From: an archaeon | GTDB taxonomy: Archaea; B1Sed10-29; JAJSAI01 | NCBI GenBank assembly: GCA_024274695.1 | Contig: JAJSAI010000026.1 | Coordinates: 1-35,827, forward strand | Length of the DNA: 35,827 nt | Reading direction: 5' to 3' | Shown: piece after piece, positions 1 to 35,827 of the stretch | Numbering within the stretch: position 1 is the stretch's first letter | Layout of the letters: each line of letters opens with the position of its first letter | Made by a program: the position numbers and the translations under genes | Notes under the pieces: generated by a model | Database searches by the model: none | The model's input: the letters and a program-made list of their open reading frames with translations, nothing else | What the model was told of the DNA's origin: nothing

Positions 1-2
1 AG

Positions 3-374
3 TCTGTTGTCGTCCTTTCCGGCCTTTTAGGTGTTGGCACTAGCGTGATCGCGGCAACGGCAGTCGCCCTCGGGACATCCCTTCCTGAACTTGTTGTTTC
101 GGTTATGGCCGCTGCTAAGGGCAAGAGTGACCTTGCCATAGGCAACATACTCGGGTCTAACATATTCAATGCGCTTGTTGTCATGGGAGGGGCCGGCGTA
201 ATTTCAGGAATTCCATTCAGCACGGAAATGATCTACTTTGGTCTTCCCATGATGCTCGTGGCCACGTTCATGTACTTCATAGTCACGAGGGACAAAGAAC
301 TCACATTCTGGGAGGGCGGGATGCTCACGTTATTCTACGTGCTCTTTGTCGGGAAAATCCTGGGTGTCTTCTGA
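3..374 (+). CDS. Na+/Ca2+ (CaCA) antiporter family protein, C-terminal part (5' truncated by window)
   Basis: Alpha-repeat motifs ALGTSLPELVVSV and AIGNILGSNIFN; frame is open back to the window start. Confidence 0.9.
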   Translation, partial: SVVVLSGLLGVGTSVIAATAVALGTSLPELVVSVMAAAKGKSDLAIGNILGSNIFNALVVMGGAGVISGIPFSTEMIYFGLPMMLVATFMYFIVTRDKELTFWEGGMLTLFYVLFVGKILGVF

Positions 375-445
375 AGACCGCGGCGATCCTGCGGCAGGAG
401 GTGCACCATAAAGTTTAATTACCGGGCCTGGATAATGTTGTGACG

Positions 446-2359
446 ATGGCGAAAGACTACCTTGATTTTAAAACAACAGAAGAGATCAAAGTCCCTGAAA
501 GGATAATAGACCAGGTTATAGGGCAGGAAAAAGGAGTGGAGGTAATAAAAAAAGCGGCGTCACACAAGAGGAATGTTCTGCTCATAGGCGATCCGGGCAC
601 AGGGAAGTCTCTGCTTGCCCAGGCGATGTCCGAACTTCTCCCGGTGGAAGAACTTGAGGATATTCTCGTGTACCCCAACCCCTCTGACCCGAACAATCCT
701 AGAATAAGGGTCGTGAAAGCAGGAGAAGGGAGAAAGATCGTCAGCGAAGAAAAGAGGAAGAGAATGCAGGCAGTCCCCCTCCCGGGGCAGGTAATGGGGG
801 GAGTAATGCTGATGAGCCTCCTGTACTCTGTTTTTGTGATAGTGGCAATATACTTCAAGCTATTTTCTGATGTTATAACCGCCGCTCTGATAATCGTGGG
901 TGCTCTTTTTGTGCTCGTGATGATGTTCGCGTCTACCCTGGTGCAGGGAATGAGCATGATGAGGGTGCCGTCTAACGAGTCAAACATGGTTCCGAAACTT
1001 CTCGTTGACAACTACGGGAAGACCAAGGCCCCGTTCATTGACGCTACCGGAGCGCGGGCAGGAGCCCTCCTTGGTGACGTGAGGCACGACCCGTACCAGT
1101 CAGGAGGACTGGGCACTCCCCCGCACCTGAGAGTAGAACCTGGGTTCATACACCGGGCTCACAAGGGCGTGCTCTTTATAGACGAGGTTGCTACCCTGAG
1201 CCCGAAATCCCAGCAGGAGCTCCTGACAGCAATGCAGGAGAAAAAGTACCCCATAACAGGCCAGTCAGAGCTTTCTAGCGGGGCCATGGTCAGGACAGAG
1301 CCCGTGCCCTGCGATTTTGTGCTCGTGGCCTCTGGGAACGTCTTTGACCTTCAAAAAATGCACCCTGCCCTTAGGTCCCGGATAAGAGGGTATGGCTACG
1401 AGGTGTACCTGAACTCAGACATGCCCGACACTCCAGAGAACCGGAGGAAAATAGCGAGGTTCGTGGCCCAGGAGGTCGTGAAGGACGGCGGAATACCTCA
1501 CTTCACCAGGGAGGCTGTAGAGGAAATAATCTTCGAGGCAAGAAGGAGGGCAGGCAGGAAGAACAAGCTAACCCTCCACCTGCGCGACCTCGGAGGACTG
1601 GTCAGGGCCGCGGGAGACATAGCCAAGGCCAAGGGTGCCAAGTATGTTGAAAGAGAGCACGTTCTTGAGGCCAAGAAAATCGCGAAGACCCTCGAGCAAC
1701 AGATTGCCGAGGAGCAGATCAGCATAAAGAAAGAGTACGAGATCTTCTCGGTGTCCGGAACCGCCGTAGGCAAGGTTAACGGGCTCGCGGTCATGGGTGC
1801 TCCAGGGCTTGTTGAAGGGGGTATCATCCTGCCAATAGAGGCGAGAGTGGGCCCCGCGCTATCCGCAAGTACAGGCAGGGTGATAGCCACGGGAAAGCTT
1901 GGTGAGATAGCCAAGGAAGCGGTGCAGAACGTGTCCGCGATAATAAAAGGTTACAAGGGCAAGGACGTGAAAACGTACGATATACACATCCAGTTCCTGC
2001 AAACGTACGAGGGCGTGGAAGGGGACTCCGCGTCCGTTTCTGTGGCCGCAGCGGTAATATCTGCCTTGGAGAAGATCCCAGTCAGGCAGGATGTCGCGGT
2101 CACGGGCTCTCTCTCGGTTAACGGTGAGGTGCTCCCGGTCGGGGGAGTGAGCGCCAAGATAGAGGCAGCGATTGACGCTGGAATAAAGACGGTGATAATC
2201 CCTGAAGCGAACAAGGACGACGTGCTCCTGTCCAAGGAGAAGCGGCGGAAGGTGAAGATCGTTACCGTGAAGAGACTGGACGAGGCCCTTGATCACATCC
2301 TTGCTGACAGCCCTAAGAAGAAGAGGCTGGTCAGGAAAATAAGAGCGCTTCTAGAATGA
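446..2359 (+). CDS. lonB: Archaeal membrane-anchored ATP-dependent Lon protease (LonB)
   Basis: Walker A GDPGTGKS, two TM helices inserted in the AAA+ domain, Walker B VLFIDE, catalytic GVEGDSASV plus Lys in SAKIEAA; alternative GTG start at 440. Confidence 0.96.
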   Translation: MAKDYLDFKTTEEIKVPERIIDQVIGQEKGVEVIKKAASHKRNVLLIGDPGTGKSLLAQAMSELLPVEELEDILVYPNPSDPNNPRIRVVKAGEGRKIVSEEKRKRMQAVPLPGQVMGGVMLMSLLYSVFVIVAIYFKLFSDVITAALIIVGALFVLVMMFASTLVQGMSMMRVPSNESNMVPKLLVDNYGKTKAPFIDATGARAGALLGDVRHDPYQSGGLGTPPHLRVEPGFIHRAHKGVLFIDEVATLSPKSQQELLTAMQEKKYPITGQSELSSGAMVRTEPVPCDFVLVASGNVFDLQKMHPALRSRIRGYGYEVYLNSDMPDTPENRRKIARFVAQEVVKDGGIPHFTREAVEEIIFEARRRAGRKNKLTLHLRDLGGLVRAAGDIAKAKGAKYVEREHVLEAKKIAKTLEQQIAEEQISIKKEYEIFSVSGTAVGKVNGLAVMGAPGLVEGGIILPIEARVGPALSASTGRVIATGKLGEIAKEAVQNVSAIIKGYKGKDVKTYDIHIQFLQTYEGVEGDSASVSVAAAVISALEKIPVRQDVAVTGSLSVNGEVLPVGGVSAKIEAAIDAGIKTVIIPEANKDDVLLSKEKRRKVKIVTVKRLDEALDHILADSPKKKRLVRKIRALLE

Positions 2360-2378
2360 AGAAAACGTTCGGGCGGTT

Positions 2379-3584
2379 TCAGTCTTTTATTGAAACGTAG
2401 TCCTCTGTCGCCAGAACAACCCTTAGGAAGGGCACTTTCACTGTTCTGTTCCTCGTCCTTATCTTGAAGTACCCCTCTTTACGCTTCACCTCGCTTATCC
2501 TCCCGATCCTGTTGCCCTTGACGTCGTACGCGTCTTTCCCAGGCTCTACGTACGGGATTATGTACTTTTCCAGGTAGGCCTTGCGCACTCCCGCGATCCC
2601 TATTATCGTTCCCAGGAACGCGACGGCTATGGCTACTATGAACTCGTCAAACCCGGTGTATCCTAGGACGAGGGACGCGGACTTGCCGAGCACGAAGAGT
2701 ATTGAGGTTATGCTTATGAGGTATATCAGGTAGTTCTTGGTTTTTCTCATTTCCTTTAAATACAGCATGTCTCCGAACCTTCCCAGCGTGAACAGCACTG
2801 CAGCCACCCAGAAGAAGGAGACGCTTCCCTGTACGAACTGGGAGACCTGGGAAACTATCCCTCCCGGAGAAATATTCTCCGCCCCGGCGATTATGCCCAG
2901 CACGAATATCAGCGCGGAGCCTATGTATAACGGAGAGGACGCTCTTTCTATCTGCGTGGTCTCCTTGAACTCCCTCACCGAGCGGATGAGAGGTTCTTCC
3001 AGGCCGAATCCCTTGAGCAGCAGGTAAACTCCTATACCGAACACTGTTATCTGTACTCCCAGGTCCTGCAGGAGCGCGATGAGCAGCAGGATGACTCCAG
3101 GAAGGCCGAATATCAGCCTGGCGAAGGCAGGATCGTGCAGTGCCTGTTTTATCACGTAGTACTGTTTTTCAAGCTGTGCAGCCTGTTTCACGATCACGGT
3201 CTTCTTGCCAACGATCTTTGTAAGGGACTGTATCACTGGGATTATCTGATCATCGTCAGCCCCGTCTGTCACGAGCAGGATACCCCCAACCTGGGGAAAC
3301 TTTTCTAAAAGCTTCTGGACCTGCTTCATTATCTCCTTGTCAGCCTTGTATCCCCTGCTAGGGTGGCCTGTTACCAGGGCCACCTCTACCGCTTCCCTTG
3401 TTTCCTTTTTTGTCTTGACAGCTTCAAAGATAGCGTTCCCGTCAGAGTCCTCAGGATCCTTCAACAGAAGTTTCTCAGCAGCTGCCACGCACGCCTTTTC
3501 TCCGATTATAGGGCCCTTTAGACCTGTCTTCTTGCCTACGTCGTCATCCCTGTCAACACACACTACCAGGATCTTCATGGTCAT
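2379..3584 (-). CDS. DUF373 family membrane protein with C-terminal PRC-barrel-like extension
   Basis: N-terminal LVVCVDRDDDVG..TG..GPIIG, DPEDSDGNAIF and VTDGADD motifs, several TM helices, beta-rich C-terminal tail. Confidence 0.85.
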   Translation of the reverse strand: MTMKILVVCVDRDDDVGKKTGLKGPIIGEKACVAAAEKLLLKDPEDSDGNAIFEAVKTKKETREAVEVALVTGHPSRGYKADKEIMKQVQKLLEKFPQVGGILLVTDGADDDQIIPVIQSLTKIVGKKTVIVKQAAQLEKQYYVIKQALHDPAFARLIFGLPGVILLLIALLQDLGVQITVFGIGVYLLLKGFGLEEPLIRSVREFKETTQIERASSPLYIGSALIFVLGIIAGAENISPGGIVSQVSQFVQGSVSFFWVAAVLFTLGRFGDMLYLKEMRKTKNYLIYLISITSILFVLGKSASLVLGYTGFDEFIVAIAVAFLGTIIGIAGVRKAYLEKYIIPYVEPGKDAYDVKGNRIGRISEVKRKEGYFKIRTRNRTVKVPFLRVVLATEDYVSIKD

Positions 3585-3665
3585 CCTACAAAAGGACGGC
3601 CGCCTATTTAAATTATTTGCTGGGACCGAAATCCTTTAATACACTCTTCCCGCTTTATCTTACTC

Positions 3666-4634
3666 ATGGACGAAGAACAAAAGCAAGTGGCCTTGTTCCT
3701 GGTCATGATAGTGTCAGTCGCGCTGATCATTCTCTCCCTTGTTTTCCTCGCCCCGCTCCAACAGCTCGCGGTGATCGCGGCAGTGGTCGTGATACTCGCG
3801 CTGGTATACTGGGCAGCACCGACTTTCGTTGTCCAGCTGAAGGAGTACGAGAGGGGAGTCGTGTTCAGGATGGGAAAGTACGAGCGGCTCATAGGCCCAG
3901 GGTGGCATTTCCTGATACCCTTCATAGAAACGTGCACCACTGTTGACCTCAGGATACAGACGATAGACATAAAGCCTCAGGATGTGGTCACGAAAGACAA
4001 CATAGAACTGAAGATAGACGCAATAATATACATGAAGGTGGTGGACCCCAAAAAAGCAATACTGAACGTCAAGGACTACAAGGACACTGCCGTTTCCTAC
4101 ATACAAGCCCACCTCAGGGACGTCATAGGCAAAATGACCCTCTCCGAAGTTCTCTCTAATATTGACGAGATAAACAAGCGGCTTTCCAAAGGGATAAAAG
4201 AAGCGGACGAGGAGTGGGGAATCCAGGTGCAGCAGGTGGAGATACAGTCCGTAAAACTTCCTGACGTGGTCATAAAAGCCATGCACGAGAAAAAGGCCGC
4301 AGAACAGCAGAAGCTCGCCACAAAGGAGAGGGCCGAGGCGAGCAAGATGGAGATAGAGGCCATCCGCGACGCTGCAGCAGGCCTCTCAGACCCTGCCCTG
4401 CAGTACATGTACCTGCAGGCCCTCCAGAAGATAGCAGAGGGAAGGTCTAACAAGATAATCTTCCCGTTAGAGCTGAGCAAGCTGGCTGAGATGTTCTCCC
4501 ACAGGCTTGGAGTAGACTACTCCAAGGCACAGGAGAAAATCAGGGACAGGTACGAAGAGCTCGTGGCAAAAGGAAAGAAGAAAAAGGACGCGATAGAAGA
4601 ACTGAAGAGAGAGCTCGGCATAAAAGAAGAGTGA
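3666..4634 (+). CDS. SPFH/Band 7 (stomatin-like) membrane protein
   Basis: N-terminal TM, YERGVVFRMGK, GPGWHFLIPFIE, VDLRIQTIDIKPQDVVTKDN, WGIQVQQVEIQ, C-terminal coiled coil. Confidence 0.93.
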   Translation: MDEEQKQVALFLVMIVSVALIILSLVFLAPLQQLAVIAAVVVILALVYWAAPTFVVQLKEYERGVVFRMGKYERLIGPGWHFLIPFIETCTTVDLRIQTIDIKPQDVVTKDNIELKIDAIIYMKVVDPKKAILNVKDYKDTAVSYIQAHLRDVIGKMTLSEVLSNIDEINKRLSKGIKEADEEWGIQVQQVEIQSVKLPDVVIKAMHEKKAAEQQKLATKERAEASKMEIEAIRDAAAGLSDPALQYMYLQALQKIAEGRSNKIIFPLELSKLAEMFSHRLGVDYSKAQEKIRDRYEELVAKGKKKKDAIEELKRELGIKEE

Positions 4635-4654
4635 AACCTCTCCTCACTGTTTTT

Positions 4655-5482
4655 TCAGGCGATCGTCTCAACTATAGCCCCGAGGAATAACAGCGCAAAG
4701 CTCAGGCCAAGGTACGCGAGCGCGTCTATCACTATCTGCTTGTACTTTAGCACGCCCTTGACACTCTCCCTGACTATCGCGGCAGAGAGTATACCTCCTG
4801 CCACGGCTCCCAGGAAGTACGCTGTGAACTCCAGGATCCCGTGAGGGAGGATTGTTATCAGCAGGAAGGGGAGGGAGAGAAGATAGTTCCCTATCATGCT
4901 CCCTAGGCTCGGCAGCCCGAAAGCTCCGGGGTTCTCGGCTATCTTGCCCGCCAGTACCCCCAGAACGCTCGCGTTCCACGAGACCAGGAAAATAGCTCCC
5001 GCTCCCAGCATGAACGACGTGACGAAAGCGATGATGAGCACGTACGAGTTGTTCACAAAAATGCTCGTGAAAGACGCTCCTCTGACAGCAGAGGCTGAAA
5101 TTGCTCCCCTGTACTTCAGGTCCTTCAATTGCTCGTGGAACATCTTCTCTGCGACGGCGTCAGGTGTTAGGACGTACATCAGGCTAGACCCTATGACTAT
5201 CCCCAGAAAGAGCCAGGCGTACACCGTTACTATGTCAAGGTGTCTTGTGAAAAAATTCCCTGCTTTCTCCTTTTCTTCCTCCTCTTCTATCCTGAGCACG
5301 TGCACGAAGAAGGGCGCCGCGGCTATTGATATGAACGCAACGAAAAGAAACCCTGATCCCGGCCCCGGCTCTTGAATGTACAGTGTTATCATCCCTGAAA
5401 CCAGGCTGAAGATTATTCCCGCGATCATGCTCTTGTAAGGTTTTTTCAGCACGATCCCAGGGTTCAGGAGGGACTCTATCAT
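4655..5482 (-). CDS. Stage II sporulation protein M-like (DUF95) membrane protein
   Basis: IFVNN, WNASVLG, LPHGILEFTAYFLGAVAGG and GAIVE motifs; multi-TM. Confidence 0.85.
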   Translation of the reverse strand: MIESLLNPGIVLKKPYKSMIAGIIFSLVSGMITLYIQEPGPGSGFLFVAFISIAAAPFFVHVLRIEEEEEKEKAGNFFTRHLDIVTVYAWLFLGIVIGSSLMYVLTPDAVAEKMFHEQLKDLKYRGAISASAVRGASFTSIFVNNSYVLIIAFVTSFMLGAGAIFLVSWNASVLGVLAGKIAENPGAFGLPSLGSMIGNYLLSLPFLLITILPHGILEFTAYFLGAVAGGILSAAIVRESVKGVLKYKQIVIDALAYLGLSFALLFLGAIVETIA

Positions 5483-5553
5483 CAGAGTTTAAATACCTGC
5501 AACCAATATAAATCATTTCCACTGAATATCTGCCTGGAAAGGAGGCTTTTCCT

Positions 5554-6111
5554 GTGCTAGTGGTTCCCGGAGAGTATGTTGCGGAAGCGGAAGAGTACGT
5601 GCCAGGGTACGGGGTTTACGAGGACGATGCCCTGTACTCCAAGGTAGTCGGAGACCTGGTGCTGGACTCGCGAGAGCACGTGGCGAAAGTGCTGGCGAGA
5701 ACCAGGATCCCTAAAATGCAGTCCGCGGGCATTATAACAGTAGGGAGGGTGTCAAAAGTACAGGACCAGATGATCATGCTGGACCTTTCAGTGTTCAATT
5801 CAAAAAAGTTCTCGCTGGTCCCACCGGAAGTTCCCGGGATACTCCTCATCTCGTCAGTTTCCGACAAGTACGTGGAGGACCTGAGGGAGATGTTCAAGGT
5901 GGGGGACATAGTAAGGGTTAAAGTGGTCAAGGTAACTCCCTACTCTGTTATCGTGAGGACGGACGAGAGGAACCTCGGGGTCATAAAAGCGTACTGCTCA
6001 AAATGCAGGCGCCCTCTCCTTAGGAGGGGCAGGACCCTCATCTGCCCAGAGTGCGGCAACCGGGAAACCCGGAAGATGGCCATTGACTACGGCAAATGGA
6101 AACTATTGTAA
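5554..6111 (+). CDS. csl4: Exosome complex RNA-binding protein Csl4
   Basis: VVPGE..A..EEY.PG.GVY N-terminus, S1 domain (FKVGDIVRVKV), LGVIKAYCSKC...CPECGNRETRKMA zinc ribbon. Confidence 0.95.
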   Translation: MLVVPGEYVAEAEEYVPGYGVYEDDALYSKVVGDLVLDSREHVAKVLARTRIPKMQSAGIITVGRVSKVQDQMIMLDLSVFNSKKFSLVPPEVPGILLISSVSDKYVEDLREMFKVGDIVRVKVVKVTPYSVIVRTDERNLGVIKAYCSKCRRPLLRRGRTLICPECGNRETRKMAIDYGKWKLL

Positions 6112-6127
6112 AAAAGGGGTGTTTGGC

Positions 6128-6385
6128 TTGATCGAGTACAAGAAGATAAAAAAGTCTGATAACGAGCTAGAATTCCAGCTCAAGGGAGCTGACCACGGCC
6201 TGTGCGCGGTGATAGTTGAAGAGCTTCTGAAGGACAAGCAGGTTGAGGCCGCGTTCTACAGCAAAAAACATCCTCTAATCGGCGAGCCTGAATTCTACAT
6301 AAAGACAAAGTCAAAAGGCCCTGAAGAGGTCCTATCCCTTGCCCTGAGCAAGATCGAGAAAAGCCTCAAAGGCCTTAGCGTATGA
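6128..6385 (+). CDS. rpoL: DNA-directed RNA polymerase subunit L (Rpo11)
   Basis: ELEFQLKGADHGL...AAFYSKKHPLIGEPEFYIKT; conserved position after csl4; TTG start chosen after GGGGTG SD-like sequence. Confidence 0.88.
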   Translation: MIEYKKIKKSDNELEFQLKGADHGLCAVIVEELLKDKQVEAAFYSKKHPLIGEPEFYIKTKSKGPEEVLSLALSKIEKSLKGLSV

Positions 6386-6921
6386 AACAAAACGCAAGGT
6401 TCCTGGGAGTAGACGACGGGGCGTTTTCTCCAGATGACAAGAGAGTGCTGGTCGTCGGGGCACTGCTCAAGGGTTCCTGCGAGCTAGAGGCTGTCCTGTC
6501 AACATGGGTGGAAAAGGACGGCTGTGATGCCACCGAAAAAATAGCGGGAATGGTTCTCAAGAGCAGGAAAAAGGATCAGATAAAGGCAGTGTTCCTGCAG
6601 GGCAGTACCCTTGCTGGGTTCAATCTCGTGGACCCTGTGTTGCTGCACAAGAGAACCGGGATCCCTATCGTGTGCGTTTACAGGAAAAAACCTGATTGGG
6701 AGAAAGTAGGGATCGCTCTTGAAAAGCTCGGTAAAACCATAGAACCTCCTGAGCTGCACGAGTACAGCGGAGGATGGTTCCAGGTGGCAGGAATAAACGC
6801 GGACAGCGCAAGGCAGCTCATAGAATCCTTGCTCGTCAGGAGCAAGATCCCAGAGCCCGTCAGGTACGCGCACGTTATAGCGTCCGGGGTAACAACCGGA
6901 GAAAGCACGCGCAAGGTGTGA
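6382..6921 (+). CDS. DUF99 family protein (endonuclease V-like / endonuclease dU)
   Basis: RFLGVDDGAF, DGCDATEKI, GSTLAGFNLVD, SKIPEPVRYAHVIASGV; conserved position after rpoL. Confidence 0.9.
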   Translation: MKQNARFLGVDDGAFSPDDKRVLVVGALLKGSCELEAVLSTWVEKDGCDATEKIAGMVLKSRKKDQIKAVFLQGSTLAGFNLVDPVLLHKRTGIPIVCVYRKKPDWEKVGIALEKLGKTIEPPELHEYSGGWFQVAGINADSARQLIESLLVRSKIPEPVRYAHVIASGVTTGESTRKV

Positions 6922-6924
6922 AAA

Positions 6925-7626
6925 ATGGATCCTGAGAAAATAAAAGAAAAGATCATGTCCGCCGCGCGCTTCTGGGAGGGCAAGAGCCTCCAGAGGGAAG
7001 TGTGGGACTGGATACTGTCCTTCGCGGCGGCCGCGATAGTATACTTTGTTATCCTGCCCTTCTTTCTCGGCACCAGCGCCCCTGCCGTCGTGGTGAGCAG
7101 CTGTTCAGAGAAGGGATACCTTAACATAGGAGACATAATAATCAACCAGGGCGTGAGCATAAACGACGTGAACGCGCCTGAGGTCATGATAAACTCGTTC
7201 TACGGAGTGACTCCTGTCTTCAAGGACGGGAGGGTTGTTGCGATAAACTTTTCAGGGACAGTGGTCTACCGAAACACCTCGTCAGACATTGTCACCTACC
7301 TCGCGGTCCCCTCAGGGGCTCAGATAATACACAGGGCTTTCGTGAAGGTGAACTACAGCGGGGAAACCCTCCTGATAACCCAAGGAGACGCTAACCCCTA
7401 CCCCGACCAAATGTGGGTAAAGGACGGTAGAGGAGGATGGTGCATTGACGATAATAATGGTCTGTGCATAAGTACCATGGTGACTCAGGACCGACTTCTC
7501 GGAAGAAAGATAGGTCCCCCCATACCCCTCGCGGGCCACGTTAAACTATTCTTCTGTGACATCATGCCGTTCTGCGACGGGCACGCCAACCTCGGCACGG
7601 GGTACAAGTACAAGCTCTGGTGCTAG
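6925..7626 (+). CDS. Signal peptidase I-like protein (S26B/Sec11 type), divergent
   Basis: N-terminal TM, VVVSSCSE..L.IGD, IIHR, ITQGDAN..PD, IPLAGHVKL. Confidence 0.8.
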   Translation: MDPEKIKEKIMSAARFWEGKSLQREVWDWILSFAAAAIVYFVILPFFLGTSAPAVVVSSCSEKGYLNIGDIIINQGVSINDVNAPEVMINSFYGVTPVFKDGRVVAINFSGTVVYRNTSSDIVTYLAVPSGAQIIHRAFVKVNYSGETLLITQGDANPYPDQMWVKDGRGGWCIDDNNGLCISTMVTQDRLLGRKIGPPIPLAGHVKLFFCDIMPFCDGHANLGTGYKYKLWC

Positions 7627-7691
7627 CCGTGTCTCAGGCTCGAAAGTATTAAAAACAAGGGGATTCTGAACTTGAATAAGGTGAGAATAGC

Positions 7692-8438
7692 ATGTTCAGC
7701 CTGACCTTCGATGATGCCAAGTTCTTCAAGGAATGCATTGACGCGCTCGTTTCCCTGATTGACGAGGGAGAATTTGAAGTGTCCTCAGAGGGAATGACCC
7801 TCAGGGCAATGGACACCGCGCAGATCGCCATGGTGGACTTCGCAATGCCCAAGGAGAGCTTCAAAGAAGTCAAGGTTGAAAAAGACCAGAAGATTGGGTT
7901 GAACATGGAAAACCTTAGCAGGATCATGTCCCGGACAAGACAGGGAGAATCTCTGACAATGTCCCTGGACGAGTCAGGGAACAGGCTCGTGCTCCTGTTC
8001 AAGGGGAAAGTCCGGAGGAAAGTGAGCATCCCTCTGCTTGACCTGAACCTTGTTGAGACGAGAGAGCCCAAGATAGACTTTGATGCTGTGGTCAAGCTTG
8101 ACAGCAGCGCTCTCAAGGAAAGCTTGAAGGACGCATCCCTCGTCTCCTCTTACGTCACAATGTCCGCGGAAGACGGTGCCTTCAGGATAGAAGCGAAAGG
8201 GGACAACGGAGAGATCACGAACGAGATGACCGTTGAGGACGGCAGCCTGATAAGCCTGGAATCCAAGGAGGCCAGCAGGGCAATGTTCCCCTTGGACTAC
8301 CTGAACGATATACTCAAGGGCGCTCCCTCTGACGCGGTGGTCACCCTAGAGCTCAAGACCGACGCTCCCCTGAGACTCTCGTACAACATAAAGGACGCAA
8401 GGTTCACGTACTACCTCGCGCCCAGAATAGAAGGGTGA
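7692..8438 (+). CDS. pcna: Proliferating cell nuclear antigen (DNA sliding clamp)
   Basis: LIDEGEF, LRAMDTAQIAMVDF, C-terminal YYLAPRIE; 248 aa. Confidence 0.97.
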   Translation: MFSLTFDDAKFFKECIDALVSLIDEGEFEVSSEGMTLRAMDTAQIAMVDFAMPKESFKEVKVEKDQKIGLNMENLSRIMSRTRQGESLTMSLDESGNRLVLLFKGKVRRKVSIPLLDLNLVETREPKIDFDAVVKLDSSALKESLKDASLVSSYVTMSAEDGAFRIEAKGDNGEITNEMTVEDGSLISLESKEASRAMFPLDYLNDILKGAPSDAVVTLELKTDAPLRLSYNIKDARFTYYLAPRIEG

Positions 8439-8474
8439 CCGGAGAAGAAGGCCTAAAAATCAGTTGCCGTGCTC

Positions 8475-9710
8475 TCAATCCCTCTTTTTAGACGCTTTTT
8501 TCAGCCCGCTTATCCGCACCTTCTTTATGTGTCTTTTGTCAGCATCTTTTACCAGGAATGTCAGCCCATTCTCAGAATACTTCTCGCCCTTTTTCGGTAT
8601 CGTACCGAACTTTTCTAGCAGGAACCCTCCGAGCGTCTCGTACTCCTCGCTCTTGAGGTCCAAGCCCAGTTTCTCGTTAACCTCCTCCAGGTTCGCGTCC
8701 CCCCTTACTATCGCAGTGTTTTTACCGGTCCTGCGGATGCTGGACTCCACTTTCTCCGTCTCGTCATAAATTTCTCCGAAGACCTCCTCCAGAACGTCTT
8801 CCAGCGTGACAATTCCCCGGTAGTTCCCGTACTCGTCAAGCACTATAGCCATGTGCATTCTCTTGTCCTGGAACTCCCTCAGGAGCCTGTCAAGGGTTAT
8901 GCCCTCTGGAACGAACAGCGGAGGGTCGGCGATTTCCCCAGCGCGAGCCTTTCTGTTCGCCCTCATCGCCTTTTTCAAGTGGGCTATCCCAATAACGTTT
9001 TCAGGAATTTCCCTGTAAACAGGGATCCTGGTGAATCCTGTGTCCGAGAACAGTTTTAACAGGTCTTTTAAGGATGTTTTTGCCTCGGTCATGACCACCT
9101 GGTTCTTGGGTATCATGATGTCTTCTGCCGTGATATCATCAAGTCTGAAGATGCTGTGTATCATCTGCTTCTCATGCTTTTCTATTGCTCCCTCCTCTGC
9201 TCCTATGCTGATCATCATCTCAAGCTCGTCTTCGGTCAGCTCCGCGTCCTCCCCTCGTATCATCTTTCCGACCATCCTCTCAAAAACTACTATGAAAGGG
9301 TAGAACACGTACATTGTGACAAGGACAGGTACCGCGGTCCTGAGCGCGAACTTTTCCGACCTGCTGAGCGCGATTGACTTAGGGGTCACTTCCCCGAACG
9401 TCAGGATAAGGAACGTCATTACACCAGTGGCTATGCCCACTCCAAGAGAACCGAAGGCAGAGATTGCGGCACCCGCGGCCATGGACGAAGCGCCTATGTT
9501 CACAAGATTGTTGCCAAAGAGGATGGTTATGATCGTCCTACGCGGGTTCTGCTTCAGTTTCCTTAGGGCCCTGGCTCCAGGCTCGTCGTTCTTGACCAGC
9601 ACCTCTACCCTCGCGTTGCTAAGCTTGGTTATGGCCGTTTCGGCCCCCGAGTACATTGCTGACAATCCTATTAAAACGAGTAACGCCGAGAGAAGTATCA
9701 CGATCTCCAT
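8475..9710 (-). CDS. CNNM/CorB-HlyC family transporter (DUF21 + tandem CBS + CorC domain)
   Basis: SAMYSGAETA, TILFGNNLVN, FGEVTPKSIA, GFTRIPVY, MAIVLDEYG..GIVTLEDVLEEVFGEIYDE, YETLGG; start moved to ATG 9710. Confidence 0.93.
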   Translation of the reverse strand: MEIVILLSALLVLIGLSAMYSGAETAITKLSNARVEVLVKNDEPGARALRKLKQNPRRTIITILFGNNLVNIGASSMAAGAAISAFGSLGVGIATGVMTFLILTFGEVTPKSIALSRSEKFALRTAVPVLVTMYVFYPFIVVFERMVGKMIRGEDAELTEDELEMMISIGAEEGAIEKHEKQMIHSIFRLDDITAEDIMIPKNQVVMTEAKTSLKDLLKLFSDTGFTRIPVYREIPENVIGIAHLKKAMRANRKARAGEIADPPLFVPEGITLDRLLREFQDKRMHMAIVLDEYGNYRGIVTLEDVLEEVFGEIYDETEKVESSIRRTGKNTAIVRGDANLEEVNEKLGLDLKSEEYETLGGFLLEKFGTIPKKGEKYSENGLTFLVKDADKRHIKKVRISGLKKASKKRD

Positions 9711-9835
9711 ACCACTTCCCTTTTGATGATAATACACAACACCCTCTTTTAAATGGTTTCTGGAGGTATTCCTGTTCTCCCGCACGCCTCGCTCGTGGGG
9801 AAACTTTTAAGGCACTGGGTTGCCTAAACAAGGTC

Positions 9836-10252
9836 ATGAAGCTCTCGCGCCAGTCAGAACACCTGATAGTCTCCACACTCCTTGGGATACTTCTCTCTCT
9901 TTTATTCGGCCACAACCTGGCAGAAGACTTTCTGATTGTTGTAGCGTGCGTTTTCGGAGGCCTGTTCCCTGACTTTGACCAGAAGCTCGGGTTCGGGCAC
10001 AGGAATCCTATCTTTCATTCGTTCCTTATCCCTACAATAGTGGGGATTGCCCTCCCTAAGATCATCGTTGTTAGAGCTTTCACCCTCGGGTACGGGGCTC
10101 ACATGATCACGGACCTGGACAACCCTAAGCAGACCTGGAGGTACATAAAACAAACAACAGGAACCGCACTGCTCTGGGTTTCGATGATAATAGTGTTAAT
10201 GCTCTTCTTTGACATCTCCTTTTACGAGATCCTTAGGGTTTTAGGGGCATGA
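9836..10252 (+). CDS. Membrane-bound metal-dependent hydrolase (YdjM-like)
   Basis: N-terminal His, GGLFPDFD, GHRNPIFHS, GYGAHMITD; start moved to ATG 9836 downstream of a TATA-like CTTTTAAG. Confidence 0.82.
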   Translation: MKLSRQSEHLIVSTLLGILLSLLFGHNLAEDFLIVVACVFGGLFPDFDQKLGFGHRNPIFHSFLIPTIVGIALPKIIVVRAFTLGYGAHMITDLDNPKQTWRYIKQTTGTALLWVSMIIVLMLFFDISFYEILRVLGA

Positions 10253-11922
10253 GGTTTTTTGACTAAGTACATCCAAGACCAGCGCGCTTTGCCACTCGTT
10301 TTCTTCATATACTCCTCGAGACTGATTTCTTTTTTGGTCTCTGGGTCTGGAAAACCGAAGCGCTCGAACTCGAATCCCATGCGAGTAAAAAACTTGAGCG
10401 ATTCAGGGCTTAGCATCATCGCCTCTGCCCTGAGTCCCTTGAATCCTTTCGCCCTGGCAAGGTCAAACGAGTACTCCACAAGCCTTCTCCCGAATCCTTT
10501 TCCTTTCTCTGCAGAGAACAGCCATTCCATGGTGAGCGTCCCGTCCTCTTCCGGCACGAGGACGGCTCCCGCGACTGGTTCAGAATTCTTGAGCAGTACT
10601 AAATCAAACTCACTTTCTTCCTCATGGTCTAGGAAAACTTTTTCAGGATACTCTTCATAGGGGGTGTCCCTGATGGCTTTTTTCCATAAGCCTACTAGGC
10701 TTTTCCGGCCTCTGGCGGGTGAGATGTGCCATGACCGATGTTTATCTCTTCTTTCGCGTTCCAGCACCATCCTCTTTTTCAGGAACTCTTTAGGGCATTC
10801 TCCACCTGTTCCGAACACTCTCAGCGCTGGGCATACGTCACAAAACCCGATAAAGGCACAGTCCTTGCAAGAGCTTTTAGGCCCTGCCTCCATTATCCTC
10901 TTCTCAAGCTCAGGAGAGGGATTGTTCCCTATTAGATAGTCGCAGGTTGTCCTTTCAAACGGAGGATAGATAACCTTTTTCAGTCCCTCTGCCCCAGGGC
11001 ACTTGAGTATGCTAAAATCAACTAATTTTCCCGGGTCAAGTCCTCTTTCCATGATTTTTCTGACCAGTTCAGGATAAATGTCCCACCATTCGCCTTCAGG
11101 GATCACGCGGTCCTGCCCGTATCCTGGGACAGCATCCACTCTCTCAGGCCTTACTATCACTCTGTCAGAAAAGCCTTTGACCTCCTGTTCCAGCATGTCC
11201 AGCAATCCTGAGTACTCGTGCAAGTTATTCCTGTCAAGATTTGACCTGATGACAAGAAGGCCGCTGGAACTGTAAAGGTAGTGGAGCATATTGCTCCATA
11301 TTCTCCAGAAGGTCCCTTTACCGCCTTTCAAGAACCTTCTCTTGTCATGCACTTCAGGAGGCCCGTCCAAGGTTATTTGGACCTTCCGTAGCCAGGGGGC
11401 ACGGGCAACAAAATCTTTTGACAAAAGGTAGCCATTAGTCACGAGCGATCCTGTGAAGAACGTTCTTTTGTTCTCCTTGTTCAGGAGGCTCATGAACTTT
11501 AGGATGTTTTCCCTTTCGAGCAGGGGCTCTCCTCCAAAGAGGGACACGTGGAAAAATTTTTCGTTTCCTGCCGCGGTCAGCACATCATGCTTTAGTTTAC
11601 TCCAGTCTATGCTCAGGCGTCTTTTACATCGCTCAAAACAGTACGGGCACTCGAAATTGCAGTCAAGCGTGACCGCTACCTTTAAGCTGGCTGGTGCTGT
11701 CTTGCCCGGATTATGGGCTTTCCTTCCAAGAATGTTGACTGCCTTTTCAAGGTCCTTATCAGAAAAGCCTGTCTCTAGCTCTACCAGCGCACCGCTGTGA
11801 GACGATCCGAGGATAAACCCCCTGTCAGAAGGAAAGTAAAAGGAGAGGGGAATTGGTTTAACCGCTTTTTCAATCCTTTTCGCATCTGCTTCCGCACTCA
11901 GGTTTTCTGCATGCTGCTGCAT
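10222..11922 (-). CDS. Radical SAM/SPASM peptide maturase-like protein fused to a C-terminal GNAT acetyltransferase domain
   Basis: TLDCNFECPYCFE (CxxxCxxC), FGGEPLL, TNGYLL, QITLDGPPEVHDKRR, Cys-rich C...C...CKDC.....C..CP...C region, then GNAT motif A (KGKGFGRRLVEY) and FFTRMGFE. Confidence 0.88.
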   Translation of the reverse strand: MQQHAENLSAEADAKRIEKAVKPIPLSFYFPSDRGFILGSSHSGALVELETGFSDKDLEKAVNILGRKAHNPGKTAPASLKVAVTLDCNFECPYCFERCKRRLSIDWSKLKHDVLTAAGNEKFFHVSLFGGEPLLERENILKFMSLLNKENKRTFFTGSLVTNGYLLSKDFVARAPWLRKVQITLDGPPEVHDKRRFLKGGKGTFWRIWSNMLHYLYSSSGLLVIRSNLDRNNLHEYSGLLDMLEQEVKGFSDRVIVRPERVDAVPGYGQDRVIPEGEWWDIYPELVRKIMERGLDPGKLVDFSILKCPGAEGLKKVIYPPFERTTCDYLIGNNPSPELEKRIMEAGPKSSCKDCAFIGFCDVCPALRVFGTGGECPKEFLKKRMVLERERRDKHRSWHISPARGRKSLVGLWKKAIRDTPYEEYPEKVFLDHEEESEFDLVLLKNSEPVAGAVLVPEEDGTLTMEWLFSAEKGKGFGRRLVEYSFDLARAKGFKGLRAEAMMLSPESLKFFTRMGFEFERFGFPDPETKKEISLEEYMKKTSGKARWSWMYLVKKPHAPKTLRIS

Positions 11923-11989
11923 CAACGGTCATCCTCTTGGCTGAAGGTGGTATTATTACGACAAGCTTTTTCTCTGACGCGTGTTTCAT
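11870..11989 (-). CDS. Putative RiPP precursor peptide, 39 aa: MKHASEKKLVVIIPPSAKRMTVDAAACRKPECGSRCEKD
   Basis: Hand-translated, not in ORF track; GGGGAG SD 6 nt upstream of ATG, TATA-like TTTTATAT near 12026-12033, three Cys confined to the C-terminal third, directly upstream of and overlapping the rSAM gene. Confidence 0.65.
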   Translation of the reverse strand: MKHASEKKLVVIIPPSAKRMTVDAAACRKPECGSRCEKD

Positions 11990-12037
11990 TAACATCTCCC
12001 CTTAAGTTATCTTGAGTGAAGAGTAATATAAAAATTG

Positions 12038-13840
12038 TCATTCAGGCTTAGTTCTTTTACGTTTCTTCCTGCTCTTCTGTTTTTTGTAGGAATCTTCTTT
12101 GAGCAAGCCAAGGCTTTCCAGGACCCTCTTGCCCAGAGCCATGTCCCGCGACCCGCTTGCGATCTCCCTGAGATAGTGTTCCATGTGCTTGTTTCTCGCG
12201 AGAGCCAGCTTTTCTTTTCCTTTCATTGCGACCCTGATGTACTCTCCCATCTTCTCTCCGGCCAAGGACTCGGGTATCACCACAATGTCTGCCCCCGCGT
12301 CATACAACTCTATCACATCATGGGGCGTGTGGGCCCTGGCAAAGAATATGACCTTTTTGTTCTTCTTCTTGACCTCTTTTATCAGCGTTTTAGTGGTCTC
12401 CACGTCAGGGATTGTGGATATTATCATTTTCGCCTTGTCCAGGAAGAGCCTTTCCCTCACTTCTTCATTGTACGCGTCCCCGAAGATAACGTTGTACCCC
12501 CTTTCTTTCAGCGACTCCACGACATCCGGGTTGTAGTCTACTATCAGGAGTTTTCTCTTGCCTATCCTGGGGAGGATTCTGTTTCCTGACCTATCGCATC
12601 CTATGAGCACCACGTGATCCTTCCACTCTTTCTTAGGCTCTTCTCTGATAACCCTCCTGCTGAAGAACTCTCTGGTTATCTTCCGCTCAATCCTGTGGAA
12701 CAGGTAGTACACCTTGTTATTGTACCTGAAGGAGTAAGGGGTCAGCAGGATGGAGAAGATTATCACTATCGTCACCACGGAGAACAGTTCGGGAGTGAAC
12801 ACGCCCAGGTTGAGCCCGAGCATCGCGATTATGAAAGAGAACTCGCTCACCTGGCCCAGGGCCATGCCCGTGGTGACGGACACTCTGGCCCCGTATCCCA
12901 GCAGGAAGTATATCATTGCGCTGATCAGGGGCTTTGCTATTACTACTATGGCGAGCAGGGCGCCCAGGAGGATGAGATAGTTTTCCGGGGAGATTGATGT
13001 AAGCTGCATTCCCAGGGAGACGAAGAAGAGGGTTGCGAAAAAGTCCCTTAGAGACTTTATCTTCCCAAGGATCTCCATGTTGCAAGTGAAAGCCGACAAA
13101 GACATTCCTGCGATGAACGCCCCTATCGCTATAGAGAAGTGCAGTTGCGTGGCTATCCACATGAACGCAAAGCAAGTGGATACCGCGGTCAGGAACAAGA
13201 GTTCCTGGGACCGTACAGCAAAGTTGAGGACTTTTGGGACAACAAACTTGTTCGCCAAGAACGCTATCACTATCAGCCAAACCCCGCTGTACAAGATTCC
13301 CACGAACGCGTCCGCCGACATGAGCTCAACCCTCTCGCTTATGAAGGGCAGAACGAGGATGACTATGATGTCCTGTACTATCAGGATCCCTGTCAGGAGC
13401 CTGCCGTGCAGTGTGTCAAGCGCTCGGTTGTCTGACAGTATTTTTATGATGATCATGGTGGAGCTGAACGACACGATAAGGCCTATGAACACTGACGCCA
13501 TCTGAGGCAGGCCCAGAAGCCTGCTGACTGTGAAGCCCAGCAGGAACGTTAGGGCCACCTGAATGACCCCTGCCAGGGTGCTCACGAACCCCATCCCCCT
13601 GAGCTTGTCAAGACTTATCTCCACACCCGCCCCGAACAGCAGAAAAGCAATGCCCAGCTCTGAAAGGGCTCTTATCTCCTCGCTCCCGGTTATCAGCCCG
13701 AGGCCGAGGGGCCCGAGGGTAATGCCTGCTACAACGTACGCCAGCAGCAGAGGCTGCCGTAGTTTTTTCGCCACGAACCCCAGGAGCGTGGCTGTTACTA
13801 CCATCAGACCAATGTCAGAAAGGATCGCGTACCCGCTCAT
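12038..13840 (-). CDS. Cation:proton antiporter (CPA2/KefB-like) with C-terminal TrkA-N domain
   Basis: LRQPLLLAYVVAGITLGP, SELGIAFLLF, SFSSTMIIIKIL, GILIVQD, LRDFFATLFFVSLG, QVSEFSFII, VIFGDA, GADIVVIPE. Confidence 0.93.
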   Translation of the reverse strand: MSGYAILSDIGLMVVTATLLGFVAKKLRQPLLLAYVVAGITLGPLGLGLITGSEEIRALSELGIAFLLFGAGVEISLDKLRGMGFVSTLAGVIQVALTFLLGFTVSRLLGLPQMASVFIGLIVSFSSTMIIIKILSDNRALDTLHGRLLTGILIVQDIIVILVLPFISERVELMSADAFVGILYSGVWLIVIAFLANKFVVPKVLNFAVRSQELLFLTAVSTCFAFMWIATQLHFSIAIGAFIAGMSLSAFTCNMEILGKIKSLRDFFATLFFVSLGMQLTSISPENYLILLGALLAIVVIAKPLISAMIYFLLGYGARVSVTTGMALGQVSEFSFIIAMLGLNLGVFTPELFSVVTIVIIFSILLTPYSFRYNNKVYYLFHRIERKITREFFSRRVIREEPKKEWKDHVVLIGCDRSGNRILPRIGKRKLLIVDYNPDVVESLKERGYNVIFGDAYNEEVRERLFLDKAKMIISTIPDVETTKTLIKEVKKKNKKVIFFARAHTPHDVIELYDAGADIVVIPESLAGEKMGEYIRVAMKGKEKLALARNKHMEHYLREIASGSRDMALGKRVLESLGLLKEDSYKKQKSRKKRKRTKPE

Positions 13841-13919
13841 GGTATCCCTTGAAATGCGCTGCGGGTATATAAAGGCTGGCGAAAGGGCTTTTAGGGTCCT
13901 CGTCCAAAAGACGAGTATA

Positions 13920-14855
13920 ATGGAAGACCTGTTGTTCGCGGCGAAGTACCCCTTTTCCAGGAGAGCTCGGGACATTCTCTCAGAGTATGCCCTTACGGAT
14001 GACTATGACACGCTGGAAAAGGCTTACGAGCAGACGGTCTACTGGTTGAATGAACAGGACTACTACTCCGAACTAAAGGGAATGGAGAACGCGTCTCCCT
14101 CAGAACTGGAGTTCAAGGTGGTCTGCTTCCCTCTGGCTAAGATCATGGCAGGAGTCGCGGGCAGGCACGTTTTATCCAGGCTTGGGAAGGCGTTTGCAAA
14201 GCGCACCGAAGTGTTCCTGGTCAACAGCGGGGAAGACTCTTCCAGTCTCATGAAAGAACTTTTCGGTGATACAGAAAAGGTCCACGTAAAAGACTTCCTG
14301 GAGAACAGGCCTCCTGGCATAAAACTGGCTGAAACAGGTCTTGACAGAGGATGGGTTCCTGTGAACCGAGAGCTCGGGATAAAACTGGTGTCCAGGGCGG
14401 TGTATAACAGTATCCTGTCAACCAGAACCCCGAAAGGGCTTGGCAAGAACATCCTCTTTTTTGCCGGCGAGCTGGCAAAGGAAACATTCCCTGAAGAGCA
14501 GGTCACGGGCCCTGTGTCTTTCCCGTCCTTCCCGCCTTGCATACGAAAGATAATCAGCGATCTTGAATCAGGAGAAAAGGTCGGCCACGCTCCAAGATTT
14601 GTTCTGGCCACTTTCCTCGCGAACATAGGCATGTCCAAGGAAGAGATAGTAAAGTTCTACGAAAAACAGCCTAATTTTGACAGGAAAAAAACATTATACC
14701 ACGTTTCCAGCGTGTTCAAGGGCCAGGGCAGTGCGAAGTACAGCGTGCCCTCCTGCCGCACGCTGGAATCCTACGGGCTCTGCGTCAGGGACAGCACGTG
14801 CAAGTGGAGCCATCCTCTCACGTACTACAAGAGAAGGAGGAGGAAACTATCATGA
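13920..14855 (+). CDS. priL: DNA primase large subunit PriL (compact form)
   Basis: AKYPF N-terminus, FPPCI, H..RFVLATFL, Y..PSC.TL..YGLC....C...HPL.YY Fe-S domain; start moved to ATG 13920. Confidence 0.92.
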   Translation: MEDLLFAAKYPFSRRARDILSEYALTDDYDTLEKAYEQTVYWLNEQDYYSELKGMENASPSELEFKVVCFPLAKIMAGVAGRHVLSRLGKAFAKRTEVFLVNSGEDSSSLMKELFGDTEKVHVKDFLENRPPGIKLAETGLDRGWVPVNRELGIKLVSRAVYNSILSTRTPKGLGKNILFFAGELAKETFPEEQVTGPVSFPSFPPCIRKIISDLESGEKVGHAPRFVLATFLANIGMSKEEIVKFYEKQPNFDRKKTLYHVSSVFKGQGSAKYSVPSCRTLESYGLCVRDSTCKWSHPLTYYKRRRRKLS

Positions 14856-15769
14856 ACTGGCAAAACCCTTGGCTGGAGCAGAAGTTCAGAGAATACTATT
14901 CTGCCCACAGGCCCATTCCCCCTGCGGAAATAGAAAAAAGAGAGTTCGGGTACGGTCTCCAGAACAAGATAGACCTGCGGCACGTTTCCTTCCCCGACGA
15001 GCAGGAGTTTTACAAGTTCCTTGCAGGGGAGGCTCCGAGGTACATTAGCTATTCAGCGGCATTGTACGAGAGGCCTGACGCGCGGCCCATGCCAAAGAAA
15101 GGCTTTCTTGGGGCCGAGCTCGTGTTCGAGTTCGACGCCCACTGCGAGCACGGGAGAATAGTGTGCCCGGACTGCCTAGGAAAAGCAAAACAGGATACCT
15201 TCCGGTTAATAGAAGAGTTCCTGGTGCCTGACTTCGGGCTTTCCAAGAAAGAGATTACCGTGAACTTCAGCGGAGCAAGAGGATACCACATTCACGTTGA
15301 CAACGACTGGGCGCGGGAGCTGGGCAGGGACTCGCGCAGGGAAATAGCCGAGTTCATCACCGGGAGCGGGGTGGATCCTAAAAAACTTCCTCCGGAAAGC
15401 GTTTGGGCCAGGAAACTCGCGGGGGCGAGGGGGAAGAAGCGGGTCGAAAAGTTTCGGGAGACCGTGCTGGACATAGACGTTAACGTGACAGTAGACATCT
15501 CCCGGCTAATGAGAGTGCCTGACACCCTGCACGGTGGCACGGGCCTGCTCGCCGCAAGGGTAAGGGATCTGGAAAAGTTTGACCCCACAAGGGATCCTGT
15601 CGTTTTCCGGAACTACCCTGTTACTGTGCTCCTGTCTCAAGACTTTCCCGAGCACGAACTCAAGGGAGTTGCGTTCGGGCCCTGGAAAAAAGGAGAGGAA
15701 AAAACAGTCCCAGAATACCTTGCAGTACTGCTCGCGTGCTCTAACTCCGCGGTGGTTAAAAAGGATTAA
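14852..15769 (+). CDS. priS: DNA primase catalytic subunit PriS
   Basis: KREFGY, YSAALYERP, GAELVFEFDA, FSGARGYHIHV, IDVNVTVDISRLMRVPDTLHGGTGL; ATGA overlap with priL stop. Confidence 0.93.
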   Translation: MNWQNPWLEQKFREYYSAHRPIPPAEIEKREFGYGLQNKIDLRHVSFPDEQEFYKFLAGEAPRYISYSAALYERPDARPMPKKGFLGAELVFEFDAHCEHGRIVCPDCLGKAKQDTFRLIEEFLVPDFGLSKKEITVNFSGARGYHIHVDNDWARELGRDSRREIAEFITGSGVDPKKLPPESVWARKLAGARGKKRVEKFRETVLDIDVNVTVDISRLMRVPDTLHGGTGLLAARVRDLEKFDPTRDPVVFRNYPVTVLLSQDFPEHELKGVAFGPWKKGEEKTVPEYLAVLLACSNSAVVKKD

Positions 15770-15808
15770 ATAAGTAAAGCGCCGAACAAAAAGAAGGGGG
15801 TTTGGCCT

Positions 15809-16411
15809 TTGGACTACGAGACTCTCAGGAGACTTCAGAGGACTGAAAGGAACAACGCTGACCTGGCCAGTCTCCCGGAGGACTTTTACACCCAGCTCGC
15901 CGAGTACATAAACTCTCTGGTGAAAGAGTACAAGAGGACAGGCTCTCCTCAGGACATCATGAAACTGGAGAACGTGATCAAGATATCAAAAGACATATTC
16001 CAGAGAAGGTCTCAGAAAATGCTCTTGCACGCTCTGAGGACTCTGAAAGAGAACAGCAACAGCGCGCCCGAGCTCGTTGAAATAGAGAAAAAATGCTATC
16101 GGGACATTGTCAGCAGTCTGGAGGAAATGAACGGCGAGTTCGAAAAAGTGCTTACTGGAGAAAGGCCTGTTCTGGGCACCGAGGCCGCGGAAGAGGCGAG
16201 CAAGGCCCTGGAGAAAATAGAGGAGATTGGAGAGCCTGCGGGCGAAGAACAAACTTTAAATAGTGTTCTGGTGAGAATACTACAAAACGTTCCGAAATTC
16301 GTTTCCTCTGACATGCAGGAGTACGGGCCTTTCCAGCCACGCGACCTGGTAAGGTTGCCTGAAAAAGAGGCCAGGCTCCTGATAGAAAGAGGTTTTGCGG
16401 AGAAGGTGTAA
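15809..16411 (+). CDS. GINS complex subunit (Gins15/Gins51 type)
   Basis: LASLPEDFY helical A-domain, then VRILQNVPKFV...YGPF...DLVRLP..EA.LLIERG.AE B-domain; follows priS. Confidence 0.9.
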   Translation: MDYETLRRLQRTERNNADLASLPEDFYTQLAEYINSLVKEYKRTGSPQDIMKLENVIKISKDIFQRRSQKMLLHALRTLKENSNSAPELVEIEKKCYRDIVSSLEEMNGEFEKVLTGERPVLGTEAAEEASKALEKIEEIGEPAGEEQTLNSVLVRILQNVPKFVSSDMQEYGPFQPRDLVRLPEKEARLLIERGFAEKV

Positions 16412-16431
16412 TTTGTTATTTTTATCCCGCT

Positions 16432-17580
16432 TTAATTAACTTCCTCCTCTAAAAAAGTAGACACCTTAAATAATGCTTCATCTAGATCGTTCAGTTCTTG
16501 TTCCCCAATGTACATATTTAGCGGTAACAGGACAACTCTTTTATGAATTTCTTCTGCTTCAGGAAATCTTTTATTTTGCCATGAGGATGAAAAGAGAGGG
16601 TGTAAATGATAAGGGATGTACCAAGGTTGTATTGGGATTCCTTCCATATTTAGAGCCTTGATGATGAAGTTTTTTAAAGACGGTTTTACTTTTAGATAAA
16701 TAGGTAAAAGATGCACGGCAAAACGAGTACATTGTTTGGGCACTATAAATTGGTTTGAATATTTTTTAAAAATGTTTCTAATTTTTCTACCTGTATTCTT
16801 TCTGTATTTTATTATTTCTTCCATTCTTTCTAGGTGCAGGATGCCCAATAAGGCCTGAAATTCACTGATTCTGAAATTGTAACCTTTTATTACAGTATTT
16901 CCACGAACTTCTCCGTAGTTTGTTATAACCTCTATCTTTCTAGCGTACTCTGTATTATCTGTTATAATTGCTCCTCCTTCCCCAGTTGATAATATTTTGC
17001 CTTCATAAGTGCTAAAGCAAGAGATATCCCCAAAAGTCCCTACAAGTTTTCCATGTACTTTATTGCCAACAACCTGAGAGATGTCCTCTATTAATGGGAT
17101 TTCAAACTCTTCTTTAATTTTGGTGAACTCTACGATCCTTTCAGAGGGGTAGAATAAATGGACGGGTAGAATTGCTTTATTTTTGTTTTTCTTTGACAAT
17201 ATATTCCTAGTTTTTTTGGGATCGAGAAAGGGGTCTTCTAGACCTGAGACATCTGAAAATATTACTTTTTTGTTAACGTTAACAATCGCGTTTGGAGTAG
17301 AATGAGTTAACGGAGATGTTATGATCTCAGATGATTTTATAGATTCAAGCGCTACCATCAGGGCTGCTACTCCAGAGGAGGTTGCTTTAGCATACTTAAC
17401 ATCAAAGAATGAACGTAATAGTTCTTCATATTCTTTAGTTTTTTTACCGTGTTTAGAACTAAATCTTCTAGTTTTTAAGAGTTCAATGAACTTTTTTTCA
17501 TCTGTCTCTTGAAGATAAGTCATAAAAATTGGGAAGGCTTTCTTTCTAACAGGTTCTCCTCCGAAGATTGCCAATTTCAT
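16432..17580 (-). CDS. DegT/DnrJ/EryC1/StrS family PLP-dependent sugar aminotransferase
   Basis: KLAIFGGEPVR N-terminus, TSSGVAAL, AILPVHL, LIEDISQ, CFSTYEGKILSTGEGG (PLP Lys), GYNFRISEFQA. Confidence 0.92.
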   Translation of the reverse strand: MKLAIFGGEPVRKKAFPIFMTYLQETDEKKFIELLKTRRFSSKHGKKTKEYEELLRSFFDVKYAKATSSGVAALMVALESIKSSEIITSPLTHSTPNAIVNVNKKVIFSDVSGLEDPFLDPKKTRNILSKKNKNKAILPVHLFYPSERIVEFTKIKEEFEIPLIEDISQVVGNKVHGKLVGTFGDISCFSTYEGKILSTGEGGAIITDNTEYARKIEVITNYGEVRGNTVIKGYNFRISEFQALLGILHLERMEEIIKYRKNTGRKIRNIFKKYSNQFIVPKQCTRFAVHLLPIYLKVKPSLKNFIIKALNMEGIPIQPWYIPYHLHPLFSSSWQNKRFPEAEEIHKRVVLLPLNMYIGEQELNDLDEALFKVSTFLEEEVN

Positions 17581-18395
17581 AATATTTCCTCCATCGCCTC
17601 GTGAATAACTTGAAGTTCCTTATAGCTTGGTAAAACGGTTTGAGTCGTACTTTTTAAGAGGGAGCAGTGTGCTTGGGTTGTTAGATAAAACCATCTGTTA
17701 GTTTTGGAACCATTTATATTTAAGGAATCCAGTATCATTTCTTTTTTATTGCCTTTTTTAGATTTGTATTCAAATAAGATTTGATCGTTATCCTTGTGTT
17801 TTAAAACAATTTTAATATCTTTATTATCTTTAGTCGTAAAAGCATATTCTTTAATATATTTCTCTTCTTTTTTGTGATGGAATGTAACACCTTCCGGAAA
17901 AATATAACAGAGAACATCAACAGGATGACAGATGATATCCCTAATAGTTGTATCTTCATAAAACATTTTGGTAGTGAAGTATGTGATCCTAATTTTTTGT
18001 GGAATATTTTCTTTTATTTTTTGCACAATCGGAAGTAGTCTCCAATTATAGTTTCCATAAATTTTTTTGGCAATATCTTTTGAAATGTTTAGTAACTCAT
18101 GTCTATTCGAGCATACTGGTTTTTCGCATAAGATCACTTTTGCACTCCTTCCATAAGTTTCCAGAATTTTTTTGTGAGTTGAAGTAGGAGTTGCAATGAT
18201 AAGCAAGTCTGGTTTCTTTATGTGGTTGTTTAGGGGTTGCTTAAAATTTATTTTTTTAAACTCCTCCAACTTTTGCGTATCTATATCTGCAAGTTCTATC
18301 TCTTTAATTTCAGGGTTTAAAAGCGCTGCTAAAAAATGTATTTTTCCGATGTTTCCTATACCTATTATCTTTACGCTTGATTTCTTATCCAACAT
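17577..18395 (-). CDS. Gfo/Idh/MocA family NAD(P)-dependent oxidoreductase
   Basis: IIGIGNIGKIH Rossmann motif, IATPTSTH, ILCEKP, D..CHPVD. Confidence 0.88.
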   Translation of the reverse strand: MLDKKSSVKIIGIGNIGKIHFLAALLNPEIKEIELADIDTQKLEEFKKINFKQPLNNHIKKPDLLIIATPTSTHKKILETYGRSAKVILCEKPVCSNRHELLNISKDIAKKIYGNYNWRLLPIVQKIKENIPQKIRITYFTTKMFYEDTTIRDIICHPVDVLCYIFPEGVTFHHKKEEKYIKEYAFTTKDNKDIKIVLKHKDNDQILFEYKSKKGNKKEMILDSLNINGSKTNRWFYLTTQAHCSLLKSTTQTVLPSYKELQVIHEAMEEIL

Positions 18396-19372
18396 AATGG
18401 GTCCTTTCCGTCATCTTTAATCGCGGCTCTGCATCCTCCGTAACACATGTAAAAGTATGGGCACCCCTCGCATGTTTTAGGGTGTTGATTTCTCCATTGA
18501 ATGAAAATAGGGTGATTTTGGTAAATTTTTTCTACGATGTTATACTTGTCAAGCAAAAAGTTATCCTTGTCTTCAGAGTAGGGGGCAGTAGTGCATGGGA
18601 CCATATATCCGTTTACCGTAATACTGGCAGAAATGAACCCTGCGCCACATCCTAAGACGCAAGAAGATGATTCCCTTTTAGGAGGGGTTGTTAACAAAAA
18701 TTCAAAAGGACTTTTTAATATTTTTATATTTCTTGATTTTCTTTCTTTTATTAATTGAAATAATACTTTTTTGTATTCTTCTTTAGTGATTTGAAATTTT
18801 TTCTGAAATTTATTTTTAGGGATAAAACGCATTATTCTGAAAGAAGGAACCCCTCTTTCTTCTAGAAAATCTAGTAGTCTAAATACTTCTCCGTTTTGTA
18901 TAACTTTCTTTGTAAGGATAGTTCCAACTACAAATTTTTTATTTTTTTCAATTAGCTTTTCTATTCCTGAAAGTGTAAGATCAAAGCTTCCTTTTCCTCT
19001 AAAATATTCATGTGTTTCTTTTAATCCATCTAAACTTATTTGGATTCTATCAAAATGAAGTAAGGAATCTATCCTCGAATTATCAATGAGTGTTCCATTT
19101 GTAGTGATGCTTGCTATCCCCTTTAATTGATGTATCTTCTTGACAATTTTATCAAGATCGTGCCTTAGTAAAGGTTCGCCTCCAGATAAATGAACTAAAT
19201 TTCCTGGTTCAACAGTCTTTTCTAAAATTTTTATTATTTCAGCAGTTGAAAGTTCTTTATTGTTTTCTTTCTTTATTTCATGAAAGTAAAAATAGCAATG
19301 TTTACATTTTAAATTACATCTTGAAGTAATATCTATAAACCACATGACAGGTCTAGGCAAAATCAAATACAT
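18371..19372 (-). CDS. Radical SAM/SPASM enzyme (PqqE/MftC/NirJ-like), no fused RRE
   Basis: ITSRCNLKCKHCY, SGGEPLLR, TTNGTLI, QISLDG..ETH..FRG.GSF, SPASM CGAG....I...G...PC...CEGC.....CYGGCRA...DPLC. Confidence 0.93.
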   Translation of the reverse strand: MYLILPRPVMWFIDITSRCNLKCKHCYFYFHEIKKENNKELSTAEIIKILEKTVEPGNLVHLSGGEPLLRHDLDKIVKKIHQLKGIASITTNGTLIDNSRIDSLLHFDRIQISLDGLKETHEYFRGKGSFDLTLSGIEKLIEKNKKFVVGTILTKKVIQNGEVFRLLDFLEERGVPSFRIMRFIPKNKFQKKFQITKEEYKKVLFQLIKERKSRNIKILKSPFEFLLTTPPKRESSSCVLGCGAGFISASITVNGYMVPCTTAPYSEDKDNFLLDKYNIVEKIYQNHPIFIQWRNQHPKTCEGCPYFYMCYGGCRAAIKDDGKDPLCWIRNQA

Positions 19373-19376
19373 TAAG

Positions 19377-19412
19377 TTTAAATATTGGTTATTTCATCTA
19401 TTTAAATGGTGA
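19377..19412. promoter_or_regulatory. Divergent archaeal-type promoters (two TTTAAATA boxes) plus GGTGA SD for the peptide
   Basis: TTTAAATA on + at 19377-19384 (peptide) and on - at 19399-19406 (about 26 nt before rSAM ATG); GGTGA at 19408-19412. Confidence 0.6.
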
Positions 19413-19417
19413 TTATT

Positions 19418-19507
19418 ATGAATAAAAAAAAGATTTGGGAAACACCTACAATAGAAGAAATAGATTTAACATTATATTGTTGTACCCCTACTGATGATGA
19501 AAAATGA
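19418..19507 (+). CDS. Putative RiPP precursor peptide, 29 aa: MNKKKIWETPTIEEIDLTLYCCTPTDDEK
   Basis: Hand-translated, not in ORF track; GGTGA SD; WxxPxI leader motif resembling RRE-binding motifs of PqqA and lasso leaders; sits in the middle of a cluster with PqqD, rSAM and peptidase; in-frame upstream ATG at 19406. Confidence 0.8.
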   Translation: MNKKKIWETPTIEEIDLTLYCCTPTDDEK

Positions 19508-19540
19508 ATACTTTTAATAACTTTTAAATCATTTTTGTTT

Positions 19541-20641
19541 TTAAAGAGAATATATTTTTTGATACTCTTTTACTGTCCTTTGAATATCAAATTGAGAGAG
19601 TACCCTTTTTCGTGCACCTTTTTCTATTTTTTGTTTAATTTTTATATTTTTTTCTAAAAAAAGAATATTTTTAATTATCTCTTTGGGTTTCCCAGGATGG
19701 ACTAGAACCCCAGACTTGAAATGAGTGATAATCTCTGGAATTCCACCAACTTTTGATGCAATTACTGCTTTTTCTGATGCCATGCCTTCTATTACTGAAA
19801 TGCCAAAAGGTTCTTCCCAAAGTGAAGGGACTAAAGCATAGTCTGAGATATTATAAAAATAAGGGATGTACTTGTAATCAAAGGGTCCGAAAATTATTCG
19901 GTCTAATAATGGATCATTAGCCCATTTTATAGATGAGAGAACTTTTTGTGTTTTATGAGCACTCTCGTTTCCGGTCAAAATAAGCACGAACTCTTGTGGG
20001 AGTTGTTTTAATGTTTTGATTAGAATGTCTACTCCCTTTTCTGGAGAAATTCTAGATGTACAGAGGAGAATTCTTTTTTCCAAGAAATCACTATTTAACA
20101 TTTTTGAAATTTTTTCAAAACATTCAAATTTATCTCGCTTTTTGAAAAGAGAAGTATCTATTCCATTATAGATTACTATAATTTTTTCAGAAGGGATAAT
20201 CTTTTTTAATTCAATTTTTATATACTCGCTTGGAACGACTATCTTTTTTAAGCATTGAGATTCATTTAATAATTTGAATACTGGTTTTAATTCAAGGTAG
20301 ACGGGAGTGTGATGGGAATAAATAATCTCATAGTTTTTGCTCCCAAATGTAGTGATTATAAAAAACGCAAAATCAATGGTGTGTATTTGAATTATATCCG
20401 GTGATATCTCATTGATAATTTCGCTAATAATTTTTTTCGTTTTCTGATAATCTAATGGTCCCCTTGATGGGAGGGGCAAATGATAACACTTCCCGGTTTT
20501 TTGAATGGTTGAAACGTTATCATCACAGAAGGCGATAAAATGCTTGTTTTTTTTGTCAGAGTTTGTAAGATTGTAAAGAAGAGTTTCGACGCCACCTATC
20601 GTGTTTGCATAGTCTCTAGTTAAATGTAAAACTTTTTTCAT
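19541..20641 (-). CDS. Glycosyltransferase family 4 (GT-B)
   Basis: IGGVET, VIYNGID, SRISPEKGVD, PSLWEEPFGISVIEGMAS, SKVGGIPEII. Confidence 0.93.
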   Translation of the reverse strand: MKKVLHLTRDYANTIGGVETLLYNLTNSDKKNKHFIAFCDDNVSTIQKTGKCYHLPLPSRGPLDYQKTKKIISEIINEISPDIIQIHTIDFAFFIITTFGSKNYEIIYSHHTPVYLELKPVFKLLNESQCLKKIVVPSEYIKIELKKIIPSEKIIVIYNGIDTSLFKKRDKFECFEKISKMLNSDFLEKRILLCTSRISPEKGVDILIKTLKQLPQEFVLILTGNESAHKTQKVLSSIKWANDPLLDRIIFGPFDYKYIPYFYNISDYALVPSLWEEPFGISVIEGMASEKAVIASKVGGIPEIITHFKSGVLVHPGKPKEIIKNILFLEKNIKIKQKIEKGARKRVLSQFDIQRTVKEYQKIYSL

Positions 20642-20642
20642 A

Positions 20643-21590
20643 TTAAAAAAATTCTTTTATTTTTCTTTTAAATAATTTATATTCTTTATTTATTCTTTTG
20701 TAATATTTTATTTTTACTTTTTTTATTTTTTGTTTGTAAAATTGATAATTTTCTAAAGTATCTGTTATTTTTTCTTTCCAACAGCAAATATTATTTATTT
20801 TTTTTACTAATAATTCTTTTGGAACATAATCAGGAATTCCTCCTATATCACTTCCTAGAACTGGTATTTCATTTACAATTGATTCTATACATACACGAGG
20901 AGAAGGATCTTCCCATAATGATGGAACTAGAGTTATTTTGGTTTTTTCGTAAATGAATTTTATTTGATTGTATTGTACAGGTTCCAAAATTTTGACATTT
21001 TCAAAAGGGAATTTTGGAATATTTTGTGTGGTGCTTTTTTTTATTATTAAAAAATTTTTGTCTGGATTATTTTTTATCAGTTTATAGACGATTTCTGCGC
21101 CTTTTTTTAGGGAGGGGTTAATAAATGTTATCCATTTTTGCATGCTATCATCTTTTTTGTTATTAATTACCTCTTTTGAAATAATCATTGGTTCCAGGAG
21201 AATACTCTCTTTACTTATGTATGAATATTTGTTTTGTGTGTACTTTGAATTAAATACGATTACGTCTGCTGAGTTATTTATATCATTGACTCGGGTGAAG
21301 AAAAAAACAGGAATTTTTTGCATTTTTCCATATTCGATCGCATATTTTGCCCACGCTAGTTGAGTGAAAATGATACTAGGTTTTATTTTTTTTAACATTT
21401 TTTTGATATTACTTGGGTGAATTATTTCATAAATTTTGATATTATCAATTTTTTCAGGTCTTTTCGGATGAATAAATGTAAGTACAGAACAATCATATCC
21501 ATCTTTTTTTAACTTTCTTAGGAGAGTATGTGCACTTATTTCAGAACTTCCTATTCTTGGTAAGTATTGTTCAGAAATGAAAAGTATCAT
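20643..21590 (-). CDS. Glycosyltransferase family 4 (GT-B), second copy
   Basis: ILFISEQYLPRIGSSE, FINPSLKKG, LVPSLWEDPSPRVCIES, SDIGGIPD; start moved to ATG 21590. Confidence 0.88.
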   Translation of the reverse strand: MILFISEQYLPRIGSSEISAHTLLRKLKKDGYDCSVLTFIHPKRPEKIDNIKIYEIIHPSNIKKMLKKIKPSIIFTQLAWAKYAIEYGKMQKIPVFFFTRVNDINNSADVIVFNSKYTQNKYSYISKESILLEPMIISKEVINNKKDDSMQKWITFINPSLKKGAEIVYKLIKNNPDKNFLIIKKSTTQNIPKFPFENVKILEPVQYNQIKFIYEKTKITLVPSLWEDPSPRVCIESIVNEIPVLGSDIGGIPDYVPKELLVKKINNICCWKEKITDTLENYQFYKQKIKKVKIKYYKRINKEYKLFKRKIKEFF

Positions 21591-21665
21591 CAATAATAAA
21601 AAGGAAAATAATACATAAATAAAAGTATATGTTTTTATAAAAATTTCAAAGGAGGTGCGAAGATA

Positions 21666-21917
21666 ATGCCTTGGAAACCAAAAGTAAACGAAAACATACA
21701 AATAAAAAAAACGGAAGAGGGTGATATTCTTATAGATATTCTTTCAGGTAAATTATTTAAATTAAATAATACAGGTTCAGATATTCTTCATTTATGTAAT
21801 GGAAAAAATGAAATAAATATGATTGTCTCTCAACTTCAGAAAAATTATGATAAAGTAAAAGAAGAAGAAGTAGTATCTTATCTAGAGAATCTAAAAAGGA
21901 TAGGGCTTGTAATATGA
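21666..21917 (+). CDS. PqqD family peptide chaperone / RiPP recognition element (RRE)
   Basis: 83 aa, three beta strands then LNNTGSDILHLCNG...IVSQLQKNY...V.SYLENL...GLV; GGAGGTG SD at 21651-21657. Confidence 0.9.
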   Translation: MPWKPKVNENIQIKKTEEGDILIDILSGKLFKLNNTGSDILHLCNGKNEINMIVSQLQKNYDKVKEEEVVSYLENLKRIGLVI

Positions 21918-22243
21918 GCTTTACTCAAGATGAAATGCGTTTGATTCGAAAAGCAATGGATCTATTTGAAGTGGTTTACTTTAAAGCGGTAGGTAACAGT
22001 ATGTTTCCTACTATCAAAGAAAATCAAATTGTAAAAGTAAAAAAAGTAGAATTAGATAAAATCAAAATTGGAGATATTTTAGTTTTTGAAGTTTTTGGAA
22101 GTATTATAGCACATAGGGTTGTACGTATAGAACATAAAAAATTCGGCCCTATTTTTATAACTAAAGAAGATAATTTTCAAAATTATCCATCTTCGAAATA
22201 TTTAATAGCAAAACCCGAAGATGTAATTGGGATAATATCTTAG
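21914..22243 (+). CDS. Soluble S24/S26 family serine peptidase (candidate leader peptidase)
   Basis: GNSMFPTI, IKIGDILVF, IAHRVV, FITKEDN; no TM helix; ATGA-coupled to the PqqD gene. Confidence 0.85.
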   Translation: MSFTQDEMRLIRKAMDLFEVVYFKAVGNSMFPTIKENQIVKVKKVELDKIKIGDILVFEVFGSIIAHRVVRIEHKKFGPIFITKEDNFQNYPSSKYLIAKPEDVIGIIS

Positions 22244-22253
22244 AATATTTAAA

Positions 22254-23996
22254 TCATTTTTTTTGAATTACATAATTGTTGATAATTAGATAATCCAATC
22301 CCATAGTATAAAAGTCTCTAATTGCATCTTTTAACGTTCTTACAATTGTTTTTCCCGCTATATTAAATGAAGTGTTCAATACAGCAGGAATTCCTGTTTC
22401 GTTTTCGAAGTTCTTTATTAATCTGTAGAACTTTTCATTATCTTTTGAATGTAAGATCTGTGGACGTGTTGTCTGATCTACATGCACAACCGCAGGGATT
22501 ATGTCGGGTGAGGATACAGACACAGTAAAGGTCATATATTTTAAAGCATGAAGTTTTTTGGCAGGGACTTCTAAGATTTTTAATGCTTTTTCTTCTAATA
22601 TTGTTGGGGCTAGTGGTCTCCACAATTCTCTTCCTTTTATTAGATTTACTCTTTTTTTGTTGCATGAAAGAGAAGGATTTGCTAAGATACTTCTGTTTCC
22701 CAAGGCTCGCGGTCCAACTTCCATTCTCCCTTGAAACCATCCTACTATTCTGTCTTGGCATAGGAGTTCTGCAGCATATCTTTCAGGATCTGGGACGTTC
22801 TCATAGGATATCCTTATTTTTTTGAGATAACTTTCGATTTTTTCATCGTGTTCTTCTTTTCCCAGGTAAGGAGTGAATGGATATGTATCTATCTCCTTTC
22901 CTGTTAACATTTCATATCCTATAATTGCAGAACCAAGAGCTGTACCATAATCTCCTGCAGTTGGAGGGGCGAAAAAGGCTATTTCGGGATACTTTCTCGT
23001 TAGGTAACCATTCAATCTGCAATTAAGAAAGAGGCCTCCTCCTAATGCAATATTTTCTATGTCCTCTTTTTCTTTTTTGAACTTTTGGATCAAGCTTTCT
23101 ATAATTCCTGAGATATATTCCTCAGTTATTTTTTGTACCGCCCAAGCTAGATTTTTTTGATGAACGGTAGGTTCGGCACAATTCTTAGAAATAGGTATTT
23201 TAGATGATAAAACAGCTAGAATTTGATTTGTTAAGTGATGTTTTGTAATTCTAGTAAAATCGAAAGTATCTTCTTTGGAGACGATCATTTCTTTGAATTT
23301 ATGGTAGATTTGAGACTCAGAGCCGTATGCAGAAAGACCCATCGTCTTTCCTTCGGATTTGAGCCATCCAAGACCAAGATATCCGGTAACATAGTGGTAT
23401 AGCATGGCAGGAGATTGCGGGTATTTTACGCTTAATATCTTTTCGAGGAATCCGTTTTCATATTTCCATGCTGTAAGTGACTCAAATTCTCCCCTCCAGT
23501 CTGAGATTATGACAAGTCCCTTTCTGAAGGGAGCAATCTTTGAGACTGCCGCAGCATGTGAGAGGTGATGGGGTACAGCTATAACCTGAGGTGGAGAGAA
23601 TGTATGGTTTTTGATCCACTCTTTCAGGGTCTTCAAACTGGAGACGTATCTTCTGTGTTCTTGTGAGAGGCGTCTAGTTAAAGTTATCAGTATCCTGTTT
23701 ATGTCTTTTGACCCTTCAATGAGGAATGGTTCCGCTTCTGAGACAACTCTCCGATTGAAAAGAGTTACATCCCAGGGTATAGTTATGGCTTCTACTTCAT
23801 CTAGGATAGTACCTGTTGTGGAGAGACAGAATGTTATGGACCCTGAGGGAAATGTTCTTTCGCTTCCTTTGATTCTTGTATGTCTCTCTTCTTCTTCCAT
23901 TGCTAATATTTTTCCGTTTTTTGATATGCAGGCTGAAGGATCATGGGTTCCCATGGACGGTAATGTTGGATTAATTCCTAATATCACTCCTTTCAT
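22254..23996 (-). CDS. NodU/CmcH/TobZ family O-carbamoyltransferase
   Basis: HDPSAC, EEERHTRIK, HHLSHAA, EGKTMGLSAYG, GGLFLNC, GRMEVGPRALGNRSILA, RELWRPLAP, VHVDQTTRPQ, LNTSFN. Confidence 0.95.
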   Translation of the reverse strand: MKGVILGINPTLPSMGTHDPSACISKNGKILAMEEEERHTRIKGSERTFPSGSITFCLSTTGTILDEVEAITIPWDVTLFNRRVVSEAEPFLIEGSKDINRILITLTRRLSQEHRRYVSSLKTLKEWIKNHTFSPPQVIAVPHHLSHAAAVSKIAPFRKGLVIISDWRGEFESLTAWKYENGFLEKILSVKYPQSPAMLYHYVTGYLGLGWLKSEGKTMGLSAYGSESQIYHKFKEMIVSKEDTFDFTRITKHHLTNQILAVLSSKIPISKNCAEPTVHQKNLAWAVQKITEEYISGIIESLIQKFKKEKEDIENIALGGGLFLNCRLNGYLTRKYPEIAFFAPPTAGDYGTALGSAIIGYEMLTGKEIDTYPFTPYLGKEEHDEKIESYLKKIRISYENVPDPERYAAELLCQDRIVGWFQGRMEVGPRALGNRSILANPSLSCNKKRVNLIKGRELWRPLAPTILEEKALKILEVPAKKLHALKYMTFTVSVSSPDIIPAVVHVDQTTRPQILHSKDNEKFYRLIKNFENETGIPAVLNTSFNIAGKTIVRTLKDAIRDFYTMGLDYLIINNYVIQKK

Positions 23997-24135
23997 GATT
24001 TCTCCTCTAAATCTTTTGATCTCTTTTATAGATTCAGTCGTTGAGCCTATAAAATAATGGGTTCTTTTAATGTATTAATTTTAAGAAAGAAAGCTTATTA
24101 AACTAAATAATTCACAAAAAAGAAAGGTGTTGAAG

Positions 24136-24435
24136 ATGGAAATTCCAAGGAGTATAAGAACTTATTGTCCGAAATGTAGAGTTCATACGGTACACAGGGT
24201 AAAAAAGGTTATACAGAAACACAGTCCTGATCCCGCTAGAACTCTCTCGTGGGGTCAAAGAAAATTTATAAGGCGTACGAAGGGTTATACAAGTCAGCTG
24301 GCTGCTAAAAAGGACCACGTTAAACAGTCCCAGAGGAACGTGCTACTCCTGGAATGCTCCCAGTGCAAGAAAAAGCAGCAGAGAACAGTTGGGGGCAGGA
24401 CCAGGAAAAAAATAGAACTAAAGAGAGGAGCGTGA
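24136..24435 (+). CDS. rpl44e: 50S ribosomal protein L44e
   Basis: IP..IRTYCPKCRVHTVH.V, WGQRKF.R...GY, LECSQCKK; alternative starts at 24127/24130. Confidence 0.95.
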   Translation: MEIPRSIRTYCPKCRVHTVHRVKKVIQKHSPDPARTLSWGQRKFIRRTKGYTSQLAAKKDHVKQSQRNVLLLECSQCKKKQQRTVGGRTRKKIELKRGA

Positions 24436-24441
24436 TCCCAG

Positions 24442-24612
24442 ATGCTGGCCCCGAAAACCAATTTTGTTAAAATAAAGTGCGAGTGCGGTAACGAGCAGAT
24501 CACCTTCTCGCACGCCAGCACGACGGTGAAGTGCAGTGCGTGCGGCAAAACCCTCGTGGAGCCCACGGGAGGCAAGGCGAAGATAAACGCCACAATAATA
24601 AAACTCATGTAA
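24442..24612 (+). CDS. rps27e: 30S ribosomal protein S27e (56 aa)
   Basis: Hand-translated MLAPKTNFVKIKCECGNEQITFSHASTTVKCSACGKTLVEPTGGKAKINATIIKLM; conserved position after rpl44e. Confidence 0.95.
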   Translation: MLAPKTNFVKIKCECGNEQITFSHASTTVKCSACGKTLVEPTGGKAKINATIIKLM

Positions 24613-24636
24613 AAAGGTAACGAGGAGGACTTAATT

Positions 24637-25416
24637 TTGAAAATAGAAGAATGGCCGTCACCAGGAGAGTTGGTCGTAGTAAAAATAAAACAGATACTCC
24701 CTGGAACAGGCGTGAAGGCTGATTTGCTGGAGTACCCTGGAAAAGAAGGGTTCATCCACATTTCTCAGGTGGCAAGGTCATGGGTGAAAAACATACGCAG
24801 CTTTGTTTCCGTAGGCTCGATGAGGGTCGCGGCTGTTGAAAGAGTAAGACCAGAAGACGGGATCATAACACTCTCGCTTAGGAAGGTTTCTCCACAGCAG
24901 CAGAAGCGGAAGATGGACGACTGGAAGAGGGAGAAGAGAGCGGACAAGATGTTTGAAGCCATGTGCAAGGACCTTGGAGAGGATTTCGTTCAAGCGTATC
25001 ACAAGGTCGCGGTCCCCCTCATAGACGAGTACGGTGACCTGCTCGCGGCGTTCGAGAACGTCAAGATCCACGGGGACAGCGCCTTTGAAGGAATAAAGAT
25101 ACCCAAGAAATGGAAGGAGAAAATAAAGGAATTCGCGGAAAAGAATATTACCATAGCAAAGGTGTCCGTGGAGTCCAACGTCCGGATGGTCTTCAAAACA
25201 GGGAATGGGCTGGAGTTGCTGAAGAAAGCACTCTCCACGGCCGAAAAACAGGGCGTCAGCGTGCTCTACCTCGGCGCGCCCAACTACAAGCTTAAAGCAG
25301 AAGCCCACTCCTACCCTGAAGCAGAGGAACTTCTGAACAAGGCCATAAGCAAACTTGAAGAGTTCGTGAAAGCGCATGACGGAGAAATCTCCCACGCAGA
25401 AGCCCAGGCTTCCTAA
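24637..25416 (+). CDS. eif2a: Translation initiation factor 2 subunit alpha (aIF2-alpha)
   Basis: WPSPGELVV, LLEYPGKEGFIHISQVA..WVKNIR S1 domain, WKREKRA, YLGAPNY. Confidence 0.95.
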   Translation: MKIEEWPSPGELVVVKIKQILPGTGVKADLLEYPGKEGFIHISQVARSWVKNIRSFVSVGSMRVAAVERVRPEDGIITLSLRKVSPQQQKRKMDDWKREKRADKMFEAMCKDLGEDFVQAYHKVAVPLIDEYGDLLAAFENVKIHGDSAFEGIKIPKKWKEKIKEFAEKNITIAKVSVESNVRMVFKTGNGLELLKKALSTAEKQGVSVLYLGAPNYKLKAEAHSYPEAEELLNKAISKLEEFVKAHDGEISHAEAQAS

Positions 25417-25558
25417 AATTAGAAGATGCCCTGATGGGCACTACTCCTTAAGAGAAGAATGCCCTGTTTGCGGAAAAAGCACTACTCCTGCAAGGCCCCC
25501 GAGCTTTTCGGAGAAAGACAAGTACGGGGAAGAAAGGAGGAAGGTACTGTACAGCTAG
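25376..25558 (+). CDS. nop10: H/ACA RNP protein Nop10
   Basis: IRRC...HYSL.E.CPVCG..T..ARPPSFS..DKYG..RR; conserved position after aIF2-alpha. Confidence 0.9.
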   Translation: MTEKSPTQKPRLPKIRRCPDGHYSLREECPVCGKSTTPARPPSFSEKDKYGEERRKVLYS

Positions 25559-25860
25559 TTCTTCCTCCTAGCCGTTTTGGCCCTCTTCTTTGAAGAAGAC
25601 TTAGACTTAGCCATCTTGTTCTTTATCCTGAGGTACTTCTTGTACAATCTCTCGTCCCTTCCCGCGTTGTTCTGCACGGGAGCCTGCGCAAGATTGTACA
25701 GGTGGTAGTACTTCGCGTTGAACAGGTCCCAGATCTCCTTAGGGACCTTGAACTCAAGGTTGTGCTCTGGAGCCTCCAGCACAACCATCCTCTTTTTCTC
25801 TCCCTCTGTCTGGATTTTGAAAGCGTACAATGTACCGCTCTCGTCCTCAAACAAGTCCAT
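25555..25860 (-). CDS. Hypothetical protein with basic C-terminal tail
   Basis: Host-like codon usage, fills the gap between nop10 and PAC2; start uncertain (25860 or 25914). Confidence 0.6.
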   Translation of the reverse strand: MDLFEDESGTLYAFKIQTEGEKKRMVVLEAPEHNLEFKVPKEIWDLFNAKYYHLYNLAQAPVQNNAGRDERLYKKYLRIKNKMAKSKSSSKKRAKTARRKN

Positions 25861-26016
25861 GGCTAACAATCCCTCCAAAAACCTTTTCAAACCCCTCTCA
25901 AAAAAAGGCGGCAACTATAATAGTATGCAAACGGGTATATAAAACATGATGGTCTGCCCGCGCTCAGCACGCTTCCAGGGTTTAGTATATAAATGCGTTT
26001 GATTCAAAAACCTTTT

Positions 26017-26796
26017 ATGTCCAGCACGTGGGTGGTTGTCGAAAAAAGGCCCAGGCTCAAAAAGCCCGTGCTCGTGGAAGGGCTTCCCGGAGTCGGGCTC
26101 GTGGGCAGGCTGGCTGCAGAGCAACTTGTTAACGAACTAGACGCAAAGCCGTTCGCTGTGATGCATTCAAGCCATTTTCCTCCTCAGGTGATTGTTGACG
26201 AGGACGCGGAAATCTCAATGTTCGAGAACACGTTCTACTACTGGAAGAACAAGAAGGGCAAGAACGACCTGGTAATCCTGATGGGTGACCACCAAGGGCT
26301 CTCGGTTGAGAGCCATTACGAGGTGTCCAAGGAAGCCGTTGACTTGGCCCATAAGCTTGGCGTCAAAACAATCTACACCCTGGGAGGGTTCAGGACAGGG
26401 AAGATAGTTAAAAACCCGAGGGTCTTCGGCGCGGTGACTGACAGCAGGATGCGCAGGACGCTTGAAAAGCACGGGGTAGTGTTCGCAGGAGGCCCGCAGT
26501 TCATAGCAGGAGCCGCGGGCCTGATGCTAGGCCTCGGGAAACTAAAAGGGATGCGGGGAGCGTGCCTGATGGGAGAAACCCACGGCGCTTACGCTGACCC
26601 GCACTCTGCAGAGTACGTTCTGAAGATCCTTACAGAAGTGCTTAAGATAAAAATATCCTACCAGGGCCTTGAGGAAATGGCGAAAGAGATAGACAAGGAA
26701 CTGGAGAGGATAAGAAAAGCGCAGAAAAAGCAGGAAGAAGAACTGAGAAGAATGCACGAGAGCGCGCTGAAGGACAGGATGTCCTACTTCAGGTGA
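26017..26796 (+). CDS. Proteasome assembly chaperone family (PAC2) protein
   Basis: PVLVEGLPGVGLVGRLAA, FPPQV, GDHQ, IYTLGG, GAAGLMLG, CLMGETHG..ADP.SA; start placed at ATG 26017 after TATATAAA. Confidence 0.92.
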   Translation: MSSTWVVVEKRPRLKKPVLVEGLPGVGLVGRLAAEQLVNELDAKPFAVMHSSHFPPQVIVDEDAEISMFENTFYYWKNKKGKNDLVILMGDHQGLSVESHYEVSKEAVDLAHKLGVKTIYTLGGFRTGKIVKNPRVFGAVTDSRMRRTLEKHGVVFAGGPQFIAGAAGLMLGLGKLKGMRGACLMGETHGAYADPHSAEYVLKILTEVLKIKISYQGLEEMAKEIDKELERIRKAQKKQEEELRRMHESALKDRMSYFR

Positions 26797-26815
26797 TTCT
26801 TCAGGAGGCTGCTGA

Positions 26816-28063
26816 ATGGAATACGCGGACCTGCACCTGCACTCCAAGTACTCTCGAGCAACCAGCCAAAAGATGAACCCGCTGGACCTGCCGAAAGCAG
26901 CCAGGGAAAAAGGACTTACCCTCTTGGGCACTGGTGACTTCACTCACCCTGAGTACTACAGGGAGTTAGTCCAGGGTCTGGGGGAATTAGGCCCGGACGG
27001 CTTTTACCACAAGGACGGCGTGAAGTTCGTGCCCACATGCGAGATCTCGCTGATGTACTCTGACGGTAAAAAACAGCGTAAAGTGCATCTCCTCCTCATA
27101 CTGCCGGACCTTGAGGCCGTGGCACAGCTTAATTCAGAGCTTGGGAAATGGGGAAGGCTGGACTATGACGGGAGACCAATCTTCGGGAGGACCTGTCCAG
27201 AGCTCGTGGACCTTGTTGCCAGCATAACCCCCGACGCGGAAGTGATCCCAGCCCACGCGTGGACACCCTGGTTCGGAGTATTCGGCTCCAAGTCAGGCTT
27301 TGACTCCCTAAAGGAAGCCTTCCAGGATACTGTGAACAAAATTCACGCAATAGAAACGGGCCTGAGCAGCGATCCTGAGATGAACTGGATGCTCAGCCAG
27401 CTTGACGGAATAAACCTGGTTTCCTTCTCCGACGCTCACTCCCCCTACTCCTTCAGGCTGGGGAGAGAGGCCACTCTCTTTGACGTGCGGAACTACAAAG
27501 AGCTCGTGAACGCGATACGAACAGGGAAAGGGCTCGTGAGCACGATAGAGGTTGACCCAGCGTACGGGAAATACCACTACGACGGGCACAGGGAGTGCGG
27601 AGTGTTCATGACCCCTGAAGATGCTAAGAAGCACGGTAACATCTGCCCGGTCTGCGGCAAGCCCTTGACAGTTGGCGTGATGCACAGGGTCGCAGAACTT
27701 GCAGACAGGCCTTACGGGTACAGGCCAAAAAACGCAAAGCCGTTCAAGAGGGTCGTCCCTCTCGCCGAGCTGATAGCCGCCGCCGAGAAGTCAACCCTCT
27801 CCTCCAAAAAGGTTTTCACGAAAACGTTCCAGGCGATCGCCGCGTTCGGGAGCGAGTTTAACGTGCTGTTCAACGTCCCGTACTACGAGCTAGAGCGAGT
27901 GCTCGGCGACAAGATCGCGAGAATGGTCATGCTTAACAGGGAAGAGAAAATAAAAATAAGGCCAGGGTACGATGGAGTTTACGGGGAGATCATAGTTGAC
28001 GATGACCCCGGGCCAGTTTCCTCTTCCGGAGGCCCTCAGAAGACGCTAAGCCATTTCCTTTAA
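26816..28063 (+). CDS. endoQ: Endonuclease Q (PHP domain + Zn finger)
   Basis: DLHLHSKYSRATS, GTGDFTHP, PAHAWTPWFG, ETGLSSDP, SDAHS, GKYHYDGHR.C, CPVCG..LTVGV.HRV, PGYDGVYG. Confidence 0.93.
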   Translation: MEYADLHLHSKYSRATSQKMNPLDLPKAAREKGLTLLGTGDFTHPEYYRELVQGLGELGPDGFYHKDGVKFVPTCEISLMYSDGKKQRKVHLLLILPDLEAVAQLNSELGKWGRLDYDGRPIFGRTCPELVDLVASITPDAEVIPAHAWTPWFGVFGSKSGFDSLKEAFQDTVNKIHAIETGLSSDPEMNWMLSQLDGINLVSFSDAHSPYSFRLGREATLFDVRNYKELVNAIRTGKGLVSTIEVDPAYGKYHYDGHRECGVFMTPEDAKKHGNICPVCGKPLTVGVMHRVAELADRPYGYRPKNAKPFKRVVPLAELIAAAEKSTLSSKKVFTKTFQAIAAFGSEFNVLFNVPYYELERVLGDKIARMVMLNREEKIKIRPGYDGVYGEIIVDDDPGPVSSSGGPQKTLSHFL

Positions 28064-28600
28064 GAGGTCAAGGCTCTTAGCGAACAGGTCTCTCATCCTA
28101 GGGAACCTCATTGCCGCGGCAGGATGAGGGAGCACGATCACAGTCCTTTTCCTACCCTCAATTTCTGCCACTATCCGCTTTCCAGAATCCTTTCCAACAC
28201 AGTATTCTTTACCAAGGACTGCTTTCACAGCAGTATTCCCAGCGAGAAGCAAGAAATCAGGGTCCACCAGGCCTATCTGCTCCAGAGTGTACGGGAGGCA
28301 TGCTCTGACCTCTTCTGGTGTGGGCGTCCTGTTCCGAGGGGGCCGGCACTTCACCGTCCCCGTAATGAAAAATTCTTTCCTGTCAAAGCCCACCCTCTCC
28401 AGTTCTCTCTCAAGGAACCGTCCTGACAGCCCAACGAACGGCCTGCCCATCTCATCCTCTTTTTTGCCCGGCGCTTCCCCGAGCAGGAAAAACCGCGCGT
28501 CTTCCGGGCCCTCTCCTGGAACAGCATGGTTCCTGGTTTTCCAGAGGCTGCATCTCCTGCACGCCCGTATCTCGCGCGCAAGATCATCCAATTTGCTCAT
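28046..28600 (-). CDS. udg: Family 4 uracil-DNA glycosylase
   Basis: CRRCSL...R..AVPGEG, GEAPG..ED..GRPFVG.SG, VKCRPP.NR.P...E...C, HPAA. Confidence 0.95.
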   Translation of the reverse strand: MSKLDDLAREIRACRRCSLWKTRNHAVPGEGPEDARFFLLGEAPGKKEDEMGRPFVGLSGRFLERELERVGFDRKEFFITGTVKCRPPRNRTPTPEEVRACLPYTLEQIGLVDPDFLLLAGNTAVKAVLGKEYCVGKDSGKRIVAEIEGRKRTVIVLPHPAAAMRFPRMRDLFAKSLDLLKEMA

Positions 28601-28650
28601 CAGGATAAGAAAGTCCTGTATATGTATTTTAACCTTTCTCAAATATTCTT

Positions 28651-29940
28651 TCAGGAAAACATGCTGGTGATGTCATCTATTCTGACTTTCTTCTCTTCTC
28701 CCGTGCGCATGTCCCTTACCGTGACCTCGCCTTCGGCCAGGTCCTTTGGTCCCACGAACACTACATATGGGACGCCCTTGGCGGCAGCGTACTCCAGCTG
28801 TTTCCTGAGCTTGCGCTTCATCAGGTCGGTTTCTGCATTGATCCCAGCGCTCCTGAGAATCTTCAGTATCTTGAACGCTTCTTTCCTTACCTGGTCGTTC
28901 ACGGGGGCTACGAACACCCTGCACGCGGTCTTGGGCAAGTCCTTGAACATGCCCTTCTCTTCCATGAGGAGGATTAGCCTTTCCACGCCTATGGCTATTC
29001 CAGTGGCGGGGGTTGACTTTCCGCCGAGCAGGCCTATTAGGTTGTCCCATCTCCCGCCTCCTGCCAGGGATCCTGTGAACTCTTTTGACCAGACTTCAAA
29101 CACCAGTCCTGTATAATATCCCAGGCCCCTGGCAAGGCTCAGGTCAAGCACTATCTCAGCGTCAGGGGAATAGTATTCAAGAGCCCTTGCCAGCCCTTCC
29201 AGTTCTTCAAAACCTTTTGTAGCGAGGTCGTTCTCAGGCTTTATCTTGTCCAGTCCAGAGTAAAGGCTCTCCTGCGATGTCACTCTTGACATGGCAGACT
29301 GTGCCAGGGGTTCAGGGAACCCTTTTTGAACGAGCTCTTCCAGGACCCCTTCTTCTCCTATCTTGTCAAGCTTGTCCAGGCTTCTCATGAACTCCTCGCA
29401 CTTTCCCTCGGGCACGCCTTCTTGGACCAGAAGGCCTTCCAGCAGGTTCCTTGAGTTAACCTTCACGTAAAAGTCAGAAAACCCGACTGCCTTGAGCGCG
29501 TCAACTGTCATGCTTATGATCTCTGCGTCAGCTTCTGGCTCTGCGGACCCTATTATGTCCGCGTCGCACTGGTAAAACTCCCTGTACCTTCCTTTCTGAG
29601 GTCTGTCGTACCTCCAGACTTTCCCTATCTGGTACTTCTTGAACGGCAGGCTCAGGTTAGGGTTGTTGGTCACATACCTCGCGGCGCTCGTGGTGAACTC
29701 GAACCTGAGCCCAAGCTCCCTCCCAGCCTGGTCCTTGAAATAGTATATCTCCTTCTTTATTTCTTCTCCTCCACCCCCTTTTGCTGAGAGGAGGTCGTAG
29801 GACTCCACGGCGGGAGTGTCAAGCTCGTCAAACCCGTACCTTTCAAAAACCTCTCTGATCCTCCTGAAAACGTAGTTCCTTTTCACGGTCTCCTCGGGCC
29901 CGTAGTCCCTAATTCCCCTGGGGGGCTGGAATCTTGTCAT
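28651..29940 (-). CDS. hisS: Histidine--tRNA ligase
   Basis: PRGIRDY, LRFEFT, VWRYDRPQKGRYREFYQCDAD, LARGLGYYTGLVFE, GGGRWDNL, GIAIGVERL, C-terminal anticodon-binding domain. Confidence 0.97.
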   Translation of the reverse strand: MTRFQPPRGIRDYGPEETVKRNYVFRRIREVFERYGFDELDTPAVESYDLLSAKGGGGEEIKKEIYYFKDQAGRELGLRFEFTTSAARYVTNNPNLSLPFKKYQIGKVWRYDRPQKGRYREFYQCDADIIGSAEPEADAEIISMTVDALKAVGFSDFYVKVNSRNLLEGLLVQEGVPEGKCEEFMRSLDKLDKIGEEGVLEELVQKGFPEPLAQSAMSRVTSQESLYSGLDKIKPENDLATKGFEELEGLARALEYYSPDAEIVLDLSLARGLGYYTGLVFEVWSKEFTGSLAGGGRWDNLIGLLGGKSTPATGIAIGVERLILLMEEKGMFKDLPKTACRVFVAPVNDQVRKEAFKILKILRSAGINAETDLMKRKLRKQLEYAAAKGVPYVVFVGPKDLAEGEVTVRDMRTGEEKKVRIDDITSMFS

Positions 29941-30272
29941 CTTCGTCCGCCTCTGCTAAAACGAGTGATGGGGCCGCGGCCGGGATTTTCTCCGCAGGAG
30001 GAAAACGCGGGAGGTTTTCCTCTCCGCGGTTTTGAACCCGGGCTGAGGGATCCACAGTCCCTAGTGCTAACCGCTACACTACCGCGGCCACCGATCTCCA
30101 TGACGTTTCTTGAGATAGGCAGTCCTTTTTCTCGGTCTGGTTTTAAAAGGATTACCCTGTCCTCTTCCAGGACGAGTTTAACAGAACCAGAGAGGTCAAG
30201 CCTCTGCCTTGCTAGCGCTGGGAGGACGAGCCTGTTCTTCTTGTCAAGCTTTACCAGCAGGGTGAAGGCGAT
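29937..30272 (-). CDS. AbrB/MazE/MraZ-like small DNA-binding protein whose frame reads through the tRNA-His gene; start codon uncertain
   Basis: VKLDKKNRLVLPALARQRLDL.G.V.LVLEEDRVILLKP swapped-hairpin pattern; TATA-like TTTTATATA near 30314-30322; no in-frame ATG/GTG/TTG between that box and the domain. Confidence 0.6.
   Translation of the reverse strand: MAFTLLVKLDKKNRLVLPALARQRLDLSGSVKLVLEEDRVILLKPDREKGLPISRNVMEIGGRGSVAVSTRDCGSLSPGSKPRRGKPPAFSSCGENPGRGPITRFSRGGRR
29969..30089 (-). tRNA. tRNA-His(GTG) with encoded G-1 and CCA, and a 45-nt intron in the T-loop (59/60)
   Basis: G-GCCGCGG/CCGCGGC-C-CCA acceptor, GTGT/GCAC D-stem, AGGGA-CTGTGGA-TCCCT anticodon arm, CCGGG-TTCAAA[intron 30030-29986]T-CCCGG; spliced length 76 nt. 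Confidence 0.93.
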
Positions 30273-30349
30273 CCACTCCGAAAACCTCCAAGAAGAATTA
30301 GGGCCGCTCCCACTATATAAAACCAGGTGTTTTCCCGACTTTTTTGGGC

Positions 30350-31243
30350 TCACATTTCCCTTAGCCTTCTTATCCTCTCTTCTATTGGAGGGTGGGTGCT
30401 GAAGAGGCCTTTCAGGTTCACGCTGCCGAGGGGGTTGGCTATGAAAAGATGCGCGTTACCAGGATTAGCGCCCTTCAGCGGTTGCTTGTAGCCAGCAATT
30501 TTTTCCAGGGCCCTGGCCAGCCCTTCAGGGTATCTTGTGAGCATGGCGCTTGTCGCGTCTGCCATGAACTCCCTCTTGCGCGAGATCACGGCCTTGATCA
30601 TGGCCGCGAAAATTGGGGCTACTATGGAGGCGATCACTGCTACCAGCAGCACTATCAACGCAGCCTGGCCCTTGTCCCTGTCTCCGCTAAAGACTCCGTG
30701 GAATGCCATGTTCCGGAACAAGAATGCGAGCGCCACGATCGTCCCAGCCATCACCGCGGCAAGGGTCATTACTTTCATGTCGTTGTTCCTGATGTGGCCC
30801 ATCTCGTGGCCTATCACGCCCCTTATCTCGTCCTTGTCCATCCTGTTCAACAGGCCTGTCGTGGCGCAGATTACTGCATTGCGGGGGTTCCTTCCGGTCG
30901 CGAACGCGTTAGGCGCGGGATCGTCTATCACGTACGCTTTAGGGGTTGGAAGACCCGCTGCTATGGCCATTTCCTCTACAGCGTGCTGGAACTCCGCTTC
31001 CTTGAGGTTCCTCATGTTCGCGGGCCTGGCCTTGAAGTGCTTGAGCACTATCCTGTCAGAATAATAGTACTGGTACACGGTCACGAGGAGCATTACCACG
31101 AACACCGCGACAGTTATCCAGTACGTCATGAAGTACCCGAACACCAGGCCTATTCCCAGGAAAAAGGTTAGGAAGAACGCCATTAGGGCTATTGAAAGGA
31201 GGTCATTCCTGCGTATCTCCGAAAAGAAAAACCTCCTGCCCAC
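30350..31243 (-). CDS. htpX: Zinc metalloprotease HtpX (M48)
   Basis: PNAFATGRNP, TTGLL, GVIGHEMGHIRN.D, ISRKREFMADA, LFSTHPPIEERI. Confidence 0.95.
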   Translation of the reverse strand: MGRRFFFSEIRRNDLLSIALMAFFLTFFLGIGLVFGYFMTYWITVAVFVVMLLVTVYQYYYSDRIVLKHFKARPANMRNLKEAEFQHAVEEMAIAAGLPTPKAYVIDDPAPNAFATGRNPRNAVICATTGLLNRMDKDEIRGVIGHEMGHIRNNDMKVMTLAAVMAGTIVALAFLFRNMAFHGVFSGDRDKGQAALIVLLVAVIASIVAPIFAAMIKAVISRKREFMADATSAMLTRYPEGLARALEKIAGYKQPLKGANPGNAHLFIANPLGSVNLKGLFSTHPPIEERIRRLREM

Positions 31244-31270
31244 GATTTTTTGCCTCCTCTTCCGACTTTT

Positions 31271-31852
31271 TCAGAACTTTACCTTGGGCACCGCCCTCTC
31301 AGCCTCTTCTATTTCAAAGAACTCTCTTGGCTTGAACTTGAATACCCTCGCGAAGATGTTCGTGGGGAACATCTGTATCTTGTTGTTGTACGCTAGCACT
31401 GAGTCGTTGTAGAACTGTCTGGCGTACGCGATCTTTGACTCTATGCTCTCTAACTGTTCTTGAAGTAGCTTGAAGTTCTCAGCAGCCCTCAGCTGAGGGT
31501 AGTTTTCTGCCACCGCGAAGAGGCTCTTGAGGGCGGAGGTGAGCATGTTGTTGGCTTTTGCTTTCTCCGCCACGGTCCCCGCCTGCATGAGCGCTGCTCT
31601 CGCCTTGGTGACCTCCTCGAAAACTGTTTTCTCATGCTTTGCGTACCCCTTTACTGTTTCCACAAGGTTGGGGACCAGGTCTGCTCTCTTCTTGAGCTGT
31701 ACGTCTATCTGGCTCCAGGCGTTGTCCACCTGGTTCCTCGCGCCAACGAGAGAATTGTACGCGTATATCGCGTAGAGCACAAGGGCCACGAGGATGATTA
31801 TTCCAATAAGGACTGTCATGCTCAGTCCGAACAGGGATAGTAATGTCATCAT
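31271..31852 (-). CDS. lemA: LemA family protein
   Basis: [64 protein letters not shown]. Confidence 0.96.
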
Positions 31853-31952
31853 GCTGCTCTCACCGGTCAAGAAAAGGATGGCAGGTATAAAAATCTTTCT
31901 CGGCTGGCGCCGCGAAAGTTATTTAAACACACCTTCTCTTGTTCTATGCCGG

Positions 31953-32591
31953 ATGAGCGTGCTTCAGGTGAACCCGTGTTCGCTGGCCTACTTGCTGGCC
32001 GCGGGAGTGCTCGGGCTACTGTACTACTCTCTTTCAAGAGCGAGGACAATGCATCCTGCGAGAATAGCGTACAACAGGTCAATACTCGCGGCGGTGTTCT
32101 GGATGTTTTTTGACTTCCTTGAGTACAGCTCGGCGGACCCTTTGCTTGCCAGAGCATTCCTGATACTCACAACCCTTTCCATTGCGGTCACGCTATACTT
32201 CGTGCTGAACGCAGGGTTCCTCCTGGCCGGCAAAAGGCTCGGCTGGATAGCGTACGTGCCTATCATCGCGTCCGTCATCCTGTCACCCTTTTTTGAGGTC
32301 CAGCCCGCTGTTTTCACCCCTTTTGACGACAAGTTCAACGTTCCCCTGGGCGTATGGCTTGGGCTGGAGTTCGTCCTGTTTGTCGCGTTCCCGGTGGCGC
32401 TTTACACTGTGCGCCGGAAGTGTTCTGACGAGAGGGTGATAAAAAGGCTTGACAGCCTCATAGCCGCTGCAGTGTTCATAACCATTTTCACAATAACATA
32501 CTATGTTTATCACCTGTTCACTCTCCTGCCTCCCCTGACGTGGGTTATGGCCATCGCGTACGCGGGGCTGACGTACAATTCCTTCAGGTGA
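31953..32591 (+). CDS. Multi-pass membrane protein (about 7 TM), resembling a stand-alone HisKA_7TM-like sensor domain
   Basis: Hydrophobic helices spaced as in 7TM sensors, W in TM2, basic loop RRKCSDERVIKR before TM6; start at ATG 31953 after TTATTTAAA. Confidence 0.6.
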   Translation: MSVLQVNPCSLAYLLAAGVLGLLYYSLSRARTMHPARIAYNRSILAAVFWMFFDFLEYSSADPLLARAFLILTTLSIAVTLYFVLNAGFLLAGKRLGWIAYVPIIASVILSPFFEVQPAVFTPFDDKFNVPLGVWLGLEFVLFVAFPVALYTVRRKCSDERVIKRLDSLIAAAVFITIFTITYYVYHLFTLLPPLTWVMAIAYAGLTYNSFR

Positions 32592-32600
32592 TGTGATCGC

Positions 32601-33242
32601 ATGCAGTGGTGGACTCTGTTATACCCGTTGAGCATGATTTTCCTGGCAGCATACTTCCTGCACGTCTTCCTCTCAAGCAATCACAAGACCACTGCCAAAA
32701 AAGTGTACTACGTCTCGCTTTTCACTGGCGTGGTCTGGATAATCACGGAATACCTGCAGCACCAGGCCTGCGACCCCGGCCAGGCAGGCCTTTTTGTCAT
32801 GCTCTCTTACCTGTTCGCCAGCGTGGCTGTGGCCCTCATTGCTATCACGAGCCTGTTACTCGCCGGGTGCGGGAAGGTCCTTAAAGCACTCGCGTTCACG
32901 CCATTGTTAGTCCTCTTCGTGTGGATCCCCTCTTTTAGTGTTATAAGGGTGTACTACGGCTGGACCGCCGAACCATCAGTCATGTCTGCTGTTTGGGCAT
33001 TCAGCTTCCTTGTCCCCGCAGCCCTGCTCTTGCACACGTTTTTCTTGTTCCACAAGAGAGTGAACAACAAGGACCTTAGGAAAAGGAGCCTTCTCTTCTC
33101 GCTTTATTCCACTTTCCTCCTAGTGTTCGGTTTGGCATACTACCTTTTCTGCTTTTACACCAAGTCCTTCCCGTTCATGAGCCCCGTTCCCGTGATCCTC
33201 TACCTGGCGCTGACCTACCCGTTGTTCGGGAAAAAACGATGA
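32601..33242 (+). CDS. Multi-pass membrane protein (about 7 TM), apparent paralog of the upstream gene
   Basis: Same length and layout: W...EYL....DP..A, YYGW loop, KRVNNKDLRKR basic loop; GGTGA SD. Confidence 0.6.
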   Translation: MQWWTLLYPLSMIFLAAYFLHVFLSSNHKTTAKKVYYVSLFTGVVWIITEYLQHQACDPGQAGLFVMLSYLFASVAVALIAITSLLLAGCGKVLKALAFTPLLVLFVWIPSFSVIRVYYGWTAEPSVMSAVWAFSFLVPAALLLHTFFLFHKRVNNKDLRKRSLLFSLYSTFLLVFGLAYYLFCFYTKSFPFMSPVPVILYLALTYPLFGKKR

Positions 33243-33286
33243 TTCTTGCAAAAGTTTTTTATCCTGCCGTGCTGTTGTTGTAGTGC

Positions 33287-34354
33287 ATGGAGGGTGCTAA
33301 AGAGGCGATGTTCTATGCTCCCCTGGAAGAGGGTGCTGTAAAGTGCATGCTGTGCCGGAGGGGATGCGTAATCCCTGATGGCGGCAGGGGATTCTGCAGG
33401 GTCAGAAAGAACGTTGGCGGTAAACTGTACTCGTTGAACTACGGGCGCGCGATAGGGATGGCAGTGGACCCAATAGAAAAGAAGCCGTTCTACCACTTCT
33501 GGCCAGGGTCTCAAGCGTTCTCTTTCGCGACCGTGGGATGCAACTTCAGGTGCCTGCACTGCCAGAACTGGGATATCTCTCAGGCAAGCCCAGAAGACTT
33601 TCCCACGCCGTACACTCCTCCGGAAGAGCTCGTGAGAGAAGCAGAACGCTTAGGCACCCGGATAATCGCGTACACGTACACCGAGCCAACAATCTTCTAC
33701 GAGTACGCTCGGGACACCGGCGTGCTGGCCAGGGAGAAAGGAATGCTGAACGTTTTCGTTACCAACGGGTACACCGGAAAGGAGGCCATAGATGACGCGG
33801 CCAAAAGTTTTCTGGACGCTGCCAGAATAGACCTTAAGGGAGGCGAGGAACACTACCTTAAAATAGCAGGGGGAGTGGTGCTGGACAGGGTGCTTGACAC
33901 CATCAGGGACTACTACCGGACCGGAATGCACGTGGAGATAATAACCCTCGTGATCCCCGGAGACAATGACACCAGAGAGTTCGTCGCCAGAATGGCTGGA
34001 TTCCTGAGGACAGAACTCTCGGACGAGGTCCCCTGGCACTTCACGAGATTCTACCCAGCCTACAAGATGACTGACGTTCCTCCCACGAGCGTTGAAACCC
34101 TTGAAAAAATGCATGACTGGGCGAAAGAAGAGGGCATGAAGTACGTATACATCGGCAACGTGCCCGGGCACGAGTACAACAACACGTACTGCCCGAAGTG
34201 CGGGGAAAAAGTAATAGAACGGGACGGGTTCACTGTCACGGGAGTAGCCCTCTCAGGATCTCCTGGAAAGTACAAGTGCCCCTCGTGTGGGACCAGAATA
34301 CCTATAGTGGGCGAGGCAAAACCCACGTCCCTCAGCAGGCCTGAGCTTTTTTAG
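33287..34354 (+). CDS. amrS: AmmeMemoRadiSam system radical SAM enzyme
   Basis: VKCMLCRRGC.I..G.RGFCRVRKN, DPIEKKPFYHF.PG, GCNFRCLHCQNW.ISQ, AYTYTEP, TNGY, IDLKG, YVYIGNV, TYCPKCG...IER. Confidence 0.93.
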   Translation: MEGAKEAMFYAPLEEGAVKCMLCRRGCVIPDGGRGFCRVRKNVGGKLYSLNYGRAIGMAVDPIEKKPFYHFWPGSQAFSFATVGCNFRCLHCQNWDISQASPEDFPTPYTPPEELVREAERLGTRIIAYTYTEPTIFYEYARDTGVLAREKGMLNVFVTNGYTGKEAIDDAAKSFLDAARIDLKGGEEHYLKIAGGVVLDRVLDTIRDYYRTGMHVEIITLVIPGDNDTREFVARMAGFLRTELSDEVPWHFTRFYPAYKMTDVPPTSVETLEKMHDWAKEEGMKYVYIGNVPGHEYNNTYCPKCGEKVIERDGFTVTGVALSGSPGKYKCPSCGTRIPIVGEAKPTSLSRPELF

Positions 34355-34698
34355 AGCAGGCCGAAGAATATCGCGAGCATCACGACCGCAAGCCCAGGTA
34401 TTCCTGTTACTGCTACGATCAGTATGACCAGAGGGTTTGTCAAGGGCACGGGAATCCCGAGAACGAACTTTAGTATCAGCAGGCCGATTATGCCGATTAT
34501 CACGTTTGCTATGATGTTCTTAAGAAACTTTAGGAAAAGGAAAAAACCCACTATCAGTATCACCGCGCCTATAAGCAGGCCCCAGTGTCCCGTGAACGCT
34601 TTTATGGGCTCGGTTACCTGAGTGATGTTGCCCGTGACGTTGGCCACTGTGTAAGTAATGTTAAGAACATCGGTCCCTATTCCCAGCAAGCGAAACAC
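34351..34698 (-). CDS. Small membrane protein, BofA-like
   Basis: K..KNIIAN.IIG.IGL.I....GI.VPL....I...A..GIPG pattern; start uncertain. Confidence 0.7.
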   Translation of the reverse strand: MFRLLGIGTDVLNITYTVANVTGNITQVTEPIKAFTGHWGLLIGAVILIVGFFLFLKFLKNIIANVIIGIIGLLILKFVLGIPVPLTNPLVILIVAVTGIPGLAVVMLAIFFGLL

Positions 34699-34748
34699 CC
34701 TGTTTTAAATACACTGAGTAGTATAAAAGCGTTTCAGAGGGATCTAAG

Positions 34749-35459
34749 ATGATAGAATTTTCCGAAAACGAGATAGCCGTTGGAAAAGCACTGCTTGAAG
34801 GACCTCTTGACGCCATAGAACTGAGGAAAAAAACAGGAATTCCTGCTGACGAGCTTATTCAGGCCCTGAAGAGGCTCATGAACCTCAGGATAGTAGAGCT
34901 CCAGGGCCAGAAGTACAAGCTAGTGGACAGGATCCTTGAAAAAGCGGGCAGGGCAGGAGAGTTCAAGGAAAAGTACCGGGTCAGAATGATAATAGAAGGA
35001 TCAAGCAAGGACCCTCTTGCTCTGGAGAAGCAGATGAACGTGCTCGTGGACAAGATAAAGCAAGAGAAAATACTCGTGCACGATCTCGAGCTCGCCGAGA
35101 TCAAGGAAGACCAAGGCCAGTACCACTCCTTCATAGAACTGGATTTTGGAGCGTCCTCGTTCGACTCAGTGATCCGGATGATCACCAACTACGGGCCTAG
35201 TTCCATAGAACTCCTGGAACCAAAAGGGCCGATTACCCTCACTCCAAAAGAGGTTCACGACAGCTTTGTGGACATGGCTAACTTCACCCACTACTATGTT
35301 GGCCTAGTGGTTAACCTGTCCATGCAGAACAATATTCTACGGGAAGAGCTCAGGAAGGCCAAGAACCAGTTGCGGGAAAAAGAACTTCAAGAAGGCTCTG
35401 GAACAGATGAGGAAAAGGAAAGTACGCCGGAGGCGAGGGCGGAAGAGAAAAGTTTATAA
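34749..35459 (+). CDS. Conserved archaeal hypothetical protein (N-terminal wHTH-like domain, central alpha/beta domain, coiled-coil tail)
   Basis: wHTH-like N-terminus, SFIEL...YGPSSIELLEP motif, charged C-terminus. Confidence 0.7.
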   Translation: MIEFSENEIAVGKALLEGPLDAIELRKKTGIPADELIQALKRLMNLRIVELQGQKYKLVDRILEKAGRAGEFKEKYRVRMIIEGSSKDPLALEKQMNVLVDKIKQEKILVHDLELAEIKEDQGQYHSFIELDFGASSFDSVIRMITNYGPSSIELLEPKGPITLTPKEVHDSFVDMANFTHYYVGLVVNLSMQNNILREELRKAKNQLREKELQEGSGTDEEKESTPEARAEEKSL

Positions 35460-35635
35460 ACTTTTCCCCAGGCGAAACCATTTATAAAGAGTAACGTTGA
35501 TACACTCCCAAGCACACCAGAAGTTTTTTGAACGATGAACGAAAAAACCCCTAAAATTGAGCGATTGACGTACCATGGATAGACGATTGTTATGCAGGGT
35601 ACCAAAACATTTATAAATGAATGGCATGTCATGTT

Positions 35636-35667
35636 CAAAAGACGTGGAGGGAGATCCACGTCTTTTG
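35636..35667 (+). promoter_or_regulatory. Perfect 13-bp stem-loop in the leader of the putative S-layer gene
   Basis: CAAAAGACGTGGA-GGGAGA-TCCACGTCTTTTG, starting 18 nt downstream of TTTATAAA (35610-35617). Confidence 0.7.
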
Positions 35668-35720
35668 TAAAAAAGAAAAAACATAGATCTTTGTGAACCG
35701 AATAAGAGGTGAAATGAAGC

Positions 35721-35827
35721 ATGAGGGTTATAAACACCAAGAGGATAGCCGCAATAGCAGCGGGAGCTGCTATGGTCGGTAGCGTACTTGCTACCTGGCT
35801 AGCCGTAGACAGGGTGGGAGACGTACA
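35721..35827 (+). CDS. Probable S-layer protein, N-terminal signal peptide (3' truncated by window)
   Basis: MRVINTKRIAAIAAGAAMVGSVLA resembles the KKIAAIAxGAAM S-layer signal; strong GAGGTGA SD at 35706-35712; long upstream region. Confidence 0.75.
   Translation, partial: MRVINTKRIAAIAAGAAMVGSVLATWLAVDRVGDV

Follow-up and report, generated by a model that had tools for sequence, protein, structure and literature searches.

A putative two-gene RiPP-like cassette in an archaeal genome pairs a three-cysteine peptide with a radical SAM–SPASM-like–GNAT fusion protein

Ranthipeptides and sactipeptides differ in the carbon to which the cysteine sulfur is joined by a thioether: the β or γ carbon in the former and the α carbon in the latter. 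The RRE, an N-terminal winged-helix domain that binds the leader, consists of three strands and three helices. The closest described maturases, namely those of the PapB, TIGR04463, Clo7bot, CefB and geopeptide families, combine a radical SAM domain with a seven-cysteine SPASM region and have a small cysteine-containing precursor encoded just upstream, as does the locus presented here; the latter differs in its three-cysteine core, a shorter N-terminal domain, a C-terminal GNAT domain and an archaeal host with a genome of <1 Mb. CteB, the thermocellin sactipeptide synthase (PDB codes: 5WHY and 5WGG), resembles our enzyme in its N-terminal domain, barrel and SPASM region at 17–20% identity, but has no GNAT domain. 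PapB makes Cys-X3-Asp/Glu thioethers (PMC9413430). The closest GNAT precedent in RiPPs is provided by the selidamides: GNAT maturases (KspN, PhaN and NpuN) acylate a Lys or Orn side-chain of a ring-containing ribosomal peptide, and the acyl groups are C10–C16 (PMC8784127). There, LanM-type enzymes form lanthionine rings and the GNAT stands alone, whereas at our locus the ring-forming enzyme would be of the radical SAM–SPASM type and the GNAT is fused to it. Elp3 likewise carries radical SAM and GNAT domains, in that order, on a single polypeptide, but lacks both a SPASM region and a precursor peptide. Among the archaea, the CrpC/CrpA system of Methanococcus voltae is described as a SPASM radical SAM enzyme that introduces ranthionines into a Cys-rich neighbour (PMC13692751); this substrate is a protein, whereas the putative substrate here is a peptide, and neither 'GNAT' nor 'acetyltransferase' occurs in that text. 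No description of an rSAM–SPASM–GNAT fusion was found in the literature searched.

The locus lies in a window (the whole stretch of DNA that was analysed) of 35,827 nt from an archaeal genome of ~0.8 Mb, and comprises the following features.

12025..12034, minus strand: TATA-like A/T-rich box (TTTTTATATT), ~30 nt 5′ of the small-ORF ATG (read from the sequence)
11995..12000, minus strand: GGGGAG, purine-rich, 5 nt 5′ of the ATG at 11989 (read from the sequence)
11870..11989, minus strand: small ORF, putative precursor peptide of 39 aa plus stop, or 41 aa from the ATG at 11995 (sequence; similarity to a G002 peptide)
11932..11936, minus strand: GAGGA inside the small ORF, 6 nt before the TTG at 11925 and 9 nt before the ATG at 11922 (read from the sequence)
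11873..11911, minus strand: putative core CRKPECGSRCEKD, with three Cys, one Cys-X3-Glu and one Cys-X2-Asp (sequence; pattern match at 11892–11911)
10222..11922, minus strand: 566-aa ORF with a strand-rich N-terminal domain, radical SAM, SPASM-like and GNAT parts (stop codon at 10222–10224)
11707..11853, minus strand: short RRE-like domain, residues 24–72, three strands and one helix (AF2 model; VIA alignments)
11035..11697, minus strand: radical SAM core, residues 76–296 (Pfam PF04055 and PF13353; model; anSME Z 25.2)
10729..11025, minus strand: SPASM-like region, residues 300–398, seven Cys (66-sequence alignment; structural alignment)
10663..10728, minus strand: linker, residues 399–420 (AF2 model confidence)
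10255..10662, minus strand: GNAT acyltransferase domain, residues 421–556, KGKGFG at the acyl-CoA loop position (Pfam PF00583)
10234..12095, no strand: stretch without counterpart in the syntenic region of G001, a genome of the same genus (blastn blocks; ORF map)

Counted from its first ATG, the small ORF spans 11870..11995 and encodes 41 aa; the ATG at 11989 gives the 39-aa version, MKHASEKKLVVIIPPSAKRMTVDAAACRKPECGSRCEKD, which contains three Cys, as against six in SCIFF precursors, and ends (11989→11870) in ...AAACRKPECGSRCEKD. The initial annotation had reported this three-cysteine ORF alongside a radical SAM/GNAT protein, and both are present, all on the minus strand. It had also placed the ORF directly before the enzyme gene: the ORF does start 5′ of it, but its 3′-terminal 50 coding nt, or 53 counting the stop codon, overlap the first 17 codons of the enzyme in another frame, and the putative core coding region falls wholly within these codons. 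That the core-coding part lies inside the frame of the enzyme runs against a RiPP reading. The leader would comprise ~26 residues and be followed by the core CRKPECGSRCEKD, if the boundary between them is correctly placed. The A/T-rich box at 12025..12034 is a candidate promoter element for the small ORF, and GGGGAG at 11995..12000 a possible ribosome-binding site; GAGGA at 11932..11936 may fulfil the latter role for the enzyme gene.

Two stretches of the peptide correspond to the Cys-Xn-Asp/Glu core motif of ranthipeptides: CRKPE (C-X3-E), which is shared with the G002 peptide, and CEKD (C-X2-D), which is found in the window peptide. At least three Cys within the last 14 residues are present in just one of the 139 window ORFs of 35–80 aa, namely the small ORF; across the genome, the same criterion selects 61 of 3870 small ORFs. 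No NCBIfam family matched the small ORF, and this includes the NHLP and Nif11 leader models. In this respect, it differs from the selidamides, whose clusters combine such a leader with a lanthionine synthetase; no family of the latter kind is among the matches listed for the 35 window ORFs scanned.

Relative to G001, the cassette is a 1.86-kb indel, as seen from blastn blocks and the ORF map, which carries both the small ORF and the enzyme gene; at the same place in G001, a Kef-type antiporter gene directly abuts a small membrane-protein gene. The flanking repeats are only short two-copy matches, none of which frames the indel, and the GC content (48.7% for the cassette versus 51.4% for the genome) is not telling. 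No protease or exporter adjoins the cassette.

The large ORF spans 10222..11925 on the minus strand when read from a TTG; the ATG at 11922 gives 566 aa, and these two are the sole ATG, GTG or TTG codons among the first 110 codons of the enzyme. The claim of the initial annotation that radical SAM and GNAT domains reside in one protein is upheld, both scoring above their Pfam cut-offs. Radical_SAM (PF04055) matches residues 85–212, numbered from the TTG, with 33.6 bits (cut-off 29.5), and Fer4_12 (PF13353) scores 37.6 bits (cut-off 22); the CxxxCxxC cluster motif is CNFECPYC, at residues 88–95 (encoded by 11638–11661), and the pLDDT of the core in the AF2 model is mostly 91–98, with one block at 84. 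Acetyltransf_1 (PF00583) matches residues 422–518, again numbered from the TTG, with 33.1 bits (cut-off 20.7), covering positions 13–116 of the 116 in the profile. The acyl-CoA loop motif of GNAT proteins takes the form Q/R-x-x-G-x-G/A. The best PDB sequence match of the GNAT part is SACOL1063 (E 1.7e-4), and the 50 matches listed in a fold search with a GNAT-only model are almost all annotated as acetyl- or acyltransferases of the GNAT type, although the pLDDT of that model (59) restricts the result to fold class. In the AF2 model of the enzyme, pLDDT falls below 50 across residues 400–450, which comprise the linker and the first third of the GNAT domain.

The cysteine-rich, SPASM-like region that had also been proposed stands as far as the cysteines are concerned: C308, C327, C352, C355, C361, C364 and C376 occupy columns with ≥90% conservation among 66 aligned rSAM–SPASM proteins, and VIA aligns the region structurally to anSME and CteB as far as residue 394–398. 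It was not, however, matched by the Pfam SPASM model (PF13186) at E ≤ 1, as is also true of many genuine relatives. The motif itself departs from the norm: a Phe stands where a Gly usually precedes the second SPASM Cys, an insert follows C361, and the CX2CX5CX3C block is changed. At the N-terminus, the AF2 model has strands at residues 27–31, 35–40 and 45–50, followed by a helix at 55–70 (pLDDT 83–93), and VIA alignments with CteB and TigE begin at model residues 24 and 19, respectively. CteB has a full RRE, whereas this domain has one helix at the equivalent position.

For the enzyme as a whole, the top VIA match is anSME (Z 25.2), whereas the top Foldseek match is CteB (E 5e-15; VIA Z 24.9, 352 residues aligned). 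The latter alignment spans model residues 24–394, and so the N-terminal domain, the barrel and the SPASM region all align to CteB. The best NCBIfam matches are maturases of Cys peptides, namely TIGR04463, Clo7bot, CefB, geopeptide and PapB, and these families are also the best for the enzyme of G002; with 106.2, 100.2, 93.9 and 68 bits against curated cut-offs of 525, 600, 600 and 340 for TIGR04463, Clo7bot, CefB and PapB, respectively (i.e. 68–106 bits against 340–600), the scores are far below cut-off, and the coverage extends only over about residues 72–258. The SCIFF maturase model, TIGR03974, gives 49.2 bits, where its cut-off is 425.

No close full-length relative of the enzyme was found among 5.8 billion proteins, and in a search of proteins near to it in length only the window's own protein exceeded 38% identity. 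An exhaustive search added only P0121, a fragment of 135 aa that is 87% identical over the GNAT part, and a GNAT-only search among shorter proteins returned P0121 alone. This protein begins with Met at the position of enzyme residue 423; its contig is just 637 nt long, so the fragment is probably cut off. A metagenome scan produced 18 further relatives with identities of up to 32%. Among the 80 relatives taken from the genome collection, mostly bacterial, 22 have an upstream Cys peptide, whereas the opposite strand provides only 4 such cases in the same 80; in that collection, the phylum and the class are represented by 31 genomes each. Linkage to a GNAT is not a general property of the clade, since a home-built GNAT model matched 0 of the 80 genome-collection relatives and 1 of the 18 from metagenomes.

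The same parts are found unfused in G002, a genome of the same order, as three adjacent genes: a stand-alone GNAT (PF00583, 53.6 bits), then a 58-aa ORF, then an rSAM–SPASM gene. The 58-aa ORF contains ...ETDCRKPEGDWCGTEEDNC..., and the motif CRKPE...CG[ST]...C is common to it and the window peptide; BLASTP relates the two with an E of 0.002, through similarity of the leaders and this motif. When the small ORFs of the window genome are ranked by their similarity to the G002 peptide, that of the window comes 3rd, rather than 1st, of 6833, and 5 of 5000 shuffled sequences reach its score. Back-translation of the motif gave a search pattern that hit 15 of 401 archaeal genomes, whereas its reverse, used as a control, hit 3 of the 401; an in-frame gap was present in only 4 of the 15 matches; in just two of the 401, the window genome (G000) and G002, does the motif fall in a small ORF adjoining an rSAM gene. 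CRKPE matches in G189 and G061 were dismissed as chance, being in frames of 30–32 codons that overlap longer ORFs read in other frames. Only one locus besides the window has the motif. The TVDAAA-C junction, which the initial annotation had likened to clostridial junctions of the form T-[IV]-E-A-x-A-C, is not kept in the homologous G002 peptide, which reads IYETD-C. The GNAT domain of the window retrieves nothing from the G002 GNAT by BLASTP, and hhalign gives an E of 0.11, which is too weak to use; the two have a similar C-terminal ...W-x-x-L-x-K tail. In the tree, the enzyme of the window and that of G002 do not come out as sisters, being separated by a branch with a support of 97, although both are on long branches.

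Two further loci bring a GNAT together with an rSAM–SPASM enzyme, making four with the window and G002. L127, the best of the 18 metagenome relatives, adjoins a divergent GNAT gene (54.9 bits) and has three precursors with NHLP leaders, all with Cys cores, one of which reads ...GRKCGSQC...; two of the three were scored against NCBIfam, giving 60.2 and 63.5 bits (NHLP-leader cut-off 50.9). The other is of the P0261 type: P0261 (G001), P0262 (G027) and P0264–P0267 are rSAM–SPASM–GNAT fusions with the same domain order as the window protein. P0261 and P0262, whose source archaea share a class with that of the window and for which the DNA was examined, are preceded by 10-Cys ORFs with CDC repeats that end 16 nt upstream. 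These fusions belong to a FibroRumin/PapB-like clade that is different from that of the window protein (with an SH-aLRT of 100 on either side). Their identity with the latter is 27%, in the radical SAM part only, and their 10-Cys CDC-repeat precursors are unlike the three-Cys peptide. One of them is named 'GNAT family N-acetyltransferase [archaeon]' by NCBI, and no member is characterized. With upstream Cys peptides recurring in G002 (CRKPE), in G001 and G027 (CDC repeats) and in 22 of the 80 relatives, and with GNAT linkage in four loci, the proposal of the initial annotation that a Cys precursor is paired with an RRE-like/rSAM/SPASM/GNAT maturase is supported at the level of the genes.

We favour, as probable though well short of certain, a two-gene RiPP-like system that introduces thioether crosslinks and an N-acyl group, perhaps on a conserved Lys. 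The cassette is probably genuine and of a known peptide-modifying kind, because in relatives its three parts are encoded individually. The observations comprise the domains, fold, conserved peptide motif and recurring linkage of peptide, rSAM–SPASM enzyme and GNAT; expression is presumed, and each of the chemical steps that follow is proposed from the families involved. The small ORF would be the precursor and the large ORF its maturase. The leader would be held by the short, strand-rich N-terminal domain, as judged from the related families, whereupon the radical SAM cluster, bound by C88, C92 and C95, would cleave SAM to generate a 5′-deoxyadenosyl radical that abstracts hydrogen from the acceptor residue. 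The SPASM clusters may then help to couple the Cys sulfur to the acceptor carbon, giving up to three thioether rings, after which the fused GNAT would acylate an amine of the same peptide from acyl-CoA. The +42 Da shift named in the initial annotation presupposes an acetyl group, unlike the C10–C16 groups of the selidamide precedent. The conserved CRKPE (Cys-X3-Glu) would fit Cys-to-Glu ranthionine chemistry of the PapB type, and the best candidate for acylation is presumably the conserved Lys within the Cys-X3-Glu ring.

If the cassette is real but its GNAT does not tailor the product, the domain might confer self-protection by neutralizing the peptide, act on some other amine, or have a binding or scaffold function, and the crosslink may not be a thioether; this we regard as unlikely. 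The PDB matches of the domain are generic (SACOL1063, Naa80/Naa30 and IAA acetyltransferase), its first third is poorly modelled, and related SPASM enzymes in the fold list (anSME, SuiB and EpeE) differ in their chemistry. Yet the acyl-CoA loop sequence is kept and the Pfam cut-off is passed, the occurrence of the fusion in two clades and the adjacency in G002 and L127 point to a shared substrate, and it is Cys that defines the cores, as in the thioether families. It is quite improbable that the small ORF is instead a non-substrate, or an untranslated by-product of the 5′ region, and that the true target of the enzyme is a different peptide or a protein, as with anSME and CrpC: the recurrence of the CRKPE..CG..C motif and of the leader similarity in the G002 ORF at the same position, the confinement of this arrangement beside an rSAM gene to 2 of 401 genomes, and the joint carriage of ORF and enzyme by the indel all weigh against it, as compared with the 50-nt overlap with the enzyme start, the 61 of 3870 small ORFs that show the same cysteine pattern by chance, the protein-modifying nature of the top VIA match, anSME, and the archaeal SPASM enzyme that modifies a protein (PMC13692751).

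That the fusion arose artefactually, through an assembly error or frameshift joining two neighbouring genes, seems very improbable. The protein is known from one contig only, the junction at residues 400–450 is modelled with low confidence, the GNAT is a separate gene in G002 and L127, and P0121 starts with Met near the domain boundary; however, the frame is open over 1.7 kb with no rival long frame at the junction, P0121 is probably truncated by the end of its contig, and fusions of the same architecture occur in independent assemblies (P0261 in four sources, and P0262 and its 550-aa cluster-mate, P0263, from NCBI and ENA). Almost no credence can be given to an Elp3-like tRNA-modifying enzyme, which the domain order alone (radical SAM, then GNAT) would suggest: TIGR01211 matches only C10 (324 and 318 bits) and C20 of the genome and nothing at C21, where the locus lies, Elp3 is absent from the best 25 NCBIfam families of the enzyme, no Elp3 chain is among the fold matches listed, and both SPASM cysteines and an upstream Cys peptide are present. 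With a canonical Elp3 encoded elsewhere in the genome, this identity was rejected.

A bolder extension of the RiPP-like reading, which we consider distinctly unlikely in its entirety, is that GNAT-coupled radical SAM maturation constitutes a RiPP subclass of its own, in which one polypeptide would close a Cys-X3-Glu thioether ring and then attach a long acyl chain to the Lys of the ring. An ultra-small archaeon would thereby make a thioether lipopeptide from a two-gene cassette, possibly for host contact, and the coupling of GNAT to rSAM–SPASM would have arisen at least twice.

The radical SAM RiPP chemistry of the archaea is almost unexplored: the one thioether example found in the literature searched dates from 2026 and acts on a protein (PMC13692751). 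A maturase with its own acyltransferase, if this is what the fusion represents, would be a compact two-step catalyst for crosslinked, acylated peptides, and, at ~1.8 kb, the cassette is within direct reach of co-expression. The existence of both split (G002 and L127) and fused (window and P0261 type) forms is an argument for the two activities sharing one substrate. Finally, that a genome of ~0.8 Mb has retained or acquired the cassette suggests that the function of the peptide repays its cost.

Both ORFs of the cassette lie on the minus strand, near genes for PCNA, primase and GINS, in a window that is one entire contig (C21) of an archaeal genome of 825 kb and 32 contigs with a marker-gene completeness of 91%. 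Together with three putative signals, read from the sequence and presumed from it to have the roles suggested, they are arranged as follows:

12034-12025, minus strand: TATA-like A/T-rich box (putative)
5 nt ahead of the ATG at 11989, minus strand: GGGGAG (putative signal)
11995 (first ATG) or 11989 (second ATG) to the TGA at 11870-11872, minus strand: small ORF, reading MKHASEKKLVVIIPPSAKRMTVDAAACRKPECGSRCEKD
6-9 nt ahead of the enzyme start, minus strand: GAGGA (putative signal)
11925 (TTG) or 11922 (ATG) to 10222, minus strand: large ORF, 566 aa counted from the ATG

When the second ATG (11989) is taken as its start, the small ORF is the 39-aa peptide of the initial annotation. The claim that it directly precedes the enzyme holds for its beginning, which is upstream, but not for its end: the first 110 codons of the large ORF contain no ATG, GTG or TTG besides the TTG at 11925 and the ATG at 11922, and, therefore, codons 1-17 of the enzyme share their DNA, in a different frame, with the entire Cys-bearing part of the small ORF, its final 50 coding nt. 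An ATT at 11872-11874, in the frame of the enzyme, overlaps the TGA of the peptide (ATTGA). In the same-order genome G002 (L030, 6215-6233), the enzyme frame continues after the TAA TAA of the peptide, in the same frame, with 39 codons that lack a canonical start; the first ATG, GTG or TTG is just 5 codons ahead of CxxxCxxC, yet family models begin aligning at residue 4 of this frame. We speculate that both enzymes may rely on non-canonical starts linked to termination at the end of the peptide ORF.

The composition of the small ORF is unusual, albeit not unique: it alone of the 139 window ORFs of 35-80 aa has at least three Cys in its last 14 residues, a property of 61 of the 3870 small ORFs genome-wide. 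We regard the comparison with G002, which holds, out of 40 related genomes, the enzyme's closest relative (E 7.9e-17), as decisive sequence-level evidence that the small ORF is real. The G002 locus comprises:

Gene 1, minus strand: 172-aa GNAT (PF00583, 53.6 bits)
Gene 2, minus strand: 58-aa ORF, MGNLKKGDDKMMVLVENRINKIYETDCRKPEGDWCGTEEDNCVTLASPDDDDDEDEDY
Gene 3, minus strand: rSAM-SPASM gene

The window and G002 peptides align through leader and core, with CRKPE...CG[ST] common to both (BLASTP E-value 0.002); their local alignment score was matched by 5 of 5000 shuffles, and the small ORF ranks third in similarity to the G002 peptide among the 6833 small ORFs of its own genome. The back-translated motif matched 15 of 401 archaeal genomes, versus 3 of 401 with a reversed control, and only 4 of the 15 matches had an in-frame gap. 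Those in G189 and G061, in frames of 30-32 codons overlapped by longer ORFs in other frames, were set aside, leaving exactly the window and G002 among the 401 genomes, each match directly upstream of an rSAM-SPASM gene; because both peptides had been used to derive the motif, the search is a measure of rarity and not an independent discovery. Within the clade of the window enzyme, upstream Cys-rich ORFs are common: 22 of 80 loci have one on the same strand, versus 4 of 80 on the other strand, these loci not being independent (several are Collinsella). The upstream Cys peptide that had been proposed, therefore, recurs among relatives, in G002 with the CRKPE motif itself. In a DPANN-type archaeal MAG (L091, 2032-2205), a 57-aa frame ending ...SCYGKDGCPAGFTGN directly precedes the rSAM-SPASM gene, and may be another short Cys precursor.

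In the enzyme (Pfam residues counted from the TTG), Pfam recognizes Radical_SAM (33.6 bits; cut-off 29.5), Fer4_12 (37.6 bits; cut-off 22) and the GNAT family Acetyltransf_1 (33.1 bits; cut-off 20.7; residues 422-518). The Pfam SPASM model has no match; in an alignment with 65 relatives, conservation is at least 90% in the columns holding Cys 308, 327, 352, 355, 361, 364 and 376, and likewise in those of C88, C92 and C95. An AlphaFold2 model (mean pLDDT 81, pTM 0.71) predicts the following:

Residues 2-21: helix
Residues 27-70: three strands and one helix
Residues 78-292: barrel
Up to residue 398: Cys-rich region
Residues 400-450: linker, pLDDT <50
Residues 454-555: GNAT-like sheet and helices, pLDDT 58-85

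Foldseek ranks the sactipeptide synthase CteB first among the PDB matches to this model (E 5e-15). VIA-align gave Z 25.2 for anSME (model residues 76-396), 24.9 for CteB (352 residues aligned, 24-394), 22.6 for ChlB and 20.0 for TigE (19-393). The top NCBIfam families (TIGR04463, Clo7bot, CefB, geopeptide and PapB), all well below cut-off and matched over just residues 72-258 or so, are the identical set to that of the G002 enzyme (PapB, TIGR04463, CefB, Clo7bot and geopeptide). Identity with Elp3 was rejected: TIGR01211 matches a canonical Elp3 on contig C10 of the same genome, and nothing at the cassette locus. That Elp3 (C10:13758-15304; L020 and L021) is in two adjoining pieces (324 and 318 bits), the second containing one TGA; a frameshift, gene splitting or misassembly could account for this.

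Elsewhere in the window, 33287-34354 (plus strand) encodes an AmmeMemoRadiSam-system radical SAM enzyme (TIGR04337, 327.9 bits; cut-off 220). A sugar-modification cluster at 16432-23996 (minus strand) contains genes for a DegT-type aminotransferase, a GFO/IDH oxidoreductase, two GT1 glycosyltransferases, a carbamoyltransferase and an rSAM/SPASM protein (18371-19372; best match TIGR04133, 126.7 bits, under cut-off), the last probably not peptide-related.

The enzyme is isolated. Among 5.8 billion proteins, compared at similar length, the only match above 38% identity is the window protein itself, which alone of the 120 matches listed carries a GNAT family. Searched exhaustively, 1.84 billion representatives yielded 13,797 matches at E<=0.001, of which just two reach E<=1e-30: a double radical SAM protein of 688 aa, and P0121, a 135-aa fragment with 87% identity to residues 424-557, which is uninformative on the fusion because its contig is just 637 nt. 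With the GNAT part as the query, there was no match besides P0121. No description of an rSAM-SPASM-GNAT fusion was found in the literature searched, the supplementary tables of which might list some; one such fusion is named by NCBI merely 'GNAT family N-acetyltransferase'.

The proposed architecture does occur in relatives. The same-genus genome G001 encodes a 541-aa fusion, P0261, behind a 50-aa ORF with the end CSGCFCDCGSGECDCSCDCQICDCGF, and the same-class genome G027 a 551-aa fusion, P0262, behind a 69-aa ORF whose CDC repeats contain ten Cys; the two share 30% identity over 498 residues, including the GNAT. FibroRumin is the best NCBIfam family for both, with PapB second for P0261, and GNAT families occur in 5 of the 120 best relatives of P0261. 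A tree of 51 rSAM-SPASM sequences places the P0261/P0262 clade apart from the one that contains the window enzyme and its G002 relative, with an SH-aLRT of 100 for each side of the split; hence, the joining of a GNAT domain to an enzyme of this kind happened on two or more occasions. Within their clade, the window and G002 proteins each have a long branch, and the tree does not recover them as sisters. Of 18 metagenome relatives, the best (L127; 32% identity over residues 79-368) has an rSAM-SPASM gene (Clo7bot 259.8 and TIGR04463 207 bits, both under cut-off) that adjoins a divergently transcribed gene for a 289-aa GNAT protein (PF00583, 54.9 bits). On its other side are three precursor genes, all with a Cys core after a GG site (one being MGRKCGSQCQGYGRCHCQGQAN); the two precursors scored against NCBIfam both exceed the NHLP leader cut-off (60.2 and 63.5 versus 50.9 bits). 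A home-built GNAT model matched none of the 80 genome-collection loci and one of the 18 metagenome loci, and Pfam found a GNAT domain in none of eight unusually long genome-collection relatives, results that speak against a general GNAT link.

A second pair that is fused in one genome and split in another involves the PEP-utilizers mobile domain (PF00391): in G009 it is fused to an rSAM-SPASM protein (L018, 1679-3295; 66.9 bits), and on contig C30 of the window's own genome (L015, 2050-6391) a stand-alone 103-aa ORF (35.6 bits) lies between two radical SAM genes, whose 608- and 718-aa frames have long N-terminal extensions. A near-identical gene, resembling by eye a TrmB-type regulator, is found beside these rSAM genes (L015, 245-1165) and in G001 (L004, 2425-3081), where it adjoins the CDC-repeat peptide and P0261; the shared neighbourhood seems to carry a different rSAM cassette in each genome.

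In G001, a small membrane-protein gene directly follows the Kef-type antiporter gene, and window positions 10234-12095, the small ORF and the enzyme, have no counterpart in the syntenic region. The neighbouring CNNM/CorC transporter gene (8439-9835) is likewise absent there, a second indel beside the cassette. Neither flanking repeats nor a marked shift in composition was found for the cassette.

In the proposed mechanism, the 39-aa peptide would be held through its leader by the strand-rich N-terminal domain, its three Cys would enter thioether links formed by the radical SAM and SPASM clusters, and one of its amines would receive an acyl group that the GNAT domain takes from an acyl-CoA. Cys-X3-Glu is kept in both the window and G002 peptides; PapB crosslinks Cys-X3-Asp/Glu, with spacings of 0-6 residues tolerated (PMC9413430). 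Selidamide enzymes are maturases of the GNAT type that attach acyl groups to Lys or Orn side chains in RiPPs with rings; those rings are lanthionines, and the GNAT is a protein of its own (PMC8784127). Given that activity, the conserved Lys of CRKPE is a reasonable candidate for the acyl acceptor. Among the window ORFs examined, neither a protease nor an exporter gene adjoins the cassette and, hence, the product may remain intracellular or retain its leader. The same has been proposed for the products of SCIFF-type two-gene cassettes. Overall, we consider it fairly probable that the locus is a RiPP cassette of the rSAM-SPASM kind with a GNAT built into the enzyme.

Follow-up and report, generated by a model that had tools for sequence, protein, structure and literature searches.

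The 35,827-nt stretch of DNA analysed here, referred to below as the window, is contig JAJSAI010000026.1 of an archaeal genome assembly (825 kb, 91% complete). A 7.7-kb island of low GC content lies within it. The island carries genes for sugar enzymes, a radical SAM enzyme, a stand-alone PqqD-family protein and a small serine peptidase, together with one small open reading frame (ORF). The features are as follows.

16413..24199, no strand: low-GC island, GC about 0.27-0.39 against about 0.52 in the flanks; insertion relative to the same-genus genome G001
16432..17580, minus strand: DegT/PseC-like sugar aminotransferase, 382 aa, from Pfam/NCBIfam matches
17577..18395, minus strand: GFO/IDH/MocA-type oxidoreductase, 272 aa; shares 25 nt with the end of the radical SAM gene
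18371..19372, minus strand: radical SAM/SPASM enzyme, 333 aa, which presumably modifies the peptide
19408..19412, plus strand: Shine-Dalgarno-like GGTGA, 5 nt 5' of the ATG at 19418
19418..19507, plus strand: candidate gene for the precursor peptide (29 aa and a stop), proposed from its sequence, codon usage, PqqA-leader match and shared motif
19541..20641, minus strand: GT4 glycosyltransferase, 366 aa, from Pfam/NCBIfam matches
20643..21701, minus strand: second, GT1/GT4-like glycosyltransferase; start uncertain, the listed TTG start overlapping the PqqD gene
21666..21917, plus strand: stand-alone PqqD-family RiPP recognition element (RRE), 83 aa, PF05402
21914..22243, plus strand: signal peptidase I-like (SpI-like; Sec11/SipW-type) serine peptidase, 109 aa, presumed leader peptidase
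22254..23996, minus strand: NodU/CmcH-type carbamoyltransferase, 580 aa, from Pfam/NCBIfam matches

The island is absent from G001. There, the GINS and eIF2-alpha genes are adjacent, and blastn connects window positions 16412 and 24200 over approximately 70 nt. The whole island is one insertion, and its gene set was inherited together.

Translation from the ATG at 19418 gives the peptide MNKKKIWETPTIEEIDLTLYCCTPTDDEK, with a TGA stop at 19505-19507. An alternative in-frame ATG at 19406 would give a form of 33 aa. The earlier note had drawn attention to this 29-aa ORF and its GGTGA, and the sequence is as described there. The PqqD gene of the island also has AGGAGGTG before its ATG; island genes therefore do use Shine-Dalgarno-like sites. 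Two A/T boxes are found upstream of the ORF (TTTAAATA at 19377-19384 and ATTTAAAT at 19400-19407). These are not distinctive because the GC content of the gap is only 21%, and they could equally belong to the divergent radical SAM gene. A scan for promoters and terminators gave nothing better than shuffles, and no Rfam match was found within 16000-24800.

The island has a single intergenic gap, 168 nt long, and the ORF takes up 102 nt of it; the other island genes overlap or abut. The ORF runs antisense to the genes on either side, and the gap also has to hold the promoter of the radical SAM gene. It may be asked whether this is simply a chance frame in an A/T-rich spacer made up of a glycosyltransferase terminator and a radical SAM promoter, the substrate of the RRE and the peptidase being encoded elsewhere or not existing at all. 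An ATG ORF of at least 29 aa arises in around 10% of shuffles of the gap (p about 0.10), so ORF length alone is not significant. The run of eight A at 19424-19431, read on the minus strand, is an oligo-T following the glycosyltransferase gene, and the antisense orientation of the ORF would also fit a spacer. Codon usage argues against this reading. Using a score trained on the island genes, the candidate has a mean log-odds per codon of 0.48, compared with 0.29 ± 0.14 for in-frame windows of those genes. This value was reached by none of 1683 stop-free off-frame windows and by 10 of 5000 stop-free shuffles of the candidate's own 87 nt. Among the island's 20 ATG ORFs of 22-45 aa the candidate ranks first, and the runner-up scores 0.098. 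In addition, the island offers no other intergenic space for a precursor. With the leader and locus evidence described below, we regard a chance frame as improbable, and the ORF is very probably a real gene.

The N-terminal half of the peptide consists of KKK followed by W7-E-T-P10-T-I12-E-E-I15-D-L. Residues 1 to about 17 thus have the character of a leader, with the pattern W7xxP10xI12xxI15, and the C-terminal part reads LYCCTPTDDEK. The segment W7-E-T-P10-T-I12 fits [Y/W]xxPx[L/V/I/F/A], the motif bound by the discrete RREs of lasso peptide systems and of the linear polyphosphorylated peptide (LPP) RiPP clusters (PMC13381572). In a comparison with 18950 NCBIfam models, the only match of the peptide was to PqqA (TIGR02107, E 0.049-0.066), with residues 7-17 aligned to model positions 1-11 at 13.2-13.6 bits, below the cut-off of 20. 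The window has 68 ATG ORFs of 22-45 aa, and none of the others matches any NCBIfam family at E<=1, which also speaks against a chance frame.

The putative binding partner lies in the same 7.7-kb insertion. The PqqD protein matches PF05402 with an E value of 6.6e-11 (42.8 bits, cut-off 23.4), and among NCBIfam models it scores best with the PQQ-type PqqD (39.6 bits, cut-off 46). Within the phylum the family is rare, exceeding the cut-off in 1 of 31 genomes. A profile built from the archaeal PqqDs that are linked to SpI-like genes matched TbiB1 (E 9.1e-10), PbaB1 (2.5e-9), TfuB1 (4.6e-7), and LppB (1.6e-6), and matched PQQ-type PqqD more weakly (1.2e-4 and 0.07). The AlphaFold2 model of the protein, derived from a two-sequence alignment, is of low confidence (mean pLDDT 51.6); it has three strands followed by helices, which is compatible with an RRE but is no proof. 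Prediction of the complex of PqqD and the peptide was weakly supportive, with a score of 0.57 compared with 0.02 for the best control; similar complexes have been solved (9x8z, 9x90, 5v1u, and 6jx3), so the score may reflect structures already known to the predictor, and at scores of 0.60 or less only 5 of 78 solved complexes reached the mark set for such predictions, along with all 4 passing mismatches. Overall, the mark was reached by 51 of the 78 solved complexes and by 2 of 108 mismatched pairs. The runs for PqqD and the peptide share at least 98% of their contacts, with a partner pLDDT of at least 61.

The earlier note had overlooked the SpI-like gene next to PqqD, which is what leads to the closest known system. 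The peptidase is of the archaeal type and has no membrane anchor. It scores 26.4 bits against PF00717 (cut-off 23.3) and 48.1 bits against TIGR02228, just below the cut-off of 51.85. Residues Ser29, His67, and Asp86 align with SEC11A/C over GNSMFP, AHRV, and TKEDN, and all three are invariant in a relative that is 82% identical.

That closest system is the LPP family, which comprises the precursor LppA, the discrete RRE LppB, and the leader peptidase LppS (PMC13381572, Nat Commun 2026). LppS is a SipW-like SpI with the catalytic residues S29/H68/D93, compared with S29/H67/D86 in the island enzyme. It was shown experimentally to remove the leader of [Y]xxP precursors, and it cleaves only when LppB presents the precursor (PMC13381572). 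As in the island, a discrete PqqD-family RRE adjoins a short archaeal-type SpI-like peptidase, the leader has the form [Y/W]xxPx[aliphatic], and the cluster lies among glycosyltransferase and sugar genes; LPP-type clusters are located in glycosyltransferase-rich loci (PMC13381572). The distribution of both is patchy, pointing to horizontal transfer. The hosts differ, however, as the LPP family is stated to be restricted to Bacillota (PMC13381572) and the island is archaeal. When the island proteins were compared with the LPP families, the HprK-like kinase, the NTP transferase (PF14907), and the MsbA-like exporter were missing, and the island has a radical SAM/SPASM enzyme and genes for sugar tailoring where LPP clusters have the kinase and NTP transferase. 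The HprK_rel_B and ScmC models found no match in the 91% complete genome, and the sole borderline match to PF14907 there sits on another contig (C17). The LPP consensus YxxPxVLxHQxIxFETxxS is retained in the peptide only as WxxPxI, with Trp in place of Tyr, plus an aromatic residue, Y20, which falls at -3 when W7 is numbered -16. LPP precursors are 35-200 aa long and carry a phosphorylated Ser as the third core residue, whereas the island peptide has 29 residues and no Ser at all.

The leader motif is also shared with lasso leaders and their B1-type RREs (TbiB1, TfuB1/FusB1, and PbaB1). Neither a macrolactam synthetase (Asn-synthase-like) nor a B2 cysteine protease (transglutaminase-like) is found among the island genes, and a lasso fold is therefore not expected.

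We examined 401 archaeal genomes for the same gene combination. PqqD is present in 84 of these and SpI-like matches to the island peptidase in 104. Comparison of the position lists placed the two genes within 3 kb of each other in the host genome (G000) and in four others (G246, G400, G271, and G095), which represent two lineages besides that of the host. In all four other loci (G246:C5, L059; G400:C1, L061; G271:C9, L062; G095:C1, L063), an intergenic ORF of 29-47 aa with the motif [WY]xxPx[IL]xx[IL] adjoins a radical SAM gene. The combination of RRE, SpI-like peptidase, radical SAM enzyme, and motif-bearing small ORF thus recurs in other archaea. Of 4040 small ORFs from 56 sequence sources, 8 carry the motif, and five of these are the ORFs of the PqqD+SpI loci. 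One of the other three had been retrieved by pattern search, one is off-frame inside a longer ORF, and the position of the last is unchecked. The genome-wide background of the strict motif is 25 in 10153 small ORFs, a frequency that leaves some room for a chance frame; its appearance in the same position in four of four loci argues against one.

The protein sequences tie the loci together to differing degrees. The island peptidase and the SpI-like gene product of the G246 locus are 42% identical (E 5e-19), and the corresponding PqqD proteins are 34% identical (E 3e-9). BLASTP gave no alignment between the island and G246 peptides, which are alike only at the motif level, and the C-terminal parts of the peptides in the four other loci are unrelated to that of the island peptide. 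All four loci have glycosyltransferases nearby, like the island. Unlike the island, they also have HprK/ScmC-like kinases, with NTP_transf_5 in addition in the loci of family f55, and those of G246 and G095 have B12-type radical SAM enzymes. The radical SAM families differ as well, being YydG-like epimerases in f55 and PapB/SCIFF-like with long extensions in G246.

The suggestions that the peptide has an RRE-type leader and that a conserved peptide should lie beside homologous clusters have thus held up at the level of the leader, on the strength of the W7xxP10xI12 motif, the PqqA-leader match, and the four of four archaeal PqqD+SpI loci. For the peptide gene itself the sequence comparisons give a different picture. 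No relative of the peptide was found among 1.84 billion representatives, the 31 phylum genomes, JGI metagenomes, or viral contigs, a result that a chance frame would also produce. With the 33-aa form, phmmer against the 1.84 billion representatives returned three matches, all long repeat proteins (14, 6, and 8 stretches), which are spurious. The phylum genomes gave four non-self matches (E 0.03-0.3). A 430-aa ORF, which we take to encode a tRNA nucleotidyltransferase, holds one of them, another is antisense within a 460-aa ORF, and the remaining two are frames of no note. In JGI metagenomes, six stretches fitted a degenerate DNA pattern for W-E-T-P-x-I-(7 residues)-Y-C-C, and we read all six as chance: three lie within frames of 384-655 aa, one has stops inside the match, and two are in frames of 65 and 110 aa that are otherwise unlike the peptide. 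In viral contigs the same pattern gave no match, and a pattern from the SpI alignment gave 81, none of which was confirmed. A profile of five peptides searched against PDB chains gave one irrelevant match (E 0.72) and no solved leader chain; the best ESM Atlas score of the peptide (0.82) was uninformative. PqqD and the peptidase each have one close relative (80% and 82% identical, respectively), on contigs of at most 1760 bp that are too short to span the peptide position. What is demonstrated is thus conservation of the leader motif, not of this peptide gene itself.

The radical SAM enzyme contains the motif CNLKCKHC at residues 19-26 and eight more cysteines at 238-327; it has no N-terminal RRE. 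It carries the full set of SPASM cysteines, with a score against the Pfam SPASM model of 17.8 bits (below the cut-off of 21.5). Its NCBIfam matches are all far below cut-off (TIGR04133 126.7, ScmE 111.9, PapB 111.7, and PqqE 85.7 bits), and it falls in no defined maturase family. Among solved structures it is closest to the peptide maturases SkfB and CteB. The best homologue is only 38% identical, and a contig search with the protein gave one locus at 30% identity.

The substrate of this enzyme is where the readings divide. Its gene overlaps that of the oxidoreductase, which in turn overlaps that of the aminotransferase by 4 nt, and this translational linkage to sugar enzymes means that it could act on a sugar; PqqD and the peptidase form a separate operon on the opposite strand. 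In this view the peptide would be a real precursor that the RRE and the SpI-like peptidase serve and that may also be glycosylated, while the radical SAM enzyme, together with the co-operonic oxidoreductase and aminotransferase, would act on a nucleotide sugar or another substrate. An enzyme that has no RRE of its own and stands outside the peptide-maturase families would suit this, as would a weaker PDB match to the sugar-acting cytosylglucuronate decarboxylase (E ~9e-7). LPP-type clusters do not need a radical SAM enzyme, and PMC13381572 nowhere mentions one. Nevertheless, the radical SAM gene directly adjoins the small ORF in each of the four other archaeal loci, and the best PDB and NCBIfam relatives (SkfB, CteB, PapB, and ScmE) are peptide maturases. 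A stand-alone PqqD by an RRE-less SPASM enzyme is also the arrangement of PqqD/PqqE (PMC10906245). We consider action on a sugar rather unlikely.

The reading that we prefer, to which we assign a probability of about 0.55, is that the ORF encodes a RiPP precursor that is bound through its leader by the RRE, modified by the radical SAM enzyme, and freed of the leader by the SpI-like peptidase. The stand-alone PqqD-family protein would bind the [Y/W]xxPx[L/I]-type leader. It would present the peptide to the radical SAM/SPASM enzyme, which would modify the short C-terminal part, and to the soluble Ser/His/Asp peptidase, which would cut off the leader. Dependence of this cleavage on the RRE is carried over by analogy from the LPP system. 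The published spacing has Tyr at -16 in LppA and Trp at -15 in PbaA (PMC13381572). Applied to the island peptide, it would place the cut after C22 or C21, and just 7-8 residues, (C)TPTDDEK, would be left as the core.

We asked which modification the C-terminal part would receive. PapB targets a Cxxx(D/E) motif (PMC12715619), and C22-T-P-T-D26 is such a motif. A thioether at Cys22-xxx-Asp26 is the likeliest chemistry that we infer, the enzyme joining Cys22 (or Cys21) to Asp26/27 with PapB-like use of the motif. Across the loci, Cys-bearing C-terminal parts occur with SPASM-type enzymes (this island and G246, where the best match is PapB at 128.8 bits), and Cys-free ones with YydG-like epimerases (family f55). 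The likeness to the ranthipeptide pair PapA/PapB (freyrasin) therefore lies in the Cxxx(D/E) of the C-terminal part and in PapB being among the three best matches of the enzyme. The differences are considerable: the score against PapB (NF047865) is far below the cut-off of 340, PapA has six Cxxx(D/E) motifs and the island peptide a single one, the PapB-type RRE is fused to the enzyme and not a separate protein, and leader type and peptidase differ. The LPP spacing also places one or both Cys in the leader, a bad fit for a Cys-Asp link unless the cut is after C21. The thioether remains a tentative assignment, with odds somewhat short of even. The same grade applies to decoration of Thr or Cys by the glycosyltransferases. 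In that step the two enzymes would attach an aminated, carbamoylated sugar, made by the oxidoreductase, aminotransferase, and carbamoyltransferase of the island. Cys thioethers and glycosylation of Thr or Cys had both been raised in the earlier note, and both are compatible with the peptide sequence and the genes present.

A PqqA-like reaction was suggested previously, with D16xxxY20 as an Asp analogue of the ExxxY motif. The radical SAM enzyme would then link Asp16 to Tyr20, and the product would be either a peptide with this cross-link or a small molecule resembling a cofactor. As with PqqA/PqqD/PqqE, the island combines a precursor of very few residues with a PqqD that stands alone and a radical SAM/SPASM enzyme that has no RRE. 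An acidic residue four positions before Tyr is likewise common to both, and the spacing in D16-L-T-L-Y20 equals that of the Glu16-Tyr20 pair cross-linked by PqqE (PMC10906245), with Asp in place of Glu. The family matches of the peptide and of the RRE also lead to PqqA and to PQQ-type PqqD. The sub-cut-off PqqA match, however, is to the leader only and does not include the Glu/Tyr part. The enzyme is no PqqE orthologue (cut-off 381 bits), and it lacks the QxYxW triad described for PqqE (PMC10906245). Searches of the 91% complete genome turned up neither PqqB nor PqqC; the PqqC control was positive in 0 of 14 control genomes, which leaves the PqqC negative unvalidated. The SpI-like peptidase and the sugar genes are foreign to the PQQ system, D16 and Y20 would fall in the discarded leader if the LPP/PbaA spacing holds, and lasso/LPP-type RRE binding accounts for the [W/Y]xxP motif (PMC13381572). 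We therefore reject the PQQ pathway for this island and consider the proposed Asp-Tyr link very improbable.

If the preferred reading is correct, this system, compact at four genes plus a peptide of 29 residues, would reveal how a single discrete RRE caters for a radical SAM enzyme as well as for a serine peptidase. SpI-like leader peptidases in RiPP biosynthesis were first described in 2026, in one family said to be confined to Bacillota (PMC13381572). The RRE/peptidase/leader logic is now seen in archaea, in the horizontally acquired island of the very small genome here and in at least two other archaeal lineages, always coupled to a radical SAM enzyme that replaces the kinase or is added to it. 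This would widen the LPP-type family across domains. The supplementary lists of SpI homologues and of domain co-occurrence in PMC13381572 may include members from archaea or members associated with radical SAM enzymes.

A bolder picture, which we hold to be doubtful, is that of a tiny RiPP, (C)TPTDDEK, with a Cys22-Asp26 thioether and a sugar on Thr, made by a module that acts as a portable cross-domain cassette. After RRE-guided release by the signal-peptidase-like enzyme, the product of 7-8 residues would be among the smallest RiPPs known; one thioether, installed by the radical SAM enzyme, would close it, and its Thr would carry an amino sugar bearing a carbamoyl group. Archaea would then pair the RRE, the SpI-like peptidase, and the [Y/W]xxP leader with SPASM thioether-formers, YydG-like epimerases, and B12 methylases, and the LPP family of Bacillota would be only one branch of a wider cross-domain class.

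The loci also provide a rule for finding precursors, namely an intergenic ORF with [WY]xxPx[IL]xx[IL] that adjoins a radical SAM gene. The ORF at 19418-19507 is not among the annotated gene calls, and its addition to the annotation is warranted.

The host, an archaeon, has a small genome that totals 825 kb over 32 contigs and is 91% complete. From about 16.4 to 24 kb of the window the GC content drops from about 0.52 to 0.27-0.39, and the flanks of this site carry the genes for GINS, both primase subunits, and eIF2-alpha. In a genome of the same genus (G001), the GINS gene adjoins the eIF2-alpha gene, and blastn joins window position 16412 to 24200 over about 70 nt. The low-GC island is therefore a single 7.7-kb insertion, and its genes were acquired together. 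No integrase was seen among the genes of the island. Because these genes overlap or abut, the gap that holds the candidate precursor ORF is the sole intergenic space inside it.

Features of the island
16413-24199, low-GC island between the GINS and eIF2-alpha genes, an insertion relative to G001
Island gene 1, DegT-type aminotransferase
Island gene 2, GFO/MocA oxidoreductase
Island gene 3, 18371-19372 (-), radical SAM/SPASM enzyme of 333 aa without an RRE, one neighbor of the ORF
Island gene 4, 19418-19507 (+), the ORF
Island genes 5-6, two glycosyltransferases
19541-20641 (-), GT4 gene, one of these two glycosyltransferases and the other neighbor of the ORF
Island gene 7, stand-alone PqqD of 83 aa
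Island gene 8, S24/S26 peptidase of 109 aa, top NCBIfam match archaeal signal peptidase I (SpI)
Island gene 9, NodU-type carbamoyltransferase

At the right island border lies a 155-aa ORF (24294-24761, -) without any Pfam or NCBIfam family, which runs into the TTG start listed for eIF2-alpha. Because the DNA there is kept in G001, this ORF is part of the host sequence rather than of the island. Elsewhere in the host genome, a further radical SAM protein (G000:C29:13200-13958, 389-aa frame) shows a weak likeness to PqqD (17 bits) in its N-terminal part, and two more SPASM-type genes lie at G000 C30:11805-15192.

The ORF runs from ATG to TGA, encodes MNKKKIWETPTIEEIDLTLYCCTPTDDEK, and lies on the strand opposite to both neighbors. 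The earlier note had claimed a small gene with a GGTGA sequence, and this was confirmed: GGTGA lies at 19408-19412, 5 nt upstream of the ATG at 19418. A/T-rich boxes are found upstream at 19377-19384 and 19400-19407, and an alternative in-frame ATG at 19406 would extend the product by MVII. The ORF takes up 102 nt of the 168-nt gap between the radical SAM and GT4 genes. Its length by itself is not significant: when the gap (21% GC) was shuffled, an ATG ORF of at least 29 aa appeared about 10% of the time. In codon usage it resembles coding sequence. Under log-odds values derived from the eight other genes of the island, the ORF scored 0.48 per codon; in-frame windows of island genes gave 0.29 +/- 0.14 and stop-free off-frame windows -0.10 +/- 0.15. 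None of 1683 off-frame windows equaled the ORF, which ranks top among the 20 small ATG ORFs of the island, and when its own bases were shuffled into 5000 stop-free versions, only 10 reached its score. The sole match of the peptide among 18950 NCBIfam models is the PQQ precursor PqqA (TIGR02107, E 0.049-0.066, under the 20-bit cut-off), which aligns residues 7-17 to model positions 1-11. As a control, every ATG ORF of 22-45 aa in the window, 68 in total, was compared with NCBIfam, and the ORF alone had a match at E<=1.

The closest known counterpart is LPP, a family of Bacillota (Popov et al., Nat Commun 2026, PMC13381572) that comprises a discrete RRE (LppB), an HprK-like kinase, an NTP transferase, and an exporter. 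Its peptidase, LppS, is a SipW-like archaeal-type SpI with catalytic S29/H68/D93, and cleavage after T-1 requires presentation of the leader by LppB (PMC13381572). The precursor consensus is YxxPxVLxHQxIxFETxxS, and whether the [Y/W]xxP motif has Tyr or Trp determines the RRE that binds (PMC13381572). The authors state that LPPs are restricted to Bacillota and that SpI-like peptidases were previously undescribed in RiPP pathways; radical SAM is nowhere mentioned in the paper, and "Archaea" occurs only within "archaeal-type" and in one cited title (PMC13381572). Among the literature matches listed, supplements aside, we found no other work in which an SpI-like peptidase is tied to RiPPs that involve radical SAM enzymes. 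Predicted RiPP clusters have been described, in a general way, for DPANN archaea (PMC12144867).

In the island peptidase, an alignment with human SEC11A/C at GNSMFP, AHRV, and TKEDN places the corresponding residues at Ser29, His67, and Asp86, compared with S29, H68, and D93 in LppS; the protein lacks a membrane segment. Within the phylum PqqD is otherwise rare, being above cut-off in 1 of 31 genomes. The PqqD protein itself starts M-P-W-K-P-K-V (window 21666-21680), and W-K-P is kept in a relative of 80% identity. PqqA starts W-x-K-P, which this start recalls; the spacing is unlike that of the leader motif.

We searched 401 archaeal genomes for PqqD and SpI-like genes within 3 kb of each other. 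PqqD occurs in 84 of them, and 104 have matches to the 109-aa peptidase, mostly ordinary signal peptidases. The pair was found in the host genome and at four other loci, G246:C5, G400:C1, G271:C9, and G095:C1; the G400 and G271 loci come from one genus, and G095 belongs to the same family (f55). Each of these four has an intergenic ORF, 29-47 aa long, that adjoins a radical SAM gene and bears [WY]xxPx[IL]xx[IL] close to its start.

Precursor peptides at the other loci
G095 locus, MKKKKYKKPSIKKLSIKAARGATGIATNV
G400 locus, MKYEKPEIKKLN... (partial)
G271 locus, MTYEKPAIKKLN... (partial)
G246 locus, ...RKREYHTPSLEPLDKL... (partial)

The motif taken alone proves nothing: genome-wide in the host it occurs in 25 of 10153 small ORFs. 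Among 4040 small ORFs (15-100 aa) from 56 sources, eight carry it. Five are the ORFs of the PqqD and SpI loci, the host's included, one came from the degenerate-pattern search itself, one (L060) is off-frame within a longer ORF, and one is L059:1065-1187, in the G246 locus. Its position in 4/4 loci, from two further lineages only, does carry weight. Independent evidence supports the RRE-type leader proposed in the earlier note. The peptidases of the host and G246 share 42% identity (E 5e-19) and the PqqDs 34% (E 3e-9); BLASTP gave no alignment between the two peptides, and the C-terminal parts are unrelated across loci. A profile of six SpI-linked archaeal PqqDs matches the solved RREs TbiB1, PbaB1 (9x90), TfuB1, and LppB (9x8z) better than PQQ-type PqqD.

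The other four loci additionally hold HprK/ScmC-like kinases and glycosyltransferases, with NTP_transf_5 in f55 and B12 radical SAM enzymes in the G246 and G095 loci. The radical SAM enzyme adjoining the peptide is YydG-epimerase-like in f55 and PapB/SCIFF-like in G246. These loci (L059, L061, L062, L063) show LPP hallmarks together with radical SAM enzymes and unannotated [Y]xxPx[IL] precursors. In f55, proteins of about 320-336 aa with a lipoprotein-like N-terminus and no Pfam family adjoin the precursor ORF (L062 7879-8847, L063 6465-7475). The GC content of the island, about 0.32, is like that of the f55 loci (0.25-0.34).

By defining features, the system is not a member of the LPP, PQQ, lasso, or PapB families. 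The observations establish the ORF with its leader motif, the RRE, peptidase, and radical SAM enzyme inherited together with it, and the presence of the same set in other archaea; by analogy, the system most likely operates as the RRE/SpI part of LPP would when coupled to a radical SAM maturase. The PqqD protein would bind the leader via W7, P10, and I12 and then pass it to the 109-aa peptidase, as in LPP. Complex prediction lends weak support to the binding: PqqD with the peptide scored 0.57 (best control 0.02), with at least 98% contact agreement between runs and partner pLDDT of at least 61. Of 78 solved complexes 51 attained the mark, compared with 2 of 108 mismatched pairs; with scores of 0.60 or below, only 5 of those 78 attained it, and each of the 4 passing mismatches lay in this range. 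The pass may reflect likeness only, because like complexes are solved. Published motif-to-cut spacing (Tyr -16 in LppA, Trp -15 in PbaA; PMC13381572) would place the cut after C22 or C21, releasing a core of just (C)TPTDDEK. If the -16 spacing is applied, each of the five archaeal peptides has a small residue at -1 (C, G, T, S, S), a post hoc count on peptides that are not independent, and Y20 would fall at -3, the place of a Phe in LppA.

The radical SAM enzyme has a CxxxCxxC motif and eight more cysteines with SPASM-like spacing, and its closest solved relatives are SkfB and CteB. [quoted passage not shown] A thioether at this candidate site is our tentative proposal, at somewhat less than even odds. 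The PqqA-like D16-Y20 cross-link that had been suggested is the weaker reading and found no support: the PqqA match covers the leader only, and the enzyme, distant from PqqE, does not have the QxYxW triad. Both residues would probably be lost with the discarded leader. PqqB and PqqC were not found in the host genome (91% complete). The radical SAM enzyme may instead act on a sugar, an alternative we retain because its gene overlaps sugar-enzyme genes.

It is possible that the two glycosyltransferases glycosylate Thr or Cys of the peptide, with a sugar that would come from the oxidoreductase, aminotransferase, and carbamoyltransferase. The sugar genes may equally be merely the usual neighborhood of such clusters; LPP clusters are located in capsule or glycosyltransferase-rich loci (PMC13381572).

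The peptide gene is, as far as these comparisons reach, a singleton among the data searched. Against a representative protein library it matched three repeat proteins only. These phmmer matches (P0124-P0126, 33-aa query, E down to 9e-28) add up numerous weak repeat stretches of translated repeat proteins and were rejected; multi-stretch matches to short queries mislead in this way. The genomes of the phylum gave only noise, and a degenerate pattern of the peptide gave six stretches in JGI metagenomes, all read as chance, and no match in viral contigs. Of the conserved peptide sought beside homologous clusters, the leader motif was recovered but no close relative. Among 5.8 billion proteins, the closest homologue of the radical SAM enzyme has 38% identity. 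The PqqD protein and the peptidase have one relative each (80% and 82% identity), on contigs of at most 1760 bp, so that the peptide position is beyond reach there.

A genome of the same order (G009:C24, locus L029) contains a compact three-gene cassette at 7958-9405 (-): an ORF of 51 aa whose tail is rich in Cys (CLGCHCKCAPTGKC), a radical SAM/SPASM enzyme of 331 aa, and a PqqD-like protein of 82 aa. The cassette has neither the [WY]xxP motif nor an SpI-like gene. Its leader sequence IEELDLS is close to IEEIDLT of the host peptide (BLASTP E 0.010).

Follow-up and report, generated by a model that had tools for sequence, protein, structure and literature searches.

Several described systems bear on a small gene that adjoins a tRNA gene. 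MraZ proteins have two tandem domains and about 150 aa, and their gene heads the division and cell-wall cluster. Co-transcripts of tRNA and mRNA, with the tRNA as punctuation, are known from mitochondrial polycistrons and from the bacterial tRNA-tufB operon. Control of synthetase genes by tRNA sensing is represented by the T-box and the thrS operator. In archaea, tRNA position 59/60 is a listed site of non-canonical introns and relaxed bulge-helix-bulge (BHB) motifs are described (PMC4090602). According to a study of Pyrobaculum, C/D box sRNA genes overlap the 3' ends of protein genes, the RNA 5' end provides the stop codon in 23 cases, and co-transcription followed by excision from the mRNA is proposed (PMC6009581). 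The same study states that, compared with C/D box sRNA genes, tRNA genes are more than 40-fold less likely to overlap orthologous protein genes in a conserved way (PMC6009581). In the open-access literature, no report was found of an AbrB-like gene that is joined to tRNA-His.

The window is the whole stretch of DNA analysed here, 35,827 nt of contig JAJSAI010000026.1 (assembly GCA_024274695.1) from an archaeon of the GTDB lineage B1Sed10-29. It contains a co-directional string of lemA, htpX, a small gene, tRNA-His, hisS and udg. All features from htpX to hisS lie on the minus strand, as do all those described below unless the plus strand is named. The htpX-like gene (30350..31243) encodes an M48 protease (Pfam Peptidase_M48, E=2.7e-38), and hisS (28651..29940) encodes a histidyl-tRNA synthetase (HisRS) of 429 aa (Pfam tRNA-synt_His, 1.1e-55; HGTP_anticodon, 3e-20). 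Between the two, ORF listing gives a mechanical open frame of 138 codons (29937..30353) with a GTG start and a TGA stop. The GTG that opens this frame shares bases with the TGA stop of htpX (30352-30350) as GTGA, and the TGA that closes it (29939-29937) overlaps the hisS ATG (29940-29938) as ATGA. The sequence-only reading had placed a tRNA-His gene in frame within an AbrB-like ORF, with a 45-nt (3n) insert and an ATGA overlap with hisS. All of these elements are present. A repeat search around the locus returned the tRNA and intron helices and otherwise weak repeats.

The tRNA-His(GUG) gene consists of two exons, both placed by ARAGORN on the spliced sequence and by the acceptor inverted repeat. 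The 5' exon (30031..30089) contains G-1, the acceptor strand, the D-arm, the anticodon arm (GTG), a 4-nt variable loop, the T-stem 5' strand and the six leading T-loop bases. The 3' exon (29969..29985) contains the final T-loop base, the T-stem 3' strand, the acceptor 3' strand, C73 and an encoded CCA. G-1 (30089) lies opposite C73 and makes the acceptor helix 8 bp long (30082-30089 / 29972-29979). After in silico removal of the 45 nt between the exons, ARAGORN reports a tRNA-His(gtg) of 75 nt with CCA. It reports nothing on the raw sequence, including the region run with intron options. Rfam gives no match at gathering score in the whole window. At an E-value threshold there is one sub-threshold tRNA match (26.5 bits vs 29), which mistakes the start of the insert for the 3' strand of the acceptor. 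No Rfam family except tRNA is found in 29800-30500 at E<=10, and T-box control of hisS was rejected on this result.

The 45-nt insert (29986..30030) interrupts the T-loop at position 59/60 and is a putative non-canonical intron. Its length is a multiple of three, and an A run blurs the exact boundary by up to 3 nt. Within it there is a long internal hairpin (RNAfold; inverted-repeat arms). A suboptimal RNAfold structure, 1.9 kcal/mol above the MFE, contains the T-stem and, next to it, a TTC:GAA helix with a bulge on either side. In this structure the central helix has three pairs (TTC:GAA) with an A.A mismatch as the fourth, and it lies between two A-rich 3-nt bulges. The insert is read as a putative intron with a relaxed BHB-like motif, which the splicing endonuclease would excise. 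No splicing endonuclease gene was found in the window.

The 138-codon frame has an unconserved stretch (residues 1-25), an AbrB-like core (residues 26-87) and a tail encoded by the tRNA, the intron and the spacer (residues 89-138). In an AlphaFold2 model of the whole ORF, averaged over 10-residue blocks, the mean pLDDT is 83-91 for residues 31-80 and 61 for residues 81-90. It falls to 54-56 for residues 1-30 and 39-55 for residues 91-138, and both the N-terminal extension and the tail are modelled as low-confidence coil. The small gene has no stop codon of its own. Its frame crosses the tRNA, the intron and the spacer, and the 50 codons from G-1 to the TGA are free of stops. Each of the other two frames meets a TAG early in the tRNA, one at nt 8 and one at nt 13. 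Only the frame that has G-1 as the first base of a codon lacks a TAG near the 5' end of tRNA-His, and it therefore runs on to the TGA that overlaps hisS. Taken by itself, the frame in the window could be open by chance (P about 0.2). Between 19% and 22% of shuffles of the 150 nt remain open, as do 27% of all 150-nt frames across the window, and the caution voiced in the sequence-only reading, that such sequence can lack stops by chance, was justified. On the plus strand, one frame is likewise open across the tRNA and an antisense ORF of 145 aa is present. It is the recurrence of the arrangement among relatives, and not the window frame itself, that amounts to more than chance.

The conserved core of the small protein, as defined by profile searches and a fold model, comprises 62 residues (30093..30278) and is closed by the family motif S-[KR]-N-x-x-E-x. 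With all 138 aa of the ORF as query, a word-index search of proteins gave no match. An exhaustive HMMER search gave 14 matches at E<=1e-3 among 1.84 billion representatives, and a core-only profile gave 41 matches and one further match among longer proteins. The family census is 46 sequences, made up of the window copy and 45 relatives. Three MraZ-like, two-domain proteins (P0044, P0047 and P0048) are marginal family matches only and were excluded. The closest relative of the window core is P0005, with 59% identity, and two distant family members bear Candidatus Micrarchaeota names. In the window core, the near-invariant family positions are all intact, and the 62 codons contain no stop or frameshift.

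For the window protein alone, the likeness to AbrB is sub-threshold. The Pfam family PF04014 (MazE_antitoxin/AbrB) scores 16.6 bits against the whole ORF and 19.0 against the core, below the cut-off of 24.7, and Pfam MraZ scores 14-16 bits, below its cut-off of 23. At the family level, the likeness is solid. PF04014 matches 10 of 15 family members at E<=1 (best E 1.4e-4), and the family profile matches the AbrB N-domain (E=1e-4), Abh (1.9e-4) and SpoVT (0.014) in the PDB. The AF2 model of the core has a mean pLDDT of 90.7. Its best Foldseek matches are AbrB, Abh, Sso7c4, SpoVT and MazE, with probabilities up to 0.99, TM values of 0.5-0.7 and E-values of only 0.02-1 for so short a domain. The ESM Atlas contains generic SpoVT-AbrB look-alikes only. 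The small gene is predicted to encode a protein of about 60 residues with the SpoVT/AbrB fold, half of a swapped-hairpin barrel, and its family is found in uncultivated archaea. Weak MraZ matches occur in 12 of 15 family members (best 4.4e-6), and some database names read MraZ. Identity with MraZ was rejected on the single domain of about 60 residues, where MraZ has two in tandem. A type II antitoxin of the MazE, VapB or PrlF type was also rejected: by ORF listing and Pfam, the neighbours are htpX upstream and tRNA-His and hisS downstream, with no cognate toxin adjoining.

The relatives were read as protein sequences, and their frames and introns were deduced from the protein tails. In 14 of the 45 relatives (15 of 46 with the window), the tail reads into tRNA-His in the frame that begins a codon at G-1. 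In this frame, ten relatives outscore all 200 tail shuffles. P0011 and P0018 begin in the G-1 frame and, from the anticodon onward, beat all shuffles once the frame is shifted, and P0010 and P0046 were placed in the open tRNA-His frame by eye. A further five of the 45, also judged by eye, apparently stop at TAG triplets within the first 15 nt of the tRNA; four of these frames end at or near the D-loop TAG and one ends at the U8-A9-G10 TAG. Twenty members have tails that extend into the tRNA, and for these close linkage to tRNA-His is shown. The remaining 26 relatives, P0005 included, stop 0-9 residues past the conserved C-terminal motif. The sequence-only reading had inferred a feedback device that links tRNA-His maturation to HisRS expression, and it named a stop ahead of the tRNA in relatives as evidence against it. 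At the protein level, the recurrence of the AbrB-like gene with tRNA-His is borne out (14 of 45), and the preservation of the frame is not, with a stop ahead of the tRNA in 26 of 45.

The state of the stop differs inside clusters of 70% identity, as between P0022 and P0016 and between P0017 and P0023, and the position of the stop is therefore evolutionarily labile. The spacer between the motif and G-1 ranges from 0 to 5 codons across relatives, and the frame is kept. In an acceptor-stem test, the end codons are able to form the full 7-bp stem in 10 of 10 tails, against 25 of 88 cross-pairings of end codons between different sequences. Since the tails covary in the manner of an RNA acceptor stem and disorder is predicted for them, a conserved tRNA-encoded peptide is unlikely. 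P0010 is out of frame past its intron, and its close relative P0046 stays in frame. Judged from these comparisons, the pairing of the small gene with tRNA-His appears to be conserved and the tRNA-encoded peptide does not.

An own-pattern scan of the minus strand from lemA to hisS found only two TATA-like motifs. TTTATATA (30314..30321) lies in the unconserved N-terminal stretch and is a candidate promoter for the small gene. TTTTAAAA (30141..30148) falls within the AbrB-like core, its bases 52-59 nt ahead of G-1, and could serve tRNA-His and hisS as an internal promoter; the motif had already been pointed out near 30141-30149 in the sequence-only reading. It is flanked by an imperfect 12-nt inverted repeat (30118-30129 / 30145-30156). 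Motifs like TTTATATA precede other genes in the window. From the 3' end of the tRNA to the start of hisS there are 28 nt (29941..29968). This spacer contains a T4 run only and has no TATA-like motif in the same scan, which makes co-transcription of tRNA-His and hisS plausible. The 80 most similar HisRS loci were used for comparison; the best, from an Iainarchaeum MAG, reaches only 50% identity, and all but three have bacterial or unnamed titles (77 of 80). The small protein is absent from these loci by tblastn. No tRNA-His-like sequence was found near hisS at any of the 80, a weak negative since an intron-bearing tRNA can escape the tools used. ARAGORN found nothing at three archaeal hisS loci. 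A His-codon attenuator for hisS was rejected: the 138 codons include one His and the conserved core none, which leaves no attenuator-type sensing.

The preferred reading, to which we give a probability of roughly 0.55, is very tight packing of three co-directional genes, in which the tRNA-encoded tail is tolerated as a by-product and has no function as part of the protein. Under such packing, tRNA-His and hisS would be transcribed together, either from a promoter inside the small gene (TATA-like 30148-30141) or from one upstream, which could be the lemA promoter or the TATA-like 30321-30314. Release of the tRNA by RNase P, 3' processing and the splicing endonuclease would then part the mRNA of the small gene from that of hisS. 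The AbrB-like protein is probably dimeric and is predicted to be a DNA-binding regulator, which may act at its own locus. The ATGA and GTGA overlaps at this locus are the usual signature of translational coupling, and they count against a by-product.

It is possible, though unlikely, that translation of the small ORF through pre-tRNA-His is instead kept by selection. Ribosomes on the tRNA might vie with its folding and processing, and might here reach the hisS start through the ATGA overlap. The outcome would be a coupling of tRNA-His maturation, regulator synthesis and HisRS synthesis. Among members without a stop ahead of the tRNA, the frame is open in 15 of 20 sequences (binomial P = 2e-4 vs 1/3), a count in which the two short-tail frames were assigned by eye and which draws on gene finders that favour longer ORFs. 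By cluster, the frame is open in 11 of 16 at 70% identity (P 4e-3) and in 8 of 11 at 60% (P 9e-3), again vs 1/3 and with ancestry shared among clusters. Four of five tails with a visible intron regain the same frame after it (P = 0.045). This excess of open frames and the in-frame introns are a hint of selection for a stop-free frame. The retention of frame across spacers of varying length, the overlaps at the two ends of the ORF and the interval between tRNA and hisS, which has no promoter-like motif, point in the same direction. Against selection stand the 26 relatives that stop just past the motif and the five more that stop in the first 15 nt of the tRNA, the changes of state inside close clusters, and the tails that evolve as an RNA stem and not as protein and are predicted to be disordered. 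The loss of frame after the intron of P0010, next to the in-frame P0046, the lack of His-codon sensing with a core without His codons, and an ascertainment biased to long ORFs also weigh against it. We can suggest only tentatively, then, that the small AbrB-fold gene and tRNA-His form a selected dual-use locus in a group of uncultivated archaea, with the ORF held to the single stop-free frame of tRNA-His and even its introns held to 3n lengths. That translation through the pre-tRNA gates its folding and processing, and passes ribosomes to hisS in this genome, is likewise speculative. At such a dual-use locus, the small protein would be a regulator or binding factor devoted to tRNA-His and HisRS.

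The start of the frame bears on whether the window copy is expressed. The caution over the start codon in the sequence-only reading was justified: GTG 30353 is the only canonical in-frame start of the 138-codon frame, and where most homologues have their initiator Met, the window copy has TGG (30275-30273, codon 27) in the alignment. We consider it unlikely that the window copy is untranslated or weakly translated, with its start lost, the frame a relic, and tRNA-His and hisS the only functional parts. The TGG speaks for such a loss. A candidate GGAGG (30285..30289, identified by eye and alignment) lies 9 nt upstream of it and a TATA-like box about 40 nt upstream, as if a start had mutated, and a start at GTG 30353 adds 25 residues without counterpart in relatives and of low model confidence. 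A relic is at odds with the intact near-invariant positions, with a 62-codon core free of stops and frameshifts and with the identity of this core to that of P0005. The GTGA overlap with htpX has the form of a normal coupled start, and table 11 allows rare starts at ATC, the codon at 30272; both count against a lost start. That there is no real small gene, and that the AbrB resemblance and the open frame arose by chance in GC-rich sequence by the tRNA, accords with Pfam matches under the curated cut-offs, a chance probability of about 0.2 for the open frame and the antisense ORF, and is highly improbable, contradicted as it is by family searches that find 45 relatives with the same core and invariant residues, by the PDB profile match to the AbrB N-domain and by an AF2 fold whose top Foldseek matches are AbrB family members.

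Tight packing, the ordinary reading, has a practical value. Standard tRNA finders miss the intron-containing tRNA-His, and gene callers yield proteins with tRNA-encoded tails, several of which public databases already contain. The family also shows a small conserved gene whose stop drifts freely into the RNA gene beside it. Should the pairing prove functional, archaea would offer a rare conserved overlap of a protein gene with a tRNA gene, and a tRNA, its synthetase and a small regulator would be linked in a new way.

The small protein resembles the SpoVT/AbrB swapped-hairpin domain (PF04014; 1yfb, 2k1n, 2fy9, 2l66) in size, about 45-50 residues, in the N-terminal L-D-x-K-x-R-L-V-L-P strand-turn motif and in the helix that follows it. 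It differs from this domain in that its family has a conserved C-terminal extension of its own, ending S-[KR]-N-x-x-E, and in that the gene abuts a tRNA gene and has no toxin partner or sporulation context. Unlike MraZ (PF02381), it is a single domain of about 60 residues encoded between htpX and a tRNA. In its suboptimal fold, the insert would resemble the non-canonical BHB introns of archaea in two 3-nt bulges, a short helix by the T-stem and a stable intron hairpin. In contrast to these, its central helix has three pairs and an A.A mismatch, not four pairs, and the putative intron unusually lies in an open reading frame and preserves that frame. As in tRNA-sensing control, the cognate tRNA is immediately 5' of its synthetase gene. 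Unlike the T-box and the thrS operator, it is a real tRNA gene and not a mimic or sensor, and there is no T-box Rfam match. As in tRNA punctuation, coding regions flank the tRNA so closely that a promoter or terminator of its own would not fit, and tRNA processing would therefore define the mRNA ends. The arrangement also resembles the C/D box overlaps of Pyrobaculum in having a sense RNA gene at the 3' end of an ORF, and the relatives that stop at a TAG of the tRNA are similar to these. It differs from the Pyrobaculum cases in that the partner is a tRNA and the overlap can cover the entire RNA gene.

On the minus strand, lemA (31870..31271), htpX (an M48 protease gene, 31243..30350), a small ORF of 138 codons (30353..29937), hisS (29940..28651, 429 aa) and a family-4 uracil-DNA glycosylase gene (28642..28046) follow one another in a single direction. 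The htpX TGA and the small-ORF GTG overlap as GTGA, and the small-ORF TGA and the hisS ATG overlap as ATGA. The sequence-only reading is confirmed in its central observation, that an AbrB-like frame runs through the whole of a tRNA-His gene and ends in the overlap with hisS.

The gene content of the window is archaeal (LonB, Csl4, PCNA, PriL/PriS, GINS). The PriL ORF (13563..14855, plus strand) overlaps the 5' end of an antisense K+/H+ antiporter-like gene (12038..13975, minus strand) by about 410 nt (13563-13975). The PriL family match starts at residue 127 or later of the listed ORF, so the true PriL start probably lies downstream of 13563. Positions 16000-24000 form a low-GC island (27-37% GC versus about 52% elsewhere) whose genes, all on the minus strand, include a PseC/LegC-type aminotransferase, a dehydrogenase, a radical SAM/SPASM protein, two GT4-type glycosyltransferases and a NodU-like carbamoyltransferase. 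The island probably arrived by horizontal transfer as a cluster for glycan modification.

ARAGORN calls no tRNA in the raw window, and Rfam gives no match there at gathering score. A permissive Rfam scan gives a single sub-threshold tRNA match (30088..30022, 26.5 bits versus a cut-off of 29), which falsely takes the first bases of an insert (30022-30029, minus strand) as the acceptor 3' strand. These intron bases duplicate that strand; the Rfam model pairs them into a false acceptor stem and misses the true 3' exon. When 45 nt of the T-loop (about 30030..29986, minus strand) are taken out, ARAGORN run on the remaining sequence gives a 75-nt tRNA-His(gtg) with an encoded CCA. G-1 is encoded as the G at 30089, so that the acceptor inverted repeat is 8 bp. 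On folding, the insert forms a long hairpin. In a suboptimal structure, 1.9 kcal/mol less stable than the best one, the T-stem leads into a 3-nt bulge, then a TTC:GAA helix that includes an A.A mismatch, then another bulge. Such a structure would be a relaxed bulge-helix-bulge with the intron at 59/60, leaving a normal TTCAAAT T-loop. The part of PMC4090602 that lists non-canonical intron sites of archaeal tRNAs includes 59/60.

The small protein is real. Queried with the entire ORF, a word-index search gives no match, and in Pfam the window protein stays below threshold (MazE/AbrB, 16.6-19 bits versus 24.7; MraZ, 14-16 versus 23). Searched exhaustively with HMMER, 1.84 billion representatives yield 14 proteins at E<=1e-3, and a core-only profile gives 41 matches, with one further match from a search among longer proteins. 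Excluding three two-domain MraZ-like matches (P0044, P0047, P0048), the family consists of 45 relatives and the window copy, which keeps all invariant and near-invariant core residues. The family profile matches the AbrB N-domain in the PDB (E=1e-4). The AlphaFold2 model of the core has a mean pLDDT of 90.7, and its closest structural matches are AbrB, Abh, Sso7c4, SpoVT and MazE. When the whole 138-aa ORF is modelled, blocks spanning residues 31-80 are confident; both the N-terminal extension and the tail come out as coil of low confidence.

The start codon is unclear, as had been cautioned: most homologues start with a Met that aligns with TGG (30275-30273, minus strand), with GGAGG 9 nt 5' of it. 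This site (30273-30289, minus strand) looks like a former start that has lost its ATG, or like an assembly error. Among canonical starts, only GTG 30353 is in frame, and starting there extends the protein by 25 unconserved residues. The window copy would thus be coupled to htpX, use a rare start or have lost its start.

Numerous relatives match the query across the core and the tRNA-encoded tail alike in the HMMER search. Tails were classified by the residues past the C-terminal motif S-[KR]-N-x-x-E-x. In 15 of the 46 members, including the window, the tail enters tRNA-His with G-1 at codon position 1; in this frame each of 10 relatives outscores all 200 shuffles, P0011 and P0018 start in it and change frame past a shorter D-loop, and P0010 and P0046 were assigned by eye. 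Frames that stop at or near the D-loop TAG (4/46: P0008, P0013, P0017, P0021) or at the U8-A9-G10 TAG (1/46: P0023) were also assigned by eye. The other 26 of 46 stop 0-9 residues past the motif, among them P0005, which at 59% identity is the nearest relative, and 13 distant members, of which two bear Candidatus Micrarchaeota names. Stop-position states are mixed inside clusters of at least 70% identity. At the protein level, the proposed survey of relatives therefore bears out the pairing of AbrB-like gene and tRNA-His, which recurs, but not preservation of the frame, since 26 of 45 relatives stop before the tRNA.

Every recognisable tail has the GTG anticodon context. A full 7-bp acceptor stem is possible between the end codons in 10/10 tails tested versus 25/88 cross-pairings between different sequences, so the tails are tRNA genes evolving under RNA constraints. 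Translated tRNA-His makes up the C-terminal 25-60 residues of predicted proteins from NCBI (P0001, P0011), ENA, JGI and Logan. In this family, such tRNA-tailed predictions recur in public collections as an annotation artefact.

None of the 80 hisS loci closest to that of the window in a species-representative genome set contains the small protein or a tRNA-His-like sequence; for the tRNA this negative is weak, as the tools used can overlook a tRNA with an intron. The top match among these loci is an Iainarchaeum MAG (50% identical); three are archaeal and most are bacterial (Anaerolineae, Bacteroidota; 35-42% identity). The HisRS scan of this set finds no close representative of the window's lineage.

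Between lemA and hisS, a scan with our own pattern finds only two TATA-like motifs on the minus strand, TTTATATA (30321-30314) and TTTTAAAA (30148-30141), the second already named in the sequence-only reading. The same scan finds no TATA-like motif in the 28-nt spacer ahead of hisS, which has just a T4 run. Most simply, tRNA-His and hisS would be co-transcribed from a promoter that lies within the small gene or upstream of it; tRNA processing would then part the RNAs. An imperfect 12-nt inverted repeat (83% complementary; 30118-30129 / 30145-30156) flanks TTTTAAAA within the small gene and could be an operator or chance.

Most likely, the stop position is labile and the tail read from the tRNA is its tolerated by-product (probability about 0.55). 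Judged in the window alone, the open frame across the tRNA is not more than chance, as had been allowed for: the 50 codons from G-1 to TGA remain without a stop in 19-22% of shuffles, 27% of the 150-nt frames of the window are open, and one antisense frame is likewise open through the tRNA. Of the three sense frames, only the observed one can pass: in the tRNA, the other two run into TAG at nt 8 and nt 13. A selected read-through device across tRNA-His is unlikely, and the feedback on HisRS proposed in the sequence-only reading is hypothetical. Such a device would fit those members whose frame reaches the tRNA, in which it is open in 15/20 sequences (P = 2e-4 versus 1/3 expected), 11/16 clusters at 70% identity (P = 4e-3) and 8/11 at 60% (P = 9e-3), counts that are subject to by-eye reading of the short-tail frames, to the bias of gene callers towards long ORFs and to shared ancestry of the clusters, and in which relatives are read from protein sequences. 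It would also fit the variable motif-to-G-1 spacers (0 to 5 codons) and the tails with a visible intron, four of five of which regain the frame (window, P0003, P0015, P0046; P = 0.045); P0010 does not.

The arrangement that pairs the AbrB-like gene with tRNA-His is conserved and apparently undescribed; no description of an AbrB-like gene joined to tRNA-His was found in the open-access literature. In Pyrobaculum, according to the portion of PMC6009581 that treats such overlaps, C/D box sRNA genes frequently overlap the 3' ends of ORFs and supply the stop codon in 23 cases, and conserved overlap of tRNA genes is over 40-fold rarer.
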